Below are positions 1 to 64,000 of a stretch of DNA of 64,000 bases, one piece after another; the stretch's first letter is position 1; each line of letters opens with the position of its first letter. The stretch lies in NCBI GenBank assembly GCA_003209955.1, contig QCOD01000001.1:33330-97329 (forward strand), read 5' to 3'. The position numbers were made by a program, and so were the translations under genes. Source of the stretch: OCS116 cluster bacterium AG-430-B22 (GTDB lineage Bacteria; Pseudomonadota; Alphaproteobacteria; MED-G09). The notes beneath the pieces were generated by a model. The model ran no database searches. It saw only the letters and a list, made by a program, of their open reading frames with translations, and was not told the DNA's origin.

Positions 1-1437
1 ACTCAAGATTTTCCCAAACATCAATTTGCCTGGAAAGTTTTAGGAGCAATATTAGGAGCAACAGGAAGAAATTCCGAAGCCGTAGATGCTATTCGGACAG
101 CAATTGAATTATCCCCTACAGACGTTGCTGCCCATAATAACTTGGGCATCACGCTGAAAGGACTAGGAAGATTGGATGAGGCTGAAGCAAGCTGCAAACG
201 GGCGATAGCTTTAAATCCTAACTTGGCGGAAGTCCATAGCAACTTAGGCAACATACTCAAAGAATTAGACAGATTAGACGAAGCTCTAGCAAGCTATAAC
301 CAAGCGATAGCGCTGAAACCTGACTATGCCGAAGCCCATAGTAACCTCGGTAATGTTTTAAAGGCTAAAGGTAAACTAAAGGATGCAGAAAAGCGCTACC
401 TAAAAGCTATATCCATAAAGCCTGATTATGCTGAAGCTTATTATAATTTAGGTAATATACTTAAAGAGTTAGGTAGATTAGAAAATGCAACTAATGCTTA
501 CAAAAAAGCAATTGAACTTAAATCAGACTATGTCGATGCAAGAATTAATCTTGACAAAGTAATGCAGGGCATTGTGCCAACGTGGCATATAAGCATGATG
601 AATGATGAACTAAGAAATAGCACATTTTCAGATGCAATTAAAATAGCTGTTGATAAAGACTCTTTAGTATTTGAAATTGGTACAGGATCAGGTTTACTAT
701 CAATGATGGCTATTGAGAGTGGAGCAAAAAAAGTTGTCACTTGTGAGTCAATAAAAACAATTTCTGATAATGCAAAAAAAATTATTCATAAAAATGGATA
801 TCAAAAAAAAATAGATGTAATAAATAAGAAATCAACCGAAGTAAAAATTGGTGAAGATATTCCCCATAAGGCAGACTTGCTGATTGCAGAAATTTTATCC
901 TCTGAATTTGTTGGTGAGGGAGTGATAGAAAGTATGTCAGATGCAAATAAAAGATTGCTAAAGAAAAATGGAAGAGTAATACCTCAATCTGGTTGTATAA
1001 AGATTGCTTTGCTTGGCGATACTGAAGAAATAAAAAAATCAACATATATTGATAAATCTGATGGTTTTGACTTATCTCTTTTTAATTCAATTACTCAAAG
1101 AAAATTTTCTCTTAAGCTTAAGGAAAAACCAAAAATTTTAAGTGATGATGAAGATACATTTACAATTAATCTTAAAAATATAGATAATTATTCTAACGAA
1201 GAGAAAGTTTTTAGATTACAAGCAAATCAAGACGGTTTATGTCTTGGATTAATACAATGGATGAAAATAAAGCTTTACGAAGATATTGAGTATGAAAATA
1301 TTCCATACAATGTGCAATCACATTGGAGTACTCCCGTTTATGTATTTGACGAGCCTATTGAATTGAAGAAGGGGCAATTTTTGGATATTAAAGGGTTTCT
1401 AGCTAAGGATAGTGTGTGGTTTAATCATGAAAGTTAG
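1..1437 (+). CDS. TPR-repeat protein fused to a protein-arginine N-methyltransferase (PRMT)-like SAM-dependent methyltransferase; 5' partial (frame is open from base 1)
   Basis: N-terminal half is tandem TPR repeats (AxAHxNLGxxL...AL...Y..AI.L.P repeated about 5 times). C-terminal half carries PRMT motif I (VFEIGTGSGLLSMMAIESGAKKVVTCE), a double-E loop-like segment (AEILSSEFVGEGVIESM) and a THW-loop-like segment (QSHWSTPVY). Frame 1 has no stop from position 1, so the true start lies upstream of the window. Confidence 0.6.
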   Translation, partial: TQDFPKHQFAWKVLGAILGATGRNSEAVDAIRTAIELSPTDVAAHNNLGITLKGLGRLDEAEASCKRAIALNPNLAEVHSNLGNILKELDRLDEALASYNQAIALKPDYAEAHSNLGNVLKAKGKLKDAEKRYLKAISIKPDYAEAYYNLGNILKELGRLENATNAYKKAIELKSDYVDARINLDKVMQGIVPTWHISMMNDELRNSTFSDAIKIAVDKDSLVFEIGTGSGLLSMMAIESGAKKVVTCESIKTISDNAKKIIHKNGYQKKIDVINKKSTEVKIGEDIPHKADLLIAEILSSEFVGEGVIESMSDANKRLLKKNGRVIPQSGCIKIALLGDTEEIKKSTYIDKSDGFDLSLFNSITQRKFSLKLKEKPKILSDDEDTFTINLKNIDNYSNEEKVFRLQANQDGLCLGLIQWMKIKLYEDIEYENIPYNVQSHWSTPVYVFDEPIELKKGQFLDIKGFLAKDSVWFNHES

Positions 1438-1576
1438 AAGCTTGTTAATATAAAGTTATCCAAAGAAGAATTATGATGAAAATTGATAGAAATTTAATGA
1501 GAAATCTAATAAATACTTACTGCATACTTGAAAAAAGTCCTTGTCAATTATTGAATAATAATAGTTTTTTTGTCGT

Positions 1577-2206
1577 GTGCTATTGAGTGGGAATAAAAAA
1601 TTGTCAAAAAAAATTATAAGAATTTCTGAAAGTCAAATACCTGAAAGACTTAGAGGTAGTCGATCTAAAATATTGAGAAAAATTGCTAGATTTGGAATAA
1701 ATATATCTGGCTGGACTATAAAGGGAAAGGTTCCTGATGAAGAAAGAATAGTGATAATTGCTGCTCCTCATACATCAAATTGGGATTTTATTTTGGCTAT
1801 GTTAGCAATCTTTGGATTGAATATTAAGGTACGATGGCTTGGAAAACATTCAATATTTAAACCTGGTTTTAAATTTTTTTTTGAGTGGCTTGGCGGCATT
1901 CCTGTTTATAGGAATAATCCGTCATCATTAATCAAGAATGTTGTAAATATAGTTAAAAAAGAAAGAAGTATTGTTATTGCTATGACCCCCGAGGGCACTA
2001 GAAAGAAAGTAAAGAGGTGGAAAACAGGTTTTTTGAGAATAGCTAAACAAACACATTCAAAAATTTTATTAATTTCTATTGATGCACCAACCAAAAGTAT
2101 AAAAATAGGAAAGATCTTTAACCCTACGGGCAATAGTGAAGAAGATTTAGCTCACATTCAAAAATATTACAGTACCTTTAGAGGTATAAATCCTCAAAAA
2201 TCATAA
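1577..2206 (+). CDS. lysophospholipid (1-acyl-sn-glycerol-3-phosphate) acyltransferase family protein, PlsC-like
   Basis: HxxxxD acyltransferase motif (HTSNWD) followed by a MTPEGTR-type motif; GTG start in the ORF track, true start uncertain. Confidence 0.55.
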   Translation: MLLSGNKKLSKKIIRISESQIPERLRGSRSKILRKIARFGINISGWTIKGKVPDEERIVIIAAPHTSNWDFILAMLAIFGLNIKVRWLGKHSIFKPGFKFFFEWLGGIPVYRNNPSSLIKNVVNIVKKERSIVIAMTPEGTRKKVKRWKTGFLRIAKQTHSKILLISIDAPTKSIKIGKIFNPTGNSEEDLAHIQKYYSTFRGINPQKS

Positions 2207-2225
2207 TTAAAAACTTATTAATTCT

Positions 2226-3857
2226 CTAGTTTTCTTTCGATAAGAATGATTTTCCATTAATATGATCAGATATTTTTTCAGCTATCATAATTGTTGGTGC
2301 ATTTGTGTTTCCAGCAATCAAGCTAGGCATTAATGATGCATCAACAACTCTTAAAGACTCAATTCCGTGAACCTGACCATGTTCATTAGTTACGGCAAGT
2401 TCATCTATGCCCATTTTACAGGTTCCAACTGGATGATAGAGTGTTTCGCCAGTTTCTCTTATCCAATTATCTAATTCATCATCATCATTTATATCTGTGT
2501 TTGATCCTGGTTTAAGTTCTTCACCCCTATATTCATCAAAAACAGGTTGCATAAAGACTCTACGGGCCTCTCTAAGTCCATTTCTAGTATCAATAAGGTC
2601 TTGTTCTACAGAAAAATAATTTGGATACATTAGTGGAGCATCATTTGGATCGGAACTCTTAAGTGTTATATTTCCTCTACTTTGAGGTCTGCATAAATAA
2701 ACAAGGTTAGAAAAACCATGTTCCAGAGGGACGCCCTCTCTACCATGAACATCTTGCATTGCAATTGATACATAATGTATTTGAATATCAGGTATTTCTT
2801 TTTCAGGTTGCGATTTTATAAAAGCACCACCAACGCAGGGTGGATTTGCGGCATCACCAGTCCCTGTTATTAAATATTTCGCTCCAGCCAGCATTGTACT
2901 AAAAAAACCTGCCGATCTATGAAGAGTTACTGGTTGTGTACAAGCAAATTGACTAACTACAGCAAAATGATCCTGTAAATTTTTTCCAACACCTTTGAGC
3001 TCGTGATTAACTTGAATACCATGTTTTTTAATTTCTTCAGAATCTCCAATTCCACTTCTCATTAATATTTGTGGAGAATTTACTGCGCCTGAGGATAAAA
3101 TTACCTCTCTATTACAGCCACTGACCTTCTTTTTACCTTTTTCAAAATATTCAACTCCAATTGCCTTTTTATTTTTGAATACCACCTTGTCCACTGTAAT
3201 ATTTGTTTTGGTATGTAAGTTTTTTCTATTTAACGCAGGATAAAGATAGGCTCTTGCTGAACTAAATCTTTTAGATCCCTTTATAGTATGCTCATATCGA
3301 GAAAAACCCTCTTGCTGTTTTCCATTAAAATCATTTGTTAAAGGGAAACCTGCTTGTTTGCCGGCTTCAACAAACTTATCCAAAAGAATATCATCTTCTC
3401 TTGTTGATTTTTTTACATTTAACGGACCACCTTGCCCGTGAAATTCTTCATCACCATCACCTTCATAGTTTTCAGCTCTTTTAAAGTAGGGTAATACATC
3501 ATCATAAGACCAACCAGGATTACCAAGCTGTCTCCAATGATCATAATCCGAGGAATGTCCTCGCGTATAAATCATCGCATTAATTGATGATGATCCACCC
3601 CACCCCCTTCCTCTGGGCCAATATAATTTTCTTCCAACTGTATTACTTTCTGGTTCAGTTTCGAAACCATAATTTTGCTTGTTTTCTCTAGGAACAATTT
3701 GTGAATAGCCTGAGGGCATATGAATAAATAAGTTTGTATCCTTTCCTCCTGCCTCAATAAGAAGAACAGAGTTTCTATCGTTATCAGACAATTTATTGGC
3801 TAATACGCAACCCGCACTTCCAGCGCCTACAATTATGTAGTCAAAATTTTCTTCCAT
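2226..3857 (-). CDS. GMC-family FAD oxidoreductase (choline/alcohol dehydrogenase-like)
   Basis: N-terminal FAD Rossmann motif DYIIVGAGSAGCVLANKLS; about 540 aa; GMC signature regions; C-terminal catalytic His region (HPVGTCKMG). Confidence 0.85.
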   Translation of the reverse strand: MEENFDYIIVGAGSAGCVLANKLSDNDRNSVLLIEAGGKDTNLFIHMPSGYSQIVPRENKQNYGFETEPESNTVGRKLYWPRGRGWGGSSSINAMIYTRGHSSDYDHWRQLGNPGWSYDDVLPYFKRAENYEGDGDEEFHGQGGPLNVKKSTREDDILLDKFVEAGKQAGFPLTNDFNGKQQEGFSRYEHTIKGSKRFSSARAYLYPALNRKNLHTKTNITVDKVVFKNKKAIGVEYFEKGKKKVSGCNREVILSSGAVNSPQILMRSGIGDSEEIKKHGIQVNHELKGVGKNLQDHFAVVSQFACTQPVTLHRSAGFFSTMLAGAKYLITGTGDAANPPCVGGAFIKSQPEKEIPDIQIHYVSIAMQDVHGREGVPLEHGFSNLVYLCRPQSRGNITLKSSDPNDAPLMYPNYFSVEQDLIDTRNGLREARRVFMQPVFDEYRGEELKPGSNTDINDDDELDNWIRETGETLYHPVGTCKMGIDELAVTNEHGQVHGIESLRVVDASLMPSLIAGNTNAPTIMIAEKISDHINGKSFLSKEN

Positions 3858-3974
3858 TTTTATCCCATTAAAAACTAATGAAATATTATCATGAACTACC
3901 TTTTAATATTTTTCAATAATCAATATATGTGGAATAATTTGCATCTAACTAAAAAAAATTATTAAATAAATATT

Positions 3975-4460
3975 ATGAAAAAGCTTTTAATTATTTTCGC
4001 TATCTCTCTTTATCCTTTAACCTCAGAATCATCTGGCAATCTTGCAAAATATCCTCCAGAAGAAATAGATATCACTATAACAACTTTAAATGATGGATAT
4101 CCTAAAATTGCTCCAGAACAAATTAAACTTATAACTGGTAAATACTATCGTCTAAATATTAACTGTCCTGATGTTAGAGATGATTTAACAGGCTGGCGTA
4201 TAGAAATGTTAGAACTTTTACATAATTCTCATCTTAGATTAGTAACTGTTGGTGATATTGAAATCCATCTTCAGGGTTTAAGCTTTAACGCAATTGAATG
4301 TGACGAAATAGGCTCTGCACATGTTAGCCTTGTTCCAATTAAACCAGGCTCTTATCAACTTTATGTTGGAAATGTTCCTAGTGCAGTAGGCAGACCTATT
4401 GGTGAATCAGGAATACAAGATGATGGAAAATATGTATTTGGTAGTTTTGTTGTTCGTTAA
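3975..4460 (+). CDS. hypothetical secreted protein
   Basis: Hydrophobic N-terminal signal-like segment (MKKLLIIFAISLYPLTSESS); no recognisable motif. Confidence 0.4.
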   Translation: MKKLLIIFAISLYPLTSESSGNLAKYPPEEIDITITTLNDGYPKIAPEQIKLITGKYYRLNINCPDVRDDLTGWRIEMLELLHNSHLRLVTVGDIEIHLQGLSFNAIECDEIGSAHVSLVPIKPGSYQLYVGNVPSAVGRPIGESGIQDDGKYVFGSFVVR

Positions 4461-4471
4461 CTAGTTAAAAA

Positions 4472-5260
4472 ATGTATAAATTAAAAATATTTTCATATAT
4501 TCCTAATCCACGTGTCTGGAAAGCTATTATTGCAGGAAAAATCTGTGGAGTAGAAGTTGAAGTTATAGGTGATAAACCATCTAACCTTGGTTCATGGCTT
4601 TGGGATTTTAACCCTAAGGTTTTGAATGAAAAAGAAAAGAATCCCGATCATAAATATGCTAGGAAAGGCAAAAGAGGTTTTTCAGGAGTTTTATATAAAA
4701 CAGATTCATTTTTGAAGGCTCATCCTTTTGGAACAGTACCGGCTGCATTTAGTCCTGATGGAGATATTGGTATATTCGAGTCTAATAGCATATTAAGAGC
4801 TGTTGCAAGGGTAGGCAAAGAGTTTAATTTATATGGCGAAAATGAATATCAAGCTTCAAGAATTGATAGTTTCCTTGATGCAAATCTAGTTTTTGCAAGA
4901 GAAGCTCAAGTTTATATGTTGGATTATACAAATGTAAGCAAAGAAGGATATGAAAGAGTTTCTGCGGCTTATGAATTTTACTTATCTGGAATTGAGCAAG
5001 CTTTGAATGAGAGTCCTTTCATATCTGGTGAAAATTTGAGTATCGCAGATATATCTTTTGTTTGTGATGTTGCTCAATTTTTAAGAGAAGGGCATTATGA
5101 GGATGTTTTAAAGGATAGAGGCTTTGATTTAGTAGCTAATAATTTCAAAGATGAATATCCAAAAACATTTACACATTTATTCTCTTTAGCTAAAAGAGAT
5201 GAGTTTTCCTTAGTTCTAGGAACATATCTTGATTGGTATAAAGATAAATTAGATATTTGA
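4472..5260 (+). CDS. glutathione S-transferase-like protein
   Basis: Thioredoxin-like N-terminal domain with FESNSILRAV (GST G-site-like Ser/Asn motif); C-terminal helical domain LSIADISFVCDV. Confidence 0.5.
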   Translation: MYKLKIFSYIPNPRVWKAIIAGKICGVEVEVIGDKPSNLGSWLWDFNPKVLNEKEKNPDHKYARKGKRGFSGVLYKTDSFLKAHPFGTVPAAFSPDGDIGIFESNSILRAVARVGKEFNLYGENEYQASRIDSFLDANLVFAREAQVYMLDYTNVSKEGYERVSAAYEFYLSGIEQALNESPFISGENLSIADISFVCDVAQFLREGHYEDVLKDRGFDLVANNFKDEYPKTFTHLFSLAKRDEFSLVLGTYLDWYKDKLDI

Positions 5261-5278
5261 ACTTTTGTTGATTGAAAA

Positions 5279-5926
5279 ATGAAATTTATAATTTTTGACT
5301 TAGATGACACCTTATTATGCGGGGATTGCGAAGCAGGGTGGATAAATTTTCTTATTGCTAAAGGGTTATTAAATGGCGATGAGCACTCATCAAAACTTAA
5401 TCAATTTGATATTGATTACAGGAAGGGTATTCTTAATTTTGATGAATACTCAAGCTATATTCAGGCACCTCTCAAAAATTTAGATGTCAGTACAGTAGAA
5501 AAGTTAGTGGATGAATTTATTAAAAATAATATTGATGATTTAACAGATGACCTAACTACTGACCTTTTAAAAGAGGCAAAATCCGCAGATAAAGTTCTCA
5601 TTGCATCGGGATCACATAATTTTCTTGTAAAAGGTTTTGCTGAATATTTTGGAATAGAATTTAGTATTGGGACACCAGTTGAAATAAAAGATGATATCTT
5701 TACAGGCAGCTTATTGGGTGAACCAACATTTAGTGAAGGAAAAGTTAAGGCTGTTAAGAATTGGTGTTCTGAAAATAATTTAAAAATTGAAGATTCAATT
5801 TTTTATTCAGACTCAATAAATGATCTTCCAATGTTTGAAGCTTGTGGCGATCCAATAGTTGTAAATCCTGACGATAATTTAAGAAAGATTGCTATAGATA
5901 GGTCATATAAGATTTTAAGTAGATGA
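5279..5926 (+). CDS. HAD-IB family hydrolase (phosphoserine-phosphatase-like)
   Basis: HAD motif I FDLDDTL; motif IV SDSINDLPMFEA typical of the SerB/HAD-IB subfamily. Confidence 0.65.
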   Translation: MKFIIFDLDDTLLCGDCEAGWINFLIAKGLLNGDEHSSKLNQFDIDYRKGILNFDEYSSYIQAPLKNLDVSTVEKLVDEFIKNNIDDLTDDLTTDLLKEAKSADKVLIASGSHNFLVKGFAEYFGIEFSIGTPVEIKDDIFTGSLLGEPTFSEGKVKAVKNWCSENNLKIEDSIFYSDSINDLPMFEACGDPIVVNPDDNLRKIAIDRSYKILSR

Positions 5927-5968
5927 TTTATTTAAAAAATCTAATTTAATAAAACTATAAATAAAATA

Positions 5969-6175
5969 ATGAAGAAATTTTCTGAAAGTGAAAAAAGTGA
6001 AATTATTGAATTGGCCTTATCTGACCATGCTAGTTTTAATAACATTAGATCAATTTATGGGATTGGAGAAAAAGATGTTAAGAAGCTAATGAGAGAAAAC
6101 TTAAAATCTCGTTCATATAAATCATGGAGAAAAAGAGTTAGAGAATTTTCTGATAGAAGAGAAAAATATAAATAA
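5969..6175 (+). CDS. DUF2805/TIGR03643-like small conserved protein
   Basis: 68 aa; pattern F..IR..YG..E..V..LMR..LK..SYK.WRKRV matches the remembered TIGR03643 consensus. Confidence 0.5.
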   Translation: MKKFSESEKSEIIELALSDHASFNNIRSIYGIGEKDVKKLMRENLKSRSYKSWRKRVREFSDRREKYK

Positions 6176-6266
6176 TTATATGACTTTAATAATTCTTATT
6201 CAAACCAGTTTTAATATATTTTCTTGATACATTTTTAACCAAATGATATTTTGTTAAAAAAATTAA

Positions 6267-8006
6267 TTGGAGAGCCCTATGTATGACTTAATTATTAGAA
6301 ACGGTACTATTATTGATGGCACAGGAAATGATCGATATGTTGCTGATATTGCTATAAAAGATGAAAAAATTTCAGCAATAGGTGAAATTCAAGGATCTGC
6401 CAATAAGGAGATTGATGCTAAAGGTAAGTTAGTGACTCCTGGATGGGTTGATGTTCATACACATTATGATGGCCAAGCTACATGGGATCCAGTTTTAGCA
6501 CCATCAAGTTGGCATGGTGTGACAACAGTAGTTATGGGTAACTGCGGTGTAGGTTTTGCACCTGTTAAACCAAAGGATAGGGATTTCCTTATTGAGTTAA
6601 TGGAGGGAGTTGAAGATATTCCAGGCGCTGCTCTATCTGAAGGTATTGATTGGCAATGGGAGAGTTTTCCTGAATATCTTGATGCGTTAGAGTCTTTTCC
6701 TAGAGCAATTGATGTTGCGACCCAGGTCCCCCATGGAGCAATACGTGCTTATGTAATGGGAGAGCGTTGTAATTCAGATTATGCTCCCACAAAAGATGAA
6801 GTAGATCAAATGGCTGAGTTAGTTAGAGAGGGTGTAGAGGCTGGAGCATTAGGTTTTTCTAGTTCTAAAACCTTATTACACAAAGACATTCATGGAGAAT
6901 ATATGCCAGGAACTTTTTCTGGAAATGAGGAAATGTTAGCACTTGGCTTAGGGATGAAGGGTCTAAATAACTCCGTTTTTGAATTAGTATCAGATCATTT
7001 AGGGGAAGATGAAGAATGGGAATGGGTAAAGGATTTTCAGAAGCAGACAGGTTTGACTGTAACTTTAATTGCAACGACTGCCCCTGCTTACAAAAACAAT
7101 AAGATGTATAATCTTGCAGAGCAAGCACGCCTTGAAGGTCATGAAATTAGACCGCAAGCTGCCGGAAGACCTACTGGTGTTTTACATGGTCTTCAGTCAA
7201 GTTTTCATGCATTTGTTGGACATCCAACTTGGAAAAATGAACTTGCATCCCTTGATCATGATGAATTACTAGCTAGATTACGTGATCCAGCGACAAAAAA
7301 GAAAATTCTTGCTGAAGAAACTACTATCAAAAATGAATTATTGCAGGATCTACCATCTTTAATGGGTCAGGTTTTTCCACTTGGTGAAAAACCAAATTAT
7401 GAACCAGAGTTCAAAGATAGTGTAGCTGGTATTGCTCTAGAGCGTGATTTAGATGTTATGGAGGTAATGTATGATCTTCTTGTTCAAGGAGAAGGCAAAG
7501 AACTTTTCTATCAACCCTTAGGTGGATATCATACATATGATTTAGAGCCTCACAAAAAATTATTGGAACATCCAAATGTATTGTTTGGGCTAAGTGACGG
7601 AGGAGCTCATTGTGGAGTGATTGCAGATGCTGGTATGCCTACATTTATAATGACACACTGGGGTCGAGATAGAACTCGTGGCGATAAATTATCTTTAGAG
7701 TTTATTGTAAAGTCTCTTACATCAAGTACTGCAGAAGCATTTGGTATGTTTGATAGAGGTTATATCAAAGAAGGAAAAATTGCTGATATCAATATCATCG
7801 ATTTTGATTCAATGAGACTGCATAGACCCGAAGCAATATTTGATTTACCTGCAGGTGGAAGAAGGTTAGTTCAAAAACCTGAAGGTTATGAAATAACCGT
7901 TAAAGCTGGCGAAGTTATCTTTGATAATGGCGTTCATACAGGAGCGCTTCCAGGAAAACTAGTACGTAGAAGTAATGAAAAAAGAGAAATGGCTGTTAAT
8001 AGCTAA
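6267..8006 (+). CDS. N-acyl-D-amino-acid deacylase (D-aminoacylase) family amidohydrolase
   Basis: N-terminus DLIIRNGTIIDGTGN...GWVDVHTHYD (metal-binding HxH); length 579 aa; C-terminal composite amidohydrolase domain typical of D-aminoacylases. Confidence 0.8.
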   Translation: MESPMYDLIIRNGTIIDGTGNDRYVADIAIKDEKISAIGEIQGSANKEIDAKGKLVTPGWVDVHTHYDGQATWDPVLAPSSWHGVTTVVMGNCGVGFAPVKPKDRDFLIELMEGVEDIPGAALSEGIDWQWESFPEYLDALESFPRAIDVATQVPHGAIRAYVMGERCNSDYAPTKDEVDQMAELVREGVEAGALGFSSSKTLLHKDIHGEYMPGTFSGNEEMLALGLGMKGLNNSVFELVSDHLGEDEEWEWVKDFQKQTGLTVTLIATTAPAYKNNKMYNLAEQARLEGHEIRPQAAGRPTGVLHGLQSSFHAFVGHPTWKNELASLDHDELLARLRDPATKKKILAEETTIKNELLQDLPSLMGQVFPLGEKPNYEPEFKDSVAGIALERDLDVMEVMYDLLVQGEGKELFYQPLGGYHTYDLEPHKKLLEHPNVLFGLSDGGAHCGVIADAGMPTFIMTHWGRDRTRGDKLSLEFIVKSLTSSTAEAFGMFDRGYIKEGKIADINIIDFDSMRLHRPEAIFDLPAGGRRLVQKPEGYEITVKAGEVIFDNGVHTGALPGKLVRRSNEKREMAVNS

Positions 8007-8011
8007 TTTTC

Positions 8012-8809
8012 ATGAGAGACTTTAAAGGTAAGATTATTGCTATTACGGGTGGGGCTACCGGAATTGGTTTTGCTCTTGCCAAAGCTTTCGGATCTGAGGG
8101 AGCTAAAATAGTTATTGGGGAAACTAGAGAAGAAAAACTTCAAGAAGCTATAGATAAATTCAAAAGCCTTAATATTGATGCAGATAAAACTCATTTAGAT
8201 GTTACCGATCTGAAAAGTGTTGAAAGCTTTGCTGACTTTACCTGCGAGCGTTATGGGCAAGTAGATATGTTGATTAACAATGCAGGGATTTCTGGTGCTC
8301 GAGGAAGGATTGATAAAGTAGATATTGAAGAAGCTAAAAAAGTTTTTGATGTTAATTTTTTCGGAGTATGGAATGGTTGCTCCGTTTTTAGTAAAAAAAT
8401 GATTGAGCAAGGAACAGAAGCAGAAATTTATAACTTAGGTTCTGAAAATTCATTGTTTGTTGCAGTACCTAATTCAGTCGCATATGTTGCTTCTAAACAC
8501 GCAGTTCTTGGGTTAAGTGAGAGCCTAAGGAATGATCTTCCAGATTTTATTCACATTGGGACAATTATTCCAGGTTATGTAGATACACCTCTAACAGGGC
8601 AAATAGAGGGTGGGATGAATGCTGATAAATTTGCTGAAATAATCAAGGAACAGATTAAAAATAAAGAACATATAATTGTTTCTCATGCTTACAATGTTGT
8701 ACACATTGAAAAGCGCAATAACGAGATAGCTTTTGCTTATGAAAAATATGCTCCGCGATATGATGGTGATGACGAGTATGATGTTAAGACAATTCTTTCT
8801 AGTTTATAA
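8012..8809 (+). CDS. short-chain dehydrogenase/reductase (SDR)
   Basis: TGGATGIGFALA cofactor motif; NNAG; catalytic Y..xK (YVASKHA). Confidence 0.85.
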   Translation: MRDFKGKIIAITGGATGIGFALAKAFGSEGAKIVIGETREEKLQEAIDKFKSLNIDADKTHLDVTDLKSVESFADFTCERYGQVDMLINNAGISGARGRIDKVDIEEAKKVFDVNFFGVWNGCSVFSKKMIEQGTEAEIYNLGSENSLFVAVPNSVAYVASKHAVLGLSESLRNDLPDFIHIGTIIPGYVDTPLTGQIEGGMNADKFAEIIKEQIKNKEHIIVSHAYNVVHIEKRNNEIAFAYEKYAPRYDGDDEYDVKTILSSL

Positions 8810-8811
8810 GA

Positions 8812-9237
8812 ATGAATTTTTTATCTAATATTTTAATTGCCCTCAAACTCCCTGCAGGTATTTGGAAGAATTTTGTTTTGTTTGGTCTATCTGTTTTTTT
8901 TATCTATTTTGGTATAGATCACTTCATTAATCCAGATTTTTATTTATCTATTATGCCTCCATCATTTCCATTACATGAAGAGGCAGTATATATAAGTGGT
9001 TTTTTTGAAATAGTTGGTGGTATAGGTGTTTTAATTCCTCGCTTTCGTAAAATAGCAGGATGGGGTTTAGTTGCTCTTTTAATTGCTGTTTATCCAGCTA
9101 ATATTTATATGGCCATAACTCCAGAAGCATTTCCAGATATTCCAGTTGAAATGCTTTATTTTCGTCTTGTATTACAATTTTTATTTTTCTATTGGGCTTA
9201 TTCAGTAACACGTCCGGTATTTAATTTAGTAAGTTAA
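8812..9237 (+). CDS. DoxX-like small membrane protein
   Basis: 141 aa, 4 predicted TM segments; GxFEIVGGIGVLIP and LIAVYPANIYMA resemble the DoxX-like family. Confidence 0.4.
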   Translation: MNFLSNILIALKLPAGIWKNFVLFGLSVFFIYFGIDHFINPDFYLSIMPPSFPLHEEAVYISGFFEIVGGIGVLIPRFRKIAGWGLVALLIAVYPANIYMAITPEAFPDIPVEMLYFRLVLQFLFFYWAYSVTRPVFNLVS

Positions 9238-9266
9238 ACTTATAAACAATTATAAAGAGATAAAAT

Positions 9267-10421
9267 ATGAAGATATTAGCATTAGGAGGTAGTGGTGGAA
9301 TGGGAAGATATGCTGTTCAATCCCTTTATAAACACCCCAAAATAAAAAAAATTTATGTAGCTGACATCAATGCTGATGCTGCAAAAGATTTCTCATTAAC
9401 TTTCAGTGATAAAGTAGAAGGTATAGGATTAGATGTAACAAAAAATGAATCTTTATTAGAGGTTATGTCTAAAGTCGATATAGCGGTTAATACGACAGGA
9501 CCTTTTTTTAAATTTGCTGAACCAATTCTAAGAGCTTCAATAGAAACAAATTGTCATTATTTTGATATTTGTGATGATTGGGAGCCAACCGAAAAAATGT
9601 TTCTTTTGGATAATCAAGCAAAAAACGCTGGAATTACAGCTATCTTAGGACTAGGTGCTAGCCCTGGATTAACAAATATCCTTGCTTATATGGCTATGCT
9701 GGAACTTGACGATATTTCAAAAGTTTATACAGGATGGGATATGTCTTCAGCTAAACCAGAGCCTATATCATCACAAAAAGGGGTTAATGCAGCTATGGTT
9801 CATGCAATCGAGCAAATGATTGGAAAAATTAAGGTATTTAAAGATGGAAAGTATCAAATGGTAAGACCTTTAACAGAAGTAAAAATTCATTATCCAGAAT
9901 TAGGGGAATTTAAAGCAAACATATTTGGCCATCCAGAGGCAATAAGTTTTCCTCATCATTATCCTAATATTAATGAGTCATTAAATTTAATGCATGGTGA
10001 AGAAAGAGGATTTAATACAACCTTGAAGTTTATAAGGTTTTTAATTGAGATTAATCTTTTAACGAAAAATATGGCTGCAAGAATTCTAACATGGATGGAA
10101 GGATCTACTACCTCAATGCAAAAAACAGAAAAACTAAATTTACCACCGGTCTTTGGTTATGCTGAGGGAAATAAGAATGGCCAAAAGATTTCAATTGGCG
10201 TAACTATTGATGGAGACATCATGGATTTATCAATGGGGGAGGCTACCTCTTTTCCTTTAGCATGTGGAGTAAAAATGTTAATTGATGGGTTGATTGATAG
10301 CTCTGGTGTTCATGCTCCAGAGTCAGGAATTATTGATCCAGGGTTATTTATGAATTATTTATCGAGAGAAATAAATAACGAAGGTAAACTATTTCCAGTA
10401 ATTACAAGGAGTGAAATATGA
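9267..10421 (+). CDS. saccharopine dehydrogenase-like NAD(P)-binding oxidoreductase
   Basis: N-terminal Rossmann segment MKILALGGSGGMGRYAV...YVADIN; GLGASPGLTNILA motif typical of Sacchrp_dh_NADP proteins. Confidence 0.55.
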   Translation: MKILALGGSGGMGRYAVQSLYKHPKIKKIYVADINADAAKDFSLTFSDKVEGIGLDVTKNESLLEVMSKVDIAVNTTGPFFKFAEPILRASIETNCHYFDICDDWEPTEKMFLLDNQAKNAGITAILGLGASPGLTNILAYMAMLELDDISKVYTGWDMSSAKPEPISSQKGVNAAMVHAIEQMIGKIKVFKDGKYQMVRPLTEVKIHYPELGEFKANIFGHPEAISFPHHYPNINESLNLMHGEERGFNTTLKFIRFLIEINLLTKNMAARILTWMEGSTTSMQKTEKLNLPPVFGYAEGNKNGQKISIGVTIDGDIMDLSMGEATSFPLACGVKMLIDGLIDSSGVHAPESGIIDPGLFMNYLSREINNEGKLFPVITRSEI

Positions 10422-11359
10422 GAGCAGTTGGTTTTAAAGAATTTGGAGATCCGGAAGTTCTAGAAGTAATGGATATTCCAGAAGTTTTCGCAGGTCCCGG
10501 CGAAATAAGAATTAGAAATTATGCTTCGGCTGTAAATCCTACAGATATTGTTTCAAGAAGTGGTTTAATTTCCCAATTTCGTAAAGATTTTTCTCTTCCC
10601 TCAGTACCAGGAATGGATATCTCTGGGATTGTAGATCAAGTGGGAGAGGGCGTCGAAACAGGAATAAATATTGGTGATAAGGTAATGGGAATGGTGATAC
10701 CTAATGAACTCCATGGAGCTTATCGTGAGCAAATAATTTTAAATCAATTTGCAGTTGTTAAGAACCCGGAAGGCTATTCTTTTGTGGAGTCATCAACATT
10801 ACCTATGAATGGTTTAACTGCTCGATTATCCTTAGATTTGTTAAATTTAAATAAAGAGCAAGTTCTTGCTGTTACAGGTGGACCAGGCGCATATGGAGGT
10901 TATGTAATCCAGTTAGCAAAAGCTGATGGTCTAACTGTAATTGCGGACGCAAATGAAAATGATATTGAGCTTTTAAATGAATTAGGTGCCGATCATATAA
11001 TTCCAAGAGGTGAAAATTTTGTCGAAAAAATTAAAGAAGTTTTCCCCGAAGGTGTTGATGGTATTGCTGATGGAGCTTTACTTAACGAAAAGGCAATTGA
11101 CGCTGTTAAAGATAATGGATCTTTTACAAGCGTAAGGGGGTTTAAAGGAGAACCACAAAGAAATATAAATTTTACTTCTACTTGGGTAATTGAATATGAT
11201 TGTGACTTCGATAAGCTAGATAAGCTTCGTCAACAAGTTGAAGATGACCTTGTTACTCTTAGGGTAGCTGATACGGTAACTCCTGAAAATGCCTATGAGG
11301 CTCATAAAAGACTTGATGGAGGGGGTACTAGAGGTAGGATGGTTATTAATTGGGAATAA
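10418..11359 (+). CDS. MDR-superfamily NAD(P)H:quinone oxidoreductase / Zn-independent alcohol dehydrogenase-like
   Basis: MRAVGFKEFGDPEVLEV..., GMDISG, and LAVTGGPGAYGGYVIQLAK Rossmann segment; ATGA overlap with the upstream gene. Confidence 0.7.
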   Translation: MRAVGFKEFGDPEVLEVMDIPEVFAGPGEIRIRNYASAVNPTDIVSRSGLISQFRKDFSLPSVPGMDISGIVDQVGEGVETGINIGDKVMGMVIPNELHGAYREQIILNQFAVVKNPEGYSFVESSTLPMNGLTARLSLDLLNLNKEQVLAVTGGPGAYGGYVIQLAKADGLTVIADANENDIELLNELGADHIIPRGENFVEKIKEVFPEGVDGIADGALLNEKAIDAVKDNGSFTSVRGFKGEPQRNINFTSTWVIEYDCDFDKLDKLRQQVEDDLVTLRVADTVTPENAYEAHKRLDGGGTRGRMVINWE

Positions 11360-11368
11360 AGGTTTATA

Positions 11369-12025
11369 TTGGAAGATAAAATTAAATTATGGGGAGCTGG
11401 CACTACAAGAACACTAAGACCAATTTGGATGGCTGAGGAGCTTGGAGTAGATTATGAATTAATCCCTATTGGCCCAAGAACTGGTGAAACACAATCAAAA
11501 GAATTCACTGACCTCAATCCCAAGCAAAAAATACCATTTTTGGAAAATGGTGAAATTAGATTATCTGAAAGTTTAGCTATATGTAGATATTTAGAATATA
11601 CCTTTCCCTCCAATAAAATATTTATACCAAAGAATAATATTGATAGAGCAAAAGAGGACGAGTGGTGTAGTTACATTTATGGAGAAATTGACGAAACAAC
11701 TCTTTATGTCATGAGAAGGCATTATGATCTTAAATCGATTTATGGTGACTCACCAATTGTGGTAAAGGCTTGCAGAGAACATCTAAAAAAGAATTTAGAA
11801 ATTATTGATGATTTTTTAAAAGATAAAAAATCAATTCTTGATAAAGGATTTGGATTAGCAGATATTATGCTTATTTCTTGCCTTGACTGGGCAATTTATT
11901 ATGAGTTTAAATTACCTGAAAATATCATGTCATATAGAGAAAACATTAAAAAAAGATCGGCCTTTAAAGAAGCCATGTTAAAAAATTATAAATCATCTGA
12001 GGTACTTAACAGTGGGACCACTTAA
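11369..12025 (+). CDS. glutathione S-transferase
   Basis: KLWGAGTTRTLRPIWMAEELGVDYELIPI thioredoxin-fold N-terminus; LSESLAICRYL G-site motif; C-terminal GST helical domain. Confidence 0.8.
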   Translation: MEDKIKLWGAGTTRTLRPIWMAEELGVDYELIPIGPRTGETQSKEFTDLNPKQKIPFLENGEIRLSESLAICRYLEYTFPSNKIFIPKNNIDRAKEDEWCSYIYGEIDETTLYVMRRHYDLKSIYGDSPIVVKACREHLKKNLEIIDDFLKDKKSILDKGFGLADIMLISCLDWAIYYEFKLPENIMSYRENIKKRSAFKEAMLKNYKSSEVLNSGTT

Positions 12026-13202
12026 AGGTATAAAAATAATTGATCTTACAAGCATGGTATCGGGGCCAATGTGTTCAATGATATTAGCCGATCAGGGTGC
12101 AGAGGTTATTAAAGTTGAACCAGTTATTGGGGATCAAGTTCGGCATATGGCAACGCCTCATAATGGTGTAAATGCACCATTTTATTCCGTAAATAGAGGT
12201 AAGAAATCATTGGCGATTGATTTAAAATCAAAAGAGGGGAGAGAAATTTTGTTAAAATTAGCTGAAGACGCAGATGTTTTTATGCAAAATTTTAGACCAG
12301 GCGCTATTGATCGAATGGGTTTTAGTGAAAAAGTCATACGAAAATTAAATAAAAAAATTATTTACTTATCAATTAGTGGTTTTGGTGAAAAAGGCCCTTA
12401 CTCTCAATCACGAGTATATGATCCAGTTATTCAAGCTTTATCAGGAGCAACAGATATTCAAGCTGACAGAGATACTGGAAAACCTAAAATGTTTCGTATC
12501 ATTATTGCTGATAAAACGACAGCACTGACAGCTGCTCAAGCAGTTTCATCAGCTCTTTATGCTAGAGAGGTATCAGGTACTGGGCAGCATATTAATTTAT
12601 CAATGTTAGAGAGTATGCTTGCCTTTTTTTGGCCTGAAGGTATGGCTGGTTTAGTTTACGAGGATAAGGAATTTGATGTTCGAAAGATTCAAGGAACACA
12701 AGATTTAATTTATAAAGCAAAAGATCGTTATATTACTGCTGGTGCTGTTTCTGATGCTGAATGGCGAGGAATGTGCAAGGCTCTGAACAGAGAAGATTTG
12801 ATAGATGATGAAAGATTCTCAGACTCTTCTTCTCGCATGGTAAATGCACAAGAGAGAAAAGAGCTGACTGGAGAAGAAATTTCTAAGTGGGATAGTGAAG
12901 ATTTACTTGAAAGATTTCAAAAGGAAGGAGTTCCCTGTGCTCCATTGCTTGATAGAATGGAATTAATGGATCATGAGCAAATAACTGCAAATGAAACAAT
13001 TTGGTATGATAACTTTGATGGATTTGGTCAAATAAGGCAGGCACGCCCGGCTGCAAGATTTAGTGAAACAGAAAGTGAAATTGTAAGACCAGCACCAAAA
13101 TTAGGTGAACATGGCTTAGAGATACTTTCGGATCTTGGTTATGAAAAGTCACTACAACAAAGACTGATAGATGAAGGTAAATTAGTAGTTAAAAATGATT
13201 AA
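12012..13202 (+). CDS. family III CoA-transferase (CaiB/BaiF/Frc-like)
   Basis: N-terminal LKGIKIIDLTSMVSGPMCSMILADQGAEVIKVE is the canonical CoA-transferase III signature; 396 aa. Confidence 0.85.
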   Translation: MGPLKGIKIIDLTSMVSGPMCSMILADQGAEVIKVEPVIGDQVRHMATPHNGVNAPFYSVNRGKKSLAIDLKSKEGREILLKLAEDADVFMQNFRPGAIDRMGFSEKVIRKLNKKIIYLSISGFGEKGPYSQSRVYDPVIQALSGATDIQADRDTGKPKMFRIIIADKTTALTAAQAVSSALYAREVSGTGQHINLSMLESMLAFFWPEGMAGLVYEDKEFDVRKIQGTQDLIYKAKDRYITAGAVSDAEWRGMCKALNREDLIDDERFSDSSSRMVNAQERKELTGEEISKWDSEDLLERFQKEGVPCAPLLDRMELMDHEQITANETIWYDNFDGFGQIRQARPAARFSETESEIVRPAPKLGEHGLEILSDLGYEKSLQQRLIDEGKLVVKND

Positions 13203-13226
13203 GAAATCTATTTTAAAAAATTCACT

Positions 13227-14135
13227 CTAAACTAGAGAAAAAACAATAAAAAAAGAAAAAGGTATTATCAATATCCATGAAATAATTGGGTAAATTAATT
13301 TCTTTGTATCGATATCTTTCAAATTCTTAAATGCTATTTGTGTTCCAACCGAAAATAACCCAATAAGGAGTAAAATTTGACTAACATTCCTAATAATTTC
13401 TTTTTCTATAGGTGTATTGAAATAAGACCCTGAAATAATTGCTAAAATAAAAAAAATAACAAACATTGGGAATGGAAAATGTTTTTTATCACTCTTCTCA
13501 GTTATGCTTATTAACATAATTAATGGTATTAACCATAAAGTTCGCCCTAGTTTTAATGTTGATGCAGTCTCCAGAGACTCATACCCGTAACTCATTGAAG
13601 CGCCTATGACCGCGCTAGTATCATGAATTACAGTTGCGGCCCATGCTCCAAATTGACTTTGAGATAAATTTAATAATTCCCCTATAAATGGAAAAAGAAA
13701 TATTCCTAAGGCATTTAAAATGAATATTATTGATAAAGCTGCAGCTAAATCTTCATTTTTTGATTTAATGATTGGCGCAATAGATACCATTGCCGTTCCA
13801 CCACAAATTGATGATCCAGAAGCAACTAAAAGAGAATAATTTTTATCAATTTTAAGTGAAAGACCTAATAAAAAAACAAATGTAAAAGTTAATACAACAA
13901 ATATTGATATTGCAGGCATGTATTGAAAGCTAGAATTAATTGCTGATTGATAATTAATTGAAAAGCCAAGAAGAACTATTCCAGTCTGTAAAATAATTGT
14001 TGAATATTTTTTTGTAATAAATTCATTTTTAGTTTTAAACATCAGACTAAAAATTATTCCACCAAATATCGCTAAAATAGGTATTTTAAAGAAAATACTT
14101 ACAAATAAAAAAATGATTAAATAGAAATAGATCAT
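13227..14135 (-). CDS. polytopic inner-membrane protein, possibly YeiH/UPF0324 (putative sulfate exporter) family
   Basis: About 10 hydrophobic segments; GSSICGGTAM motif reminiscent of UPF0324; family assignment tentative. Confidence 0.35.
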   Translation of the reverse strand: MIYFYLIIFLFVSIFFKIPILAIFGGIIFSLMFKTKNEFITKKYSTIILQTGIVLLGFSINYQSAINSSFQYMPAISIFVVLTFTFVFLLGLSLKIDKNYSLLVASGSSICGGTAMVSIAPIIKSKNEDLAAALSIIFILNALGIFLFPFIGELLNLSQSQFGAWAATVIHDTSAVIGASMSYGYESLETASTLKLGRTLWLIPLIMLISITEKSDKKHFPFPMFVIFFILAIISGSYFNTPIEKEIIRNVSQILLLIGLFSVGTQIAFKNLKDIDTKKLIYPIISWILIIPFSFFIVFSLV

Positions 14136-14224
14136 AGTTGAATAATATCATTATAAATCAAATTATCTCTTAATTATTTCTTTCTAAACTATTTAAAATA
14201 TATAATATTAATAATTAAGTAATA

Positions 14225-14836
14225 TTGGAGAAGATGATGACCAAAGAAGTAGATTTTTATTTTGATTTTGCTAGTCCTAATGCATATTTAAGTCATAAAG
14301 TGCTTAAATCAATTTCTGAAAAAACGGGGGCTAAAGTTAATTATATTCCTGTTCTCTTAGGAGGTATATTTAAGGCTACTAATAACAACCCACCAATGGT
14401 TCAATTTGCTGAGGTAAAGGGCAAATTAGAGTATCAATCACTTGAAATAACGAGATTTATTGAAAGACATGGTTTGCAATCTTTTCAAATGAATCCACAC
14501 TTTCCAGTAATAAGTTTACAAATTATAAGAGGCGCAATTGCTGCTGAAATGGATGGCTATCTTGAAGAATATATAGATAAAGTATTAGTTCATATGTGGG
14601 AGCAACCCAAGAAAATGGATGATCCAGAAGTCATCAAAGAAGCATTTGTTGAGTCAGGATTAGATGCCGATAAATTGATGAGTCAAATGCAGGATCCTGA
14701 TGTTAAAGCAAAACTAATATCTAATACTGAAGCAGCCGTTGAAAGAGGGGTTTTTGGTATACCAACTTTTTTTGTTGGTGATCAAATATTCTTTGGAAAA
14801 GACACATTATGGCAAGTTGAAGAATTACTTATATAA
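14225..14836 (+). CDS. 2-hydroxychromene-2-carboxylate isomerase family protein (DsbA-like thioredoxin fold, NahD-like)
   Basis: VDFYFDFASPNAYLS near the N-terminus and FGIPTFFVGDQIFFGKDTL near the C-terminus closely match NahD/HCCA isomerases. Confidence 0.8.
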   Translation: MEKMMTKEVDFYFDFASPNAYLSHKVLKSISEKTGAKVNYIPVLLGGIFKATNNNPPMVQFAEVKGKLEYQSLEITRFIERHGLQSFQMNPHFPVISLQIIRGAIAAEMDGYLEEYIDKVLVHMWEQPKKMDDPEVIKEAFVESGLDADKLMSQMQDPDVKAKLISNTEAAVERGVFGIPTFFVGDQIFFGKDTLWQVEELLI

Positions 14837-14872
14837 TTTGACTTTATCTAATTAGTTTAATACTTACGCGTT

Positions 14873-15157
14873 ATGTGGAATTTAAAAAATAAAATATTAG
14901 TTTTCTTTATAGCTATGTTATTTTTCACTTCGGTTTCAGCCGAAGAACTTCTACATGACCATCACAAACATCATGATCATATATCTGTTGAAATAGATTG
15001 TGATTTTTGTGTTAATGCAGCTCCTGAGTTTGAAAATGAAGTTTTTAATTTTGGAGACCAATTCCTTAATATTTCTGAGTTTATTCAAACTCTTGATAAT
15101 CAATTTTTAGACAACAATACTTCTGAATTTTATTCCAGAGGACCTCCTCAAATTTAA
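14873..15157 (+). CDS. small secreted His-rich protein (candidate metal-binding partner of the downstream receptor)
   Basis: 94 aa; N-terminal signal peptide (ILVFFIAMLFFTSVSA), then HDHHKHHDH immediately after the predicted cleavage site; 38 bp upstream of the His-rich TonB-dependent receptor on the same strand. Confidence 0.5.
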   Translation: MWNLKNKILVFFIAMLFFTSVSAEELLHDHHKHHDHISVEIDCDFCVNAAPEFENEVFNFGDQFLNISEFIQTLDNQFLDNNTSEFYSRGPPQI

Positions 15158-15195
15158 ATTTCATTTCTTATGTAAATTTAAAAAAGGAGATAAAA

Positions 15196-17523
15196 TTGAA
15201 AAATTTACTTTTAGCGCTTTTGTTTGTGGGTGCTTTAATAATACACAATGAAAAAATATATTCGAGTGAGATAGATGAAATTGTAGTTACATCATCTTAC
15301 ATTGATAAAAACCTATCAGACCTAGACGATCCAATTCATGTAATTGGGGGAGATGATGCCACTTTTGACTCTACAGTAAGCTTAGGAGAGTCACTTGATA
15401 ATCTTCTTGGAGTTCAATCCTCAGATTTTGGTGCAGCTGTTGGTCATCCTATCATTCGTGGTTTATCAGGTAATAGAGTTAGAATTATGAATAATGGTAA
15501 AACTCTAAGAGATGTTTCTACTATTGGTGACGATCATATGAATGAGGTTGATTTAAATGATATCCAACAAATAGAAATAGTTAGAGGACCATCATCACTT
15601 CTATATTCTAGTGGGACTGTTGGAGGCATAATAAATATCATTGATAATACAATTGCTAGAGAAGATTTTAAAGAACCCAAATTTAATATTGCTTTAGAAA
15701 CCCAATCTGTTAACGAAGGAGAAGCTGGAAGTTTTTCTTATCAAAATAACATTGGTGGTTTCAATGTAAGTTTGGCTTATAAAGATTCTCAGTTTGATAA
15801 TTATGATATTCCAAATGGTGCAATCATTCATGCCGAGGATGAGCATCACGATGAAGATGAGCATCACGATGAAGATGAGCATCACGATGAAGAAAATCTT
15901 GGTTACTTAGAAAACTCTGACTTTGAATCAACATCACAAAGATTTGGTATTTCAAAAACAGGTGAATGGGGATATTTCGGTATTTCTTATAAGAATTCTG
16001 AAAGTCTTTTTGGTGTTCCATTCCACGGTGATGGTCACGAAGATCATGGAATGCATGGTAAAGAAGAACATCATGAAGAAGAAGCACATCATGATGAAGA
16101 TGAGCATCATGATGAAGATGAACATGAAGGTCATGATGAGCATGAAGGTGAAAGAATTTTTTCCAATACAGAATCTGATATTTTTGATGTTGAAGGTTCT
16201 TATGTCGTTAATAGTTCTTGGCTGAAAAAGATTAATTATTTCTTTAGATCTTCAGATTATCTTCATACTGAGCAACATGCTGAAGAAGAACATCATGAAG
16301 AAGAAGAGCATCATGACGAAGATGAGCATCATGACGAAGATGAGCATGATGAACATGGTCATGCTGAAGGCCCAACAAATTTTGAAAATAAATCTAAGGA
16401 GTTTGGTTTTGTTTTTGATTTAACAAATGATGTTGTTAAGCAAAAATTATCTATCAATTATGTAGAAGAAGAAATTTCTATAGTTGGTGCTGAAGCATTT
16501 ATGAGGCCAACAGATAATGAAGAATTATCCATTGGTTATTATTTGTCTAAAGAATTTGGATTATTCGATGTTGATTTCGGTATTAGGTATGATGATATTT
16601 CTCGTAAAGGTTCATTAGCTCATCATGAAGAAGAGCATCACGATGAAGACGAACATCACGATGAAGACGAACATCACGATGAAGACGAACATGAAGAGGA
16701 AATTGACTTCTTTAATAAAGATTATAGCGAAACAAGTTTTGCTGTTAATTTTTCAAGAGAAGTTAATGATAACTTTACAGTTAGTCTAGGCCTAGCAAGA
16801 GTTGAAAGAGCGCCATCACCAGTAGAGTTATATATGAATGGAGCTCATTTAGTTACTGGTCGCTTTGAAGTCGGCAATACAGAACTTGAATCTGAGAGCG
16901 CTAACAACATTGATTTGAATGTATTTTATAAAAATAATAATTTCTCTTTTAGAGGTAATATATTCAAAAATGATATTGATAACTACATCTATCTACAAGA
17001 TGAAACGGAAGAAGAGCATGAAGAGCATGAAGAGCATGGCGATCATGATGACCATGGTGGTCTTATATTAGCAAACTTCCTGCAAAAAGATGCTGAACTT
17101 GAAGGTTATGAATTTGAAGTTAGTCAGATTTTTACTTTTGATAGAGGTAATCTTACTTTATCATTCGGCAGAGACTCAGTTACAGGCGAGTTTAAGAATG
17201 GAATGAATATTCCAAGAATTGTGCCTGCAAGAAATATTATAACTGTCTCTTACTCAGAAGATAATCTTCTAGCAAGATTGACTTATAAAGATGTTGAAGA
17301 GCAAAATGATATTGGAGAAGGTGAAACAGCAACTGAAGCTTATGAAATGCTTGATTTTTCTTTAAAGAAAACTTTTGTTCTTAATAATCAAAATGAAATA
17401 AGTTTATCATTGTTTGGTAAGAATCTTCTTGACGAAGTGGCCAGAAATCACGCTTCTTTTGTTAAAAATGAAGTTCCTTTACCAGGAAGAAATTATGGTC
17501 TTAAATTAAATTATAAATTTTAA
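15196..17523 (+). CDS. TonB-dependent outer-membrane receptor with five His/Asp/Glu-rich insertions
   Basis: Signal peptide; TonB-box-like EIVVTSS; plug-domain motifs (IRG..G..RV....NG); C-terminal terminal Phe (KLNYKF). Five low-complexity insertions (EHHDEDEHHDEDEHHDE and variants) sit in the barrel region. TTG start with AAGGAGA RBS 5 nt upstream. Confidence 0.8.
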   Translation: MKNLLLALLFVGALIIHNEKIYSSEIDEIVVTSSYIDKNLSDLDDPIHVIGGDDATFDSTVSLGESLDNLLGVQSSDFGAAVGHPIIRGLSGNRVRIMNNGKTLRDVSTIGDDHMNEVDLNDIQQIEIVRGPSSLLYSSGTVGGIINIIDNTIAREDFKEPKFNIALETQSVNEGEAGSFSYQNNIGGFNVSLAYKDSQFDNYDIPNGAIIHAEDEHHDEDEHHDEDEHHDEENLGYLENSDFESTSQRFGISKTGEWGYFGISYKNSESLFGVPFHGDGHEDHGMHGKEEHHEEEAHHDEDEHHDEDEHEGHDEHEGERIFSNTESDIFDVEGSYVVNSSWLKKINYFFRSSDYLHTEQHAEEEHHEEEEHHDEDEHHDEDEHDEHGHAEGPTNFENKSKEFGFVFDLTNDVVKQKLSINYVEEEISIVGAEAFMRPTDNEELSIGYYLSKEFGLFDVDFGIRYDDISRKGSLAHHEEEHHDEDEHHDEDEHHDEDEHEEEIDFFNKDYSETSFAVNFSREVNDNFTVSLGLARVERAPSPVELYMNGAHLVTGRFEVGNTELESESANNIDLNVFYKNNNFSFRGNIFKNDIDNYIYLQDETEEEHEEHEEHGDHDDHGGLILANFLQKDAELEGYEFEVSQIFTFDRGNLTLSFGRDSVTGEFKNGMNIPRIVPARNIITVSYSEDNLLARLTYKDVEEQNDIGEGETATEAYEMLDFSLKKTFVLNNQNEISLSLFGKNLLDEVARNHASFVKNEVPLPGRNYGLKLNYKF
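15835..15894 (+). repeat. in-frame tandem 18-nt repeat block 1: (gagcatcacgatgaagat)x3, encoding (EHHDED)3
   Basis: Three perfect or near-perfect 18-nt units at 15841-15858, 15859-15876 and 15877-15894, read directly from the sequence. Confidence 0.9.
16030..16150 (+). repeat. in-frame His/Asp/Glu codon repeat block 2 (degenerate 18-nt units)
   Basis: gcacatcatgatgaagat / gagcatcatgatgaagat / gaacatgaaggtcatgat / gagcatgaaggt, preceded by ggtcacgaagatcatgga...gaacatcatgaagaagaa. Confidence 0.8.
16270..16368 (+). repeat. in-frame His/Asp/Glu codon repeat block 3
   Basis: gaagaacatcatgaagaagaagagcatcatgacgaagatgagcatcatgacgaagatgagcatgatgaacatggtcatgct. Confidence 0.8.
16618..16698 (+). repeat. 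in-frame tandem 18-nt repeat block 4: gagcatcacgatgaagac then (gaacatcacgatgaagac)x2
   Basis: Units at 16633-16650, 16651-16668 and 16669-16686, followed by gaacatgaagag. Confidence 0.9.
17007..17060 (+). repeat. in-frame Glu/His codon repeat block 5: (gaagagcat)x3 then ggcgatcatgatgaccatggt
   Basis: EEEHEEHEEHGDHDDHGG encoded by 9-nt repeats read directly. Confidence 0.8.
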
Positions 17524-17547
17524 CTAATATTAAAATTTATTTGAGAT

Positions 17548-17588
17548 AATGCTCAGAGTTCTTTAGCTCTGGGCATTATTTATTTTAA
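17548..17588. terminator. rho-independent terminator between convergent genes (TonB-dependent receptor + / MFS transporter -)
   Basis: aatgctcagag-ttcttt-agctctgggcatt inverted repeat (one G-U wobble) followed by atttatttt. Confidence 0.55.
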
Positions 17589-17603
17589 CCAAGATACAAA
17601 GTC

Positions 17604-19043
17604 TCAATCCTTTTCTATTTCTAAAGATTTAAGAGCTTCTTCATGTGAAGATTTAGAAATATTATAGAAAAACATACATGAAATTGATGCTAAAGTTAAA
17701 ATTGGACCTAAGATGGCTTGAAAAAATGCCAATCTATAAATTGGTTCCTGCATCTCTAACACTGTTGGGTTTTTTACATCAAAACCTACAAACTCCAAAA
17801 GAAAACCAACAAATACAACGCCTAAACCACTTATTATTTTTTGAATAAAGCCATTCGCAGACAAATAAAGACCTTCATCTCTTCGTCCAGTCGTTAATTG
17901 ACCATCTTCAACAACATCATAAACCATTGATATTACTAATATCCATCCTGCTGTTCTTAAAAAATAACCAACGCATAAAAATATAATAATTGTCCACCAA
18001 AGAGCATCTGTTCCATTTTCAGGAAAAATTTGCATTGGTACATATGGGTCCAATAATCTTAACCAAATTGGCATTGGCTCAACAATGAGATTGATAAGAA
18101 ATAAACCTATGGCAAAGTTTTTTTTGCTCTTTCCTCTAGCTAAAGGTGCCGCAAAGAATCCTGCTAAAACAACTGGTAGGGCTATAATAATTGGAAATAA
18201 GCTTATTTCCTCGGGAGTCCATTGCCAAAAATAAATACTAAAATAATTATCTAAACTTGAAAATATTCCAATATTAAGAGCTAAAATAGTTCCAGCAGTA
18301 AAAAGAACTAACCAATTTCTATTTGAAAGAGACTCAACTATTTCTTTCCAAAATTCAGAAAATTTAAAACTCTTAGGATCTGGCTCAACCATGTCAGGAA
18401 TATATTTATGTGTTGATAGTGAGGATATTAGGCCAAAGATAATGATTAAAAAACAAGCTAAAAGACCAAATTTTGGATAGGCTTCAGGATTTAAAAAAGC
18501 ACGAGAACCTGAAAATGTTTCAGTTTCCACAAGAAAAAAAGCTAACATTGCATAGCTCATAATCCCCAAACCCATATTGCCGTATAAAACACCATAACCA
18601 CTTAAGGTGTTACGCCTTTCATAATCAGTAATAAGTTCAGGACCAATTGCTGCTCTTGGTGTCTCATAAAAAGTAAACAATGTTCGCAAAAGAATTGATG
18701 CAATTAATAATTTTATAAAAAGTGTAGTTTGAGAAGTATCTGTAGGAATTGAATAAAGAAAATAAGCACTTAAACCAAAAGGTATTATTGCTAAATACAC
18801 AAATGGATGTCTTCTTCCCCATTTTGATTTAAAACGGTCTGACCAGGCGCCAACCAAGGGGTCTGAGATTGCATCAAATACTAGAGCAATAGCAAGAGCA
18901 TAGGATGCCAATAATGGTTCGAGACCTAAAATCTGATTAAAATAAACTAGAAGCCATGATCCAAACAGTAAATTCTTAACCCCAACAGCGCCAGATCCTA
19001 ATGTGTATAAGTGCAAGGTGTTGTTTGAAATATTATTGCTCAT
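17604..19043 (-). CDS. MFS transporter, glycoside-pentoside-hexuronide (GPH):cation symporter family
   Basis: 12 TM-like segments; GPH signature D-R-x-x-x-K-W-G-R-R-H-P after TM2 (DRFKSKWGRRHPF). Confidence 0.7.
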   Translation of the reverse strand: MSNNISNNTLHLYTLGSGAVGVKNLLFGSWLLVYFNQILGLEPLLASYALAIALVFDAISDPLVGAWSDRFKSKWGRRHPFVYLAIIPFGLSAYFLYSIPTDTSQTTLFIKLLIASILLRTLFTFYETPRAAIGPELITDYERRNTLSGYGVLYGNMGLGIMSYAMLAFFLVETETFSGSRAFLNPEAYPKFGLLACFLIIIFGLISSLSTHKYIPDMVEPDPKSFKFSEFWKEIVESLSNRNWLVLFTAGTILALNIGIFSSLDNYFSIYFWQWTPEEISLFPIIIALPVVLAGFFAAPLARGKSKKNFAIGLFLINLIVEPMPIWLRLLDPYVPMQIFPENGTDALWWTIIIFLCVGYFLRTAGWILVISMVYDVVEDGQLTTGRRDEGLYLSANGFIQKIISGLGVVFVGFLLEFVGFDVKNPTVLEMQEPIYRLAFFQAILGPILTLASISCMFFYNISKSSHEEALKSLEIEKD

Positions 19044-19092
19044 GAGATATGCCTTAGTAATAGAAATATATTAATTTACAATGATTAAATCC

Positions 19093-20439
19093 TTATTGAG
19101 TTTCAAGAATTCTTTCATTTTTTGTATTTTTTAATTGATCACGAATTTTTGAGTGCATTTCTTCTGTGATAGGATATTTCCATATAATAAATATAGCGGT
19201 TAAAAAGAAGAAAGAGGGTAGTGTAGAAAATAGAAACTTAAGACCAAATAATTGACTCGGACTATTATTAACATCTAACCCTGTATTAAAGTTAATCCAA
19301 GATAATGCTGTTAATGCAAGCCAGGTACCTATAGAGCCTGCTAATTTTGAAGTTAATGACCAAGATGAGAAAAATAAGCCGGATCTATTTTCTCCGCTTT
19401 TTACTGTATCTAAATCAATAACATCTGCCTTCATTGAATTTGGTAATGCTGCAAAACCCCCGGCAGCAAAACCCGTTGTAATGGTAATAGGGAGCATCCA
19501 CCAAAAATCACCTTCACCCAAAAGAAGGTAAAAAGGATGTGCAAACGCAATCATTGCAAAACTGCAAATATATGCCTTATGCTTTCCGATTTGCTTTGAT
19601 AACCAAACCCAAAACGGTACAGCAATGATATTTGTTAGATAAAAAAACGTAAGCATAAATATAGCCATTTCTTCAGCTTTAAGAACATAAGCAATAAAAA
19701 ATAAATATAGTGGAATTGTTATAGAAAAAGCTATTCCTCCAAACATAAAAGCCATTATTAATCTTTTAAATGGAGAGTTTTCCAACATAATTTTGAAACC
19801 CTTAATTGGAGAGATGTTTGATTGAACATAATCCTTAGACTCAGGAACTTTTAATACGGTTAAAAACACACATATAGGCATAATAATTACACTTGCAATC
19901 CCAACGATATATAAAACATTTGTGCTACCGCCAAGACCAAAAAAAACGAGAGCTATAGTTGGGATAAGTTGAGCGCTTAGACTACCAACTACTCCAGAAA
20001 TTGATCTCCACCCTGTAATTCTCGATCTTTCATTATAATCTGGCGATAGCTCGGCACCCCAAGCATAGTAGGGTATAATGAGCATGGTTGTTCCTATTGA
20101 AAGAAGAAACATCCATAAAAATAGATGAAGAGCTCCAGCTCCTTCAGGAGGAATAAAGAGCATATAAATACTTACCATTAGTAAGGGTGTAGCTATTGCA
20201 ATCCATGGTCTTCTTCTTCCCCATTTTGTATTAGTTCGGTCATTGATGTAACCAACTACTGGGTCAGTAAAAACATCAAAAATACGGACCGCTAAAATGA
20301 TATTTGCTGCTAAGGCTAAAGGAACTCCCATTTCACCAGTGTAAAATTTAGGGATAAAAACAAGGATAGGAAAAAGGGCAATATTTATAGGCATCTCTGC
20401 CAAGCTGTAATAAAACAAAGTTGATTTTTTTAATTTCAA
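19093..20439 (-). CDS. MFS transporter, GPH:cation symporter family (paralog of the adjacent gene)
   Basis: DRTNTKWGRRRPW signature; 12 TM-like segments. Confidence 0.7.
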   Translation of the reverse strand: MKLKKSTLFYYSLAEMPINIALFPILVFIPKFYTGEMGVPLALAANIILAVRIFDVFTDPVVGYINDRTNTKWGRRRPWIAIATPLLMVSIYMLFIPPEGAGALHLFLWMFLLSIGTTMLIIPYYAWGAELSPDYNERSRITGWRSISGVVGSLSAQLIPTIALVFFGLGGSTNVLYIVGIASVIIMPICVFLTVLKVPESKDYVQSNISPIKGFKIMLENSPFKRLIMAFMFGGIAFSITIPLYLFFIAYVLKAEEMAIFMLTFFYLTNIIAVPFWVWLSKQIGKHKAYICSFAMIAFAHPFYLLLGEGDFWWMLPITITTGFAAGGFAALPNSMKADVIDLDTVKSGENRSGLFFSSWSLTSKLAGSIGTWLALTALSWINFNTGLDVNNSPSQLFGLKFLFSTLPSFFFLTAIFIIWKYPITEEMHSKIRDQLKNTKNERILETQ

Positions 20440-20470
20440 TTTTCCCTCAAAGTCATGAATAAATTTATAT

Positions 20471-21256
20471 TTAATCTTTATCGAGCATGGTGTCGTGATT
20501 CCACCAAGCTAAATCCGAAAATGCTCTGATATCTATTTCATGAGTCCAAGTCGATCTATGCTGTTGAGCTATATGATAATATGTATCTGCAATTTTTTCT
20601 GGAAGTATTAATCCGTCATTTTCCATACCCTTTGTTTCTCGCATTTTTTGATATAATTCTGGTCCAAGCAATTTACCTAAAGTATCTGGTGCATCTACAG
20701 CTCCATCAATTACTACATGGGCAACATGTATTCCTTGGGAAGCAAATTCAGCATTTAGAGATTGACAAAGCATTCTTCTTGCACCCATTGCAGCTGCATG
20801 TGAGTGTTGTGTTTTATTTCCTCTCATTGCCGCAGTTGCAGAAGTTACAATTATATTACCTTTTTTTCTTTCGACCATCAAAGGACATAAAACCTTAGCA
20901 ATCCTGAACAAACCAAAACTTGCCATTCTCCAACCTAACTCAAATTCTTTATGAGTTGTTTGATGAAGTAATTTCATTCCAGTCTGAGCGCCTAAATTAT
21001 AGATTAGAACCTCAATTGGACCTATGTCTCTTTCTATAGAGACAATTAAGTCTTCCAATACATTATCATCAACAGCATTAAGAAGGGATCCTGATGCTTT
21101 ACCACCATTTTCTTCAATATTACCAATTAAACGATCAAGACCTTCTTTATCACTTCTTCGACATAAATATGAGTGATATCCTTCTTTCGCAAATTTTGCA
21201 GCAACAGTTCCTCCGATCCCTGCTCCTGCACCAAGAACTAGACATACAGGTTTCAT
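20471..21256 (-). CDS. short-chain dehydrogenase/reductase (SDR)
   Basis: VLGAGAGIGGTVAAKFAKEG Rossmann motif; NLGA; Y..xK. Confidence 0.8.
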   Translation of the reverse strand: MKPVCLVLGAGAGIGGTVAAKFAKEGYHSYLCRRSDKEGLDRLIGNIEENGGKASGSLLNAVDDNVLEDLIVSIERDIGPIEVLIYNLGAQTGMKLLHQTTHKEFELGWRMASFGLFRIAKVLCPLMVERKKGNIIVTSATAAMRGNKTQHSHAAAMGARRMLCQSLNAEFASQGIHVAHVVIDGAVDAPDTLGKLLGPELYQKMRETKGMENDGLILPEKIADTYYHIAQQHRSTWTHEIDIRAFSDLAWWNHDTMLDKD

Positions 21257-21265
21257 TTTTACTCC

Positions 21266-21874
21266 TTATTTTTTTGGTTCTGATTCTTTTTGATACTTAT
21301 AATAATCTTCAACAGGAATCATTACATGTGCCCATATTGTTTTTGGAAACATCACATAAGGGGCGCCATTTGTAAAATCAGCATTCATATTGTCCAAACT
21401 AGATGGGTCCTTTGGCATAAGCATCAAATGTGGACCAGACTCAATCCATTGACCTGGTGTGCTATCTTTTTCATTTAATATACCAGCCTTAGAGTTGTCC
21501 TCTCCTACATCACCATGAAGCATCCACATCCAGCCATCATTATCAAGTTGAGGTGTCTTACCCTGCATATATGCCATCATCCATTTGATTGCTTCTTTAT
21601 CGGAACATGCTGGCATAGCTTCATGAACATCCTTCCAGCCTTCTTTAGGAAAAGGTCTAGGATTGCCTGCCTGGCATGTCCAACCATTGGTTCCTTCCCT
21701 AAGTATTTTACCATCTCCACCTATAATTGTTGCAAAATCACCAATAAATGAAGGAGCCGCGCTTGAGTAAGCTTTAATCTGCCATTCATCAGAACTGTTT
21801 TTTTCTCCAGCATAAGTTTCGGTTAATGAAAGTAAAAATAAAACTACAAAAGTGAATAGAATAAATTTTTTCAT
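21266..21874 (-). CDS. hypothetical secreted protein
   Basis: Signal peptide MKKFILFTFVVLFLLSLTETYA; Trp/Met-rich mature region, 4 Cys; no recognised motif. Confidence 0.4.
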   Translation of the reverse strand: MKKFILFTFVVLFLLSLTETYAGEKNSSDEWQIKAYSSAAPSFIGDFATIIGGDGKILREGTNGWTCQAGNPRPFPKEGWKDVHEAMPACSDKEAIKWMMAYMQGKTPQLDNDGWMWMLHGDVGEDNSKAGILNEKDSTPGQWIESGPHLMLMPKDPSSLDNMNADFTNGAPYVMFPKTIWAHVMIPVEDYYKYQKESEPKK

Positions 21875-21965
21875 AATTTTTGACCTCTTTTAAAATATTA
21901 AAAATATTTTAAATAAATAAATAACTTAAACAATTAAATTATGAAAATAGATCAACTAATATTAC

Positions 21966-23204
21966 CTAATTAGTTATTAAATCTTCTTCTTTATGAATAA
22001 AAAACCGAGAAATAATAATCATGCCAATATTAAATAATGCATGAATAGCTAATACTTGAGCAGCCAATAGCTCAATTGATATAATTCCTGAATAAATTAT
22101 AGATAAAACCAATACAGACCTAATAGATTCATAAATGATAGTGTTAACCTTATTTGATAAAACTAGAGAAATTATTATTGATGAGAGAAAAAGAGAAATA
22201 CCAAAGATGGCAGTCTCTAAGAAATTTTGACTTTTTAGAGTGAAAAAAACTACAAGTGTCATAAAAGGAATAAAAATCAATTGTATCCAAACAAATTTCA
22301 TAAGGTTAGGGGATATTTTTGGATCAAATTTATCATTTTGATCAATATTTCTATAAGGGAATTTCTTTTCAACATCTTCTGGACGCCAATTAGTCCTTGA
22401 AAACCAAACTTTTATTTTATCTCTCCAATTTTTTGTACGGTATGAGTCTTTCGCCATATTAATAAATACTTCAATATTTGCCCATAAAGGATTCCAACTT
22501 CTTAATGCTTTAACAGTTCCGTATACAGGCTTTAAGTCATCTCTTTCTTCACAATATGTCCCAAAAAATCTATCCCATATAATAAAAACACCTCCGTAAT
22601 TTTTATCGACATACTCAGGATTCTTAGCGTGATGTATTCTATGGTTACTTGGAGTTATAAAATACCTTTCATACCATCCTAATTTACCAATATGTTCTGT
22701 ATGAACCCAAAATTGGTAAATCAGATTTAAACCTCCTACAGCAACAAATACAGGTGAAGGTATCCCAACAAGAAGAATTGGTACAAAAAATATCCACTTC
22801 CATAAAAAACCTGTACTAGTTTGTCTTAATGCCGTTGAAAGATTAAATTCTTCTCCATGATGATGAACAACATGTGTTGCCCAGAGAAATTTATATTCAT
22901 GATGCAATCTATGCATCCAGTAATATAAAAAATCATATAAAAAAAATGCAAAAATCCATGTAAATGGTGAGTTAATAGATAATTGAAAGAGATTCATATT
23001 TATAGCAACATATGAAAATGTAAGACCTTGAAATCCAAGGTTTAATATTGTTGGAAATCTACTGATTAAGCCGATATTGATACTCGTAATTGTATCATTT
23101 AATCTATAATTATTTTTACCTTTTACATAACCGTAAAGTAATTCAATACAGATCATTAAAAAGAAAATAGGAATAGCTAAAAATATGAGAAATGATTTAT
23201 CCAT
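21966..23204 (-). CDS. fatty-acid hydroxylase superfamily (sterol desaturase/C-5 or C-4 methyl oxidase-like) membrane protein with an approximately 140-aa C-terminal membrane extension
   Basis: Three His boxes HRLHHEYKF, HVVHHHGEEFN and HRIHH in a polytopic membrane protein; extra hydrophobic C-terminal segments after residue about 270. Confidence 0.7.
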   Translation of the reverse strand: MDKSFLIFLAIPIFFLMICIELLYGYVKGKNNYRLNDTITSINIGLISRFPTILNLGFQGLTFSYVAINMNLFQLSINSPFTWIFAFFLYDFLYYWMHRLHHEYKFLWATHVVHHHGEEFNLSTALRQTSTGFLWKWIFFVPILLVGIPSPVFVAVGGLNLIYQFWVHTEHIGKLGWYERYFITPSNHRIHHAKNPEYVDKNYGGVFIIWDRFFGTYCEERDDLKPVYGTVKALRSWNPLWANIEVFINMAKDSYRTKNWRDKIKVWFSRTNWRPEDVEKKFPYRNIDQNDKFDPKISPNLMKFVWIQLIFIPFMTLVVFFTLKSQNFLETAIFGISLFLSSIIISLVLSNKVNTIIYESIRSVLVLSIIYSGIISIELLAAQVLAIHALFNIGMIIISRFFIHKEEDLITN

Positions 23205-23268
23205 GATTTTTCTTTAATTTTTCATTTTTTATATAATATTTGTTAAATTGTAAACAAAGGGAAATATT

Positions 23269-24204
23269 ATGGCTGTAAAATTACCAGATTCAAATGATGA
23301 AAATTGCCTAATTCTTTTTGAAAAAGTTGAAAAGGATTTATTTTCCTATTCTGATAGGATTAAAATTAAAAATATTGATCAAAAATTTTTCAAAGAAATA
23401 GTAATTCCTATAGCTGTATATCTAAATTCGTTAGAAAAGACTGCTAAACCATTATTGATAGGCCTTACAGGCGGGCAAGGTTCAGGTAAAACAACATTAT
23501 CTGACTTTGTTCAGTTGGCCTTAAAAAAAGGATTTAAAAAAAGAACTACAGGCTTCTCAATTGATGACATATACAAATCTCAAAATGATAGAGAATTACT
23601 TGGAAAAAAAATTCATTCTATGTGTAAAGTCAGGGGTGTACCTGGCACTCATGATGTTGACCTTGCTATAAAGACAATAGATTCCTTAAATTTTGCCACA
23701 AATGAAATGATTACATCAATTCCTGTATTTTCTAAGCCATTAGATAAGCATTTACCAGAGAGCGAATGGGTGCAATATAAAGGAAAACCAGATTTTATTT
23801 TTTTTGATGGATGGTTTTGCGGAGCTAAGCCAATTTCTGAAAAAAATTGGTCACCACCTTTAAACGAACTAGAAGAAAAACAAGATCCAGATGGAGTTTG
23901 GTCAAAGTGGTATAATAGAGAATTATCGGGAGATTATCAGGAATTGTTTAACAGTTTTGATATATTGCTCATGATTAAGGTACCAAGCATGGAACATATT
24001 TTTGAAAGTAGATGGATACAAGAAAAAACTCTTGAAAAAAATCTTACTGATCCAGAAATGAAAAAGAAAATTATGACAAAAGAAGAAGTTATTCATTTTG
24101 TTATGCATTATGAAAGGTTAACAAGATATGTTTTGGAAGAAATACCAAAATTTGCTGATATAGTATTGTATAGGGATAATGAATTTAATTTTAAACAAAT
24201 GTAA
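23269..24204 (+). CDS. P-loop kinase, glycerate-3-kinase (GLYK)/TDA10-like, PRK/URK superfamily
   Basis: Walker A LIGLTGGQGSGKTTLS; length and downstream hydrophobic and Asp motifs fit the plant/yeast-type glycerate kinase family; substrate uncertain. Confidence 0.4.
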   Translation: MAVKLPDSNDENCLILFEKVEKDLFSYSDRIKIKNIDQKFFKEIVIPIAVYLNSLEKTAKPLLIGLTGGQGSGKTTLSDFVQLALKKGFKKRTTGFSIDDIYKSQNDRELLGKKIHSMCKVRGVPGTHDVDLAIKTIDSLNFATNEMITSIPVFSKPLDKHLPESEWVQYKGKPDFIFFDGWFCGAKPISEKNWSPPLNELEEKQDPDGVWSKWYNRELSGDYQELFNSFDILLMIKVPSMEHIFESRWIQEKTLEKNLTDPEMKKKIMTKEEVIHFVMHYERLTRYVLEEIPKFADIVLYRDNEFNFKQM

Positions 24205-24212
24205 GGGAAGCT

Positions 24213-24803
24213 ATGGAAGAGAATAATTTACCAAAAATTATTAGGGCACAAAAACAGCAAAAAGATAAAATAAAAGGCGTTTTAAAACTTGGATTTTCAT
24301 CTGATCCTTTAATAAGATGGGTGTTTCCTGATCCAAATATTTATTTAGTAAATTTTGATACATGGATGGAAGAATTTTCAAAAATATCTTTTTCTAATGA
24401 TGTAGTATTTGCCGAAGAAAATTTTCATGGAGCTTCACTATGGCATCCACCTGGTTTTGAATTTGATGAAACATGTTTATATCCAACACTAGAATGGATG
24501 ACAGAGGAGAGAATTGAATTTGTAAGTCAGTTTTTTGAGGAATTCTCAAATTACCATCCCGATGATGCCTGGTATTTGGCTTTTATTGGCGTCGATCCAT
24601 CAAAACAAGGTCTTGGTGTTGGTTCCTTTATATTAAAAGAAGCCCTCAAAACGATTGATGAAAGAGGCGAGAGAGCATATTTAGAATCTTCTAATCCTCG
24701 AAATATGTCGCTCTATGAAAGGCATGGTTTTGAAAGTATGGGTAAAGTTCAAATTGGCGACTCTCCGCCTGCACACCCTATGATAAGAGAGCCAAGGAAA
24801 TAA
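24213..24803 (+). CDS. GNAT family N-acetyltransferase
   Basis: Acetyl-CoA binding motif A: FIGVDPSKQGLGVGSFILKEAL. Confidence 0.75.
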   Translation: MEENNLPKIIRAQKQQKDKIKGVLKLGFSSDPLIRWVFPDPNIYLVNFDTWMEEFSKISFSNDVVFAEENFHGASLWHPPGFEFDETCLYPTLEWMTEERIEFVSQFFEEFSNYHPDDAWYLAFIGVDPSKQGLGVGSFILKEALKTIDERGERAYLESSNPRNMSLYERHGFESMGKVQIGDSPPAHPMIREPRK

Positions 24804-24872
24804 AGTTGTTGTTGAGTATTTAAATACATTCTGTAATATTGATGTCATTATTTAGGATTAAGGGAGATACAT

Positions 24873-25571
24873 ATGTCAAATATATTAATTGTTGGTGCTA
24901 CGAGAGGAATTGGGCTTGAATTAACAAAGCAGTATTCCGATGAAGGAAGCTCTGTAATTGCCTGTGCTAGAGATAAAGCCAATGCTTCTTTACTTGACGA
25001 AATTGCTTCAGGATCAGAAAATATTTCTATCGAACAGCTTGATATTGCAAATCCCTCATCGATTGACGCTGCTGCAACTAATATAGGAGATAGTGTTATA
25101 GATACTGTAATAATAGTTGCAGGTGATGTTGGAGGAGATCCAATGGAACAACAATCACTTGATAATATAGATATAGATCAGTGGCATAAAACTCTTGATA
25201 TAAACACAATTGGCCCACTTTTGGTTGCGAAAGCATTTAAAAGCAATTTAGTTGCTTCGGGTAATGGAAACCTAATGATACTTTCCAGTCAGTTAGGCGC
25301 TTCTACATGGCCAATGGGTGGAATGTATATATATTCAACCACTAAAGCTGCAGTTGGTAAAGTCGGTAAAATATTATCTCTTGATTGGGCTGAAGATCCA
25401 ATAACTGTGTCAATCATGCATCCAGGATGGGTTCAAACGGATATGGGTGGACCAGGGGCAGAAATAACAGCAGAAGAAAGTGCATCTGGCATTAGGAATG
25501 TGATTAGCGGACTAACAAAAGAAGATTCTGGCAATTTTTATAAATGGAATGGCGATATTCATCCTTGGTAG
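24873..25571 (+). CDS. short-chain dehydrogenase/reductase (SDR, C-factor/CsgA-like subgroup)
   Basis: LIVGATRGIGLEL motif; YSTTKAA catalytic Y..xK. Confidence 0.75.
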   Translation: MSNILIVGATRGIGLELTKQYSDEGSSVIACARDKANASLLDEIASGSENISIEQLDIANPSSIDAAATNIGDSVIDTVIIVAGDVGGDPMEQQSLDNIDIDQWHKTLDINTIGPLLVAKAFKSNLVASGNGNLMILSSQLGASTWPMGGMYIYSTTKAAVGKVGKILSLDWAEDPITVSIMHPGWVQTDMGGPGAEITAEESASGIRNVISGLTKEDSGNFYKWNGDIHPW

Positions 25572-25603
25572 TCTATAATTCTGTGATTTAAGAATTTATT
25601 TAA

Positions 25604-26725
25604 TTAGATATTAACAATTATCCCTTCATTTGGATTTATATTACCTTGAATAACTTCATCATAAGTATCTAAAAAATTATTTAATCCTGAAACTTCTTTA
25701 ATGTTCATCCAATTTTTGCTTTGTTCGGCTCTAGCATCCATAAAAGATGTTGTTTTTTTATTGTAACCATCTGTTCCCCAGTCACTTATTCTTTTTTGGA
25801 TATGATCTGGAGCAAAAAAGAACTCAGTTCTATCTCTATTCATGAGTTGACCCATTGCATCATCAGCTGTTGTTTCATTATCCCAATGTGTCATACCAAC
25901 TGTAATACACTTAAGCATGTGATTTCCAAGTGAGCTATGAAGTTTTCCTAGTATTTCTCTATTACCAGCCATATCGACCATTACACTAGAATTATTAATA
26001 TTTATATCACCAAGGTCATCATAATAATAAATCTGATCATATGAATTTAAGCTTTTTACAAATTCAGAATTTCTTTTTGAAGTTAACCCAATAATTTCAG
26101 GTTTTCTCTCCTCACTTTGTAAACCTTGAGCAAGACCAATAGCTGTTTTACTAGATGCACTCACTATGATCACCTGTTCAGCCCCTAAATAATTTTCATT
26201 TTGAAGATAATCACATAAACAAAAAGATGTTACATGAAGTGGAAATAAAAGAGCTCTTATCTTGTCATTATTCTTATTATAATTGTTTTCATTGTTTAAT
26301 CTTATGTAATTATTGTAAACTGGAGGTAATTCTTTTCGATGTTCTTCGCCATCTATAAAAGTTTTTTGTGAAATTTTTATCGGTTTCAAAGTCAAAATAT
26401 TAGATGCTGGAAAATAACCAAAAAGTCTTTCTCCGACTTGTAATTCTTTATTATTTGAGTACTTTATTTCAGCAAAACCCCACATTGGTATGCATCCCCA
26501 AATGTTCTCAGGATCACTCATGGTTGGGAAAAATTGCCAGTAACCCATCATTTCGCCTGCAACACCGTATGTAACATTGTTAGATGTGAAAGCAAAATTT
26601 TCAATTTGAACTATTATTTCTCCATTTTTTAAATCATCCAAATTAATATCATTTGTAACAATTCTTCTTTGCGTTAAATTTTTTTTTGATGTTTGTAACT
26701 CTTCTTTGATAAGACTCATAACCAA
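25604..26725 (-). CDS. conserved hypothetical protein (possibly DUF2855-like)
   Basis: 373 aa, soluble, no motif I can name confidently. Confidence 0.3.
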   Translation of the reverse strand: MVMSLIKEELQTSKKNLTQRRIVTNDINLDDLKNGEIIVQIENFAFTSNNVTYGVAGEMMGYWQFFPTMSDPENIWGCIPMWGFAEIKYSNNKELQVGERLFGYFPASNILTLKPIKISQKTFIDGEEHRKELPPVYNNYIRLNNENNYNKNNDKIRALLFPLHVTSFCLCDYLQNENYLGAEQVIIVSASSKTAIGLAQGLQSEERKPEIIGLTSKRNSEFVKSLNSYDQIYYYDDLGDININNSSVMVDMAGNREILGKLHSSLGNHMLKCITVGMTHWDNETTADDAMGQLMNRDRTEFFFAPDHIQKRISDWGTDGYNKKTTSFMDARAEQSKNWMNIKEVSGLNNFLDTYDEVIQGNINPNEGIIVNI

Positions 26726-26770
26726 CCTTTATTACTTGTTATTTTTTATTATAGATAGGAGTATATATTA

Positions 26771-27814
26771 TTGGAAAATAAAAACAAAATAACGATAATT
26801 GGAGTACCAGCATCACCCTACACTAGAAAAATGCTAGCTGCTTTAAGGTATAGAAATATTCAGCATTCCGTAATTTGGGGTAATGCCAAAGAAATATTAA
26901 ATTCGATGGGCTTGGAGACTCCCAAACCCACACTTTTACCAGTAGTTTTATTGAATAATGGCAGTGAAGTTAAAGCTATTTGTGATACAACACCTATAAT
27001 AAGAAAACTTGAGGTTAGTAAGTCTGAAAGAGGTATTATTCCGAAAAATAAATCTCTTGCTTTATTAAATTCAATTCTTGAAGATTTTGGCGATGAATGG
27101 GTAACTAAATACATGTTCCATTATCGATGGCATTTTCAAAGGGATATTGATAATGCTGGCAATATATTGCCTCTTCTTCACTCAGTGAGCTTAGAAGAAA
27201 AAACTCATAAAGATTTTAAAAAATATATTACTGATTTGCAGATAAGTAGATTATGGGTTGTTGGTTCCAACGAAAAAACTGCAGATATTATTGAAAGAAG
27301 TTATAAAAGATTTCTAGTATTATTAGAAAATCATTTTGAAACTACCCCCTTTTTATTTGGTGATAAGCCTTTATCATCAGATTTTGCTTTTTATGGACAA
27401 ATGACCCAACTCATTGGCTTTGATCCAACGTCAAGAGAAATAGCTCTTGAGTTATCACCTAGAGCTGTTGCTTGGGTTGATATTATGGAAGATTTATCAG
27501 GTTTTGATGAAGACTCAAGTCATCTTTTATCAATTGAAAATCTTCCAGAAACAACCTTTTCCATTTTTGAGGAATTGAGTCATGGATATGTACCTGCAAT
27601 GATTGCAAATTCAATAGCTTTTAAAAAAGGTCAAGAAACTTGGTCAACAAAAATTGATAATCAAATATGGGAACAAAAAACATTTCCTTATCAAGCTAAG
27701 TGCCTAGAATGGATTAGAGAAGAATTTAATGAGCTTGAGCAAGATGACAAGACAAAGGTTTTTAATTTTTTAACAAAAATGGGCTGTGAAAAATTACTGA
27801 TCAATAAGGAGTAA
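26771..27814 (+). CDS. glutathione S-transferase-like protein (thioredoxin-fold N-terminus, long C-terminal domain)
   Basis: ITIIGVPASPYTRKMLAALRY...LLPVV resembles a GST N-terminal domain; 347 aa; first gene of a tight + strand operon. Confidence 0.45.
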   Translation: MENKNKITIIGVPASPYTRKMLAALRYRNIQHSVIWGNAKEILNSMGLETPKPTLLPVVLLNNGSEVKAICDTTPIIRKLEVSKSERGIIPKNKSLALLNSILEDFGDEWVTKYMFHYRWHFQRDIDNAGNILPLLHSVSLEEKTHKDFKKYITDLQISRLWVVGSNEKTADIIERSYKRFLVLLENHFETTPFLFGDKPLSSDFAFYGQMTQLIGFDPTSREIALELSPRAVAWVDIMEDLSGFDEDSSHLLSIENLPETTFSIFEELSHGYVPAMIANSIAFKKGQETWSTKIDNQIWEQKTFPYQAKCLEWIREEFNELEQDDKTKVFNFLTKMGCEKLLINKE

Positions 27815-27816
27815 AT

Positions 27817-28884
27817 ATGAAAATATTGAGAACACCTGATAAAAGTTTTGATGTAATAACCGATTTTCCTTATGAACCATGTTATACCAATATTAAGACT
27901 AAAGATGGTAGTGAATTAAGAATACATCACATAGATGAAGGGCCTAAAGATGGACCTATTCTATTGGCAATGCATGGCCAACCAGTTTGGTGTTATCTCT
28001 ACTCAAGAATGATACCCTTCTTAACAAAAGCTGGAATAAGAGTAATCGCCCCTGATTTACCGGGTTATGGAAAGTCTGATAAGCCGGCTTCAAGATCTGA
28101 TTACAGTTATCAAAATCAAGTTGATTGGATGGTGGACTGGTTAAATGCTAATGATTTTAAAGATATAACTTTCTTTGGACAGGATTGGGGTGGGCTAATT
28201 GGGTTAAGAGTAGTTGCGAGGGAGTCACATAGATTTTCAAAGGTTTCAATGGGTAATACCGGACTTCCCTATAATCCAGATGCACCAGAAGAGGTTGTTA
28301 AGGAAATAAAAACCTTTAGAGAGAGTGATATAAAGCTATACCCATTATCTATGGCTAAACAAGTGAGAGAAATGGATAATGGTAAATTACATCCTGGATT
28401 AAAATTTATGTACTGGCAGAAATTTTGTTGGGATACGGAAGATCTTCCCATTGGTTTTATACAATCTATGCAAATGGAAAAGAGGTCACTAATTTCAACA
28501 ATTATAAATTATATATTTATATTATTAGGAAAATATAGTGCTTCTCCTTTCAAGTCATATATAGCAAAAGCATACGAGGCACCATTTCCAGACCCAAGCT
28601 ACAAAATGGGCCCTAGAGCAATGCCAAGTCAAGTACCTATAATTCCTGATCAATCTCTTGAAGAGCAAAGGAAAGCAAGAGAATTTTTTAGTAAATGGGA
28701 TAAACCTTTTCTGAGTGTTTTTGCAGGTGATGATCCTGTAACAAATGGAATTGAACAAGATGTATTAAATATGTGTCCAAATGCAAAAAGCGCACCTCAT
28801 ATTGGTGGTGGCCATTTTTTTCAATGGAAAAGGTCTAAAAAACTTTCAGAGATTCTAATAGACTTTATCAAGGAAAATAAATGA
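27817..28884 (+). CDS. haloalkane dehalogenase, HLD-I subfamily (DhlA-like alpha/beta hydrolase)
   Basis: Recalled alignment to Xanthobacter DhlA: LRTPDKSF...HGQPVWCYLYSRMIP...RVIAPDLPGYGKSDKP; nucleophile and halide-binding context FGQDWGG (Asp-Trp); AYEAPFPDPSYK; catalytic acid region GDDPV and His in GGGHFFQ. Confidence 0.8.
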   Translation: MKILRTPDKSFDVITDFPYEPCYTNIKTKDGSELRIHHIDEGPKDGPILLAMHGQPVWCYLYSRMIPFLTKAGIRVIAPDLPGYGKSDKPASRSDYSYQNQVDWMVDWLNANDFKDITFFGQDWGGLIGLRVVARESHRFSKVSMGNTGLPYNPDAPEEVVKEIKTFRESDIKLYPLSMAKQVREMDNGKLHPGLKFMYWQKFCWDTEDLPIGFIQSMQMEKRSLISTIINYIFILLGKYSASPFKSYIAKAYEAPFPDPSYKMGPRAMPSQVPIIPDQSLEEQRKAREFFSKWDKPFLSVFAGDDPVTNGIEQDVLNMCPNAKSAPHIGGGHFFQWKRSKKLSEILIDFIKENK

Positions 28885-29465
28885 AGAGTTTTGTAATTAT
28901 TATTAGTGTGTTTATAATTTTAGGAAGTGTTGGTTGGCATTTCCGAGCAAATATTATTTTTGAAATATATCCCCTTATAATTGAAGCACGGGGGTATGGA
29001 GAAAAGTCGGAGTTATCTTTAAAAGAAATTAATGGAGTTGAGATTATGGAAGTAAAAAATGCATTAGTACCAAATGATGAACAAATGAAAGGTTTTATGG
29101 AAGGTGATATTGATACGCCTATATATATGGTTAATTTACTTAAATTTAGAGATAAAGCAGAATATGAAGATGGTAGGGAAACTAATTTAACAGGTGAAGA
29201 GGCTTACTTAATTTATGGAAAAGAAGTGCAAAAGCATCTTAAAAAATTTGGAGCTGAACCAATTTTTTCAGGAAGAGTTGCACGGCTGATGTTAGGCGAA
29301 GTAGGAGAACTTTGGGATGTAATCGCAATTGCTAAATATCCCAATCGAAAAGCTATGATGGAAATGATTATGGATGCGGATTATAGAGAAAGTGAAAAAC
29401 ATCGTGCTGCAGGTTTAAAAGGCCAACTTAATATTGAAACTAAAACAGGAGAGTTTGATTGGTAG
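28881..29465 (+). CDS. hypothetical protein with N-terminal TM anchor (possibly DUF1330-like C-terminal domain)
   Basis: ATGA overlap with the dehalogenase gene; N-terminal hydrophobic segment then soluble domain; family uncertain. Confidence 0.35.
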   Translation: MKSFVIIISVFIILGSVGWHFRANIIFEIYPLIIEARGYGEKSELSLKEINGVEIMEVKNALVPNDEQMKGFMEGDIDTPIYMVNLLKFRDKAEYEDGRETNLTGEEAYLIYGKEVQKHLKKFGAEPIFSGRVARLMLGEVGELWDVIAIAKYPNRKAMMEMIMDADYRESEKHRAAGLKGQLNIETKTGEFDW

Positions 29466-29935
29466 ATTTTCTTGATAAGATATTTCCTGAAAATGCGAAC
29501 AATAACTATTCAGGAAATCGAATAGCCTTATGGGTACTGATAGGATTTCTTGCTCTTATGACTTGGCGCTCAGCAATACACATGTTTTTTGAACCCTTTG
29601 GATTGCATAATATTGCAAATATTGTTGTTTTGATGGGTAACCCCGATCCAATGCCATTAATTTATCGCTTTTTTTCTATTTGGGGATTTGCACAATTAAT
29701 TTTTTGTATTGCTTGTTGGATTGCAATCATTAAATACAGGTCATTTATACCATTAATGTATTTATTTTGGATTTTTGAGTGGGGAGTAAGAGTTATTTAT
29801 TATCCATTTTTTGGAAGAGGTGGTGATGTAATTAATAATTATAATACAGCAGGTACGCCTGGGTTTTATATGGCTCCATACATTTTGATCTTATTAATAA
29901 TATTTTTTATTTTATCTTTAAGGAGACAAAATTGA
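29459..29935 (+). CDS. hypothetical polytopic membrane protein
   Basis: 4 hydrophobic segments, Trp-rich; TTG start in the ORF track; overlaps neighbours by 4-7 nt. Confidence 0.4.
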   Translation: MVDFLDKIFPENANNNYSGNRIALWVLIGFLALMTWRSAIHMFFEPFGLHNIANIVVLMGNPDPMPLIYRFFSIWGFAQLIFCIACWIAIIKYRSFIPLMYLFWIFEWGVRVIYYPFFGRGGDVINNYNTAGTPGFYMAPYILILLIIFFILSLRRQN

Positions 29936-30993
29936 AAATAATCAAATATTTGATTTTTATAATCGCAATTTTAGTTATTGGTGTTTTAATTTTAATAAGA
30001 ATCCCTTCAATTCAGGACAGAATAGCAACTAGAGTCATTAAAAATACTCTTACTAATCCATTGTCTTTACCTGATGATGCGCTAACCGCTCTAGTATGTG
30101 GCTCTCGCTCTCCAATACCTTCACCTAATAGAGCTGAAACTTGTATTTTAATTAAGGCTGGAGAAAATCTTTATATAGTTGATGTTGGTGACGGTAGTAT
30201 AAGTAATTTAAGAAATTGGAGAGTCGATATTAATAAAGTGAAGGCCGTTTTACTTACACATCTGCACTCTGATCATATATCTGATCTTGCCGATTTACAT
30301 TTAAATTCTTGGATTATGAATCCTACAAGATCAAAGAAATTAGATGTCTTTGGTCCACAAGGAGTTGACCAAGTTGTTAATGGTTTTGATGCTGCATACA
30401 AATTAGATTATCAGTTTAGAAACGAACACCATGGCGATGATGTTGCACCACTTGATTCTGCTGGCTATGAACCAAATATTATCGATTTAGCAAGTCCAAT
30501 TATTATTGATGATAATGGCTTAAAAGTTACAGCCTTCTCTGTGATTCATGACCCTGTTGAACCAGCTTTAGGATACCGTTTTGATTATAAAGGAAGATCA
30601 ATAGTGATAAGTGGTGATACAATTTATCATGATAATGTTATCAAAAACTCAAAAGATGCTGATGTTTTATTTCACGAGGCTCAAGCAAATCATATGATTA
30701 AAATTATGGAAAATGAAAATGTAAAGTTAGGCAATCTTTTGTTGGCTAAAGTTATGTCGGATATTGTTACCTATCATACGACACCAGTTGAGGCGGCAGA
30801 AATTGCAAATAAAGCTAATGTTCGACATTTGGTTTTTTATCACCTTACCCCTGCACCAAGAAATAATATTATGGAAAATATGTTTGTTAGAGGTGTAAAT
30901 GAGGTAAGAGAGGAATGGACATTATCTGATGATGGAACAATGGTGATTTTACCTCTTAATTCTGATAAGATAGAAATCAAAAAAATAAATTAA
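29932..30993 (+). CDS. metallo-beta-lactamase-fold hydrolase (RNase Z/ElaC-like or MBL hydrolase) with N-terminal TM anchor
   Basis: LLTHLHSDHISDL (HxHxDH) and downstream His/Asp ligands (HEAQANH; YHLTP). Confidence 0.75.
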   Translation: MKIIKYLIFIIAILVIGVLILIRIPSIQDRIATRVIKNTLTNPLSLPDDALTALVCGSRSPIPSPNRAETCILIKAGENLYIVDVGDGSISNLRNWRVDINKVKAVLLTHLHSDHISDLADLHLNSWIMNPTRSKKLDVFGPQGVDQVVNGFDAAYKLDYQFRNEHHGDDVAPLDSAGYEPNIIDLASPIIIDDNGLKVTAFSVIHDPVEPALGYRFDYKGRSIVISGDTIYHDNVIKNSKDADVLFHEAQANHMIKIMENENVKLGNLLLAKVMSDIVTYHTTPVEAAEIANKANVRHLVFYHLTPAPRNNIMENMFVRGVNEVREEWTLSDDGTMVILPLNSDKIEIKKIN

Positions 30994-30995
30994 AT

Positions 30996-31328
30996 ATGCT
31001 TTTTTTAATAACTAAAATCATTGTGACTGCTGCTATTATTGTCCTGATAAGCGAAATTGCTAAAGTTAACGATAAGTTAGGTGGCTTAATAGCTGCAATG
31101 CCTATTATGACACTGCTTGTTATTTTGTGGATGTATTATGATGGAAATTCTAATGAAAAAATTTCTTCACATATATCATATACATTGTTTTATATTGTGC
31201 CAACCATACCAATGTTCTTAATTTTTCCTTTTGTCATTTCAAAATTTGGTTTTTATATAGCTTTTTTAATAAGTATTTTAATAACAGTAATTTCTGTAAC
31301 AATTCTAAATTTTTTTATAAAAATCTAA
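30996..31328 (+). CDS. small 3-4 TM membrane protein (DUF3147-like)
   Basis: 110 aa, almost entirely hydrophobic; last gene of the operon. Confidence 0.4.
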   Translation: MLFLITKIIVTAAIIVLISEIAKVNDKLGGLIAAMPIMTLLVILWMYYDGNSNEKISSHISYTLFYIVPTIPMFLIFPFVISKFGFYIAFLISILITVISVTILNFFIKI

Positions 31329-32482
31329 TTTATATTGTCGCGCATTGTTCTAAAACAATTTCTTATTTCATTTATAAAAAGTTCGGGTTGTTCAAAGGCT
31401 GCAAAATGACCTCCTTTATCTAACTCGTTCCAATAGACAATGTTTGCATAAACTTGCTCTGCCCAAGCTCTTGGTGTACGAGAGATTTCTTTTGGAAAGA
31501 TACTACAACCAATTGGTAATGAGAGTTTTTTGTCAGAATTACCTCCAAATGATCCAAAGCTTTCCCAATAAAGACGTGCTGAAGATGCACCGCTTTTTGT
31601 TAACCAATAAAACATGATATTATCAATTAATTCTTCCTTTGTGAGGATATTTTCGGGATGACCATCACAGTCAGTCCATTCATAAAATTTTTCAATTATC
31701 CAAGCCGCTTGACCTATTGGTGAATCGACTAGGCTATAACCTAAGGTTTGTGGTCTTGTGCTTTGTTGTTTTGAATAACCAGAACCCCATTCTTGATAAT
31801 AATTTAAGCCTTCAAATGCAATTTTATCCCTCTCACTTGGATTTTCTATAGCCTCCTTAGTTGGTGGAGCAAAAGGCATGTTAACATGTAGCCCTAAACA
31901 ATTACCTTTGTTCTGCTTTCCAATAGCAATTGTTATGGCTGAGCCCCAATCACCACCTTGTGCGAAGTAATTTTTATAGCCAATTTTATTCATTAATTGA
32001 TCCCAAATTTCAGCAATTTTATCAACTCCTGTTCCATTCTTTGATGGTTTACTAGAAAATCCATATCCAGGAAGAGTAGGGCAAACAACATGGAATGCAT
32101 CTTCTTTCTCTCCCCCATAATTAAGGGGATCAACGAGAGGTCTTATTATTTTATGAAATTCTACAATTGAACCAGGCCAACCATGACTCATAATTAAAGG
32201 TGTTGCATTTTCAATTTCACTTTTAACATGAACGAAATGAATATCAAGTTCATCTATAGTCGTAATATACTGATCAAAAGAATTATAATACTCTTCTCTT
32301 TTTCTCCAGTTATAGTTATTAATCCAATATTCACTAACTTCTTTCATATAAGATAAAGGGGTGCCTTGGTTCCAGTCGTTTACAGTTTCTTTTTCTGGCC
32401 ATCGGGTAGATTCGATTCTGCTTTTTAATTTATTTATATCTTCATCAGCAATTTCGATTTTGAAGGGTTTTATTTCTGACAT
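31325..32482 (-). CDS. epoxide hydrolase (microsomal EH-like, alpha/beta hydrolase with EH N-terminal domain)
   Basis: N-terminal domain signature PFKIEIADEDINKLKSRIESTRWPE; HGWPGS oxyanion motif; GGDWGS nucleophile elbow; C-terminal catalytic His (GGHFAAFEQPE). Confidence 0.85.
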   Translation of the reverse strand: MSEIKPFKIEIADEDINKLKSRIESTRWPEKETVNDWNQGTPLSYMKEVSEYWINNYNWRKREEYYNSFDQYITTIDELDIHFVHVKSEIENATPLIMSHGWPGSIVEFHKIIRPLVDPLNYGGEKEDAFHVVCPTLPGYGFSSKPSKNGTGVDKIAEIWDQLMNKIGYKNYFAQGGDWGSAITIAIGKQNKGNCLGLHVNMPFAPPTKEAIENPSERDKIAFEGLNYYQEWGSGYSKQQSTRPQTLGYSLVDSPIGQAAWIIEKFYEWTDCDGHPENILTKEELIDNIMFYWLTKSGASSARLYWESFGSFGGNSDKKLSLPIGCSIFPKEISRTPRAWAEQVYANIVYWNELDKGGHFAAFEQPELFINEIRNCFRTMRDNIN

Positions 32483-32562
32483 TGTTTTATTATTCTCACT
32501 TATTATTTAAATTATGCCAAAATTTATGCTTAAATAAAAATATATTTTTTAAGGGGAAAACT

Positions 32563-32973
32563 ATGAGTGATCATGTAGCGGATAGAATTGCTTTACAAGA
32601 TGTTATGCTTAGATATGCAGCAGGTGTTGATGAGCGTGATTTTGATCTTTATTCTTCATGTTTTATCGAAGATGTGGAGATCCTAGATTTTGGTGAAGAA
32701 CCTATAAATGGAAGAGATAATTGGGTTGAATATGTGAAAGGTGCACTCTCAAATTATGGCCCAACTCAGCATATGCTTGGCCCTCAGCTTGCCTCAATTA
32801 ATGGTGATGACGCTCACTGCAGAACAGATGTTCAGGCTTTACATTATCTTAAAGAACCCGAGGGTGAAATACTTACTCTTTGGGCAACATATGAAACAGA
32901 TATGAAGAGAGTTGATGGAGAATGGAAAATATATCGTCATAGATTAGTTTCAAGAGGAATTCGTCAGCAATAA
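32563..32973 (+). CDS. NTF2-like/SnoaL-like small protein
   Basis: About 136 aa; RIALQDVMLRYAAGVDERDFD N-terminal helix pattern typical of the SnoaL_4/NTF2 superfamily; ATG at 32563 preceded by AAGGGG RBS. The ORF-track start at 32482 would overlap the epoxide hydrolase gene. Confidence 0.55.
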   Translation: MSDHVADRIALQDVMLRYAAGVDERDFDLYSSCFIEDVEILDFGEEPINGRDNWVEYVKGALSNYGPTQHMLGPQLASINGDDAHCRTDVQALHYLKEPEGEILTLWATYETDMKRVDGEWKIYRHRLVSRGIRQQ

Positions 32974-33425
32974 TGTCTTTAAAAACAAAAATACCACCTC
33001 CAGTAGTTACAATATTATTTGCTATTATGATTTTCTATTTTTCGGACAATTTTACATATATCGATTTACCTTTTAAAATATATATTTCACTATTTTTCAT
33101 AGTATTAGGTTTTATTGTAACTTTTTCTTCAGCAAGAAATTTTAAAAAGAAGGATACAACTGTTAATCCTATGAAACCCAATGAGACCTCTAAATTAGTA
33201 ACTGATGGTTTTTTTAAGATTACACGTAACCCTATGTATTTAGGTATGTTGTTGTTTTTGTTGGGTTTATCTATTTATAACGGTTTAATTGTAGGTTTAA
33301 TATTCTTACCTTTATTTGTTGGATATATTACTTATTTTCAAATTATTCCTGAAGAGAATGCCATGCTTGAGATCTTTGGCGAAGAATACAAAGTATATAT
33401 GAAAAAAGTTAGGCGATGGATTTGA
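32973..33425 (+). CDS. isoprenylcysteine carboxyl methyltransferase (ICMT)/phospholipid methyltransferase family membrane protein
   Basis: ITRNPMYLGMLL...EE..L...FG..Y..Y signature near the C-terminus; 4 TM segments. Confidence 0.75.
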   Translation: MSLKTKIPPPVVTILFAIMIFYFSDNFTYIDLPFKIYISLFFIVLGFIVTFSSARNFKKKDTTVNPMKPNETSKLVTDGFFKITRNPMYLGMLLFLLGLSIYNGLIVGLIFLPLFVGYITYFQIIPEENAMLEIFGEEYKVYMKKVRRWI

Positions 33426-33428
33426 TAA

Positions 33429-34316
33429 ATGGCTGATATAAAACACTTGAAAGCAGATGCGTCTCAAGAGGATATCCTGAGTGTCATTGATCAAGATGCA
33501 GCGTTAATCTTAGATGATGTTCTAGACAATGATTTATCAAGCCAGATTAAAGATGAGCTAGATCCTTATTTAAATAGCTATATTAAAGGAAAGACCGAGT
33601 TTACTGGTTTTGAGACTAAAAGAGTAGGAGGCTTGTTAGCAAGATCAGTAGGTTGTCAAAATCTAGCTCTTCATCCCCTTATAAATAATCTAGCTTGTAA
33701 TTTCCTTGAACCTTATGGCGATGGGTATCAACTTCACTTCACTTCGGCAGTTAGTATTGGTCCTGGAGAGTCAAAACAGATACTTCATCGCGATAGGGGT
33801 ATCTGGGGTGGATATATTCCAAGAAAAATAGAAACTCATTTCAGTACAATTTGGGCTTTAACTGATTTCACTAAAGAAAATGGCGCTACTCAAGTTGTTC
33901 CAGGTTCGCATAAATGGGATAAAGATAGAGTCCCTAATGAGGATGAAATTGCTTATGCTGAAATGTCTTCTGGCTCAGTATTGCTTTATACTGGGACTGT
34001 TCTTCACGGAGGTGGAAAAAACTCCACTGATAATGAGATTAGAACTGGAGTTTTTATGCATTATACCTTGAACTGGTTAAGGCAAGAGGAAAATCAGTAT
34101 CTATCTCACCCTCCTGAAGTTGCTAAGAATTTTTCACCTGAATTAAGAGCCCTTATTGGATATTCAAAAGGTGGATATGTACTTGGTTTTTACACTGACC
34201 CTGATGATAAAAAAGGAACAATGGATTCAGTAAGTCCTGAAAGAATTTTTGGAGAAGAAGAGGATGATTTCTCATCATTGCCTCCTCAAAGCGATTTAGT
34301 AAAAGATACTTCATAG
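33429..34316 (+). CDS. phytanoyl-CoA dioxygenase (PhyH) family Fe(II)/2-oxoglutarate-dependent oxygenase
   Basis: H-x-D facial triad (ILHRDRG), distal His (VLHGGGKN) and Arg; length and spacing fit PhyH. Confidence 0.65.
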   Translation: MADIKHLKADASQEDILSVIDQDAALILDDVLDNDLSSQIKDELDPYLNSYIKGKTEFTGFETKRVGGLLARSVGCQNLALHPLINNLACNFLEPYGDGYQLHFTSAVSIGPGESKQILHRDRGIWGGYIPRKIETHFSTIWALTDFTKENGATQVVPGSHKWDKDRVPNEDEIAYAEMSSGSVLLYTGTVLHGGGKNSTDNEIRTGVFMHYTLNWLRQEENQYLSHPPEVAKNFSPELRALIGYSKGGYVLGFYTDPDDKKGTMDSVSPERIFGEEEDDFSSLPPQSDLVKDTS

Positions 34317-34324
34317 TAATTTCA

Positions 34325-35092
34325 ATGATAAAAAAATTAGATAATAAAGTTGCTATAATTACCGGCGGAGCTGGCGGAATAGGGAAGGCAATAGCAATAG
34401 AATTTTTAAATCAAGGATCTGATGTATTGCTTTTTGATTTAAATGAAAGCGACTTAAAAAACTTGTGCCAAGAAATTGGCTCTAATCACCTTAGCTATTG
34501 CGCAGGTGACGTAACTTCTATTGAGGATAATTTAAGAGCTGTAGAAATAGCAAAAGAGAAATTTGGAGGTCTTGATATTTTTGTTGCAAATGCTGGCATT
34601 GAAGGTGATGTTAAAAATTTAGAAGATTATGATATTGATAAATTTGATCAAGTTATGGCTGTAAATGTGAAAGGGCCTTTTTTAGGTTTGAAGGCATCCA
34701 TTCCAGCACTAACTGATAGAGGAGGTGGAAGTTTTATTATAACTTCTAGTATCGCAGGTTTATCTGGTGCGCCACAAATAGGCGCCTATGCAACAAGTAA
34801 GCATGCCGTAATTGGTTTGATGAAATCTGCCGCAAAAGAGAATGCTGAAAAAAATATAAGAGTAAACACAGTTAACCCATCTCCTGTTGAGACAAGAATG
34901 ATGCGCAGTCTAGAGGAAGGATTGATGCCGGGTGAGTCTGAGCAAGCTAAAGATCTTATGGAATCAAATATTCCATTAGGTAGATATGGTAAACCCGAAG
35001 ATGTAGCCAAAGTAATGCTTTTCCTTGCAAGCGATGATAGTTCTTTTGTTACAGGCTCTGTTTATAATGTTGATGGAGGAAGTACTGCTTAA
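34325..35092 (+). CDS. short-chain dehydrogenase/reductase (SDR)
   Basis: VAIITGGAGGIGKAIA; NAG; YATSKHA. Confidence 0.85.
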   Translation: MIKKLDNKVAIITGGAGGIGKAIAIEFLNQGSDVLLFDLNESDLKNLCQEIGSNHLSYCAGDVTSIEDNLRAVEIAKEKFGGLDIFVANAGIEGDVKNLEDYDIDKFDQVMAVNVKGPFLGLKASIPALTDRGGGSFIITSSIAGLSGAPQIGAYATSKHAVIGLMKSAAKENAEKNIRVNTVNPSPVETRMMRSLEEGLMPGESEQAKDLMESNIPLGRYGKPEDVAKVMLFLASDDSSFVTGSVYNVDGGSTA

Positions 35093-36507
35093 GGCTTAAA
35101 AGGGCCTTTTGCAATATATTTATCCATTGTCTGGTGGTAATGCCTAAGCCTACTTTCCTGATAATTTGCATATGTTATTTTACCAGATTTACTAGCTCGA
35201 ATACCTCTTTCAACCTCAGGTATGTTACTCATATCTTGATCAAAAATAAAACCTATACCAGTTAATTCTTCAGCATCATCCCAGTTTTCATCTTCATTTA
35301 GATAATGTATTGGGATTGGTTCATACTTTTCTTGCTTATCAGGATCTTTATGATTTCTTTGCAAAAACATAGCTTCCATTATTGCAGAGTCTTCTCTATT
35401 TCCATTTGGTCGAAATCTATAGATAAGGTTTCTTGGAAAGCCACCCCAGGGTGAAAAATTTGGAAATACATTATAAACTATTGCATCAAGCATTTCTGCA
35501 TCTGATTTATCAGAGTAATCATGTCCATCGGCTTCTTCAAAGGCATCTCTCATAGCTTGTGCTGCAACCTTTCTAGCCTCCTCTCCTTCTGGGACGAGTA
35601 TCTTATCATCTGCAGCCATTCGACCAGATCCATAAAAAATGGTATCTAATATTTCTTGTTCATCTACATTTTTAAGATTTGGGCTTGGTTTTCCCGTTAA
35701 GGCAATATTTCTATTCATATGATCGCCATAAATATCATATCGTGCATTTTCATCTGCTTGGAAAGGTAAAATTTCTGGGTGAATTAATGTCGCATGAAAA
35801 GATTCCATAAATGCTTCTTGAACTGTTTTCCAGTTACCCGGAACCACTTTTGAAACATGAATAACTTTTTTACAATCACCTAAATTCCATCTTTTATGGT
35901 GTTCTGGAAGAGGAGCAAGGTATTCTTCTAATGAGACAGCCTTATCATCCATATTAATAAATACAAAGCCTTCCCAAATCTCAACTCTAACTTCAGGAAG
36001 CTTAAAATCTCTATCTTTTATGTGCTGAAAATCCCATGAAGCAGGAGTAAATTTTAATGATCCATCTAAATTCCAACAAAAACCATGGAAAGGACATTGT
36101 AGATCTTTACCAAATCCGCGTTCAGTTTTTATTCTTCTACCTCTATGCAAACAGCTATTATAAAAAGCTTGAATTTTATCTTCTTCAGATCTCACAATCA
36201 AAAAAGACCAATCAAGTATATCATATACAAGGCTGTCACCAACTTCCGGAATATCCTCTACTCTGCATGCAAATTGCCAGACTCTAGTCCACATACAGTC
36301 TCTTTCTTTTTCAAAAAATTCTTTAGAAATGTATCTGGAAGTATCAATATCTTCAGAGCCAAGATATTCATAAGTTTCTTCGACCATAAATTCAGGTACT
36401 GTTTTGGCATCTTCCATTAGGTACTCTGTATAGCTTGTATCTGGCGATCTTTCGTCACCAGTTTTAACAACTGAAAGTTTTTGATTTTCTTTTTTTATTT
36501 CACTCAT
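35089..36507 (-). CDS. Rieske [2Fe-2S] non-heme-iron oxygenase, alpha (catalytic) subunit
   Basis: Rieske motif CLHRG-x16-CPFHGFCW; mononuclear Fe ligands EAFMESFHATLIHP plus downstream Asp; 472 aa. Confidence 0.85.
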   Translation of the reverse strand: MSEIKKENQKLSVVKTGDERSPDTSYTEYLMEDAKTVPEFMVEETYEYLGSEDIDTSRYISKEFFEKERDCMWTRVWQFACRVEDIPEVGDSLVYDILDWSFLIVRSEEDKIQAFYNSCLHRGRRIKTERGFGKDLQCPFHGFCWNLDGSLKFTPASWDFQHIKDRDFKLPEVRVEIWEGFVFINMDDKAVSLEEYLAPLPEHHKRWNLGDCKKVIHVSKVVPGNWKTVQEAFMESFHATLIHPEILPFQADENARYDIYGDHMNRNIALTGKPSPNLKNVDEQEILDTIFYGSGRMAADDKILVPEGEEARKVAAQAMRDAFEEADGHDYSDKSDAEMLDAIVYNVFPNFSPWGGFPRNLIYRFRPNGNREDSAIMEAMFLQRNHKDPDKQEKYEPIPIHYLNEDENWDDAEELTGIGFIFDQDMSNIPEVERGIRASKSGKITYANYQESRLRHYHQTMDKYIAKGPFKP

Positions 36508-36681
36508 ATTAACACCATATATAGCATTCCCTAGTTTTTATGTTATTTTTTAATTTTAGCAAGAAAAAATGGTATTTTTTAAAACAAATTCTTTACTCAA
36601 AAAAAACTGTAATTTCATTATATTTTAACCTAGACTATAAACTAATTGATCTTAGTAATTAATGAAAATAGGGGGTTTTCT

Positions 36682-37080
36682 ATGAATAATATGGAAGAAA
36701 AATTAGCTATAAGAGAGCTATTAGATAGATACTGTGATGGCGTTAATCAAAGAGATGCTGACATTTGGGGCAGCACATGGTCAGAAAACGCTATCTGGGA
36801 AATTCCACATTTAGATATCAAAAATGAAAGCAAGAAAACAATCGTTAATGTTTGGAATGATGCCATGAAAGGATATCCATTTGTACATATGATAGCTCAA
36901 CCTGGTTTTATTAATATTGATGGTGATAAAGCTTATATGAGAAGTTATACTATTGAAACGGCAGTTTTACCAGATGGAACTGAATTACGACCTTGTGGTC
37001 AATATGATGACGAATGCATTAAAGAAAATGGTGAATGGAAATTTTCTAAGAGATCATTTAGCAATCTTTATGGAGAATAA
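36682..37080 (+). CDS. NTF2-like small protein translationally coupled to the Rieske alpha subunit (candidate divergent beta-like subunit)
   Basis: 132 aa from ATG 36682 (AGGGGG RBS); NTF2/SnoaL-like pattern (LLDRYCDGVNQRDADIWGSTWSENAIWEIP); stop overlaps the downstream Rieske ATG (TAATGA). Confidence 0.5.
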   Translation: MNNMEEKLAIRELLDRYCDGVNQRDADIWGSTWSENAIWEIPHLDIKNESKKTIVNVWNDAMKGYPFVHMIAQPGFINIDGDKAYMRSYTIETAVLPDGTELRPCGQYDDECIKENGEWKFSKRSFSNLYGE

Positions 37081-38450
37081 TGATAATGAATAAAATTATA
37101 CCCACGCCAAGGGATAAGCATCCCGATCCTAAACTAAGAGGAGATAGGATTTCAGGTGAAAGATATTACTCGAAAGAATTTATGCAAAAAGAATGGGATC
37201 ATATGTGGACAAAAGTGTGGCAGATTGCGGGGATTGCATCTGAGATATCAGAACCAGATGATTTTTTTGTTTATAAAATTGGCTTAGAAGAAGTTTTAGT
37301 AGTTCGCCAAAAAGATAGATCTGTAAAGGCTTTTTACAATGTTTGTCCTCATAGAGGAAATATATTGGTTCATGTTGAAAACGGATCATTAGATACTTTT
37401 AAATGCACTTACCATGGGTGGGAGTACGATACTGAGGGAGTTTTAAGGAATCTTCAAGATCCTGAGGATTTTGATGATGGTAATCCTTGTGGGAAAATTA
37501 AGTTAAAACAAATTCGTTGTGAGGTCGCCTTAGGTTTTGTTTGGATTACTCTCTCTGATGAGCCTCAAAACTTTGAAGATGCCCTTAATCCCTTAATTAG
37601 TCATATGAATCCTTATCAGCCTGAGAAATATATAAGAGTTTTAAATCTTACTTGTGAAGTTGACTGTAATTGGAAGATAATTCATGATAATTTTAATGAG
37701 TCCTATCATTTACCAACATTACACCCTGAGCTTTCTGTTCATATCGAAAATGATTATAAATTTTCGCAATTTGATATGTATGATAATGGTCACAATAGAA
37801 TGCTTATGCCCGGTCATAAACCAGCATTAGGGGATCAGTCACCAAATGAGGTCAATTTCCCTCTTGATGCTGCACTAGAGGCCTGGGATTTGAATCCTGA
37901 GGATTTTAAAGGTAAAGCTCAAGAAACAAGACTAGCTATACAAAAGCAAAAGAGAAAATTAGCCAAAGGTAGAGGTTTTTGGCATTATGAATTTTTAACC
38001 GATGAACAATTGACTGATTATTATTTTTATAATTGCTTTCCTAATTATGATATCACAATGACTCCTGATGGAATTCAGTTTCAAAGACCACAGCCACATC
38101 CAACTGATCCAGAAAAATGCCTTTTTGAGCATTGGTGGCTTGTTCCAGATATGGAGCAATTATCAGCCTCAGCAACTTTCATGGGATCTGATACAACTGA
38201 AAATACTGCTGGAGAGAATATGACCGAGACACCTCTTGGACCAAGGCCATTGAGACCTGCAGAGCATGAATGGGTAATATATCCAGAAGGTTCTATGGGT
38301 TATGTTACTGATCAAGATATCAGTATGGCCATAGGTCAGCAAAAAGGCGTCAAGTCAAAAGGCTTTGATGATGCAATTTTAACTAATCAAGAAAGAAGGG
38401 TTAGAAGGTATCACGAGGTGCTAAATGATTATATTGAAGGAAGAAGATAA
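37080..38450 (+). CDS. Rieske [2Fe-2S] non-heme-iron oxygenase, alpha subunit
   Basis: CPHRG-x17-CTYHGWEY; DNFNESYHLPTLHP catalytic motif; 456 aa. Confidence 0.85.
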   Translation: MIMNKIIPTPRDKHPDPKLRGDRISGERYYSKEFMQKEWDHMWTKVWQIAGIASEISEPDDFFVYKIGLEEVLVVRQKDRSVKAFYNVCPHRGNILVHVENGSLDTFKCTYHGWEYDTEGVLRNLQDPEDFDDGNPCGKIKLKQIRCEVALGFVWITLSDEPQNFEDALNPLISHMNPYQPEKYIRVLNLTCEVDCNWKIIHDNFNESYHLPTLHPELSVHIENDYKFSQFDMYDNGHNRMLMPGHKPALGDQSPNEVNFPLDAALEAWDLNPEDFKGKAQETRLAIQKQKRKLAKGRGFWHYEFLTDEQLTDYYFYNCFPNYDITMTPDGIQFQRPQPHPTDPEKCLFEHWWLVPDMEQLSASATFMGSDTTENTAGENMTETPLGPRPLRPAEHEWVIYPEGSMGYVTDQDISMAIGQQKGVKSKGFDDAILTNQERRVRRYHEVLNDYIEGRR

Positions 38451-38457
38451 GATTAAA

Positions 38458-39432
38458 TTAATATAATTCAATCATTATTCCAGGTTCAACTGTGTAAAAA
38501 TTAATATTTGTTTCAGAGACTATTTTCTTCAAGCGTTCTCTAGGCTCTAAAACCGGTTCATCAGTTAATATAAAGGTTCCCCAGTGCATTCCTATACTTT
38601 TTTTAGCCTCAAGATCTATTGATATATTCAGTGCTTCCTCTGGAGTAACATGAGAATAACTCATAAACCATTCAGGATCATATGCACCAATAGGTATCAT
38701 TGCAAAATCTACCGGCCCAAGTTTATTCTTTATTTCAACAAAATCTTTTGAATAACCTGTATCTCCAGCATGAAAAATATTCTTATTATCATTTTTAATG
38801 AACCAACTTCCCCATAAACTTTTATTTCTATCTCTAAGACCTCTTGCCGACCAATGCTGCGCTGGAGTGAAAGTGAATTTTGTTTTGCTTATTATCTTAT
38901 CTTCCCACCATATGAACTCATATCCATTAATAAGTTTATAGTTTTTCAGTAATTTTAAATCACCCTTTGGAACCAAAATTTTAACATCAGGAAATTTTTT
39001 TTGTATTTTTCTTAAGCTATTTATATCAAGATGATCATAATGATTATGACTAATTGTAATAACATCAATTTTTGGTAAATCTTTAATATCGATTACAGGT
39101 TTAATTAGTCTTTTTGGTCCAGCAAAAGATAATGGAGAAGCCCTATCCGAGAATATAGGATCAAATAAAATTGTAATATCGCCATTATTAACTAGAAACG
39201 TAGAGTGGCCAATCCATAAAGCATAAAATTTACGATCATCAAAAAATTCAGAATTTATAATTTCACTTGTTTCAATAAATTCTTTTTTTGGCTCTTCCCG
39301 ACTCCAGCTCCATTTTAGAACTTCACTAAAGCTTTTTTCATTCTTCTTACCATCAGAATTGGAAAACCTATCTTCTGAAAAAGATATTGAAGTAGAAAGT
39401 AGAATTATAAAAAAAATTAATAGTAATCTCAT
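38458..39432 (-). CDS. secreted metallo-beta-lactamase-fold hydrolase (NAPE-PLD-like)
   Basis: Signal peptide; ITISHNHYDHLD (HxHxDH); downstream His/Asp ligands. Confidence 0.7.
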   Translation of the reverse strand: MRLLLIFFIILLSTSISFSEDRFSNSDGKKNEKSFSEVLKWSWSREEPKKEFIETSEIINSEFFDDRKFYALWIGHSTFLVNNGDITILFDPIFSDRASPLSFAGPKRLIKPVIDIKDLPKIDVITISHNHYDHLDINSLRKIQKKFPDVKILVPKGDLKLLKNYKLINGYEFIWWEDKIISKTKFTFTPAQHWSARGLRDRNKSLWGSWFIKNDNKNIFHAGDTGYSKDFVEIKNKLGPVDFAMIPIGAYDPEWFMSYSHVTPEEALNISIDLEAKKSIGMHWGTFILTDEPVLEPRERLKKIVSETNINFYTVEPGIMIELY

Positions 39433-39490
39433 GCAAATTATATAGTCTTAAATAGATATGTTTTCAAATAATGATTTTAAGGAATAAAAT

Positions 39491-40693
39491 ATGGAAAAAA
39501 TATACGATATTATTATCTGGGGAGCGAGTGGTTTTACAGGAAGATTAGCCGTCGATTATATTTATAAGAATCAAAATAACAGTAATTTGACATGGGCTGT
39601 AGCAGGCAGAAACGAGTCAAAGATTAAAGAGATGCTTGATGGAAAGAATGTGCCAATTCTTATTGCAGATAGCCATGATAAGGAATCCTTGGTCGATCTG
39701 GTTAAAAAAACAAAAGTAATTCTAACAACTGTTGGTCCATATGCGAGATATGGATCTGAGTTAGTAGAAGCATGTGCCGAGAATGGAACTCATTATTGTG
39801 ATCTAACAGGTGAAGTGCATTGGATGAGGCATATGATAACTAAATATCAAAATACAGCTCAAGAAAGTGGAGCAAAAATTGTTCATACTTGTGGTTTTGA
39901 CAGCATTCCGTCAGATATAGGAGTTTATTTTCTTCAGAAAAATATGCGTGAATTGTACGGTGTAAATGCAAAACAAATAAAATATAGAACAAGAGGCTTC
40001 TCAGGAGGTGCCAGCGGTGGAACTGTAGATAGTCTTATGTCAATGATGGAACAAGCCAAAAAAGATTCTTCTATTCTTAAAATTATTGCAAACCCATACG
40101 CTCTTAATGACAAAGAAAAAGGTCTAGATGGTCCGGATAAAATGTCACCATATTTTGACAAAGATTTTGACGCTTGGGTTGGCCCTTTTATTATGGCAGG
40201 AATTAATACTAGAGTAGTTAGAAGAACAAATGAATTACTCAATAATATTTATGGAGATAATTTTGAATATAATGAAGGTAGCATTACTGGAAAAGGGCCA
40301 AAAGGCTTAATTGGCGCAACAACATCTGGAGTGGTGACCGGAGGAATGGCAGGAATGGCAGCATTTTCTCCAACAAGATCGATTTTAAAAAGTTTTCTAC
40401 CTAAGCCAGGTGAGGGGCCTTCAGAAGAAACAATGGAAAATGGTTTTTTTGAAATCGAATTATTGGGCATCCACCCAACGGATAGGGATAAAGATATGAG
40501 GGTTTGGATTCATGGTGATAAAGACCCAGGATACAAATCTACCGCTAAAATGATATCGGAGAGTGCTATGGCTCTAGCTCAAAATGATTTAAGCGTTGGT
40601 GGTGGTTTTTGGACTCCCGCTTCTGCAATGGGAGATACTCTTATAAATCGCTTACCAAATGCTGGAGTAACTTTTAAGATAATGGATAGTTAA
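39491..40693 (+). CDS. saccharopine dehydrogenase-like NAD(P)-binding oxidoreductase
   Basis: YDIIIWGASGFTGRLAV Rossmann N-terminus; 400 aa, characteristic of the Sacchrp_dh family. Confidence 0.65.
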   Translation: MEKIYDIIIWGASGFTGRLAVDYIYKNQNNSNLTWAVAGRNESKIKEMLDGKNVPILIADSHDKESLVDLVKKTKVILTTVGPYARYGSELVEACAENGTHYCDLTGEVHWMRHMITKYQNTAQESGAKIVHTCGFDSIPSDIGVYFLQKNMRELYGVNAKQIKYRTRGFSGGASGGTVDSLMSMMEQAKKDSSILKIIANPYALNDKEKGLDGPDKMSPYFDKDFDAWVGPFIMAGINTRVVRRTNELLNNIYGDNFEYNEGSITGKGPKGLIGATTSGVVTGGMAGMAAFSPTRSILKSFLPKPGEGPSEETMENGFFEIELLGIHPTDRDKDMRVWIHGDKDPGYKSTAKMISESAMALAQNDLSVGGGFWTPASAMGDTLINRLPNAGVTFKIMDS

Positions 40694-40701
40694 GGAGAAT
40701 A

Positions 40702-41058
40702 TTGATGATAAAAGTTATAATGCCTATGAGAAGAAAAGAAGGTATGACAATCGATGAATTTCGAGAATACTATGAAACTAAACACAGAATAATAGGTGAG
40801 AAATATCTAACAGGATACGCTACAAAATATATAAGACGCTTTACCAACCCTTTGCCTGACAGATCAGGAAAGACATTTGATCCAGATTTTGATGTATTGA
40901 TGGAGATTTGGTATCCGGACATGGAAACATTTGAAAAATGCGCTGAAAACCTTCAAAAACCTGAAATTAAAAAAGAAATAAATGACGATGAAGAAAAAAT
41001 TTTCGATTTGTCTTTAATGAGAACCTATATTGTTGAGGAACATGAATCTGAGATGTAA
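40702..41058 (+). CDS. EthD-domain small protein (dimeric alpha/beta-barrel)
   Basis: 118 aa; MIKVIMPMRRKEGMTIDEFREYYETKH matches the start of EthD-family proteins. Confidence 0.5.
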   Translation: MMIKVIMPMRRKEGMTIDEFREYYETKHRIIGEKYLTGYATKYIRRFTNPLPDRSGKTFDPDFDVLMEIWYPDMETFEKCAENLQKPEIKKEINDDEEKIFDLSLMRTYIVEEHESEM

Positions 41059-41379
41059 GATTTTCGTTTGAAATAACTTTAAGAATCAATAAAATAAATT
41101 TATTGATAAATCAAAGCGCTTAACAAGATCAGAGAGAGCTAGAAAAAGAAGAAGTAATACCAAAACCATTATTAGTAAAAGAACTCAAAATACTTATTCT
41201 CAATTTTATAGATTAAAAATAAAAAGACAAAAAATAAAAATTAAATTAGTTCAATAAAGCTTTAAAAAATTCTAATAAAAAAGTTATCCACATAAAATTA
41301 AAAAAAAATATCGCATAAATACAAAATTTCTTATTAGATGATAATCATTCTCAGTTTTAAAAATAATAAGGAGGGTTAT
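41059..41379 (+). promoter_or_regulatory. unusually long (321 bp) AT-rich non-coding leader ending in a strong SD (AAGGAGGG) before the small-membrane-protein gene pair
   Basis: No ORF on either strand; other intergenic gaps in the window are mostly 0-120 bp. Confidence 0.4.
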
Positions 41380-41781
41380 ATGACTGAATATCAAATTCTA
41401 AATATGTTTTGGATGCAAGCTATAAGCAATGCAATGTTTCAATTAGGCGTTTTTGTTCTTTTGTGGGCTGCATTAAGAGGATCATTAAGGATTTATGATC
41501 AAGGAGCTAATTTACCTACAAAAATTATTAGTTCTTTATTCGGGCTTGGCATAGTTTATAGCGGTTTACAGATTTCTGGGTTCTTTTCTATTAATTGGAG
41601 AAGTACTTCATATTCTTTAGGGCAATTAGAGAATTTATCTCCGCATTCACAAAGATTTGTTGATTTTTTACCAATTTCCGATCCTCCTGAATTTTCATTA
41701 ATCCCATGGGATCCAATCACGGGCGTATGGTGGATAGTAGTTATTATCGCTCTTCTTGCGCCAATTTGGGTAAAGAAATAA
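41380..41781 (+). CDS. small 3-TM membrane protein, paralog A
   Basis: ATG at 41380 with AAGGAGGG RBS; 133 aa; shares a conserved core with paralog B (LPTKIISSLFGLGIVYSGLQ vs LFTKVVSSLFGLITLAYAWQ). Confidence 0.6.
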   Translation: MTEYQILNMFWMQAISNAMFQLGVFVLLWAALRGSLRIYDQGANLPTKIISSLFGLGIVYSGLQISGFFSINWRSTSYSLGQLENLSPHSQRFVDFLPISDPPEFSLIPWDPITGVWWIVVIIALLAPIWVKK

Positions 41782-41833
41782 AAATAATAAAAAATTATAA
41801 AAATCTATTCATTATTTAAGAAAGGAGAAAAAA

Positions 41834-42238
41834 ATGGATGAATTACAAATATGGACATTGTTTAGCTCGAACAGAATCGGTTCAGCTTTAATTGGAATAG
41901 GTATCATTTTGGCTATTTGGCTGTCTTTAAGAATTGCAAAGGCAACAAGAGAGTCAGACGAGGCAAATCTTTTTACAAAAGTTGTTTCCAGTCTTTTTGG
42001 TCTAATAACTCTTGCCTATGCTTGGCAACAATACACAATTGGTGGAAATATTAGAGTAGCTGCAGCGCAAAATCTTTCAAATTTAAAAGAGAGCGGTACA
42101 GAGCTTTCACAGGTTGCAGAAGGTTTTATTTCTAATGTTGGAACTACTTTTTCTCCTACGCCATCGGTATTAGGTATAGCATTTATTGTGGTTATAGCAG
42201 TTATGATTCTTGGACAGATTTGGCTTCCAAAAAATTAA
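41834..42238 (+). CDS. small 3-TM membrane protein, paralog B
   Basis: 134 aa; AAAGGAG RBS; same topology as paralog A (2 N-terminal TMs, soluble segment, C-terminal TM). Confidence 0.6.
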   Translation: MDELQIWTLFSSNRIGSALIGIGIILAIWLSLRIAKATRESDEANLFTKVVSSLFGLITLAYAWQQYTIGGNIRVAAAQNLSNLKESGTELSQVAEGFISNVGTTFSPTPSVLGIAFIVVIAVMILGQIWLPKN

Positions 42239-42257
42239 ATTTAAAAGAAAAAAAATT

Positions 42258-42290
42258 AAAGCGTCCTTGTTTAAGGGCGCTTTTTATTTT
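42258..42290. terminator. bidirectional rho-independent terminator between convergent genes
   Basis: aaagcgtcc-ttgtttaa-gggcgc stem-loop flanked by A-run upstream and tttttatttt downstream; overlaps the stop of the minus-strand Rieske gene. Confidence 0.65.
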
Positions 42291-43720
42291 GGAAGCTTTC
42301 CACTTAAGTAATCGTGAAGCGTTTCATGAAAGTATCTAACTCTTGTTTCTTGAGCTGCAAGATAAGGCTCTTGGTATCCTTTAGACCTAACACCTCTTCT
42401 TAAACCATCAGTAAGTTGCCAGTCTTGGTAAACGACATGATCCCATAAGTCTTCAACTCCTTTGCCGCCATCATAATCTCTAAAATCTAATTCAACTTCT
42501 TGAAGTTTTACGGGGTTTACTTTAGTACGACTAAGAAATTCCTGGTCGTTAGCCTCATCTTTTTTACCTATACCTGCAGAGGTTGAAGTAAATTTTTGAT
42601 CGTTGTCTCTGCCTGTTTTTCCTATACCTTTTGCTGATCCACCAATTGGATATCCCATATCCCAAAGATCAAAAAAACATTTTTCAGGATCAGTTGGATG
42701 TGGAAACCAGTTTAAGAGAATACAACCATCTGCTTGTATACCCATAGCAATATTTGGAAAAATGAATTGAAAAGGGCTTTCTGTTAATTCTTCATCAGAT
42801 AGGTTTTCATAATGATGATAACCTTTTTCTTTATATAATTTTCTTTTTGCTTTTTTTAAATCTGTCCAACCCTGCTCAGATAACGTTTCATAATCAGGAT
42901 ACTGACTCACATCAACTCCCCAACTTTCAAGTATAATTTTGAACGGATGATCTTCATCTTCTTTTACTCTATCTCTTAATGATGGTCGACCCATTTGAAT
43001 TATTCTTGCATGACCTTTTGGAAACATTTCATATCTTGAAGTAAAATGATCTTGGTCAATTACTGAAGGGACCTGCGGATGTACAAATCGAGTATGATAT
43101 GACTCATTAAAATTATCGCAAAAGAATTTCCAATTAACATCCAACTCAACTCTAACCCATTGGGCTCTAATTTGGTCTTTGAAATTGTGATTTTTATATA
43201 TCTCAGGAATTGGGTCTAAATAATCCATAAGATCAGGAGCTTGATCGCTCATAGTGTAAAAAATGAAACCATCCCATGTATCAACTCTAACTTCGACTAG
43301 CTTTCTTTTACCTACTGGACTTCCTTGAGGATAGTCATCTTCATCAGGAACACTTATTACATCGCCATTTAACCCAAATTGCCAATCATGATAAGGGCAT
43401 CGAAAAGAGTCTTGTGAACTATCGCATTCAACTAGTCTTTGACCTCGATGCGCACAGCTATTGTAGAAACCTCTTAAAGATCCATCTTTTTGTCTTACAA
43501 TGATAACGGACTCTTTAACTAAATCATGAACTATATAATCACCTGGTTCTTCAATTTGCACTTCTCTACCAGCTATTAACCATACCTTTGTCCACATATG
43601 GTTCCATTCTTTATCCATAAAATCTTTACAAAAATAACGATCGTTAGTTATTGAGTCGCCTCTTAATTCATTAGGATTTTTACCGTCTAATACTGATGGA
43701 TGTTTGATTATTTTATCCAT
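42284..43720 (-). CDS. Rieske [2Fe-2S] non-heme-iron oxygenase, alpha subunit
   Basis: CAHRG-x17-CPYHDWQF; DNFNESYHTRFVHP; 478 aa. Confidence 0.85.
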   Translation of the reverse strand: MDKIIKHPSVLDGKNPNELRGDSITNDRYFCKDFMDKEWNHMWTKVWLIAGREVQIEEPGDYIVHDLVKESVIIVRQKDGSLRGFYNSCAHRGQRLVECDSSQDSFRCPYHDWQFGLNGDVISVPDEDDYPQGSPVGKRKLVEVRVDTWDGFIFYTMSDQAPDLMDYLDPIPEIYKNHNFKDQIRAQWVRVELDVNWKFFCDNFNESYHTRFVHPQVPSVIDQDHFTSRYEMFPKGHARIIQMGRPSLRDRVKEDEDHPFKIILESWGVDVSQYPDYETLSEQGWTDLKKAKRKLYKEKGYHHYENLSDEELTESPFQFIFPNIAMGIQADGCILLNWFPHPTDPEKCFFDLWDMGYPIGGSAKGIGKTGRDNDQKFTSTSAGIGKKDEANDQEFLSRTKVNPVKLQEVELDFRDYDGGKGVEDLWDHVVYQDWQLTDGLRRGVRSKGYQEPYLAAQETRVRYFHETLHDYLSGKLPK

Positions 43721-43787
43721 TTTCCCCCAAGAAAAATTATCTATTAATTAATAATAATATTATTTAACTAGAAAAAAACAAATTTTG

Positions 43788-45104
43788 CTATCGATTTATA
43801 TATCTATCGATAAAATTATGAAATTGTTGGACGCGATTTTCTTGTCCCGATAAATACGCCCCTTCAAAACCACTTGAATGAAAGCCTAGTTGTTGGGCAC
43901 TAGCTCTTTCTAGGTCTTGGTCAGCCACATCACTAAGAGTTTCCTCACCAAATATGACAACTCTTTTTTCTACCTCTTCCCAAGGAACCATATCTTCAGG
44001 AGATGCAACTAGATCAGAATCATTAGACTTTAATGCAAAACCCCAATGATCAAATATAGATTTATTTGGATCGTCAGGATGTGGCTCTGTTCTTTGTAAA
44101 GAGACAACATTTGCCGTATATGTAATTGATGTTCCCGGAAAAATATTGAAATGAAATGCATCAGTTAACCATGCGTCAGGCAAATTCTCAAAATGATCGA
44201 ACCCCCTTTCTTTCCCAAGCTTCTTTTTTTGATTTTGTAAACTTTCTCTAACCAAATGAGCTTTTTTATTAAAATCTTCTGGGTTTAAATTCCAATAAGT
44301 TAGCTCAGCTTCTAATTTTTCATTCATCTCAAAAGTTTTTGAGTTTCTAAGTGAAGGAAGAGATCCCTTCATTTTCATTAAGTTATGACCTGTTTCATAG
44401 AGTTCAAAGTCAGTATTTTTGTAATCATCATCATAATAATCACTAATTTGAGGGTGAGTTGCGGGTAGATGATAAGATTCACAGAAATTATCCCTTAATG
44501 CTTTCCAATTAAAAGGAACTTCACAAACTTTATAATATACTCTTTTTAAGCCCTCATTATCATACATATCTAAATATTTAGTTATTTCACCGAGAAAACC
44601 TTTTAAAGGAAAACAATTTTTATCCATATTATACCATATAAAACCTGCATATTCTTCACATGGTATTTCATTAAGCTTTAGTTTTCCGCATGGGTTACCC
44701 TGCGGAAAATCATCGTCATCTTGAGCATAAATTAATTCACCTTCATAATTAAATTTCCATCCATGATATGTGCATCTAAAATCACTAACAAAACCTGCAT
44801 CAACATGAACAAGTCTGTTTCCTCTGTGTGGGCAGACATTATGAAAAGCTCTAACTTTATTGTGTTTATTTCTAACCAGTAAAATTGACTCTCTACCGAT
44901 ATTATGAGTTACAAAATCTCCTTCTTTTTCGAGTTCTCTTCCCCAGCAACCAATATTCCAAACTTTTGACCATAATTTTGATAGTTCTTTTTCCATAAAA
45001 TCTTTTGAAGTATATCTATCACCTGTAATTTTTACTTCTTCATCGTAAATTCTATTAGCTGAACCGCTTACGCTTGCTTTTCTTTGTTTTTCTGGATCTT
45101 CCAA
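43788..45104 (-). CDS. Rieske [2Fe-2S] non-heme-iron oxygenase, alpha subunit
   Basis: CPHRG-x17-CTYHGWKF; DNFCESYHLPATHP; 438 aa. Confidence 0.85.
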   Translation of the reverse strand: MEDPEKQRKASVSGSANRIYDEEVKITGDRYTSKDFMEKELSKLWSKVWNIGCWGRELEKEGDFVTHNIGRESILLVRNKHNKVRAFHNVCPHRGNRLVHVDAGFVSDFRCTYHGWKFNYEGELIYAQDDDDFPQGNPCGKLKLNEIPCEEYAGFIWYNMDKNCFPLKGFLGEITKYLDMYDNEGLKRVYYKVCEVPFNWKALRDNFCESYHLPATHPQISDYYDDDYKNTDFELYETGHNLMKMKGSLPSLRNSKTFEMNEKLEAELTYWNLNPEDFNKKAHLVRESLQNQKKKLGKERGFDHFENLPDAWLTDAFHFNIFPGTSITYTANVVSLQRTEPHPDDPNKSIFDHWGFALKSNDSDLVASPEDMVPWEEVEKRVVIFGEETLSDVADQDLERASAQQLGFHSSGFEGAYLSGQENRVQQFHNFIDRYINR

Positions 45105-45225
45105 AATATCCTCTTTAATCTATTATTTATATTTTATATAATTTGTATTGATATAAATGATATTAGCAATATACTATTTTATTATTAATAAGTAAATTCT
45201 ACGAAATAATTATTGGGGAGTCATT

Positions 45226-47682
45226 ATGAAAGTTTTTAATTCTTTATCATTTTCATTTATTTTAGTTTTTAGTTTCAATGTTTTAAATGCTCAAGAAGAG
45301 CCATTAGTTAATTTATCAAGCAGTATTGAAGAAATAGTTGTTACTGCAAGAGCAACAGATGAATCTATAAGGGATATCCCTGTATCAATTACTGCCTATG
45401 ATGAGGAAGCTCTTGAAACATTTGGAATTAAAGACCTCCAAGATTTAGCAGCTTCATCTGCATCACTTGAAATTGGTCAAATAAATAGCGGAAGCGGTTT
45501 CCAAATAGCAGTAAGGGGTATTTCCTCTAGTCCTGGAAGTATTGGAATTGAGCAATCAGTAGCGCTAATGATTGATGGCGTTTATTATCCACAAGGTAGA
45601 ACTATACATGAAGGATTATTTGATGCTAGCCAAGTGGCTATTTTAAAAGGCCCCCAAGCATTATATTTTGGTAAAAATGCTACTGCTGGAGCTATAGTCA
45701 TTACAACTAATGATCCTGGAGAAGAAACTGAGTGGTCAGCAAAAATATCTAATGAATTTGAATATAAAAATAAATCAGCAGAGTTAGTTTTTTCAACACC
45801 TATAAGTGATAATTGGGGAGTAAGACTTGCTTTGAAAAGTTCAAAAATGGATGAAGGCTGGATCATTAATGATGCAGGTGAAACTAGCTATAATACACTT
45901 GATGTAGGTAATGGTTTTGCTGCATCTTCATACCCAAATGATAAAGCATATGATTTTGCTCCTCAAACAGAAAATACATTTGCAAGAATAACTTTGAAAG
46001 GTCAGCTTGCAGACAATATTACATTAAAAGTAAAAGCATCCACTGCTGAAACTGAAAATACTTCTCTTGCTCTGCACGAAAATTTTGAATGTCTTACTCT
46101 AAACGGAGTATCGCATGTTAATTCAGGAGTTGGACCAGGCGGCATTCAAGCACCACTTCCTAACCCCAATGATATAACGGCTTGTAATAAAGATGGTAGA
46201 CGTGGATCTAATCCTATTCCTAAAGCTGTTGCTGATGTTACACCACTTGAAGGACAGTTTGGAGGGGCTCTTGGAGAAGTTTATGAGTCTAATATTATAA
46301 CTGCGAGTCTTGATATTGAATTAGATAATTATGATATATTAACTGTAGCTAATATTGCTGAACAAGAGGTTGGCTGGGTTATTGACTGTGATGGAACTGC
46401 ATTTACAAGTTGTTTTGCTGGTGAAGGCAACAGTTATGAAAATATAGCTATTGAGTCTAAAATTGTATCAAAAAATTCTGGTAATTTTAATTGGGCTTTT
46501 GGTGTCTATTATCAGGAATGGGAGTTAAATTTTGCTCAAGAAGTTACTTTTGCTAATTTGGAAGATTCATCAGCACCAGACATTTATCGTTATCTAGCTT
46601 ATAACAAGATCTCTCAAACTGAGGGTGAGGCTATATCAGTTTATGGTGAAGCTATTTGGGATATAAATGAGAATTTACAATTAACTGCTGGAGGTAGATT
46701 TATTAAAGAGGAAAAAGATTCCTATTTTACCCAACCTTATGCAAATGCAGCAGTTCTTGGGTTATTTAATTTAGGTAGATTTATTGAAGTTGAAACTGAT
46801 CTTGATGATTTTGTTCCTGAGGTAACACTTCGTTATCAACCCAATGATAATACAACTTATTATGTCGCTTATAAAGAAGGCTGGAAGTCTGGAGGATTTG
46901 ATAATGGTACAATTGATAGCACATTAAATATAGATCCATATAAAGATATTCAATATGATCCAGAAACCGTTAAAGGTTTTGAATTAGGCGTTAAGACTCT
47001 GTTATTTGATGGAGCTATGAAACTTGATCTTGATCTATACACCTATGAATATGATGACTTACAGCTTAATTATTTTAATGCTGCTATATTTGCTTATAGA
47101 ACTCTTAATGCACCAGAGTCAGAATCAAAAGGTTTCGATTTAGCGGTTACATACTACCCGCCTTTGATAGAAGGTTTACTATTAAATGCATCTGTATCAT
47201 ACAATGAGGCTGCCTATAAGAAATTTAATGGCCCTTGTTATAGCGGACAAAAGCCATCTGAAGGTTGTAATATTGGAACAGGTCCATTGAAAGATCAAAA
47301 TCTCGATGGCAATCAAATGGCCCTAGCTCCTGAACTAAGGATTAATTATGGGTTTAATTTTTCTACCCCTATAGGTAATGGTTTAGATCTTGGAATTAAT
47401 CTTAATGCAAAATTTTCTGACGATTATCCTTTAACCGCATGGATTAATGCTAAACAAGAGTCTTATACTACTGTTGATTCATCTGTATTTATAAATTCTG
47501 ATAGTGGCTGGTCTGTTGGCTTAATAGGAAGAAACCTAAGTGATGAATATATTCAAACAATTTCTGCCGAAACTCCATCAACCGGTGGTAATACAGGTAC
47601 AGAATTCGGCTTCCCTGCCGACAGATATGCCTATGTTAAGCCTGGTAGAACACTTATGCTTGAGTTATCTTACAAGAGATAA
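45226..47682 (+). CDS. TonB-dependent outer-membrane receptor
   Basis: Signal peptide; TonB-box-like EEIVVTAR; plug motifs (ISSSPGSIG...DGVYY; LKGPQALYFG.NATAGAI); about 820 aa beta-barrel-sized C-terminal region. Confidence 0.8.
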   Translation: MKVFNSLSFSFILVFSFNVLNAQEEPLVNLSSSIEEIVVTARATDESIRDIPVSITAYDEEALETFGIKDLQDLAASSASLEIGQINSGSGFQIAVRGISSSPGSIGIEQSVALMIDGVYYPQGRTIHEGLFDASQVAILKGPQALYFGKNATAGAIVITTNDPGEETEWSAKISNEFEYKNKSAELVFSTPISDNWGVRLALKSSKMDEGWIINDAGETSYNTLDVGNGFAASSYPNDKAYDFAPQTENTFARITLKGQLADNITLKVKASTAETENTSLALHENFECLTLNGVSHVNSGVGPGGIQAPLPNPNDITACNKDGRRGSNPIPKAVADVTPLEGQFGGALGEVYESNIITASLDIELDNYDILTVANIAEQEVGWVIDCDGTAFTSCFAGEGNSYENIAIESKIVSKNSGNFNWAFGVYYQEWELNFAQEVTFANLEDSSAPDIYRYLAYNKISQTEGEAISVYGEAIWDINENLQLTAGGRFIKEEKDSYFTQPYANAAVLGLFNLGRFIEVETDLDDFVPEVTLRYQPNDNTTYYVAYKEGWKSGGFDNGTIDSTLNIDPYKDIQYDPETVKGFELGVKTLLFDGAMKLDLDLYTYEYDDLQLNYFNAAIFAYRTLNAPESESKGFDLAVTYYPPLIEGLLLNASVSYNEAAYKKFNGPCYSGQKPSEGCNIGTGPLKDQNLDGNQMALAPELRINYGFNFSTPIGNGLDLGINLNAKFSDDYPLTAWINAKQESYTTVDSSVFINSDSGWSVGLIGRNLSDEYIQTISAETPSTGGNTGTEFGFPADRYAYVKPGRTLMLELSYKR

Positions 47683-47699
47683 TTAAAATATAGATAAAT

Positions 47700-47737
47700 A
47701 AGCCCTAAATTTTAATTGATTTGGGGCTTTTTTATGT
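47700..47737. terminator. rho-independent terminator between convergent genes (TonB-dependent receptor + / NTF2-like -)
   Basis: aagcccta-aattttaattgatt-tggggctt stem-loop (one mismatch) followed by ttttt. Confidence 0.5.
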
Positions 47738-48145
47738 AGTATGTAAAATTGAAAAAGTCCTTTTTTGGAAATACCAATGACCATCAATTTTAATAAATTC
47801 ATCATGATATTGTCCGTGAGTTTGTGATTTAATATTTTCTTTATCTGTACCTACCTCGATTGTATATGTTGTTCCTTTAGCGATATTTCCATCAATTGTT
47901 AAAGATCCAAGCAGAGCTACAAATACTATGTATTCGTAATTACTCATGGCTTCTTCCCATTTTTTTACAATTTGATCTCTTCCTTCAACTTTTTCAAGAC
48001 CAGGAAAGTTTGGAACGCTCCAAATTGCATCTTCAGACCATGTATTACCCCAATCTTTTGAATCATTTCTACTAACTGAATCTCCATATGACATTACCAA
48101 TTCGTGAAGAGCTAGTTTATCTTCAGTATTTCCAACAAAACTCAT
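47732..48145 (-). CDS. NTF2-like small protein (paralog of 36682..37080)
   Basis: KLALHELVMSYGDSVSRNDSKDWGNTWSEDAIWSVP parallels KLAIRELLDRYCDGVNQRDADIWGSTWSENAIWEIP. Confidence 0.5.
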   Translation of the reverse strand: MSFVGNTEDKLALHELVMSYGDSVSRNDSKDWGNTWSEDAIWSVPNFPGLEKVEGRDQIVKKWEEAMSNYEYIVFVALLGSLTIDGNIAKGTTYTIEVGTDKENIKSQTHGQYHDEFIKIDGHWYFQKRTFSILHTT

Positions 48146-48248
48146 GTTATCTCCTATTATTTATTTTATATTTTTTATATTAATACTATAAGATATAAGA
48201 GAGTAAATTCATAAAAGTTTTGAAACTGATTAACAATATGAAGTATTA

Positions 48249-49328
48249 ATGTTTTCGATATTAAGTAAAATAATTTTTTTGGTGTACCTATTAACATTTT
48301 TAAATATTTTAACAGCAAAAGAAATTGTAATTTACCCTAAAATTGAAACTGAAACTGTTTTTACTAAAGGCGATGCAGCAGATGATCCAGCTTTTTGGTT
48401 TAATGAAAATGATCCTGCACAAAGCATAGTTTTTGGAACTGATAAAAAGGCTGGTTTACATTCCTTCTCTTTAACTGGAAAAAGAATTCAGTATATACCA
48501 TCAGGTAAAATTAATAATATTGATATGAGAAGCGGCTATAGCTTTGGTGCAAAAAACTTTTCTATATTAGCAGGTTCAAATGCAAGTAATAACTCAATAA
48601 TAATTTATTTGATTAATGAAGATGGAATAATTGAAAAATTAAATAAAAATGAACTTAAGACAGAACTTGAAGGTGTTTATGGTCTTTGTATGTATAAAAG
48701 TAGCAAATCTAAATTTACTTATATTTTTGTTAGCGATGCTATAACACTTACCATTAATCAGTACAGAGTGCTTAATTTCTTTCCTATTAAAGCACAATTA
48801 GTTCGGGAAATTAAAACAGAATCAACCTCAGAAGGGTGTGTTGTAGATGATGAGACTGGTATTTTGTACTTTGCTCAAGAGGATGAAAATTCTGGTGTTT
48901 ATTTTGTTGACGCAGAGCCCATAGACAGTGAAATCAATACAATAGATAACATTAAAGAAAATGGTGGTAACATAAATGGTGATGCTGAAGGCTTAGCTAT
49001 ATTAAATCATCCTGAAGGTAAATTATTAATAGCATCATCTCAGGGATCAAGTGATTTTACAGTTTATAATTTAAGCAATAAGAATAAATTCATAGGAAGA
49101 TTTTCAATTGGCAAAGATAATGAAATTGATGGTGTCTCAAGAACAGATGGAATTGAAATTTATACTGGTTATATTAATGAAGATTATGAATTTGGTATAT
49201 TAATTGCTCAAGACGATATGAATATGGCAACCTTTGATTTGGATGGGGTTTCTTTACAAGCAAAAAAAATTAATCAAAACTTTAAATTAGTTCCAGTTAA
49301 GCAAATAGTAGAAAATTTTTTGGATTAA
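48249..49328 (+). CDS. secreted beta-propeller phytase (3-phytase)-like protein
   Basis: Signal peptide; DDPAFWFN matches the BPP signature DDPA[IV]W of Bacillus-type phytases; repeated Asp/Glu-rich Ca-binding-like segments; about 360 aa. Confidence 0.6.
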   Translation: MFSILSKIIFLVYLLTFLNILTAKEIVIYPKIETETVFTKGDAADDPAFWFNENDPAQSIVFGTDKKAGLHSFSLTGKRIQYIPSGKINNIDMRSGYSFGAKNFSILAGSNASNNSIIIYLINEDGIIEKLNKNELKTELEGVYGLCMYKSSKSKFTYIFVSDAITLTINQYRVLNFFPIKAQLVREIKTESTSEGCVVDDETGILYFAQEDENSGVYFVDAEPIDSEINTIDNIKENGGNINGDAEGLAILNHPEGKLLIASSQGSSDFTVYNLSNKNKFIGRFSIGKDNEIDGVSRTDGIEIYTGYINEDYEFGILIAQDDMNMATFDLDGVSLQAKKINQNFKLVPVKQIVENFLD

Positions 49329-49735
49329 TTTTTTGGAGTTTCCATTAGTTCAATTAATACGCCATCAGAATCTTTAGGATGAATAAAGATTATAGGGGTA
49401 CCATGCGCACCAATCCTTGGTTCATTTAAAACTGTAGCTCCTTTTTCCTCCATTTCACTTTTTGCCTCATGAATATCTTTAACTTCGAAACAAATATGAT
49501 GTTGTCCCCCTTTGGGATTTTTATCTAGGAAATTTTGAATTGGAGAACCATCTCCTAGAGGCTCTATCAGCTCGATTTGACTATTTGGAAGATTAACAAA
49601 GCAAAATCTTACACCCTGGTCGGTCATTTCACCAATTTCTGTAATATCAGTTGCGTTATATAAATTTTTATATGTTTCAATAGCTTTTTCTATTGATGGT
49701 ACTGCAACGCCAACATGATTTAATGGTCCAATCAT
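49325..49735 (-). CDS. methylmalonyl-CoA epimerase/glyoxalase-type VOC family protein
   Basis: LNHVGVAVPSIEKAIETYKNL...HHICFEV two-module VOC fold; size 136 aa matches methylmalonyl-CoA epimerases. Confidence 0.7.
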   Translation of the reverse strand: MIGPLNHVGVAVPSIEKAIETYKNLYNATDITEIGEMTDQGVRFCFVNLPNSQIELIEPLGDGSPIQNFLDKNPKGGQHHICFEVKDIHEAKSEMEEKGATVLNEPRIGAHGTPIIFIHPKDSDGVLIELMETPKN

Positions 49736-49844
49736 TTTAATTCTCCTATAAATTATTTGTAAAAATCTTTTTTTTCATTAATCTTTCAATCAGATTAACA
49801 AAATTACTAAATAAAATAAATATTATCAAAAAAGGATTAAAATT

Positions 49845-50456
49845 ATGCTCAAAGTTCATTTTGCTCCAAATTCTAGAGCCGGTAGAATTATATGGTTGTT
49901 AGAAGAATTATCTCTTCCTTATGAAGTTAATAATATGGCGTTTCATCCAAGTGACTTAAAGTCAGATGAACATAGAAAAAGGCATCCTCTAGGAAGAATA
50001 CCAGTTCTTGATGATGGTGATATTAGAATTTATGAGTCTGGTGCGATAGTAGAATATGTTCTGGAAAGGCATAAAAATGGAGGATTAAAGCCTTCTTCAG
50101 ATGACACGAATTATCCTAATTTTTTACAATGGTTTCATTATTGCGAAGGCATGGTAATGCCTCCAATTAATACTATTGTTGTTCAGACAATTCTTCTTCC
50201 TCCTGAAAGGAGAGATGAAACTGCATTAGGACAAGCACAAAGATTGCTGACAAAATCATTAGTTCCTGTTGATGAAGCGCTTGAAGGAAAAGAATATTTG
50301 ATTGGTAATTTTTCTGCTGCGGATATTATGCTTGGTCATGCATGTTTTATGAGTAATAGAATGGGTTGTATCCCAGATGAAATGAGTAATCTTAAAAAAT
50401 ATGTTGAAAATATCACAAATAGACCAGCTTTTAAAATAGCTATTGAAATGCAATAA
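49845..50456 (+). CDS. glutathione S-transferase
   Basis: LKVHFAPNSRAGRIIWLLEELSLPYE; IPVLDDGDIRIYESGAIVEYV G-site motif. Confidence 0.8.
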   Translation: MLKVHFAPNSRAGRIIWLLEELSLPYEVNNMAFHPSDLKSDEHRKRHPLGRIPVLDDGDIRIYESGAIVEYVLERHKNGGLKPSSDDTNYPNFLQWFHYCEGMVMPPINTIVVQTILLPPERRDETALGQAQRLLTKSLVPVDEALEGKEYLIGNFSAADIMLGHACFMSNRMGCIPDEMSNLKKYVENITNRPAFKIAIEMQ

Positions 50457-50469
50457 AACCCATCTTCTG

Positions 50470-51144
50470 ATGATAAATTTTTGGACAGTTAAAGTAATAA
50501 GATTTGTTACAATTTTTTTTGTAGTTGCAGTTATTATTGCTTCTTATTTTTATCCAGGTGGAAATATTCATGATATTACTCAATCGGGATATTCATTTAC
50601 TCATAATTTTTTAAGTGATTTAGGTGGATTAGAATCTCATTCAGGTGAAGATAATATTATATCCATGATTTTTTTTAATTTATCAATGTTACTTTTTTTC
50701 TTTATCGGTATTTCTTTTTTATTCGTTCCCATTTTATTTAAGGAAAATAAGCCTACCTTTATTTTAGCAATTGTAGGCTCTTTATTTTTCTTTATCGGGT
50801 CGATGTTTTTTGCTGGTGTTGGTTTTACACCTTACGATGTTTTTTTTGATCTTCATGTCTTTTTTGCTCTCAACTCTTTTAGATTAATGATTCCTGCATC
50901 GTTAATTTATTTAATAGTTTTTCTAAGAAGTTCTTTAAGTATAAAATATATAGCTGTTATAGCCTCATTTTTATTTCTTGTTACCGCATATGTTATTTAC
51001 TTAAATATCGGAGAAAACCCGTTATCAAACAAAGAGGCAATGATTGCTTCTGCTACAATACAAAAATTTATAGCATTTATGTCAGTTGCGACAGTATTCT
51101 CTCTATCTTTCGGATTTTCAAAAAGAATAAACAATTCTAAATAA
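50470..51144 (+). CDS. hypothetical polytopic membrane protein
   Basis: 6 hydrophobic segments; first ATG downstream of the GST stop chosen (ORF track start 50443 overlaps the GST gene). Confidence 0.4.
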   Translation: MINFWTVKVIRFVTIFFVVAVIIASYFYPGGNIHDITQSGYSFTHNFLSDLGGLESHSGEDNIISMIFFNLSMLLFFFIGISFLFVPILFKENKPTFILAIVGSLFFFIGSMFFAGVGFTPYDVFFDLHVFFALNSFRLMIPASLIYLIVFLRSSLSIKYIAVIASFLFLVTAYVIYLNIGENPLSNKEAMIASATIQKFIAFMSVATVFSLSFGFSKRINNSK

Positions 51145-51227
51145 TTTAGTTTTTGCAATTAAATTGCAATATCAGACAAGTAAAAATTACTATGTTATAA
51201 GCGCTCTAAATTGAATTGGAGTTTATT

Positions 51228-51662
51228 ATGGAAGAATTAAATCAAGCTAAAGTCTGTGAAATTTTAAATCAGATTATGGAATATGAATTAGCCGGTGTTG
51301 TTAGATACACACATTCATCTTTAATGGTATCAGGCCCAAACAGAATACCAATAGTTGAATTTTTACAGAGCCAGGCAACCGAATCCCTAGATCATGCGCA
51401 ACAAGCAGGTGAGTTTTTGACCGGCTTAGATGGTCATCCAAGTCAGAAAATTGCTAAAATTGAAGAAAGCAATAGACATTCTATAGAAAATATTCTTGAG
51501 GAGAGTCTCGAGCATGAAATTCATGCTTTAAACCTATATAAGGAGTTATTGGATTGTGTCGAAAATGCATCAGTATATCTTGAGGAGTATGCCAGAACAA
51601 TGATTGGTCAGGAAGAACAGCATACAATTGAATTAAAAAAGATGCTTAAAGATTATTCATGA
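51228..51662 (+). CDS. ferritin-like diiron protein (bacterioferritin/ferritin family)
   Basis: Two E-x-x-H motifs (ESLDH, ESLEH) with upstream Glu in helices, about 145 aa; ATG 51228 with GGAG 6 nt upstream (the track's TTG start at 51216 is less likely). Confidence 0.55.
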   Translation: MEELNQAKVCEILNQIMEYELAGVVRYTHSSLMVSGPNRIPIVEFLQSQATESLDHAQQAGEFLTGLDGHPSQKIAKIEESNRHSIENILEESLEHEIHALNLYKELLDCVENASVYLEEYARTMIGQEEQHTIELKKMLKDYS

Positions 51663-51740
51663 GAAATAATTCATTTATTTAACATTTTTGACACTTTAAA
51701 GATTTATATTTATAATTTCTTTGAAATTGGGGGAAATATT

Positions 51741-52820
51741 ATGAGTCAACAAGAAGAAAGTTTTAATCCTGAATACAATCCGCTTGGCGCTGAAGGATCA
51801 ATTGATACTAATGCTATGCCTTGGATATCAGTTAAAGATGTAAAAGGTTTATTTATTAAGCCAATAAGAGTAAGTCCAGAAAGCGGAATGTTTTCTTTGA
51901 TATATAAATTAGAGAAAGGATGTTCGTTTCCTAGCTCTGTATATCTTGGCGGAATGGATATGTTAGTTTTATCAGGTCAACTGAGTTATGCTCAAGAGGA
52001 TAAAGAAAGTGTTTTAGCTCCAGGAACTTGGGGTTTTATAGCAGCAAATTCCAGAGTTAATTCAATAACTGCCATTGAAGAAACTGAAGTTTTAGCTAAT
52101 TTTTATAGCGCATTAGCACTATTAAAAGATGATGGCTCACTTCAATCTCTTTTAACAGGAACTGATGTTCAGAAGCTTGCAACTGAAAAAAATATTTCTC
52201 TTGTTCCTAATTCATCAACTGAATGCTGGGAAAGAGGCCCTCAAACTTATGAAGGCCCAGGCGAGCCTTTGGCTATCGCATCTTCTAATGCTGCGACATT
52301 AGTAGATTCTGATGTGGGATCAGTATTGTCATCTGAAATTTCTCATCCGCATTTTGTTGATACTAGAGAAGTACCATGGTTTACAATGCCAACAATGCCC
52401 GATGTTGGTTTAAAGCTTTTGCGTGTCAGTGAAGAAACTGGATTCGTTTCTATGATTGTTAGACATAATGGAGTTGCTCTTCCGCATTCGCATATTGGCG
52501 CTAGTGACTTTTTAGTATTGAGTGGAGCTTTAGGTGTTAGAGCAGGTCCCCCTGAAGGATATGGCCCAGGTATGTGGTTCTATGAACCTGCAGGTGCGAG
52601 ACATGAGGAAACACAAAGAGTTACAGATGAAGACTTAATTTATACTGCTAATATATATGGTCCGTTAGTTTTTGACTCTGGACCTGGTACACCTGTTGAA
52701 GCTGTTGTTTCTTGGATGGATTACAAAACAATGGCTGAAGAAGGTGGTATCAAGTTAGTTCCAAACTCTAATTCAAATGATAAAACCTTACTTGCATGGG
52801 CTCCAATAGAAGCAAATTAA
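51741..52820 (+). CDS. tandem-duplicated ChrR-like cupin (bicupin) protein
   Basis: Two internally repeated segments (MPWISVKDVKGLFIKPIRVSPESGMFSLIYKLEKG...LVLSGQL and VPWFTMPTMPDVGLKLLRVSEETGFVSMIVRHNG...LVLSGAL) resembling the C-terminal cupin domain of the ChrR anti-sigma factor. Confidence 0.45.
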   Translation: MSQQEESFNPEYNPLGAEGSIDTNAMPWISVKDVKGLFIKPIRVSPESGMFSLIYKLEKGCSFPSSVYLGGMDMLVLSGQLSYAQEDKESVLAPGTWGFIAANSRVNSITAIEETEVLANFYSALALLKDDGSLQSLLTGTDVQKLATEKNISLVPNSSTECWERGPQTYEGPGEPLAIASSNAATLVDSDVGSVLSSEISHPHFVDTREVPWFTMPTMPDVGLKLLRVSEETGFVSMIVRHNGVALPHSHIGASDFLVLSGALGVRAGPPEGYGPGMWFYEPAGARHEETQRVTDEDLIYTANIYGPLVFDSGPGTPVEAVVSWMDYKTMAEEGGIKLVPNSNSNDKTLLAWAPIEAN

Positions 52821-53890
52821 AAAAATATAATGTAGTTGATCTTTTCTGCGGAGCAGGAGGTTTTTCTCTTGGTCTTAAAGATACAAATAGATTCAACTCA
52901 ATTTTAGCAAATGATATAGATATGGATATGTGTGAAACATATTCGTTAAATTTTCCAAAATCAAAAATACTGTCTAAATCTATATCTGATATAGACTTTT
53001 TTTCTATTAATAAGAAAAATACTATTGATGTTGTGGTTGGAGGACCCCCTTGTCAGGCTTATTCACTATCGGGAAAAAGACATATTGATGACCCAAGGGC
53101 CAATTTGTTCTTAGAGTATTTTAGAGCAATTGAAGAAATTAAACCCAAGATATTTGTTTATGAAAATGTGAAAGGCTTATTCTCATACAAAAAAGGGAAT
53201 ATATTTCGTCAATTACAAGAAATATTTGAAAAAATTGGTTACGAACTTTCAATAAATCTGGTAAATGCCCTTAATTATGGAGTTCCTCAATCTAGAGAAA
53301 GAATATTTATTATTGGTTATAAAAAAGGATTGAATTATTCTTTTCCTAAATCTTCACATGCAAAAAAAACAATAAGAAAACCTGTAACAATTAGTGATGC
53401 AATTTCAGATTTACCTAAAATAAAAAATAATGAAAATTCGGTTAAATATTTATCTAAACCAAAAACAAATTATCAAAAACTTATGAGAAAAAATGCTCCC
53501 GATAATTTAATGGATCATAAATCATCAAAACACAGTGAAAATCTTGTTACTATTATGAGTTATTTACCGGAAGGAGGATTAAAAAAGGATTTACCTTTTA
53601 AAATTAGACCAAAGTCTGGATACGCAAATAGCTATGGAAGGCTATGGTGGAATAAACCAGCTACAACTATTACTCGAAATTTTGGTACACCAAGTTCAGC
53701 AAGATGTATTCATCCTAAAATAGATAGAGCTCTTACAACCAGAGAGGGCGCAAGGTTACAAAGTTTCCCTGATCGATATCAATTTTTTGGTTCCAGAGCA
53801 AAGAAGAACCTTCAAATAGGTAATGCTGTACCACCTCTTTTAGCGCGAGCAATAGGAAAGAGTATTTCTTTGGCTCTTGATAAATTATGA
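52796..53890 (+). CDS. DNA (cytosine-5)-methyltransferase
   Basis: Motif I VVDLFCGAGGFSLG, motif IV GGPPCQAYSLSG, motif VI ENV, motif VIII QSRERIFIIG, motif X GNAVPPLLARAIG; the only in-frame ATG overlaps the upstream gene by 25 nt. Confidence 0.85.
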   Translation: MGSNRSKLKKYNVVDLFCGAGGFSLGLKDTNRFNSILANDIDMDMCETYSLNFPKSKILSKSISDIDFFSINKKNTIDVVVGGPPCQAYSLSGKRHIDDPRANLFLEYFRAIEEIKPKIFVYENVKGLFSYKKGNIFRQLQEIFEKIGYELSINLVNALNYGVPQSRERIFIIGYKKGLNYSFPKSSHAKKTIRKPVTISDAISDLPKIKNNENSVKYLSKPKTNYQKLMRKNAPDNLMDHKSSKHSENLVTIMSYLPEGGLKKDLPFKIRPKSGYANSYGRLWWNKPATTITRNFGTPSSARCIHPKIDRALTTREGARLQSFPDRYQFFGSRAKKNLQIGNAVPPLLARAIGKSISLALDKL

Positions 53891-53924
53891 TTTAAGTTTT
53901 TCTTAATAATGTTATAAAAAATAT

Positions 53925-54614
53925 ATGACTAACTTCACATCGCTAATTGCTGGTTCTACAGGATATCTTGGATCAAAAATATTAAATTATTTATCTAAAG
54001 AGGATGAAAAAATTTATTCTCTCTCAAGAAGAAAAAATACTCTGAATAATGCAAATTTAGAGGAATTAATTATTGATTTTGAGTCCCTTGATGAATTTGA
54101 ATTACCAAAAATAGAACATGTTTACTTATGTTTGGGATATGAATTGAGGGCTTGGGAGTTAATCGTAATGCCTGATAAACTAAAAAAGCCTTTTTACAAA
54201 GTTGATTACGAATATACTCTTAATATTGCAAAAAAAAGCTTAGATGCTGGCGCTAAATCTATCTCATTAGTTTCAGCTATTGGAGCAAACAGTGATTCAA
54301 CAAGCTTTTACCTAAAAACTAAAGGTGAGTTAGAAGAGGAGATTAAAAAGCTTCCTTTTGAAACAATTAATATATTTCAACCTGGTCATTTAGCGGGAAG
54401 AATTAATTGGCAAAGAGAAAAAAATGATCCAAGAATAGATGTCTTTGCCTTTGAAATAGCCTCCTTATTTTTCGATCCATTTATGATTAGTGGATTGAGA
54501 AAATTTAGAAGTATAAATGCTAAAAGATTGGCAAAATTCATTGTTAAGAAATCTAAAGAAAACCATAACGGTATTAACTATATGAGTTATAATGATTTCA
54601 CTTATGATAATTAG
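53925..54614 (+). CDS. NAD(P)-binding atypical SDR (HTATIP2/NmrA-like)
   Basis: IAGSTGYLGSKIL Rossmann N-terminus, about 230 aa, no classical Y..xK spacing. Confidence 0.5.
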   Translation: MTNFTSLIAGSTGYLGSKILNYLSKEDEKIYSLSRRKNTLNNANLEELIIDFESLDEFELPKIEHVYLCLGYELRAWELIVMPDKLKKPFYKVDYEYTLNIAKKSLDAGAKSISLVSAIGANSDSTSFYLKTKGELEEEIKKLPFETINIFQPGHLAGRINWQREKNDPRIDVFAFEIASLFFDPFMISGLRKFRSINAKRLAKFIVKKSKENHNGINYMSYNDFTYDN

Positions 54615-54620
54615 TTAAAT

Positions 54621-55481
54621 ATGTTCGATATTAAAGATAAAAATGTTCTTATAACTGGAGCAACTAGCGGTATAGGGCGAGCGGCAGCAATAGAGCTTTC
54701 TTCAATTGGGGCAAATATATTTTTTGTTGCTAGGAGTGAGAGCAAAGCGCAATTATTAGTTGATGATATTAATAAAATAAGTGGAAAAGGAGCAATTCCG
54801 ATTATTGCAGATCTATCATCACAATCTGATATTCGTAAAGCAGCACAAAAATTTAATACACTTAATTTACCTCTTCATGTTTTGCTAAATAATGCAGGTC
54901 TAATTAATAAAGAGAGAAAGGAAACAATTGATGGCTATGAGGAAGTTTTTGCGATTAATCATCTAGCTTATTTTTTATTAACTAATCTATTAATTGATAA
55001 GCTTAAGGAAGCGAACGGCAGCAGGATAGTCAATGTCTCCTCTGGAGCGCATGCTTTTGTAAAAGGTTTTAATTTTGAAGATGTCCAATCTGAGAAGTCT
55101 TATAAGCCTTTTCAGGTTTATGGTTATTCTAAATTAGCAAATATACTTTTTACAAAAAAACTATCGGCTATTCTTGAAAACAACAAGATTACAGTGAATT
55201 GCTTACATCCTGGTGTTGTTAGTACCTCTTTCGGACAAAATAACGGTAATTTACAAAAATATTTATTTTTTCTTGCTAAACCTTTTATGCGAAGCTCTGA
55301 AAAGGGCGCAGAGACATCTATTTATTTGTGCTCTTCCCCTGAAGTATCAGATGAATCAGGACAATATTTTTATAATTGCAAGGTAGCAAAAACCACTAAA
55401 TGGGCGCAAAGCAAAGAAGATGCAGATAGATTATGGAATTTAAGCGAAGAATTTACTGGAGTTTCATGGGGTATAAATTAA
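54621..55481 (+). CDS. short-chain dehydrogenase/reductase (SDR, retinol-DH/WWOX-like subgroup)
   Basis: ITGATSGIGRAAAIEL; NNAG; YGYSKLA. Confidence 0.8.
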   Translation: MFDIKDKNVLITGATSGIGRAAAIELSSIGANIFFVARSESKAQLLVDDINKISGKGAIPIIADLSSQSDIRKAAQKFNTLNLPLHVLLNNAGLINKERKETIDGYEEVFAINHLAYFLLTNLLIDKLKEANGSRIVNVSSGAHAFVKGFNFEDVQSEKSYKPFQVYGYSKLANILFTKKLSAILENNKITVNCLHPGVVSTSFGQNNGNLQKYLFFLAKPFMRSSEKGAETSIYLCSSPEVSDESGQYFYNCKVAKTTKWAQSKEDADRLWNLSEEFTGVSWGIN

Positions 55482-55491
55482 ATATATTTGT

Positions 55492-56505
55492 ATGATTATG
55501 AAAGCAATCCTTCTAGTAAATTTAGGTTCGCCAAAAGATCTTAATTTAAGTTCTATTAAAGAGTATTTAATAGAGTTCTTAACAGATGATAATGTTGTCG
55601 ATCTTCCGAAAATTATCCAAAAAATTTTAGTAAAAAATATTATTGTTCCTTTTAGATCCAAGAAAACTCAAGAGGCATATAGCTCTATATGGAAAAAAGA
55701 TGGATCACCCTTAATAATAAATACAAATTCTTTAGCAAAAAAACTATCAGAGAAAACTAATTATTCTGTTGAAATAGCTATGAGGTATCAATATCCAACT
55801 ATCAATGAAGCAATAGAAAAATTAATCAATAAAGGATGTAAAGAAATTATTGCCGTTCCTCTTTATCCGCATTATGCACAATCAACAATATTGACAACAG
55901 AGAATAAAATAAAAGAGATATCAACATCTTTAGAAGGAGACTTTAAGTTATCATTTATAAAGCCATTTTATAATCAAGAAGGTTACATCAACTCATTGGC
56001 ATCTTTAATTAAAGAAAGCCTACCATCTGAGTTTGATCATTTGCTTTTTAGCTATCATGGTATACCAGAAAGACATGTTAGAAATACCGATCCATCAAAA
56101 AAACATTGTCTCAAAGTAAGAGATTGCTGCAATATTAAAGCTGATGCGCATCAATTTTGCTATAGGCACCAGGTTTTAGAAACTACAAAACTTTGTGCAG
56201 AAAGGTTAAATATAGAAAAAGAAAAATGGAGTGTTTCTTTTCAGTCAAGAATTGGACCGGGATGGCTTAAACCTTTTACTGATAAGATTTTAGATGAATT
56301 ACCTAAAAAAAATATAAAAAAGTTAGCAGTTGTTTGTCCTGCATTTGTAGCGGATAACTTAGAAACATTGGAAGAAATAAATATAAGAGCTAGAGAACAA
56401 TTTTTAGAAAATGGAGGAATAGAATTTACTTACATTCCTTGTTTAAATGATAACGATAATTGGGTAGAATTTTTAGGTAATTATATAATTCAAGTGGGAG
56501 AATAG
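55492..56505 (+). CDS. hemH: ferrochelatase
   Basis: ILLVNLGSP N-terminus; PLYPHYAQSTI; conserved His in SYHGIPE and Glu/Asp motifs in the C-terminal half (FVADNLETLEE). Confidence 0.85.
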   Translation: MIMKAILLVNLGSPKDLNLSSIKEYLIEFLTDDNVVDLPKIIQKILVKNIIVPFRSKKTQEAYSSIWKKDGSPLIINTNSLAKKLSEKTNYSVEIAMRYQYPTINEAIEKLINKGCKEIIAVPLYPHYAQSTILTTENKIKEISTSLEGDFKLSFIKPFYNQEGYINSLASLIKESLPSEFDHLLFSYHGIPERHVRNTDPSKKHCLKVRDCCNIKADAHQFCYRHQVLETTKLCAERLNIEKEKWSVSFQSRIGPGWLKPFTDKILDELPKKNIKKLAVVCPAFVADNLETLEEINIRAREQFLENGGIEFTYIPCLNDNDNWVEFLGNYIIQVGE

Positions 56506-56506
56506 A

Positions 56507-57601
56507 GTGCTAACAAAAGGCGATGACTTTCCTATTCATCAAAAAGCTTCACCCTTAGCTGAGGTGGGTTCCTCAAGGAATTTTTATGATAGGTATTTTT
56601 TTAATGGTTACTCAAGCGAAGATAAAATTTTCTTTGGAGCTGTTTTATGTGTTTACCCAAATTTAAATATAATGGATGCAGCTTTTACCATCGCCCATAA
56701 AGGTATTCAACATAATGTAAGGGCATCAAGAATACTAAATTTAGAAAGATTAGATACTGTTGTAGGGCCAATTGAGGTTAAGGTAATAGAGCCTCTTCAA
56801 AAACTTCAAGTGTTGGTTAGTGATAAAGATTCAGGTGTTAATGTTGATATCACTTTTGACGGCTTTACAGAAGTATTGCAGGAGCCTCAGATGTTTTTAT
56901 ATGACGGTCCAAGAAAAACTATGGATACATGTAGAATGGTTCAACATGGCTCATGGGCCGGGCAAATAAAAATAGAAGATTTTACAATAGATATCGATCA
57001 AGAAAAATTTGTCGGAACAAGGGATAGATCTTGGGGAGTTAGGCCAGTTGGAGCTTACGATAGTCAACCATCAGCTCCAATGAGTTTGCCACAATTTTAT
57101 TGGTTATGGAATCCCGCTCATTTTGATGATTTTACTACGCAGTTTCATTTTGTTGATGACTCTGACGGAAATCTAGTAAATGGACATTCTATTTTACAAT
57201 ATAAAAATAAAAGAGAAAAAGAAACATTTTCAGATTTAGAAAAAACTGTTGAGTATTTTAAGGGATCAAGAAGAGTAAAATTTCTTGAAATTAATGCTCT
57301 AGATAAAAATAAAGATAATATCAATTTGAAGGTTACTCCTAAAACAAGAGTTTTTATGTGCGGTTTAGGTTATATGCATCAAGAGTGGGGTCACGGTCAT
57401 TTTAAAGGTGAAAATGAAAGAACTTACGATACTTATAATTTAAGTGAAGACCCTCATGACCCACCATTTCTGCATATTCAATCAATAAGCGATGTGACTT
57501 TGTTAAGAAAAGAAAAAACTTATAATGGATCATGTATTCTTGAAGAGTTAATTCTTGGACCTCATTTGCCTAGTGGTTTTAAAGATTTATTTGATCGTTA
57601 A
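56507..57601 (+). CDS. conserved hypothetical protein
   Basis: 364 aa soluble protein, no motif I can name; 2-nt gap after hemH and 3-nt gap before the kinase-like gene, so probably co-transcribed. Confidence 0.35.
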   Translation: MLTKGDDFPIHQKASPLAEVGSSRNFYDRYFFNGYSSEDKIFFGAVLCVYPNLNIMDAAFTIAHKGIQHNVRASRILNLERLDTVVGPIEVKVIEPLQKLQVLVSDKDSGVNVDITFDGFTEVLQEPQMFLYDGPRKTMDTCRMVQHGSWAGQIKIEDFTIDIDQEKFVGTRDRSWGVRPVGAYDSQPSAPMSLPQFYWLWNPAHFDDFTTQFHFVDDSDGNLVNGHSILQYKNKREKETFSDLEKTVEYFKGSRRVKFLEINALDKNKDNINLKVTPKTRVFMCGLGYMHQEWGHGHFKGENERTYDTYNLSEDPHDPPFLHIQSISDVTLLRKEKTYNGSCILEELILGPHLPSGFKDLFDR

Positions 57602-57603
57602 AA

Positions 57604-58674
57604 ATGCCAGTTAGTACTGAAAAAAATTTTGATAAAAAATTTAATCTCTTTAAAGACTGGTTAACGCAACAAGATAATTTTAAAGATAAAGGTCATTTAA
57701 TTACAGCAAATGAAAGTTCTATAGCCTCAGGGTTTTCAAATGAAACTTTTATTTTTAGCCTAAATGAAAATGATGAAATTAAAAATTATGTTTTACGATT
57801 GAAACCTACTAATTATCAAGTTTTTCCAGAATATAACCTAAAATTACAAGTTGATATTATGAAGTGTTTGTTTGAAAGAGGTTTTCCTACGCCAAATATT
57901 ATATTATATGAATCAAACGATGATATTTTAGGTTCGGAGTTTTATCTAATGGATTTTATTAATGGTGAAGCTCCAACTGATAATCCACCATACCACATGG
58001 ATCCAGAGGGAATGGTTGGTAGAGCTAATAAAGAAGATAGAAGAAAAATCTGGACAGAATGGATACATTATTTGAATCGAATTCATACATTGGATATCAA
58101 TGATTTAAAATTAAAAGAGCTAGATAAAAAGTATAGAAACAAAAACCCACTTGATATTGATATTGATTATTATCAAAATTTTTTAGATTGGGGAATGGAT
58201 GGAGAAGATAATCCTTTATGCAATAATGTTTTAAGATGGTTGAGAGAAAATAAACCAAAAAAAAATAATCCTTTAAGACTATGTTGGGGGGACTCTCGTC
58301 CAGGCAATATTTTATATGATAATTTCAAGGCTTCTGCTTTATTGGATTGGGAAATGGCAACATACGGAGATCCAATTTCAGATATAGCATGGGGTTTAGC
58401 AGTGGATGATGCTAGCAGTATAGGCTTAACGGTAGATAGGTTGGAAGGTTCAATGGATTATGACGAAGCTTTAGCACTTTGGTCAGAGCATACTGGATTT
58501 TCTATAGAAAATTATAATTACTATAGAATATTTTCTTTGTTAAAGTTTTCAGTAATAATGGTACGCGTTGCAAAGAAGCTTGTATTTAATAATATAATGC
58601 CATTAGAAAGCGATTTTTATAAAAATAATTATATTTCAAATTTTCTAAAATCTGAATTTGACGCAAATAATTAA
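57604..58674 (+). CDS. phosphotransferase enzyme family protein (APH/choline-kinase-like small-molecule kinase)
   Basis: Brenner-like catalytic loop CWGDSRPGNILYD (H/G-D-x-x-x-x-N) and downstream LDWEMATYGDP (D-x-E Mg-binding motif). Confidence 0.65.
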   Translation: MPVSTEKNFDKKFNLFKDWLTQQDNFKDKGHLITANESSIASGFSNETFIFSLNENDEIKNYVLRLKPTNYQVFPEYNLKLQVDIMKCLFERGFPTPNIILYESNDDILGSEFYLMDFINGEAPTDNPPYHMDPEGMVGRANKEDRRKIWTEWIHYLNRIHTLDINDLKLKELDKKYRNKNPLDIDIDYYQNFLDWGMDGEDNPLCNNVLRWLRENKPKKNNPLRLCWGDSRPGNILYDNFKASALLDWEMATYGDPISDIAWGLAVDDASSIGLTVDRLEGSMDYDEALALWSEHTGFSIENYNYYRIFSLLKFSVIMVRVAKKLVFNNIMPLESDFYKNNYISNFLKSEFDANN

Positions 58675-58691
58675 TAAATAAGAGGTTAAAA

Positions 58692-59087
58692 ATGGAAAAC
58701 TTTATTTACCCAGGTCTTTTAAGTAGCGTTGCTTTATTGGTTTATTATTTTACACTTTTACAAGCAGGATTAGCGAGAGTGAAATATGGTATTAAAGCTC
58801 CTTCACATGATGGACCTGAAGAATATGTAAGAAAAGTTAGGGTTCATCATAATACTATTGAGCATTTAGTATTGTTTTTACCTGGTTTATGGCTATTTTC
58901 ATTTGCAGTTGATCCTATTTGGGCATTTATTATTGGCATTGTATGGCCAATAGGACGAATAAAGTACGCATTAGATTATTATAAAGATGCTGAAAAAAGA
59001 GGTCCTGGTTTATATTTCAGTATGCCACCAATATATATTTATGTTCTTGGATCATTAATTGGTTTTATTATAAAAATTGTTTCGTAA
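58692..59087 (+). CDS. MAPEG-family membrane protein (microsomal GST-like)
   Basis: 131 aa, 4 TM; RKVRVHHNTIEHLVLFLP matches the MAPEG R-x-x-x-N-x-x-E motif. Confidence 0.55.
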   Translation: MENFIYPGLLSSVALLVYYFTLLQAGLARVKYGIKAPSHDGPEEYVRKVRVHHNTIEHLVLFLPGLWLFSFAVDPIWAFIIGIVWPIGRIKYALDYYKDAEKRGPGLYFSMPPIYIYVLGSLIGFIIKIVS

Positions 59088-59099
59088 AAGAGTTTTTGA

Positions 59100-61097
59100 A
59101 TGACTAACTGGGGTATTCTAGGAACTGGTAACATAGCTAAAACTTTCGCATCAGCTATTAAAGAGACCGACAGATCAACTTTATTAGCGGTTGGAAGTCG
59201 ATCAAAAGATTCTGCTGATTTATTTGCCTCAACTTATAACTGTATTGGTTTTGATGATTATCAAAAGCTTTTAGATGATAAAGATATTAATTCTATATAT
59301 ATCTCTACTCCTCATGCATCACATTTTGAATTCTCTTATAAGGCATTGATGAATGGTAAATCTGTTCTTTGCGAAAAGCCTCTTACAATGAATTCTTCAG
59401 AGGCAATGCTATTATTTAACCTTGCCAAGAAAAAGCAGCTACTTCTAGTTGAAGCTTTTATGTATCGGATGCATCCTCAAACCGATAAAATTAGAGAATT
59501 AGTTCAAGAAAACTTCGAAGGTAAAAAAATTGAAATAAAAGCAAGCTTTGGGTTTCAAGCTAATGTCAATGAAGACCACCGATTACTTAATCCGAAACTT
59601 GGGGGTGGATCTATTTTAGATATCGGTTGCTACCCTTTATCTATGGCAAGAATGATAGTTGGGTTCATAAACGGTAAAGAATTTATGGATCCAGAAGAAT
59701 ATGAAGTTCAATCTGAGATAAATAAACATGGAATTGATTTATCATCTGAAGCGAAATTAACTTTTTCAGATGGATCATTAGCTTATCTATCCTCATCAAT
59801 AAAAGAAAATTTAGATAATTCTGTTGAGGTTACAGATGGGAAAAGAACTCTTTTAGTTAGAGATCCTTGGCATTGTGGTGAATATAAGAAGGATAATAAT
59901 TCTCTAATTATTAAAGAAGGTAATAAAAAAATTTCTGAAATAAATATAGATGCCATGGGTAAAGTTTATATAAATGAGATCAATCATTTTGATGAATGTC
60001 TAAAAAATAATATTGAAAGCATAAAAATATCTCATAAAGACTCATATGGTAACGCTGTATGTCTAGATGAATGGAGAAGACTTGCAGGTGTAAGATATGA
60101 TTTTGATGAGCCTGAGAATAACTCATCATCCTTTAATAAATCCTTATTTAATAATAAAGAAAATTTAATTCCCAAAATAAAAATTGAAGGTTTAAATAGT
60201 AAAGTTTCGAAGTTAGTTTTCGGATGTGATAATCAGATAGATACAAATCATGCTTTTTCAATGTTTGATCACTTTTACTCGATTGGAGGCAATGTATTTG
60301 ATACTGCATTTATTTATAATGATGGAAAAAGTGATGAGCATCTTGGTAGATGGATAAATTCTAGAAAACTAGAAAATGATGTTATTGTTCTAGGTAAAGG
60401 CGCTCACACGCCTCACTGTTATCCTGAAATAATTCGTGATCAACTTCTTAAGAGTTTATCTCGATTGAAAATAGACTACATAGATATTTATTGCTTACAT
60501 AGAGATAATCAAGATGTTCCAGTTAAAGAGTTTATTGATGTCTTAAATGAGCTAAAGGATGAGGGGTTAATAAAAATATTTGGAGCATCTAATTGGTCTT
60601 TAAAGAGGTTTCAAGAGGCTATTGATTATGCTGATAACAGTAATAAAACTCCGTTTGAAGCATTGAGCAATAATTTTAGTTTAGCTCATATGATAAAGCC
60701 GGTCTGGCCAGGGTGTGAAAGTTCTTCAGATAAAGATTTTAGGAAATTTTTGAAGAAAAAAAATATTCCTTTATTTCCTTGGTCAAGTCAAGCTAGAGGT
60801 TTTTTTCTAAAAGATACTTTAGAAAAAGAATCTTATCATCCTGCAGACCCAAACTTAGATGAACAAAAAAGAGTATGGCATAGTAAAGAAAATTTAATAA
60901 AAAGAGATAGATGTTTTGCAATGGCTAAGGATAAAGGATTTGAACCAATAGAGATTGCTCTAGCTTATGTTTTAAATCAAGATTTTCCAGTGTTTCCTCT
61001 AATTGGGCCTAGAAATTTTATAGAAACTGAAAGCTCTGCTAATTCGTTAAAAGTTCAACTGACCAAAGAGGAAATGCAATGGTTAGATTTAAATTAA
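59100..61097 (+). CDS. two-domain oxidoreductase: N-terminal Gfo/Idh/MocA family + C-terminal aldo/keto reductase
   Basis: N-terminus WGILGTGNIAKTFASAI...EKP (Gfo/Idh/MocA Rossmann and EKP motif). C-terminal half DTAFIYNDGKSDEHLGRW (AKR D-x-x-x-x-Y catalytic motif), LHRDN and further AKR-like segments; single 665-aa ORF with no internal stop. Confidence 0.65.
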   Translation: MTNWGILGTGNIAKTFASAIKETDRSTLLAVGSRSKDSADLFASTYNCIGFDDYQKLLDDKDINSIYISTPHASHFEFSYKALMNGKSVLCEKPLTMNSSEAMLLFNLAKKKQLLLVEAFMYRMHPQTDKIRELVQENFEGKKIEIKASFGFQANVNEDHRLLNPKLGGGSILDIGCYPLSMARMIVGFINGKEFMDPEEYEVQSEINKHGIDLSSEAKLTFSDGSLAYLSSSIKENLDNSVEVTDGKRTLLVRDPWHCGEYKKDNNSLIIKEGNKKISEINIDAMGKVYINEINHFDECLKNNIESIKISHKDSYGNAVCLDEWRRLAGVRYDFDEPENNSSSFNKSLFNNKENLIPKIKIEGLNSKVSKLVFGCDNQIDTNHAFSMFDHFYSIGGNVFDTAFIYNDGKSDEHLGRWINSRKLENDVIVLGKGAHTPHCYPEIIRDQLLKSLSRLKIDYIDIYCLHRDNQDVPVKEFIDVLNELKDEGLIKIFGASNWSLKRFQEAIDYADNSNKTPFEALSNNFSLAHMIKPVWPGCESSSDKDFRKFLKKKNIPLFPWSSQARGFFLKDTLEKESYHPADPNLDEQKRVWHSKENLIKRDRCFAMAKDKGFEPIEIALAYVLNQDFPVFPLIGPRNFIETESSANSLKVQLTKEEMQWLDLN

Positions 61098-61104
61098 TTT
61101 AGAC

Positions 61105-61989
61105 TTAAGTTAAATTATAAATACCTTCTAAATCTCTTCCTTGCACAGTAACTTCTTGATTGTTTTCCATTCTTTTTAAATGAGCGAGGGTCGACATTGC
61201 TGCGGCGGGATGAAGAGATTTATCAACATCTTTATAAATCATCTTTACTATTTCTGAGATCCTATTATTTCCTTTTTTTATAGCATCAATAATCTGTTTT
61301 TCACGGTTTAGTCTATGAGATATATATTCTGAGACTAACTTTTTAGGCTCATCAATAATTGGACCGTGAGTTGGAAAAAATTTCTCTTCTCTTCGAGAAA
61401 GCAATTTTTCTAAAGAAACAATATAATCTTCCATATCGCCATCAGGGGGAACAATAACCGTAGTAGACCAGCCCATTACATGATCGCCAGAGAATAGAAT
61501 ATTTTCATCTAATAAGGCATAACAAATATGGTTTGATGTGTGACCAGGGGTATGTATAGCTTCAATTGACCATTCATTAGTCTTTATTTTATCACCATCT
61601 TTTAATTCTATATCACCTTCAATATTTCTATCATAACCCTCCTCGAAATCATCTTGAGCAAGCTCAACATTACTTAAATTTTTATAATATATCTTTGCTC
61701 CAGTTTCAGATTTTAATTTTTTCGCAAGAGGTGAGTGATCATTATGGTTGTGAGTTAATAGTATATGAGTAATTTCTTGTCCTGATGTCGCCTTCATTAA
61801 TGCATTATAATGATCATTATCAATAGGCCCTGGATCTATTACAGCTATATTTTTATTGCCTATGATATATGTACCTGTGCCAGTGAAAGTGAAACCACCT
61901 GGATTGTTAGCAATCACTCTCCTTACAAGTGGCGTTAATTGATCACAAACTCCATATTCAATTGATTTTATAAATTTTTCTAATTGCAT
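61105..61989 (-). CDS. metallo-beta-lactamase-fold hydrolase (glyoxalase II-like)
   Basis: ILLTHNHNDHSP (HxHxDH); later His (HTPGHT) and Asp ligands (FSGDH). Confidence 0.75.
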   Translation of the reverse strand: MQLEKFIKSIEYGVCDQLTPLVRRVIANNPGGFTFTGTGTYIIGNKNIAVIDPGPIDNDHYNALMKATSGQEITHILLTHNHNDHSPLAKKLKSETGAKIYYKNLSNVELAQDDFEEGYDRNIEGDIELKDGDKIKTNEWSIEAIHTPGHTSNHICYALLDENILFSGDHVMGWSTTVIVPPDGDMEDYIVSLEKLLSRREEKFFPTHGPIIDEPKKLVSEYISHRLNREKQIIDAIKKGNNRISEIVKMIYKDVDKSLHPAAAMSTLAHLKRMENNQEVTVQGRDLEGIYNLT

Positions 61990-62073
61990 TAGTTTAATGA
62001 ATATTTCCCAAAAAAAACAAAAACTGATAATAATCTTATAAGAATAACTTAAAGTAATAAATTAATAAATATT

Positions 62074-63450
62074 ATGAAATATATTTCTACAAGAGGAAAG
62101 GCCCCTGAGTTAGGTTTTGAAGATGTTCTTTTATCCGGACTTGCAAATGATGGTGGTCTTTATATTCCAAAAGAATGGCCAAAGTTAGACTACAAAGAGC
62201 TACCTACAACATCATATTCTGAACAGGCAGCATATGTTATTTATCCTTTTGTTAAAGACTTTTTAAGTTATGAAGAGTTAAACGATATTGCTAGTCAGGC
62301 TTATAGTCATTTTCCTTCGAAAGAGGCAATAGGGTTGAAAGAAGTTGAAAAAGGAAACTATTTATTAGAGCTTTTTCATGGACCAACCCTTGCTTTTAAA
62401 GATTTTGCCATGCTTTTATTAGCTCAATTTTTTGAAACTTCTTTAAGTAAGAAAAATAAATCAATAACCATTTTAGGCGCTACTTCAGGAGATACTGGTA
62501 GTGCCGCGATTGAAGCTTTTAAAAATAATAATCATTGCACTGTTTTCATATTATTTCCAAAAGGAAGAGTATCTGAAATACAAAGAAAACAAATGACAAC
62601 TGTTGATAGCACAAGCATTTATCCAATTGAAATTGACGGAACTTTTGATGATTGTCAAAATCTTGTGAAACATCTATTCCAAAATCTTGAATTCAAAGAA
62701 GAGGTGAGTCTTGGTGCAATTAATTCAATCAATTGGGCGCGCGTAGCAGCTCAAATTGTTTACTATTTTTCAACATTTCAGCAATTACAATCAAATAGAG
62801 TTTCTTTTTCAGTACCAACAGGAAATTTTGGAGATGTTTTAGCCGGATGGGTTGCAAAAAAAATGGGATTACCTATTGATAAATTAATTGTTGCAACAAA
62901 TGATAATGATATTTTAGATCGAGCGATATCTAATGGTGACTACTTTCAAGAAGAAGTAAAGGCTACCACATCTCCAAGTATGGATATTCAAATTTCAAGT
63001 AATTTTGAGAGGTTATTGTTTGAATCTTTAGATAGGGACCCAGAAAAATTAAGAAATCTATTTAAAGAATTAAAGAAAAATAATGGTTTTAGAATAGGTG
63101 CTGACACTCTTACCTATATTAGAAATGATTTTAAATCAGGTAAGGCAAGTGAAGAAAAAGTAAAAGATACGATTTCACGGATTCATAAAGCTTCTAATAT
63201 AATTCTTGATCCACATACAGCAGTAGGATTTTATGCATCTGCAAGTGAATTAAATTTTGATGTACCGATGGTTAATTTAGGAACAGCACATCCTGCTAAA
63301 TTTTCTAAAGCAGTTATTGATGCAATCGGTCTTGAGCCAGAAATTCCTGATAGACTAAAAAATATAATTAATAAAAAAGAGAAGTTTACTCAATTAGAGA
63401 ATAATTCAGAAGTTTTAATAAGTTTTATAAGAAAGCACTCAAATGTTTAA
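62074..63450 (+). CDS. thrC: threonine synthase
   Basis: Canonical start MKYISTRG; PLP-lysine context LELFHGPTLAFKDFA; 458 aa. Confidence 0.85.
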   Translation: MKYISTRGKAPELGFEDVLLSGLANDGGLYIPKEWPKLDYKELPTTSYSEQAAYVIYPFVKDFLSYEELNDIASQAYSHFPSKEAIGLKEVEKGNYLLELFHGPTLAFKDFAMLLLAQFFETSLSKKNKSITILGATSGDTGSAAIEAFKNNNHCTVFILFPKGRVSEIQRKQMTTVDSTSIYPIEIDGTFDDCQNLVKHLFQNLEFKEEVSLGAINSINWARVAAQIVYYFSTFQQLQSNRVSFSVPTGNFGDVLAGWVAKKMGLPIDKLIVATNDNDILDRAISNGDYFQEEVKATTSPSMDIQISSNFERLLFESLDRDPEKLRNLFKELKKNNGFRIGADTLTYIRNDFKSGKASEEKVKDTISRIHKASNIILDPHTAVGFYASASELNFDVPMVNLGTAHPAKFSKAVIDAIGLEPEIPDRLKNIINKKEKFTQLENNSEVLISFIRKHSNV

Positions 63451-64000
63451 ACATATAAATCCCATATTTTTCTTATTTTTATTTTGTTTCTTAAGCATAC
63501 CTTTGTTGTCTCAAGTTATTACAATCGATTCGCATATTGATATTCCTTTTGATTATATGGAAAACCCCCAACATGACCCTGGTAAAATTACTGATATGCA
63601 GGTTGATCTAGCTAAAATGAAAAAGGGTGGTTTAGATTCTGGTTTTTTTGTTGTTTATGTTCCCCAAGGACCATTGGACAAAGCAGGCTTTAAAAAAGCA
63701 AAGCTTCTTGCTGAAAAAAAATTTTTAGCAATTTCAAAAATGACTAAAACATATTCTAATCAAATTGGACTTGCCTTGGCGCCAGAAGATATTATTCAAT
63801 TAAAAAATAATAACCTTTTATCAGCAGCAATTGGAATAGAAAATGGATATGTAATTGGCGAGGATTTATCATTATTAGACCATTATTATTCTCTTGGAGC
63901 TCGATATATGACATTAACTCATATAGGTCATAATCAGATAGCAGACAGCTCAATACCAAGTAAAAGATTAAATGATGAGGAAGAACTACATGGTGGAATT
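63443..64000 (+). CDS. membrane dipeptidase (peptidase M19, renal-dipeptidase-like), 3' partial
   Basis: ATG at 63443 overlaps the thrC stop; signal peptide; ITIDSHIDIP (M19 H-x-D metal motif); open to the window end (186 codons, no stop). Absent from the ORF track because it has no stop. Confidence 0.65.
   Translation, partial: MFKHINPIFFLFLFCFLSIPLLSQVITIDSHIDIPFDYMENPQHDPGKITDMQVDLAKMKKGGLDSGFFVVYVPQGPLDKAGFKKAKLLAEKKFLAISKMTKTYSNQIGLALAPEDIIQLKNNNLLSAAIGIENGYVIGEDLSLLDHYYSLGARYMTLTHIGHNQIADSSIPSKRLNDEEELHGGI

Follow-up and report, generated by a model that had tools for sequence, protein, structure and literature searches.

A bacterial TPR–PRMT fusion gene predicted to encode a TPR-targeted protein arginine methyltransferase

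The left end of the 64,000-nt stretch of DNA that we analyzed (the window) carries most of a gene which, judging from sequence comparisons and structural models, is likely to encode a cytoplasmic, SAM-dependent protein arginine N-methyltransferase targeted to its substrate by tetratricopeptide repeats (TPRs). Its product combines a TPR superhelix of the OGT/SPINDLY type (nt 1–573) with one complete PRMT catalytic module made of N-terminal helices, a Rossmann fold, a dimerization arm, and a β-barrel (nt 574–1434). As homology searches indicate, such TPR–PRMT proteins form a large bacterial family, to which this individual gene adds one more member. All features of the window described here lie on the + strand.

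Open reading frame analysis showed that frame +1 is unbroken over nt 1–1434, which gives 478 aa, and closes with a stop codon at nt 1435–1437. The gene crosses the left edge of the window, and its full extent is given by two close homologs: the protein P0001, of 512 aa and 97% identical to the window protein, and positions 2201–3739 of contig L048, which are 98.9% identical to the window gene at the nucleotide level and also encode 512 aa. Because both copies have this length, the gene measures 1539 nt, of which the window holds the last 1437 (478 codons and the stop codon) and lacks the first 34 codons. P0001 shows what the missing N-terminus looks like (MDKSKTPSKKQLTNLLERYQ...): it is hydrophilic and has no hydrophobic stretch, and we therefore read it, by eye, as free of a signal peptide. 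The surrounding DNA is compact and bacterial (GC content of ~32%), with bacterial-type genes 3' of the TPR–PRMT gene. We found no other TPR or PRMT gene elsewhere within the 64 kb, no Rfam match over the entire window, and no terminator 3' of the gene.

On the evidence of sequence and modeled structure, the C-terminal domain genuinely has the PRMT fold, with PRMT7 and PRMT9 as its closest relatives, and is not a generic class I methyltransferase. We base this assignment on a PRMT_C match above the curated cut-off, on fold matches that are exclusively PRMTs, and on the conservation of SAM-binding and catalytic residues. The PRMT_C family of Pfam (PF22528) matches aa 346–469 with 29.6 bits, for a cut-off of 27. 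When aa 186–478 were searched against PDB sequences, only PRMTs were retrieved, with mouse PRMT7 (5.7e-31), PRMT9 (1e-24), and Trypanosoma brucei PRMT7 (TbPRMT7; 5e-23) in front, and with PRMT1, 3, 2, 8, and CARM1 also matching across the full length. A profile search of the PDB gave the same picture with stronger scores (PRMT7, 8.8e-59; PRMT9, 1e-51; TbPRMT7, 2.3e-44; PRMT1, 1e-36). The AF2 model of the catalytic module (pLDDT 91, pTM 0.87) shows the Rossmann fold, the barrel, and two arm helices; its best Foldseek match is TbPRMT7 (4m38; TMq 0.86, rmsd 2.5), and the 50 highest-ranking PDB structures in this fold search are without exception PRMTs. In the full-length AF2 prediction, the double-E region (residues 334–356) is poorly modeled, with a pLDDT below 50. 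The C-terminal 290 aa hold a single complete module, the protein ending 20 residues past the last barrel strand, and throughout the family the domain is always C-terminal. These matches, together with the Pfam TPRs described below, bear out the fusion of TPRs to a PRMT-like domain that had been proposed from the sequence alone.

Conservation was judged in an alignment of 31 family members sharing 37–65% identity (alignment A1), in all of which R20, the GxGxG loop, E64, E112, E121, and the S and W of the SHW loop are invariant. The N-terminal helix motif WHISMMNDELRN (nt 583–618) contains invariant W10, H11, M14 (its first M), and R20, along with a D conserved in at least 90%; it aligns with "WHFIMLNDTKRN" in PRMT9 and "FHYAMMNDEERN" in TbPRMT7. 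Its arginine corresponds to PRMT1 R54 (the PRMT1 sequence was checked against 6nt2), which we take to be a contact of the SAM carboxylate. Motif I, VFEIGTGSGLLSMMA (nt 667–711), with the GxGxG SAM-binding loop, lies where the sequence-only reading had placed it and aligns to "VLDIGTGTGLLSMMA" of PRMT7; its I41, G42, G44, and G46 are invariant, and the segment VFEIGTGSG aligns to both PRMT7 and PRMT9. The post-I acidic residue, the E of "TCE" (nt 745–747; E64), aligns with the E of "AIE" in PRMT7 and of "ACE" in PRMT9, and presumably contacts the SAM ribose. Downstream, an insertion containing "GFDLSLFN" (nt 1018–1101) occupies the position of the PRMT1 dimerization arm with its "YGFDMS"; AF2 models it as two short helices (H157–163 and H174–179) between barrel strands, and G170, F176, and N177 are conserved. 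The THW-type loop, here SHW (nt 1318–1326), had also been placed correctly: it aligns with "DHW" in PRMT7, "TCW" in PRMT9, and "THW" in PRMT1. S255 and W257 are invariant, while H predominates at the central position, where some distant relatives in the family have G or N instead.

The double-E loop, EILSSEFVGE (nt 889–918), was expected in this region and was indeed found there, but the register first proposed for it was wrong, the true glutamates (AE-x8-GE) lying five residues upstream. They are the E of "IAEIL" (nt 889–891; E112) and the E of "VGEGV" (nt 916–918; E121), that is, the first and last residues of the loop, and they are predicted to form the catalytic, guanidinium-binding pair. 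Both are invariant in A1, are conserved in at least 90% of 150 cluster representatives, and align with E144 and E153 of mouse PRMT7 ("TELFDTELIGEG"). The other glutamates of the region behave differently, the E of "SEF" being variable in the family consensus and the E of "IESM" falling outside the invariant and nearly invariant columns. At the positions equivalent to D147 and E149 of mammalian PRMT7, the two acidic loop residues that determine its monomethylating (type III) specificity and its preference for RXR motifs, the window protein has S and E, so that only the second is retained, and this second position varies across the family.

The N-terminal half had been described as five or more TPRs running past the window, and this description holds: Pfam (TPR_1, TPR_11, and others, E-values down to 3e-44) recognizes five TPR stretches in aa 8–180, and the AF2 model of the full-length protein contains ~6.5 repeats (13 helices; H9–H225, pLDDT above 90). 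The TPR domain of human OGT matches this part with 8e-78. We infer that the superhelix is a substrate-recruiting module. The TPRs of PRMT9 are needed for binding to SF3B2 (PMC13639276), and the TPR domain of the FlmG protein is both necessary and by itself sufficient for binding to flagellin (PMC7591256). By analogy with these two cases, the TPR array of the window protein would bind a specific protein or extended peptide and carry an arginine to the active site. The enzyme would act as a homodimer formed through its arm; the two glutamates would hold the guanidinium group, and a methyl group would be transferred from SAM to yield at least monomethyl-arginine, with SDMA or ADMA as possible further products.

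The sequence-only reading had compared this architecture to that of PRMT9, a comparison that is apt for the order of the domains and for their junction. Residues 154–356 of P0001 align with residues 61–264 of bovine PRMT9 (8rbk) in one stretch with few gaps (203 versus 204 residues), whose coordinates place it across the junction, from the last two TPRs into the Rossmann half. In PRMT9 too (8rbk, 6pdm, 7rbq), N-terminal TPRs are fused straight to a PRMT module, and the two proteins share the helix motif "WHxxM(M/L)NDxxRN" and the spacing of the double E. The comparison fails, however, for the number of parts, because in PRMT9 three TPRs precede a pseudo-dimer of two tandem modules, whereas the window protein has ~6.5 TPRs of the OGT type and one module. 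In addition, PRMT9 has TCW instead of SHW, and its substrate, the splicing factor SF3B2, is absent from bacteria. A fold search with the full-length model ranks 8rbk first, but with a TM score of 0.36 and an rmsd of ~21 Å, so that domain orientations are not comparable. For the catalytic module, PRMT7 (mouse, 4c4a; T. brucei, 4m36 and 4m38; Caenorhabditis elegans, 3wst) is the best match in both sequence and fold; it shares the double-E loop "E-x8-GE(G/S)" and, in TbPRMT7, the "MMND..RN" helix. TbPRMT7 also resembles the window protein in having a single module. By contrast, PRMT7 has no TPR domain, and animal PRMT7 contains two modules.

The neighborhood of the gene and of its relatives provides some indications about its partners. 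In L048, the gene order is guaA, a gene for a TPR-fused 2OG-Fe(II) oxygenase (TPR-2OG-FeII_Oxy_5; P0076), and TPR–PRMT, and the first ~545 nt of the coding sequences of the last two genes, together with ~50 nt upstream, are 100% identical, a perfect 600-nt repeat that could be an assembly artefact, L048 being a short-read metagenome contig. TPR-oxygenases are also found near the TPR–PRMT gene in L024 and L026. Because the N-terminal TPR blocks of the pair in L048 are identical, the TPR–PRMT and the TPR-oxygenase probably act on one common target. Downstream of the window gene, at nt 1510–1596, lies a cassette boundary, consisting of a ~70-nt conserved element followed by the 17-mer CTATTGAGTGGGAATAA (nt 1580–1596). 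This 17-mer duplicates the 3' end of guaA and contains GAGTGGGA, the core of guaA-3' integration by GIsul2 (PMC9376610). It occurs once in the window, for a chance expectation of 0.05, and three times, in exact copies located at gene boundaries, in L048; variants of it flank the TPR–PRMT gene in L021, L022, L029, L028, and L036. The TPR–PRMT and TPR-oxygenase genes would both be cassettes with repeats of the guaA 3' end at their borders, and the TPR–PRMT cassette would vary between strains. A hairpin of the integron attC type 3' of the gene was also considered and was excluded, as DNA folding of this region revealed no structure beyond that of shuffled sequences (z 0.68).

Other loci of the family point to surface proteins and to glycosylation. 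In L032–L034, the homolog adjoins fliC-flaG-fliD and flgH; these flagellin-linked loci represent essentially one lineage, and in the window, whose organism resembles a streamlined marine Pseudomonadota, the annotated ORFs include no flagellar gene. A GT41 gene neighbors the homolog in L037, and P0176 is a TPR–GT41–TPR–PRMT fusion. Other methyltransferases and polysaccharide genes also occur around relatives, and some proteins that resemble the family in the TPR part only have a sulfotransferase, a class I methyltransferase, or a GT41 enzyme as their head. Most loci carry no functional hint, because the neighbors are housekeeping genes, as in L023, L038, and L040. Given the flagellin, OGT-like GT41, methyltransferase, and polysaccharide contexts seen in relatives, the target may be a secreted, surface, or filament protein that would be modified before export. 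FlmG of Caulobacter offers a possible parallel, as its N-terminal TPR domain captures the substrate protein for cytoplasmic modification by the catalytic domain at its C-terminus (PMC7591256). The likeness to OGT and other GT41 enzymes lies in the OGT-like TPRs, in the GT41 genes adjoining relatives, and in the GT41 fusion. In FlmG and OGT, however, the catalytic head is a glycosyltransferase, whereas here it is a PRMT-fold methyltransferase. A bolder scheme, which we put forward tentatively and regard as rather unlikely, is that marine bacteria possess a toolkit in which one TPR targeting block is combined with swappable heads (a PRMT in the window gene, a 2OG-Fe(II) oxygenase in the adjoining paralog) by site-specific recombination at GAGTGGGA at the guaA 3' end, and in which the exchanged enzymes would jointly decorate the same surface, filament, or other protein. 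If this were true, a further step would be that the TPR–PRMT architecture of eukaryotic PRMT9 descends from the bacterial family.

The oxygenase partner also bears on an alternative function, namely that the PRMT fold tailors a peptide or small molecule, methylating guanidino or amino groups of a secondary metabolite together with the oxygenase. The bacterial PRMT-like "peptide methylases" described by Aravind, Iyer, and colleagues, which these authors regard as the bacterial proteins closest to eukaryotic PRMTs, are associated with peptide dioxygenases, antibiotic-like operons, and NRPS genes (PMC3417536), a setting that the 2OG-Fe(II) oxygenase and the extra methyltransferases at other loci recall. 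Those proteins, however, belong to secondary-metabolite operons or are domains of NRPS megasynthases, whereas the proteins of the window family stand alone, are fused to TPRs, and abound in marine plankton, with no biosynthetic cluster seen nearby: no NRPS, precursor-peptide, cyclase, or export gene adjoins it in the window, L048, L023, L038, or L040. Moreover, the oxygenase partner is itself TPR-fused, and long TPR arrays of the OGT type are protein-binding modules. We thus consider a role in metabolite tailoring improbable.

PRMTs are usually presented as eukaryotic enzymes, "found in all eukaryotic systems" (PMC13639276), and it had been assumed from the window sequence that they are rare in bacteria. 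This assumption did not withstand the database searches. The family profile retrieved 1864 clusters (50% identity) at E-values of at most 1e-30, eukaryotic PRMTs counted in; the best 150 of these 1864 clusters all score at least 268 bits, and nearly all of these 150 consist of a C-terminal PRMT module preceded by a long N-terminal extension. Named members come from Pelagibacter, Rhodobacteraceae, Pseudohongiellaceae, Azospirillum, Sphingobium, and Bacteroidota. Among the matches listed in a scan of contigs with the family alignment were distant relatives (31–36% identity) and unrelated class I methyltransferases (L008–L020). Viral contigs gave matches to the Rossmann half only, at 28–32% identity, with no sign of carriage by phages.

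This distribution weighs against a recent acquisition of the gene from a eukaryote, whether as contaminating DNA or as an effector methylating host or prey proteins. Such an origin might be suggested by the closest characterized relatives, PRMT7 and PRMT9, and by TPRs that resemble those of OGT and SPINDLY. Yet the window is bacterial in its genes and base composition, the protein appears to carry no signal peptide, and homologs occur across many bacterial phyla and outscore any eukaryotic PRMT on the family profile, with 206–480 bits versus 110–193 bits per module (spider PRMT7 N-module, ~193; TbPRMT7, 154; PRMT9, 133; PRMT1, 110). In a neighbor-joining tree rooted on PRMT1, which took in four eukaryotic sequences, two of them partial, PRMT9 and animal PRMT7 are basal to the bacterial radiation with deep-node bootstraps of 8–30%, and there is no supported nesting of the bacterial family inside eukaryotes. 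A recent eukaryotic source is therefore very unlikely.

Two further alternatives concern the catalytic module itself, and we judge both extremely unlikely. One is that the module is a pseudo-enzyme serving as a scaffold, like the degenerate second modules of PRMT7 and PRMT9; bacteria do have proteins with tandem modules, and the N-module of those seen here lacks both GxGxG and the double E, but the window protein retains all SAM-binding and catalytic residues, whose invariance at 37–65% identity argues for purifying selection on catalysis. The other, largely refuted by the PRMT_C match, the PDB profile search, and the fold search, is that the protein is an ordinary class I enzyme like PrmA, which methylates lysine and the N-terminus of ribosomal protein L11, and that its PRMT motifs are superficial: PrmA (PF06325) is the sole Pfam methyltransferase-domain match on the Rossmann part (aa 216–334; 1.7e-9, 38 bits for a cut-off of 22) and NCBIfam prmA (TIGR00406) scores 34.8 bits, but the latter has a cut-off of 183, the PrmA match covers the Rossmann core only (106 of 296 profile positions) and not the N-terminal substrate-binding domain of the PrmA models, and the profile and structure comparisons suggested by the sequence-only reading returned PRMTs throughout, with invariant double-E and THW-type elements aligned residue by residue.

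A TPR-targeted arginine methyltransferase thus being the reading that we favor, arginine methylation in bacteria becomes directly testable, because the family is large and conserved, has intact catalytic residues, and occurs in abundant ocean bacteria. Its members have a single module, are ~500 aa long, and bring their own substrate-binding domain, which may suit biochemistry, and three contexts (a TPR-oxygenase partner with the same targeting block, homologs next to flagellin, and fusion to an OGT-like glycosyltransferase) supply substrate hypotheses. The family is also relevant to the source of the TPR–PRMT architecture of PRMT9 and to the proposal of Aravind and colleagues that eukaryotic PRMTs originated in bacteria. 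Our searches of the literature turned up no characterized bacterial PRMT and no study of a member of this family. Should the gene prove to be just another methyltransferase of a flexible genomic island, the gain would be the correction of an annotation, since such proteins are currently named only "tetratricopeptide repeat protein" by NCBI. The names of the clusters at the level of at least 90% disagree on the taxon (SAR86, Alphaproteobacteria, Rhodobiaceae, and Pseudomonadota), and some members already bear the JGI label "protein arginine N-methyltransferase 7".

In frame +1, the window reads without interruption from nt 1 up to the stop codon at 1435–1437, encoding 478 amino acids; the open reading frame listed as 142–1437 merely begins at the first possible start codon within the window. 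Comparison with two full-length homologs, both of 512 aa, P0001 (from Tara Oceans assemblies, 97% identical) and the product of gene 2201–3739 on the 98.9%-identical JGI contig L048, places the true start of the TPR-PRMT gene to the left of the window edge, in agreement with the sequence-only reading, in which the N-terminal part ran past this edge. In both homologs the first window residue is preceded by the N-terminus MDKSKTPSKKQLTNLLERYQNGRYAEAENLAVLM, which is hydrophilic and, read by eye, contains no hydrophobic stretch; on this basis, we take the protein to have no signal peptide. Pfam delimits five TPRs (aa 8–180), a methyltransferase Rossmann part (PrmA model, aa 216–334), and PRMT_C, the PRMT-specific C-terminal subdomain (aa 346–469; 29.6 bits against a curated cut-off of 27).

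When residues 186–478 were compared with all PDB sequences, only protein arginine methyltransferases (PRMTs) were matched: best were mouse PRMT7 (5.7e-31), PRMT9 (1e-24), and Trypanosoma brucei PRMT7 (TbPRMT7; 5e-23), and PRMT1, 3, 2, 8, and CARM1 were matched over full length. A family profile, derived from an alignment of 31 members with 37–65% identity to the query, strengthened these matches (PRMT7, 8.8e-59; PRMT9, 1e-51; TbPRMT7, 2.3e-44) and also retrieved Caenorhabditis elegans PRMT7 (2e-41) and yeast Hmt1/PRMT1 (1e-36). In the AlphaFold2 model of the domain (pLDDT 91, pTM 0.87), a Rossmann fold and a beta-barrel are seen together with two short arm helices; all of the model's best 50 matches in a PDB fold search were PRMTs, headed by TbPRMT7 (TMq 0.86, rmsd 2.5 Å) and mouse PRMT7. 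The residues that define PRMTs are retained, without variation across the family: the N-terminal helix WHISMMNDELRN, whose arginine aligns with PRMT1 R54, motif I (VFEIGTGSG), the post-I glutamate (E of TCE), the two glutamates of the double-E, and SHW in place of the THW loop. The catalytic glutamates, spaced E-x8-E, are those of IAEIL (nt 889–891) and VGEGV (nt 916–918), which align with E144 and E153, respectively, of mouse PRMT7. The C-terminal PRMT hallmarks and the SHW segment proposed from the sequence alone are thus borne out by the alignment; a double-E loop had also been rightly recognized, but in the wrong register, as the glutamates then chosen, those of SEF and IESM, are not conserved. 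Because the PRMT elements align, which they would not in a generic class I methyltransferase, the PRMT assignment stands; it is robust, the protein being a family member by every sequence and structure criterion that could be tested.

Its nearest relatives are PRMT7 and PRMT9. In the full-length model (pLDDT 87.5), 13 helices spanning residues 9–225 form about 6.5 TPRs, consistent with the five or more initially proposed, and lead directly into the PRMT module; the closest likeness of these repeats is to those of O-GlcNAc transferase and SPINDLY. Bovine PRMT9 (8rbk) is, to our knowledge, the only solved PRMT structure that includes its TPRs. Its residues 61–264 align with 154–356 of P0001, with a one-residue length difference, in a single stretch that runs from the final two TPRs across the junction and through the Rossmann half, so that domain order and spacing resemble those of PRMT9. 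8rbk is also the top fold match of the full-length model, with the longest alignment (435 columns), at a TM-score of 0.36 that is too low to judge relative domain orientation. However, PRMT9 and animal PRMT7 each contain two tandem modules, whereas the protein described here has one, like TbPRMT7. The PRMT9-like architecture first suggested therefore holds for domain order and spacing but not for the two-module hallmark: the junction is PRMT9-like, the protein itself is not a PRMT9. With human PRMT1 (sequence 100% identical to 6nt2) as the root, a neighbor-joining tree of 59 modules shows PRMT9 and animal PRMT7 branching near the base and the bacterial TPR-PRMTs forming a derived radiation, with bootstrap values of just 8–30% at deep nodes. 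A link between this family and the origin of PRMT9 is possible.

The same C-terminal domain was found in 97 of the 120 best whole-protein database matches, in every case at the C-terminus behind a varying number of TPRs. The sources include Candidatus Pelagibacter sp., Rhodobacteraceae IMCC15231, Pseudohongiellaceae, and Gammaproteobacteria; NCBI labels these relatives "tetratricopeptide repeat protein" and nothing more, and JGI labels some "protein arginine N-methyltransferase 7". When 1.84 billion cluster representatives were searched with the profile, 15,691 matched with E ≤ 1e-3 and 1,864 with E ≤ 1e-30, eukaryotic PRMTs included. The best 150 all scored at least 268 bits, and in almost all of them the module is C-terminal, after 60–780 residues; with the same profile the N-module of a spider PRMT7 scored about 193 bits, TbPRMT7 154, PRMT9 133, and PRMT1 110. 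More distant TPR-PRMT genes (31–36% identity) occur in Azospirillum, Sphingobium sufflavum, Owenweeksia, Roseivirga, and other Bacteroidota, and all of these keep E-x8-E. The view that such enzymes are rare in bacteria must consequently be abandoned: bacterial TPR-PRMTs are uncharacterized but not rare. The bacterial family to which the protein belongs is large and had been noticed bioinformatically; in the literature searched, we found no characterization of any TPR-PRMT member and no experimental study of the family. Six metagenomic proteins of 676–744 aa (P0199, P0205, P0209, P0213, P0220, and P0278) lack TPRs and carry two PRMT modules in tandem, of which the N-terminal one is degenerate, with neither GxGxG nor a double E, and the other is intact (SETVDHSLLGEG). 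This polarity is opposite to that of PRMT7 and PRMT9, whose active module is the N-terminal one.

On L048, the gene order is the guaA 3′ end, the 600-aa P0076 (a TPR protein with a 2OG-Fe(II)-oxygenase domain, PF13759), a 90-nt spacer, the TPR-PRMT gene, and the acyltransferase gene. Window nt 1 corresponds to L048 2303, and the P0076 region lies just left of the window. A 100%-identical direct repeat of about 600 nt (L048 259–853 and 2151–2745) is common to the two TPR genes; it takes in about 50 nt of upstream sequence and the initial ~545 nt of each coding sequence, which specify the N-terminal cap and TPR1–5. Beyond it the genes differ in their last repeats and catalytic domains. Recent duplication or gene conversion could explain the repeat, as could an artefact of short-read assembly. 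The guaA gene ends (...TIEWE stop) in the 17-mer CTATTGAGTGGGAATAA, of which exact copies occur at each gene boundary of L048 (260–276, 2152–2168, and 3882–3898) and once in the window, just past the PRMT gene (1580–1596; 0.05 expected by chance). Variants with one to three mismatches stand on both sides of the TPR-PRMT gene in contigs L021, L022, and L029, with sites at 1079 and 2809 in L021 and at 129 and 1796 in L029; sites in L036 are at 190 and 1245. Between guaA and the TPR-PRMT gene stand genes for a cytochrome b561 and a small methyltransferase in L027 and an unrelated segment of about 1 kb in L036; in L040, from another assembly, a 53%-identical homolog comes directly after guaA. The 17-mer contains GAGTGGGA, the integration core of GIsul2-type islands at the guaA 3′ end (PMC9376610). 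Ahead of the 17-mer lies a conserved stretch of some 70 nt (window 1510–1579), in which no significant DNA secondary structure was detected; relative to the TPR-PRMT gene, it is on the 3′ side in the window and in L048, and on the 5′ side in L028 and L036. No integrase for the array was seen in the sequences examined. On this evidence, the TPR-PRMT gene has the behavior of a cassette, within an array that varies between strains and occupies a recognized hot spot of integration. The array looks like the product of site-specific recombination at the guaA 3′ end, and a modular-cassette reading of the gene is possible.

Many database proteins match the query in the TPR part only (44–90% identity over 38–40% of its length) and end in a 2OG-oxygenase (2OG-FeII_Oxy_5), sulfotransferase, or class I methyltransferase domain; among them are marine proteins with 44–66% identity (P0028, P0030, P0037, P0043, P0047, P0049, P0064, P0069, P0078, P0079, P0082, P0092, P0094, P0105, P0109, P0111, and P0118). 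One TPR scaffold is therefore joined to several catalytic heads. Homologs also lie in a cluster of TPR-methyltransferase, TPR-oxygenase, and glycosyltransferase genes (L024), beside a TPR protein and a 2OG oxygenase (L026, 95%-identical copy), near a GT41 (OGT-like) glycosyltransferase, a methyltransferase, and an integrase (L037), and with Wzy, sugar-transferase, and UDP-glucose-dehydrogenase genes (L025); in L023, L038, and L040 the neighbors are housekeeping genes only. In three metagenome contigs of one lineage (L032–L034), a 51%-identical homolog of 797–801 aa sits between fliC-flaG-fliD and flgH/flgG, divergent from flagellin (in L033, flagellin 2774–4225 on the minus strand, TPR-PRMT 4560–6965, flgH 7206–7907; same order in L032 and L034). 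Because of this location inside a flagellar gene cluster, flagellin is a candidate substrate in that lineage. The 1077-aa P0176 combines in one polypeptide TPRs, a region judged GT41-like (OGT-like) by eye, another block of TPRs, and, at the C-terminus, a PRMT module, a fusion that suggests glycosylation and arginine methylation on one target.

The protein joins an intact PRMT module to an OGT-type TPR array. Single-module PRMTs dimerize through the arm; the module would do likewise and methylate arginine, at least to the monomethyl state. The TPR array would recruit a specific protein, as the TPRs of PRMT9 recruit SF3B2 (PMC13639276) and the TPR domain of FlmG recruits flagellins (PMC7591256). 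P0076 and the TPR-PRMT probably share one target, because their TPR block is identical. The recurrent glycosyltransferase, methyltransferase, and flagellin neighbors and the flexible-island location suggest that the target belongs to the cell surface or to a filament and is modified prior to its export, the weakest step of this mechanism.

In the window, a PlsC-like acyltransferase gene lies 140 nt downstream of the TPR-PRMT gene, followed by choline dehydrogenase on the opposite strand and unrelated metabolic genes; the 64 kb contain no second TPR or PRMT gene. Two small open reading frames on the plus strand are 3975–4460 (161 aa), matched by neither NCBIfam nor Pfam, and 8812–9237 (141 aa), without an NCBIfam match. 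The whole window is compact (~32% GC) and encodes TonB-dependent receptors, Rieske oxygenases, and sugar symporters; organism names in the clusters of its proteins at ≥90% range from SAR86 through Alphaproteobacteria. Three paralogous Rieske-type oxygenase large subunits fall within 9 kb (35089–36507, minus; 37080–38450, plus; 42284–43720, minus), their top NCBIfam match being glycine-betaine monooxygenase GbcA, far under its cut-off. Together with the two TonB-dependent receptors (15196–17523 and 45226–47682), these paralogs fit a streamlined marine heterotroph of the SAR86 type.

Follow-up and report, generated by a model that had tools for sequence, protein, structure and literature searches.

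Only two systems with metal-sensing arrest peptides are known, CruR and CutF, both of which respond to copper. In the CruR-BfrG operon of Bordetella pertussis (Roy et al. 2022, PMC9426467), CruR (Bp2923, DUF2946) is a small first-gene product with an export signal, the copper-sensing motif CXXC and, at a fixed distance of 45±2 residues from it, a RAPP motif located about 3 residues from the C terminus. CruR is barely translated, its protein product being undetectable, and it controls the metal-uptake TonB-dependent receptor (TBDT) gene that directly follows by Rho-dependent termination, across a long, structured and GC-rich intergenic region of 162 nt. In the CutF-CutO system of Rhodobacter capsulatus, the exported nascent peptide holds a CXXXC motif and a C-terminal, EF-P-sensitive PPP arrest motif, and induces a detoxification enzyme at high copper through the stall-dependent melting of a stem that shields the ribosome-binding site (bioRxiv 10.1101/2025.02.05.636593). 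Among arrest cores, RAPP and RGPP stand out as the most robust; they are refractory to EF-P and enriched upstream of TonB receptors (PMC12992588). C-terminal cores of the R-A/G-P-P type are also found in the small exported proteins of the ApdA/ApdP and SecM kind, which monitor protein export and regulate, by stalling, a downstream sec or yidC cistron (PMC10951233, PMC12992588).

Among zinc receptors, the reference case is ZnuD from Neisseria meningitidis (PDB 4RDR; PMC4557270, PMC2895646). Its buried high-affinity zinc site is formed by Asp-99, His-100 and Glu-340 together with His-499 (PMC4557270), and its single His/Asp-rich loop, the flexible loop 3, acts as a 'fishing net'. The environmental alphaproteobacterium Caulobacter crescentus scavenges zinc with the TBDTs ZnuK and ZnuL, which are repressed by Zur via defined boxes and for which no leader peptide is reported (PMC4176598). 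The ZnuD homologue of Bordetella cited by Stork et al. adjoins znuABC/zur, and no paper linking this protein to BfrG was found. Likewise, no zinc-responsive arrest peptide was found in the literature searched.

The locus described here lies in a window of 64,000 nucleotides from the OCS116 cluster bacterium AG-430-B22 (contig QCOD01000001.1, positions 33,330 to 97,329). Two ORFs follow each other on its plus strand, at 14873-15157 (94 aa) and 15196-17523 (775 aa). A check of the window reproduced exactly the coordinates, strand and lengths given in an earlier sequence-only reading, as well as all five peptide strings quoted there. The second ORF starts with a TTG codon preceded 6 nt upstream by GGAG, and is separated from the first by 38 AT-rich nt, a gap of 34-60 nt in most loci of the family. 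Together, the two genes are proposed, with a probability of about 0.65, to constitute a self-contained module in which a ZnuD-family metal receptor is placed under a CruR/CutF-type regulatory leader ORF.

The 94-aa ORF (14873..15157, plus strand) is predicted to encode a metal-sensing arrest peptide similar to CruR and CutF. By inspection, residues 1-23 (14873..14941) form an export signal, MWNLKNKILVFFIAMLFFTSVSA|EE, with Lys residues at positions 5 and 7 of the n-region, a hydrophobic core and the ending VSA|EE. A putative metal-sensor segment follows (14954..15010), consisting of HDHHKHHDH (aa 28-36) and then CDFC (aa 43-46). The product ends in SRGPPQI, so that RGPP, a putative ribosome-arrest motif (aa 89-92, 15137..15148), stands 2 codons before the stop; neither CDFC nor this C terminus had been mentioned in the earlier reading. 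The ORF has no recognisable Shine-Dalgarno sequence (SD) of its own.

A counterpart with [RQ][AG]PP 1-6 residues from the stop (mostly 2) is found directly upstream of a TBDT gene, on the same strand, in 67 of the 74 loci checked. The co-occurrence of the small protein and the receptor in related genomes, which had been suggested as a check, is thus observed. These 67 loci belong to PS1/OCS116, SAR86, SAR92 and Halieaceae, and their motif is RAPP in 52 cases, QAPP in nine and RGPP in six. CxxC is present in 56 of the 67, always 40-43 residues ahead of the arrest motif (42 in the window), and variants without the second Cys have gained His residues (HSHSDH..C). The aligned leaders share a mean identity of only 24%, with H28, C43, P91 and P92 invariant, C46, R89 and A90 conserved in at least 90%, and a hydrophobic N-terminal segment visible by inspection in every homologue. 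Since only an export signal, one His, CxxC and the C-terminal R(A/G)PP are kept at fixed spacing across the 67 loci, which is the signature of CruR and CutF (PMC9426467), the leader is most likely, by analogy, a metal-sensing arrest-peptide regulator of receptor translation rather than a binding partner of the receptor. Neither Pfam nor NCBIfam assigned the window ORF to any meaningful family. The DUF2946 profile (PF11162) had no match in it at E<=10, matched one of 34 family members at E 0.2, and was absent among the 66 profile matches of the leader family.

The arrest motif appears to have a second role at the RNA level. CUCCU at 15144-15148, which comprises the Pro-Pro codons of the motif, is predicted to pair with AGGAG at 15185-15189, the SD of the receptor gene, in an SD-sequestering stem-loop (15144..15189, plus strand) with an AU-rich inner hairpin at 15153-15182. 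The minimum free energy is -17.2 kcal/mol, with a single-sequence fold z-score of only -1.8. The pairing between arrest codons and SD recurs across loci. The duplexes average -9.1 kcal/mol, compared to -7.2 for synonymous recodings (p 3e-8). GGAG is followed by G in 18 of the 23 loci with a CCU Pro codon and by C or U in 16 of the 19 with a GCU Ala codon (Fisher p 1.2e-5), so that synonymous leader sites covary with the flank of the SD. These statistics are inflated, because CCN Pro codons have an inherent complementarity to GGAG and because the loci are phylogenetically related. When 35 leaders were aligned with MAFFT, RNAalifold returned no consensus pair, because the SD is not aligned in columns and the stem occurs in two registers, and register-aware pairing tests were used in its place. 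The pairing of the arrest codons with the SD, together with this covariation, suggests that a stalled ribosome would expose the ribosome-binding site.

The locus thus resembles CruR in its small exported first-gene product, in the CXXC and the RAPP-type motif set at a fixed distance from it near the stop, and in its position directly ahead of a metal-uptake TBDT. It differs in that the window leader is missed by the DUF2946 HMM, carries RGPP instead of RAPP, has a shorter though equally rigid spacing, and belongs to a family with an invariant His upstream of CxxC. The short, AT-rich intergenic region makes a Rho/rut-type mechanism unlikely, and the predicted output is SD sequestration instead; moreover, the receptor that it precedes resembles ZnuD and has His-rich loops, and no PepSY_TM gene follows. 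As in CutF, the nascent peptide is exported, carries a Cys motif and has a proline-type arrest motif near its C terminus; shared as well, on computational grounds, is the stall-controlled unmasking of the ribosome-binding site, here masked by the predicted CUCCU/AGGAG stem. However, the arrest codons themselves would form the anti-SD strand, and the opposite polarity is expected because the receptor targeted here serves uptake. Unlike the export monitors of the ApdA/ApdP and SecM type, this leader has a metal-ligand motif and precedes a metal receptor.

Upstream of the leader, a weak promoter of low confidence can be proposed at 14809..14844 (plus strand), with ATGGCA-17-TATAAT at 14809-14837 and TTGACT at 14839-14844. 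TTGACT and the sequence downstream of it are kept within the clade, and promoter consensus matches were no commoner in the scan than in shuffled sequence. Terminator matches were likewise at shuffle level, the antisense 'terminators' being artefacts of the His-repeat DNA. A DsbA-like gene (14225-14836) lies upstream of the leader and may be co-transcribed with it. Zur, Fur and NikR boxes, for which a search had been suggested at the sites preceding the two ORFs, were not found near the operon in consensus scans covering the window and the upstream regions; within 300 nt upstream of the module there is no Zur-like box, the best match having 6 mismatches in 18 positions. At E<=1, Rfam had no match in 14000-17800, and hence there is no known riboswitch or leader.

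The 775-aa product (15196..17523, plus strand) is a ZnuD-family TBDT by sequence, profile and fold comparison, as had been suspected from the sequence. It combines a signal peptide, a TonB box read from the sequence (DEIVVTS, aa 27-33), a plug (aa 42-145; Pfam Plug, 3.4e-17) and a barrel (TonB_dep_Rec_b-barrel, 7.1e-24), which has 22 strands in an AF2 model whose plug region is of low confidence. ZnuD is the best match by all three comparisons, and the top Foldseek match of the model (E 1.8e-30), followed by OprC. The identity is about 18-20%, the score against the ZnuD profile NF038289 is 226 bits, below the curated cutoff of 950, and the receptor is a relative of ZnuD, not an orthologue. Even so, three of the four buried zinc ligands are matched by invariant residues: D113-H114 in the apical loop of the plug (15532..15537) align with Asp-99/His-100 of 4rdr, and H551 in the barrel (16846..16848) with His-499. 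Glu-340 falls in an unaligned region, where the invariant E359 (16270-16272) is a candidate counterpart by topology only.

The receptor has five His/acidic loops where ZnuD has one. Five segments rich in His, Asp and Glu (aa 210-235, 287-320, 357-392, 473-504 and 603-622; 51 His in total) are enriched far beyond chance, and are encoded by tandem arrays that keep the frame, repeating every 18 nt, or every 9 nt in the fifth. The inserts, all on the plus strand, comprise the EHHDED array of L2 (aa 203-241, 15802..15918), between strands b3 and b4 of the model and with 3.1 copies at 100% identity at 15838-15893; L3 (aa 277-318, 16024..16149), whose start, GVPFHGDGHED, aligns with GLPAHSHEYDD inside the His/Asp-rich loop 3 of ZnuD; L4 (aa 364-390, 16285..16365); L6 (aa 477-501, 16624..16698), where loop 6 lies in ZnuD; and the EEH repeats of L8 (aa 603-623, 17002..17064). 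Strand parity in the AF2 model, together with the anchoring of inserts 2 and 4 to the crystallographic L3 and L6 of ZnuD, places all five in extracellular loops and not in periplasmic turns or the plug, in line with the surface location assumed in the sequence-only reading. Other differences from ZnuD include the lack of the Cys pair of L3 and of a Zur box, and the predicted regulation by a leader peptide. No characterised receptor with five such loops, and no report of multi-His-loop TBDTs from SAR86 or other marine bacteria, was found in the literature searched. The claim that the architecture goes well beyond what is known nevertheless overstated its rarity, as such loops form a continuum from zero to six in sequence space and at least three are present in 27 of 128 superfamily representatives.

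The 94-aa product had been taken for a dedicated soluble His-rich partner of the receptor, that is, a secreted or periplasmic metallochaperone or proteinaceous metallophore. Its signal peptide, its His-rich mature N terminus and its constant co-occurrence with the receptor would fit such a role, and CutF itself was first conjectured to be a copper chaperone. Nevertheless, the His-rich stretch is peculiar to the clade of the window, while a folded binding protein would be expected to conserve core residues beyond the few fixed here. The presence of RGPP/RAPP, a strongly disfavoured motif that impedes translation, at a fixed distance from both stop and CxxC also speaks against it, as do the codon choice of the motif, tuned for SD pairing, and the lack of a recognisable SD for an ORF whose counterpart CruR is barely translated and undetectable; this interpretation is therefore considered improbable. 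Slightly less probable still is that the receptor imports another substrate, such as haem or a metallophore, and that its loops are neutral low-complexity expansions driven by slippage. The repeats are indeed microsatellite-like, with 18-nt units up to 100% identical, and their copy number varies even among near-identical relatives. But of the 120 closest homologue clusters, which reach down to ~50% identity and span two proteobacterial classes, 117 have H/D/E-rich sequence in these same five loops despite differing repeat units; this is not the lineage-specific drift that would have undermined the metal-capture reading. The homologues differ in length only in the loops, in 6-aa steps and with the composition maintained, the expansions are confined to the extracellular side of the model, and the pocket ligands are invariant.

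Within the preferred reading of a receptor under a regulatory leader, the transported ion is most likely Zn2+, although copper is possible. The ZnuD-like pocket and the Cys-free receptor point to zinc or another borderline metal. It is conceivable, if tentative, that the leader is the first arrest-peptide sensor to respond to zinc, or at least to a metal other than copper: a CruR-like peptide whose re-tuning would lie in an invariant His together with CxxC, or in His clusters with a single Cys, and which would exert Zur-independent translational control of a ZnuD-type receptor in SAR86, SAR92, OM60/Halieaceae and PS1/OCS116, some of the most abundant heterotrophs of the ocean, with its arrest codons as the anti-SD strand. 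Somewhat less likely is the same architecture serving copper uptake as in CruR-BfrG, in which case the leader would use its CxxC to sense Cu, and the His loops would take Cu(II) from ligands in seawater. This is suggested by the precedent of both characterised relatives, by the cofitness of DUF2946 genes with copper receptors, by OprC as second fold match, by a thiophilic MerC-type permease gene adjoining the module in 16 of 80 loci, and by a Sco1/SenC copper chaperone gene directly upstream in one locus (L019, by Pfam), a homologue with the same CPDICP motif being found in another (L023). The gene neighbourhoods as a whole are variable and gave no metal assignment, only MerC-like and occasional Sco1 genes recurring. 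Against copper, the absence of any Cys rules out an OprC-type CxxxM-HxM site, TIGR01778 (OprC/NosA-type copper TBDTs) is not among the NCBIfam matches of the receptor at E<=0.01, and most of the zinc ligands of ZnuD are kept. The His residues gained by leaders with a single Cys fit Zn, Ni or Co better than Cu(I), in Caulobacter DUF2946 genes are also found at the head of an operon for Zn/Cd efflux, and Zur-like palindromes occur upstream in some relatives (L073, P0187).

The following mechanism can be envisaged. The (E/D)-H-H-D-E-D arrays of the five loops would plausibly serve as a 'fishing net' of low affinity, in which a divalent transition-metal ion is concentrated before it is passed to the buried Asp-His...His pocket. 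During export of the nascent leader, with its His...CxxC sensor 42 residues ahead of RGPP, we infer that the ribosome stalls at this motif. Its footprint would cover the Pro-Pro codons otherwise paired with the SD, leaving the SD exposed and allowing translation of the receptor. By analogy with CruR, which likewise controls an uptake system, metal bound to the nascent sensor may shorten the stall, in which case the hairpin would re-form and receptor synthesis would cease once metal is sufficient.

The module occurs widely among abundant marine bacteria without being annotated, its leader family being invisible to Pfam and labelled just 'hypothetical protein', and the leader is most likely an undescribed form of an already known type of switch. 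The copy-number variation of the His/acidic loops suggests that repeat slippage could tune the metal-capture capacity of the cell surface. The cultured carriers, SAR92 strains H231, H921 and HTCC2207 and Pseudoteredinibacter isoporae, make the module testable. If the model holds, it would extend the principle of metal-sensing arrest peptides to a ZnuD-like class of receptors and probably to a new metal, in a very compact design where the stall codons are also the anti-SD, and would offer metatranscriptomics a marker of metal limitation that can be read from sequence. It would also place this mechanism in marine lineages with streamlined genomes, the dominant heterotrophs of the surface ocean, where the acquisition of trace metals shapes biogeochemistry.

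The 775-aa receptor is encoded at 15196-17523 on the forward strand, and Pfam recognises in it a Plug domain (aa 42-145) and a TonB_dep_Rec_b-barrel domain; the gene's start codon is TTG, with GGAG 6 nt 5' of it. This ORF and the small one in front of it (14873-15157, forward strand) are sited as the sequence-only reading had placed them, and the five His/Asp/Glu strings quoted there are all found in the receptor. The best NCBIfam match is the zinc-piracy receptor ZnuD, with 226 bits against a cutoff of 950, so the protein is a relative of ZnuD and not an orthologue. ZnuD (4RDR) is also the top PDB match by a wide margin (sequence E 4e-38, profile E 2e-57) and comes first in a Foldseek search with the receptor model (E 1.8e-30, TM 0.62-0.75), followed by the copper transporter OprC. 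The buried zinc site of ZnuD is formed by Asp-99, His-100 and Glu-340 together with His-499 (PMC4557270). By alignment, with a 14-residue chain offset, D113-H114 of the receptor correspond to Asp-99/His-100 and H551 to His-499, and all three residues are invariant across a 36-sequence family alignment. Glu-340 falls within an unalignable stretch, and its counterpart may, by topology only, be E359, an invariant residue at the top of b7.

The receptor has 51 histidines, and in a composition scan five segments stand out as H/D/E-rich: aa 210-235, 287-320, 357-392, 473-504 and 603-622. In the AF2 model (22 strands; mean pLDDT 58.8, with barrel strands mostly at 70-90 and a poor plug) these inserts fall between b3-b4, b5-b6, b7-b8, b11-b12 and b15-b16, all odd-to-even connections, and the even-to-odd turns all measure 2-7 residues. 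Two anchors are independent of this model: the start of insert 2 (GVPFHGDGHED) aligns with GLPAHSHEYDD within crystallographic loop 3 of ZnuD, and the end of insert 4 coincides with the end of ZnuD loop 6. Strand parity and these anchors place the five inserts in extracellular loops L2, L3, L4, L6 and L8, in agreement with the surface location first proposed for them. Exactly five such segments are present at equivalent positions in 117 of the 120 closest receptor clusters (clustered at 90% identity; 50-74% identical to the receptor, 715-777 aa), so the inserts are a conserved trait and not the lineage-specific drift that had been considered as an objection.

In the DNA, four of the five inserts consist of tandem repeats that stay in frame with a period of 18 nt, the first having 3.1 copies that are 100% identical; the period of the fifth is 9 nt. 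Near relatives of the receptor differ in length only in the loops, by steps of 6 aa (L2 has 24, 30 or 36 aa), and gap columns among the nearest relatives number 12-51 in the loops versus 0-7 in the core. Loop copy number drifts via slippage and composition is kept. The broader superfamily (about 30-37% identity) carries 0 to 6 such loops, with at least 3 in 27 of 128 full-length representatives, and five His/acidic loops stand towards the top of this continuum. Antisense ORFs (50-100 aa) and four minus-strand terminator-like matches at 15644-16750 derive from the His-repeat DNA and are repeat artefacts, not features.

Just 5' of the receptor, almost every related locus carries an ORF on the same strand, about 86-118 aa in length. 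The one in the window (14873-15157, forward strand, 94 aa) encodes a classical signal peptide followed by HDHHKHHDH, and also carries CDFC at aa 43-46 and the C-terminus FYSRGPPQI, both of which the sequence-only reading left unmentioned. The co-occurrence that this reading proposed to look for is found in 67 of 74 loci checked, where the upstream ORF ends in [RQ][AG]PP plus 1-6 residues (2 residues in 45 of the 67); the motif is RAPP in 52 cases, QAPP in 9 and RGPP in 6. The exceptions are truncated contigs or belong to receptors of only ~28% identity. All 56 leaders that have a CxxC place it 40-43 residues from the motif. When 34 diverse members are aligned, only H28, C43, P91 and P92 are invariant, with C46, R89 and A90 conserved in at least 90%. 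The His-rich run is confined to the window's clade, and in some SAR92 and other variants the second Cys is lost and His clusters occur instead. With a clade-specific His run, a mean identity of 24%, only the His, CxxC and R(A/G)PP elements kept, and a CruR-like architecture, the small ORF is probably a regulatory leader peptide rather than the soluble metal-binding partner it had been taken for.

The leader is present throughout the receptor family of at least 40% identity, including a 46% representative, is sporadic at ~28% (L073, L079), and was not found at three more distant multi-His-loop receptors examined. Two related loci hold atypical leaders: in L055:587-802 the ORF stops without reaching a RAPP motif, which may reflect a frameshift or an error of assembly, and in L032:5505-5831 the tail after IRAPP is unusually long, at 15 residues.

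CruR from Bordetella pertussis (Bp2923, DUF2946) has an export signal, a CXXC and a RAPP three residues from the C-terminus, with a rigid 45-residue spacing, and is the first gene in an operon, before a TonB-dependent transporter (PMC9426467). When copper is lacking, the ribosome stalls at RAPP and the operon is active; once copper is sensed via the CXXC, arrest is relieved and expression stops (PMC9426467). The leader family matches this architecture, from export signal and CxxC to the rigidly spaced C-terminal motif 5' of a TonB-dependent transporter, but its spacing is shifted (40-43 versus 45) and an invariant His is added. Fujiwara et al. (PMC12992588) showed RAPP and RGPP to be the most robust of the arrest cores and refractory to EF-P. 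Proteomes are depleted of both, small secretory proteins are enriched in them at the C-terminus, and genes for TonB-dependent receptors have an excess of them on the 5' side. DUF2946 membership was not recovered by sequence: the window leader has no Pfam match, one of 34 members touches PF11162 (E 0.2), and the 66 profile-search matches are all annotated as hypothetical proteins, none as PF11162.

The predicted fold of 15120-15215 (MFE -17.2 kcal/mol, z -1.8) contains a forward-strand stem in which CUCCU (15144-15148), from the two Pro codons of RGPP, pairs with AGGAG (15185-15189), the receptor Shine-Dalgarno sequence (SD), around an inner AU-rich hairpin. Of 67 loci, 51 have Pro-Pro codons that are predicted to pair at least partly with the SD zone; in some others the predicted partners of the SD are the adjacent Arg/Ala codons. 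Since CCN codons are intrinsically complementary to GGAG, the arrest peptide was recoded synonymously according to the codon usage of each locus and its duplex with the SD window scored. Real duplexes average -9.1 versus -7.2 kcal/mol for recoded ones (Wilcoxon p 3e-8, n=64, a value inflated by shared ancestry), and the window's clade ranks at 2-5%. The U that pairs with the A of GGAG can belong to a CCU Pro codon or to a GCU Ala codon. In the first case the base that follows GGAG is G in 18 of 23 distinct loci; in the second (Halieaceae, the alphaproteobacterial sister clade and several SAR86 lineages), it is C/U in 16 of 19 (Fisher p 1.2e-5, inflated in the same way). A naive leader alignment gave nothing in RNAalifold, and Rfam gave no match in the leader-receptor region. 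The geometry fits the mechanism of CutF/cutO, where a stalled ribosome melts a stem-loop shielding the downstream RBS (bioRxiv 10.1101/2025.02.05.636593).

By default, the arrest-motif codons would sequester the receptor SD, as computed here. A ribosome stalled at RGPP would cover the 5' arm of the stem, freeing the SD for receptor translation. At arrest, some 42-60 residues would separate the His...CxxC segment from the peptidyl-transferase centre, placing the segment close to or past the tunnel exit, and metal bound there would shorten the stall, so that receptor synthesis falls when metal is sufficient; this polarity is taken by analogy with CruR, which likewise controls an uptake receptor. 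The five acidic His-rich loops may concentrate metal and hand it over to the Asp-His...His pocket, as proposed for ZnuD, whose loop 3 has been described as a 'fishing net' (PMC4557270).

In four SAR92/Porticoccaceae loci (L010:5925-6000, L013, L059, L067) the intergenic region is longer (71-82 nt) and holds a GC-rich hairpin followed by a U-run, resembling a terminator or attenuator. In these loci the partner of the SD (AAGGA) is the stop-codon region rather than the Pro codons, and the leaders have HSHSDH and single Cys residues without CxxC. They may represent a transcription-attenuation variant of the same switch.

No Zur, Fur or NikR consensus turned up near 14837-14872 or 15158-15195, where a search had been suggested, and promoter-like matches are no commoner than in shuffles. 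The palindrome ATGATAC-N3-GTATCAT is common to one SAR92 and two Halieaceae loci (L047, L049, L054), 65-120 nt 5' of the leader start, and transcription may, in some lineages, be under additional control by a Fur-family regulator. A DsbA-like thioredoxin-fold gene (14225-14836, forward strand; PF01323), whose product lacks an obvious signal peptide, ends 36 nt 5' of the leader and is syntenic in L001-L004; co-transcription is possible, and DsbA-family genes are associated with RAPP uORFs (PMC12992588). Two tandem MFS_2 transporter paralogues of the sugar/glycoside-pentoside-hexuronide type (17604-20439, reverse strand) converge on the receptor's 3' end, so the operon comprises leader and receptor only. 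Many SAR86 loci (L015, L016, L018, L020, L022 and others) have a second same-strand TonB-dependent receptor of ~860 aa about 100 nt 3' of the first, with the Plug domain confirmed in one.

For the metal, zinc is the leading candidate, at less than even odds (probability about 0.45). Several observations speak for zinc or a similar borderline metal. ZnuD stands nearest to the receptor, which keeps the pocket residues, has zero cysteines and offers only hard or borderline ligands; some leaders swap Cys for His. In Caulobacter, a Zn/Cd efflux operon that Zur activates also begins with DUF2946 genes, and Zur-like palindromes abut the leader of L073 from Pseudoteredinibacter isoporae (TGTTATAACATAACA, at -18) and lie upstream of the leaderless relative P0187 (TGTTATAACA). 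Copper is a less likely candidate than zinc, and another or a mixed substrate slightly less likely again. For copper speak both characterised homologous mechanisms, CruR and CutF, which are copper sensors, the second-best fold match, OprC, and a Sco1/SenC gene 8-17 nt 5' of the leader in two SAR86 genomes (L019:4927-5556, by Pfam, E 5e-38; L023:4956-5582, by a shared CPDICP motif). With no Cys and no NCBIfam match to the OprC-type TIGR01778, the receptor has no OprC-like thiol/thioether copper site.

A MerC-family membrane protein (PF03203, ~135 aa) with C-x2-H-C in TM1 and a Cys/His-rich C-terminal tail adjoins the module in 16 of 80 related loci (L005:5281-5691, L009:5277-5687, L029:8320-8721, L038:8181-8600 and 12 further loci; E ~1e-23 to 1e-25 for the four members scanned, the rest by tblastn at E 2e-20 or better); none is found in the window. 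The gene either abuts the leader upstream or lies immediately downstream of the module, and because these two arrangements occur in two proteobacterial classes, they suggest an inner-membrane permease partner for a thiophilic metal, possibly the module's own.

In this window of ~32% G+C, the receptor's nearest genomic relatives (95% identity) come from single-cell genomes of the alphaproteobacterial OCS116/PS1 clade, and the wider family (40-56%) from the gammaproteobacterial SAR86, SAR92/Porticoccaceae and Halieaceae/Luminiphilus. The 50-56% identity across classes to SAR86, SAR92 and Halieaceae receptors, with the leader accompanying the receptor (L010-L067), suggests that the module moved laterally as a unit of two genes. 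RAPP/RGPP uORFs 5' of TonB receptors, CruR and CutF are already published; no multi-His-loop TonB-dependent transporters in these marine groups, ZnuD-linked leader peptide or zinc-responsive arrest peptide were found in the literature searched. What is new is a leader family that Pfam does not see, in which the spacing is shifted and an invariant His has been added, the predicted use of arrest codons as anti-SD, a target that is a ZnuD-type multi-His-loop receptor, and the distribution of this module in abundant marine oligotrophs.

Follow-up and report, generated by a model that had tools for sequence, protein, structure and literature searches.

The closest described counterpart of the receptor reported here is ZnuD, the TonB-dependent zinc transporter of Neisseria meningitidis (PDB 4RDR, 4RDT and 4RVW; NCBIfam NF038289). 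Its high-affinity zinc ligands include Asp99, His100, Glu340 and His499, and its loops, among them loop 3 with a His/Asp-rich cluster and loop 6 at residues 430-459, have been proposed to act as a 'fishing net' for metal (PMC4557270). A His/Asp-rich loop 3 is the hallmark of all ZnuD homologues, and a cysteine pair in the ZnuD loop joins two His/Asp stretches; the meningococcal protein is 97-99% conserved, without variation clustered in the loops (PMC2895646). His-rich stretches of ZnuA and ZinT are thought to bind zinc weakly and to feed the high-affinity site, according to the work cited in passages of PMC2895646 and PMC10957091. At the DNA level two kinds of locus come closest: the in-frame VNTRs of bacterial surface-protein genes (PMC3899988) and the contingency loci with slipped-strand phase variation.

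Here we describe a receptor gene with five long and flexible His/Asp/Glu tracts, each of which is encoded by a tandem DNA array in frame within the ORF. The gene lies in a stretch of 64,000 nucleotides from an OCS116 cluster bacterium (the window); coordinates are provided in Table 1. Taken as a whole, the best explanation, which we consider probable, is a ZnuD-like transporter with repeat-built loops that change by slippage, drift nearly neutrally in length and serve in the capture of metal.

Table 1. Features of the receptor locus, with positions counted from the first nucleotide of the window and tandem arrays as found with Tandem Repeats Finder.
Feature	Position	Strand	Basis or remark	Tandem array (span; period; copies; matches; score)
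Conserved partner gene, 94 aa, 38 nt upstream of the receptor gene	14873..15157	+	ORF conserved in relatives	
Receptor gene, ZnuD-like TonB-dependent outer-membrane receptor, 775 aa	15196..17523	+	ORF, Pfam, NCBIfam and structure matches	
TonB-box-like DEIVVTSS, residues 27-34	15274-15297	+	Read from the translation	
Asp113-His114 codons, plug apical loop	15532..15537	+	phmmer alignment to ZnuD Asp99-His100 (4rdr)	
Block 1: HAEDEHHDEDEHHDEDEHHDEE	15829..15894	+	Three 18-nt units at 15841-15894; predicted extracellular loop L2	15838-15893; 18; 3.1; 100%; 112
Block 2: HGDGHEDHGMHGKEEHHEEEAHHDEDEHHDEDEHEGHDEHEGE	16024..16152	+	Degenerate 18-nt array; predicted extracellular loop L3	16061-16125; 18; 3.6; 87%; 
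Block 3: HAEEEHHEEEEHHDEDEHHDEDEHDEHGHAEG	16276..16371	+	18-nt array; predicted loop L4	16270-16353; 18; 4.7; 86%; 
Block 4: AHHEEEHHDEDEHHDEDEHHDEDEHEEE	16618..16701	+	Three 18-nt units at 16633-16686; predicted loop L6	16625-16692; 18; 3.8; 96%; 122
His551 codon, loop after the VERAP (FRAP-like) motif	16846..16848	+	Aligned with ZnuD His499	
Block 5: EEEHEEHEEHGDHDDHGG	17008..17061	+	9-nt array; predicted loop L8	17011-17056; 9; 5.1; 83%; 57

The receptor gene starts with TTG, preceded by AAGGAG, and its product begins with a signal peptide. Pfam finds both a Plug domain (PF07715, residues 42-145, E 3.4e-17, 63.3 bits against a cut-off of 23.9) and the barrel domain TonB_dep_Rec_b-barrel (PF00593, E 7.1e-24). 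The TonB-box-like segment appears to lie near the mature N-terminus, and reads DEI[IV]VTSS in the PS1-clade relatives L001-L007 and E[IV]IV[VN]SS in L008 and L009. The AF2 model contains 22 strands over residues 162-774, with a strand pLDDT of approximately 70-87 in a model whose confidence is low overall (a mean pLDDT of 57.9, with values below 50 in the plug and in each of the five tracts), and its top Foldseek matches are all TonB-dependent transporters (TBDTs). With its plug, 22-strand beta-barrel and TonB box the receptor is a TonB-dependent transporter. The closest solved structure is ZnuD (4rdr), by sequence (phmmer, 4.3e-38) as well as by fold (E 3.7e-28); the ZnuD profile matches at 7.4e-58, at an identity of only about 20%. 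ZnuD is also the best of 23 NCBIfam matches, at 226.2 bits and below the curated cut-off of 950. More than 3,700 database proteins match the receptor at E <= 1e-20, and those that carry a name are all generic TonB-dependent or 'iron complex' receptors.

Three of the four ZnuD zinc ligands are conserved in the receptor, as Asp113, His114 and His551 (the chain numbering of 4rdr equals the numbering of the paper plus 14, as checked on the HSHEYDD motif). All three are invariant among 46 family members. For the fourth ligand, Glu340, the central barrel has no alignment by phmmer or by profile; a candidate counterpart, by position only, is the invariant E359-Q360-H361 where strand 7 ends. The tracts are predicted to map to the extracellular loops L2, L3, L4, L6 and L8 of a ZnuD-like barrel. 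In the predicted 22-strand model all five blocks sit in odd-to-even strand connections (block 1 between strands 3 and 4, block 3 between 7 and 8, block 5 between 15 and 16), while the intervening turns count 2-7 residues. Block 2 begins where cluster 1 of ZnuD loop 3 (241-HSHEYDD) aligns, and would thus supply the His/Asp-rich loop 3 of ZnuD homologues; the strand that follows block 4 aligns immediately behind ZnuD loop 6. The loop 3 cysteine pair is absent, as the receptor contains no cysteine at all.

Directly upstream lies a small partner gene, and ORFs of 81-104 aa occupy the same place in PS1, SAR86 and SAR92 loci. The partner protein carries a signal peptide and, once mature, has an N-terminus rich in His (EELLHDHHKHHDH); it further contains a C-x-F-C motif, with SRGPP at the C-terminus. 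It has no Pfam match, even at E <= 10; it may resemble the DUF2946-type partners of metal TBDTs. Its gene is unusually divergent and mosaic. The other neighbours of the receptor gene, in the window and in the SAR92 and PS1-like relatives, are unrelated metabolic and transport genes. The window has neither znuABC nor zur within about 6-10 kb of the receptor gene, and nor do a SAR92 relative and a PS1-like relative within 10 kb. A search for a Zur/Fur box upstream of the receptor gene yielded weak AT-rich palindromes and no palindromic Zur-like box; the palindromes were discounted because DNA of about 20% GC is expected to give such matches by chance.

By analogy with ZnuD, zinc is the most likely metal to be carried. 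His/Asp/Glu tracts bind several transition metals, and it might be argued that the substrate is another one (Co, Ni, Cu, Cd, Fe, a metallophore complex or haem), with the tracts serving that substrate or, for example, charge shielding. The missed ZnuD cut-off is consistent with this, as are the lack of zinc-uptake and Zur genes nearby and the next-best folds after ZnuD, namely the copper transporter OprC and haem receptors. Moreover, haem receptors have the FRAP/His motif of ZnuD too, and ZnuD was initially misannotated as such a receptor (PMC4557270). Nonetheless, we regard a substrate other than zinc as rather doubtful, given the three retained ligands that are invariant in the family, the top rank of ZnuD by sequence and by fold, and the His/Asp-rich loop 3 shared with ZnuD homologues (PMC2895646).

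The original prediction held that near-perfect tandem repeats of 18 and 9 nt underlie the His-rich loops, and this is confirmed for five in-frame arrays. The unit is 18 nt (EHHDED) in four blocks and 9 nt (EEH) in one. The sequences of blocks 1, 4 and 5 read as described earlier: two copies of GAGCATCACGATGAAGAT followed by GAGCATCACGATGAAGAA in block 1, GAGCATCACGATGAAGAC followed by two copies of GAACATCACGATGAAGAC in block 4, and three copies of GAAGAGCAT at 17011-17037 in block 5. ORFs on the minus strand and out of frame over the blocks were dismissed as low-complexity artefacts to which the repeats give rise.

Most of the nucleotide identity between units is explained by codon bias together with the amino-acid repeats. 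Codon usage in the window is strongly skewed (CAT 83%, GAT 86%, GAA 75%), and resampling codons yields 252.7 +/- 5.1 lag matches against 269 observed (P = 0.00055). The DNA repeats might therefore be seen as a by-product of selection on a repetitive amino-acid motif and of strong codon bias, in which recent duplication or slippage had no part, and the more so as blocks 2 and 5 are individually not significant (block 5, P = 0.095) when synonymous codons are permuted within blocks, which preserves the local codon composition. Over all blocks, however, this permutation leads one to expect 47.3 identical codons in register, whereas 62 are observed, a count that 0 of 3000 permutations reach, and block 1 (P = 0.012), block 3 (P = 0.036) and block 4 (P = 0.004) each deviate. 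The rare codons CAC, GAC and GAG recur in register. Near-identical alleles also differ by clean whole-unit indels, and sister lineages have fixed differing synonymous versions across all units of a block (see below), which makes the by-product reading highly improbable. Nucleotide identity in the blocks thus exceeds what the protein requires, as in VNTR loci, and in agreement with the original prediction the units have not diverged at synonymous sites. The blocks were also said to be richer in GC than the background. This is true (0.44 against 0.31 in the rest of the gene and 0.326 in the window) but trivial: the His/Asp/Glu/Gly codons alone lead one to expect 0.41-0.46, so that block GC matches the amino-acid composition and holds no separate signal.

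Copy number was compared among PS1/OCS116 marine alphaproteobacteria, including single-cell genomes and metagenome contigs, on the basis of short-read assemblies, in which tandem arrays may be miscounted or broken. Nearest to the window is L001, an OCS116 single-cell genome with 95.7% nucleotide identity (96.1% outside the blocks); PS1 single-cell genomes are about 90% identical. L001 has one unit more in block 1 and one more in block 4 (18 nt each), which is the single comparison within the window's own lineage, and the polymorphism is seen mainly in sister lineages. Here L085 and L093, 99.9% identical outside the blocks, are 18 nt apart in block 2; L087 and L093 (99.8%) are 54 nt apart in block 4; L083 and L097 (99.7%) differ by 18 nt in block 3 and 9 nt in block 5; L002 and L094 (99.3%) differ by 36 nt in block 2 and 18 nt in block 4. 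Each length difference among close pairs is one contiguous indel, after which 0-2 mismatches remain. Tract lengths in the relatives are 21, 27 or 33 residues for block 1, 27, 33 or 39 (or 35/41) for block 2, 23 or 29 (or 24/30) for block 3, 15, 27, 33 or 38-40 for block 4 and 10, 13 or 16 for block 5. The reading frame is intact in 26 of the 27 relatives, the exception (L090) being one old Sanger read. Slippage had been expected to change loop length in frame by multiples of a unit, and this is the pattern observed: copy number is not constant, and alleles of 99-99.9% identity differ by one, two or three 18-nt units in blocks 2-4 and by one 9-nt unit in block 5. Such whole-unit polymorphism characterizes an in-frame VNTR locus. 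A protein search for a strain of the same species gave a best identity of at most 74%, and a metagenome scan with the DNA pattern just right of block 1 recovered 18 loci, of which not one lies nearer to the window than L001 does.

De Bruijn assemblers handle near-perfect tandem arrays poorly, by collapsing, expanding or breaking them, and the differences in copy number could be artefacts of assembly, that is, alleles that do not exist in cells. A Tara contig (L103) indeed ends inside a perfect four-copy block 1 array, close relatives of the partner gene are numerous yet located on contigs of 0.5-5 kb, the protein collection holds no full-length receptor above 74% identity, and the 15-residue block 4 allele of L085 and L093 is as expected if a 72-nt near-perfect array had collapsed. 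However, most arrays measure 36-117 nt and can be spanned by single reads of 100-150 nt. The same alleles turn up in assemblies made independently: unit counts are identical in L006, L086 and L098, the single-cell allele of L003 equals that of metagenome contig L094, and L085 and L093 agree in block 4. The single-cell genomes L002 and L003, where no population is mixed, differ by 36 and 18 nt. Arrays are likewise present in long-read or complete SAR86 assemblies (L011, L024 and L063), and the same unit indels occur in protein clusters from many samples. An artefact is therefore very unlikely. Metagenomic catalogues probably under-represent the gene and give wrong measures of it, because the arrays can break or mis-size short-read assemblies.

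The pattern extends over the family, which is present in PS1/OCS116, SAR86, SAR92 and Halieaceae. Of 70 homologous genes, 68 contain in-frame arrays, for the most part at the same five sites and with lineage-specific units. In eight clusters of SAR86, SAR92 and PS1-like proteins with at least 90% identity, all 29 internal indel regions fall in His/Asp/Glu/Gly-rich tracts. The literature searched contained no earlier description of His-rich TBDTs in SAR86, SAR92 or PS1, nor of repeat polymorphism in ZnuD-like loops.

The original prediction named recent expansion or homogenisation as the origin of the repeats. Synonymous unit versions are block- and lineage-specific, and different lineages have fixed different ones throughout a block, which is the signature of homogenisation. 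Block 1, on the other hand, has three units in the window against 4-5 in every relative above 80% gene identity; as it is the shorter one, contraction is as likely as recent expansion. We propose that replication slippage adds or removes units while keeping the frame, and that it may also spread one synonymous variant through an array. Short-homology unequal exchange is a less likely mechanism for arrays of 54-100 nt. Purifying selection would hold the tracts His-rich and bounded in length. The HHD codons CAT-CAT-GAT-G form a perfect palindrome, through which adjacent units can pair. Hairpin-promoted slippage was nonetheless rejected as a general mechanism, given that block 1 does not fold better than shuffled sequences (z +0.4 and -0.4); better folding is limited to blocks 2 and 5 (z -2.6 and -2.1, respectively) and to block 4 on its minus strand (z -3.0). 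'Terminator-like' matches on the minus strand inside the blocks are by-products of the same palindrome.

Close pairs show 9 unit events per 64 substitutions in approximately 1.9 kb, which as a crude estimate puts unit change at roughly 50-100 times the per-site substitution rate for each array. On this rough estimate the variation does not look like a fast switch and is closer to VNTR-like drift; copy-number variation is probably near-neutral. Equal-length blocks are 3.3% diverged against 1.4% outside the blocks (2.4 times, substitution-type). Such a raised divergence might point to adaptive length variation, driven by diversifying selection (phages or other docking agents) or by metal tuning and resembling contingency loci. 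Under this reading it also makes sense that the variation is confined to surface loops, that different lineages built different units at the same five loops, that the adjoining partner gene is so divergent and mosaic, and that the homologous ZnuD loops 3 and 6 are exposed and antibody-reactive (PMC4557270). Yet slippage turnover by itself predicts both raised divergence within blocks and unit indels, the composition stays His/Asp/Glu so that surface chemistry is nearly constant between alleles, and the rate lies orders of magnitude under that of classical phase-variable loci. All unit changes are in frame, and therefore nothing is switched on or off. We consider adaptive variation unlikely, and the original suggestion that loop length tunes metal capacity or antigenic surface is speculative; the length variation is genuine, yet of a well-known type driven by repeats.

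A broader proposal combines both aspects: receptor and partner would form an uncharacterised trace-metal uptake cassette across PS1/OCS116, SAR86, SAR92 and Halieaceae, and the repeat-built loops would be an adaptive generator of diversity. Many loop-length alleles would then be maintained in genome-streamlined, free-living bacteria, since loop length might set metal capture in picomolar-metal seawater, or susceptibility to phages. We give this combination a small chance of being right. If true, it would amount to a contingency-like strategy beyond the host-pathogen setting.

Returning to a ZnuD-like transporter with near-neutrally drifting repeats, the tracts may act, as in the ZnuD model, as low-affinity capture sites that concentrate divalent metal at the cell surface like a fishing net. 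This role in capture is inferred by homology with ZnuD. The metal would be passed on to a buried site formed by Asp113 and His114 of the plug together with His551, and imported with TonB energy; the small secreted His/Cys partner protein may take part in the uptake. If the receptor is an importer of zinc or another trace metal, it offers a molecular handle on how oligotrophs acquire metal from extremely dilute seawater, in a family that spans several uncultured clades of ocean bacterioplankton. The repeat-encoded loops show that the putative metal-catching surface of the family is built up and reshaped through tandem duplication, separately in every lineage. The natural allelic series of 3, 4 and 5 units could be used to test tract length against metal capture.

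Summarizing the comparison with known systems, the ZnuA and ZinT segments resemble the tracts in being disordered His/Asp/Glu stretches, and the upstream partner has a His-rich N-terminus as well; ZnuA and ZinT, likened to the receptor by description, are soluble periplasmic proteins with one such segment each. Contingency loci share the proposed slippage in tandem repeats of a surface-protein gene and the heritable variation that results. Their units of 1-8 nt shift the frame or the promoter spacing and cause frequent on/off switching. The receptor units measure 9 and 18 nt, the frame is kept in all but one relative, and on/off states are seen neither in the relatives nor in the protein clusters, which sets the gene apart from phase-variable loci.

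ZnuD itself is alike in its plug and 22-strand barrel, in the Asp-His pair at the plug apex, the His after a FRAP-like motif and a His/acid-rich loop 3 with the same aligned start. Whereas its His tracts occupy one loop, which has a disulfide, the receptor has them in five predicted loops and does so without cysteines; here tandem repeats encode the tracts, whose length varies among alleles that are otherwise near-identical. The receptor belongs to a marine oligotroph that lives freely, and ZnuD to a mucosal pathogen; the receptor gene has a conserved small partner gene upstream, and no znuABC or zur nearby. In-frame VNTRs (PMC3899988) are similar in having short direct repeats in multiples of 3 that preserve the frame, variation in exposed parts of envelope proteins and units homogenised within an array. 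The receptor repeats differ from these in that they encode putative metal ligands within transporter-barrel loops rather than a stalk or adhesin domain, and in that one gene holds five independently varying arrays, of low copy number (2-6) and with a modest estimated rate of change.

All five repeat blocks (B1 to B5) are contained in a single open reading frame, which encodes a TonB-dependent receptor. The blocks correspond to tracts in which His, Asp and Glu make up 87% of the 143 residues, and 44 of the 51 His of the receptor are found here. The sequences originally described for blocks 1, 4 and 5 are exact to the letter; according to Tandem Repeats Finder (TRF), used for array detection, B2 and B3 are 18-nt arrays too, though more degenerate than B1 and B4. 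The unit is 18 nt (EHHDED) in B1 to B4 and 9 nt (EEH) in B5.

Receptor gene, repeat tracts and small partner gene, with tract length classes in the PS1 group (L numbers are homologous loci in genomes or metagenome contigs; L001 is the nearest genome)
Feature	Position	Strand	Protein	Remarks	Length classes (aa)
Receptor ORF	15196-17523	+	775 aa	TTG start, 7 bases past AAGGAG	
B1	15829-15894	+	aa 212-233	TRF 18-nt array, 3.1 copies, 100% matches	21, 27 or 33
B2	16024-16152	+	aa 277-319	TRF degenerate 18-nt array, 87%	27, 33 or 39; subclade 35/41
B3	16276-16371	+	aa 361-392	TRF degenerate 18-nt array, 86%	23 or 29 (24/30)
B4	16618-16701	+	aa 475-502	TRF 18-nt array, 3.8 copies, 96%	15, 27 or 33 (38-40)
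B5	17008-17061	+	aa 605-622	TRF 9-nt array, 5.1 copies, 83%	10, 13 or 16
Small partner gene	14873-15157	+	94 aa	directly upstream of receptor	
Partner, L001	5679-5963				
Partner, L003	2809-3093				
Partner, L011	5688-5960				
Partner, L063	5675-5947				
Partner, L099	9709-9954				
Partner, L102	9690-9965				

Most of the nucleotide identity between units is expected, since the E-H-H-D-E-D motif is itself repeated and the genome strongly prefers certain codons (CAT 83%, GAT 86%, GAA 75%). When codons are resampled with the peptide fixed, 252.7 +/- 5.1 positions match when the array is shifted by one unit; the actual sequence has 269 such matches (P = 0.00055). The informative signal of repeat origin is the placement of rare codons: every unit of B1 is spelled GAG-CAT-CAC-GAT-GAA-GAT, B3 has CAT-CAT-GAC and B4 CAT-CAC-GAT-GAA-GAC. 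Shuffling synonymous codons inside each block, which retains the local composition, gives 47.3 in-register identical codons, and none of 3000 permutations reaches the observed 62. Per block, the excess is significant for B1 (P = 0.012), B3 (P = 0.036) and B4 (P = 0.004), and not individually for B2 and B5. As the rare codons stand in register beyond permutation, the units are related by duplication and not just by selection on the peptide. The blocks are indeed GC-richer, as had been noted (0.44 against 0.31 in the rest of the gene), but this adds no separate signal because amino-acid composition predicts 0.41-0.46.

Another observation concerns the spelling of HHD, counted in the His blocks of the window and 25 PS1-clade relatives (L001-L009, L081-L098; 320 cases). 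The perfect 10-nt palindrome CAT-CAT-GAT(G) accounts for 19%, where codon usage would predict about 44%; a further 72% depart from it at exactly one central base (CAT-CAC-GAT or CAT-CAT-GAC), and 2% at both. Among Asp codons, the share of GAC is 41% within the blocks and 12% elsewhere. This bias may reflect avoidance of palindromes or hairpins, the counts being phylogenetically non-independent. A promoter and terminator scan reported four 'terminator-like' hairpins on the minus strand of the blocks against 0.9 expected (16087-16114, 16309-16336, 16636-16681); we rejected these as terminators, as adjacent repeat units pair with each other and the hairpins are a by-product of the repeats.

Relatives were sought in one genome per species. 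The closest are uncultured marine alphaproteobacteria of the OCS116/PS1 clade: nucleotide identity to the window gene is 95.7% in L001, a single-cell genome, about 90% in L002 and L003, and 80-86% in L004 to L007. Genomes of SAR86, SAR92/Porticoccaceae and Halieaceae are rich in homologues with 40-55% amino-acid identity. In total, more than 3,700 database proteins match the receptor at E <= 1e-20, and the named ones are all generically annotated. Two SAR86 homologues, L020 with 929 aa and L063 with 1090 aa, exceed the other family members by 150-300 residues, which would imply a large insertion within the receptor.

Copy number was compared in a PS1-group set of gene copies, nine taken from genomes and 18 from metagenome contigs; one was dropped (frameshift), the rest were aligned, and tract length was measured between conserved flanks. 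The resulting length classes lie one unit apart. The decisive comparisons are those between alleles that are near-identical outside the tracts: these differ by whole units, bearing out the predicted polymorphism in multiples of 18 or 9 nt.

Copy-number differences between closely related alleles
Pair	Difference or identity	Tract difference
L085 vs L093	2/1950 positions outside tracts	one 18-nt unit, B2
L087 vs L093	4 positions outside tracts	54 nt, B4
L083 vs L097	5 positions outside tracts	18 nt B3 + 9 nt B5
L004 vs L097	7 positions outside tracts	18 nt, B2
L002 vs L094	12/1632 positions outside tracts	36 nt B2 + 18 nt B4
Window vs L001	96.1% identical	18 nt B1 + 18 nt B4

In all 12 cases examined, one contiguous deletion of the exact length turns the longer allele into the shorter (0-2 mismatches), and the close pairs compared show no indels outside the tracts. 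That such differences are assembly error, the main technical rival, is very unlikely, as alleles recur across independent assemblies and differ between single-cell genomes, even though a Tara contig (L103) ends within a B1 array, many relatives of the upstream gene come from very short contigs, and the protein collection contains no full-length receptor above 74% identity. L103, a scaffold of 1208 nt, ends in a perfect four-copy array (about 1130-1208); the close relatives of the partner gene make up clusters of 155 and 272 members, on contigs 0.5-5 kb long. Such arrays are probably where short-read assemblies break. Outside the tracts (roughly 1.9 kb), the closest groups show 64 substitutions, against about 9 unit events; by crude inference, copy number changes per array at ~50-100 times the single-site substitution rate. 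This is clearly elevated, yet far below phase-variable switching rates. Replication slippage would be the process behind gain and loss of units, since at 54-117 nt the arrays are rather short to serve RecA-dependent exchange.

Throughout entire arrays, one synonymous spelling has become fixed, and it differs between sister lineages. In B4, CAC is found in all three window units and CAT-CAT in three of the four units of L001, while the Tara contig has CAC-GAC in all four visible B1 units. L002, L003 and L094 have five B1 units each and are 98.6-99.3% identical elsewhere, but the units reading CAT-GAC, CAC-GAT or CAT-GAT differ among them. Between close pairs, tracts of equal length show 3.3% divergence and the remaining sequence 1.4% (pairs not independent). 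The anticipated synonymous-site identity between units takes the form of array-wide, lineage-specific spelling. Of the original reading, recent expansion or homogenisation, the latter stands on these spellings. As to expansion, the B1 allele of the window looks more like a contraction: it has three units, against four or five in every relative with more than 80% gene identity.

The pattern extends across the family. In eight clusters of proteins at least 90% identical (8-15 full-length members each; SAR86, SAR92 and PS1-like), all 29 internal indel regions lie within His/Asp/Glu/Gly-rich tracts, the majority being entire motifs, for instance EGH, EEH, GEEHE or HEDED. Of 70 homologous genes, 68 have in-frame arrays by TRF, among them genes from long-read and complete SAR86 assemblies (L011, L024, L063). 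Most have them at the same five positions with different units, among others HGDE (12 nt, up to 7.9 copies), DEDHA (15 nt), EEEHHD (18 nt) and EDHDDHD (21 nt), so that the loops are built and rebuilt by tandem duplication independently per lineage. Length variation is probably near-neutral within bounds; adaptive diversification of loop length, through phage evasion or metal tuning, seems unlikely by comparison with such drift.

By Pfam, the receptor combines a Plug domain with the barrel of TonB-dependent receptors. Its top NCBIfam model is the zinc receptor ZnuD (226 bits, far under the 950-bit cut-off), and meningococcal ZnuD is also the top solved structure by sequence (4.3e-38; when searched with a profile of the family, 7.4e-58) and by fold, where Foldseek gives E 3.7e-28 and ranks the copper transporter OprC and haem receptors next. 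Overall confidence of the AlphaFold model is low (mean pLDDT 57.9; plug and all five tracts <50), but its 22 barrel strands are reasonably confident (about 70-87). All tracts fall in odd-to-even strand connections of this model (L2, L3, L4, L6 and L8), the even-to-odd ones being turns of 2-7 residues. Long outside loops and short periplasmic turns are the usual barrel pattern, and the tracts are predicted to face outward. B2 starts at the exact aligned position of the ZnuD loop-3 cluster 241-HSHEYDD, and B4 lies directly before the strand aligning just past loop 6 (residues 430-459; loop assignments from PMC4557270).

The buried high-affinity zinc site of ZnuD consists of Asp99, His100, Glu340 and His499, and its peripheral metal sites come from the His/Asp-rich loop 3 (PMC4557270). 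Three of the four ligands align with Asp113, His114 and His551, invariant across a 46-member family alignment; Glu340 belongs to the middle of the barrel, a part that the alignments do not cover. The cysteine pair of ZnuD loop 3 (PMC2895646) is absent, as the 775-aa sequence has no Cys. We consider the receptor ZnuD-like and not a ZnuD; given the conserved ligands, its substrate would be a metal, with zinc the first candidate. The tracts could act as weak multivalent capture sites, presumably for zinc, feeding the buried site as proposed for loop 3.

The sole conserved neighbour is the small partner gene (81-104 aa), always 35-50 nt upstream in PS1, SAR86 and SAR92 loci. Its product begins with a signal peptide, is rich in H-x-H at the mature N-terminus, carries C-x-[FL]-C and, C-terminally, SR[GA]PP, and matches no Pfam family; by appearance it would be a metal-binding partner, secreted or periplasmic, dedicated to this receptor. 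The PS1/OCS116 receptors (L001-L009) share about 45-55% identity, as well as this partner, with the gammaproteobacterial SAR86 and SAR92 receptors (L010-L067, Halieaceae loci included); receptor and partner may have passed as a cassette from one to another of these clades, which live together in the ocean. In a comparison of 14225-15157 with L001 and L003, the partner is unusually divergent and mosaic: its protein is 74% identical in L001 and 88% in L003, and the DsbA-like gene immediately 5' of it about 98% in both, while the receptor has its higher identity to L001 (95.7% nt, and 89.5% nt to L003). The pattern points to recombination or diversifying selection at the partner. Neither the Pfam-scanned window neighbours, out to about 6 kb on each side, nor the genes up to 10 kb away in the two relatives examined include znuABC, zur, tonB or exbBD. 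An MFS transporter gene follows about 80 nt 3' of the receptor (gap 17524-17603), an interval occupied in L001, L003 and L004 by 4.5-5.6 kb of unrelated genes (in L001, 8365-13975, unannotated save one ORF with a cytochrome-c haem motif); the difference is a strain-variable insertion or deletion.

Summarizing, the observation behind the original prediction is real and its interpretation as a substrate for length variation is supported; our literature search found no earlier account of this receptor family or its repeat polymorphism. By homology, the receptor may work in the manner of ZnuD. It nonetheless falls below the curated ZnuD threshold, is without the loop-3 disulfide, and differs in its five His tracts, repeat encoding, hypervariability and ecology, meningococcal ZnuD being 97-99% conserved (PMC2895646). 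The arrays do not behave as a phase-variable contingency locus; their DNA behaviour is of the ordinary kind known from in-frame VNTRs of surface-protein genes (PMC3899988).
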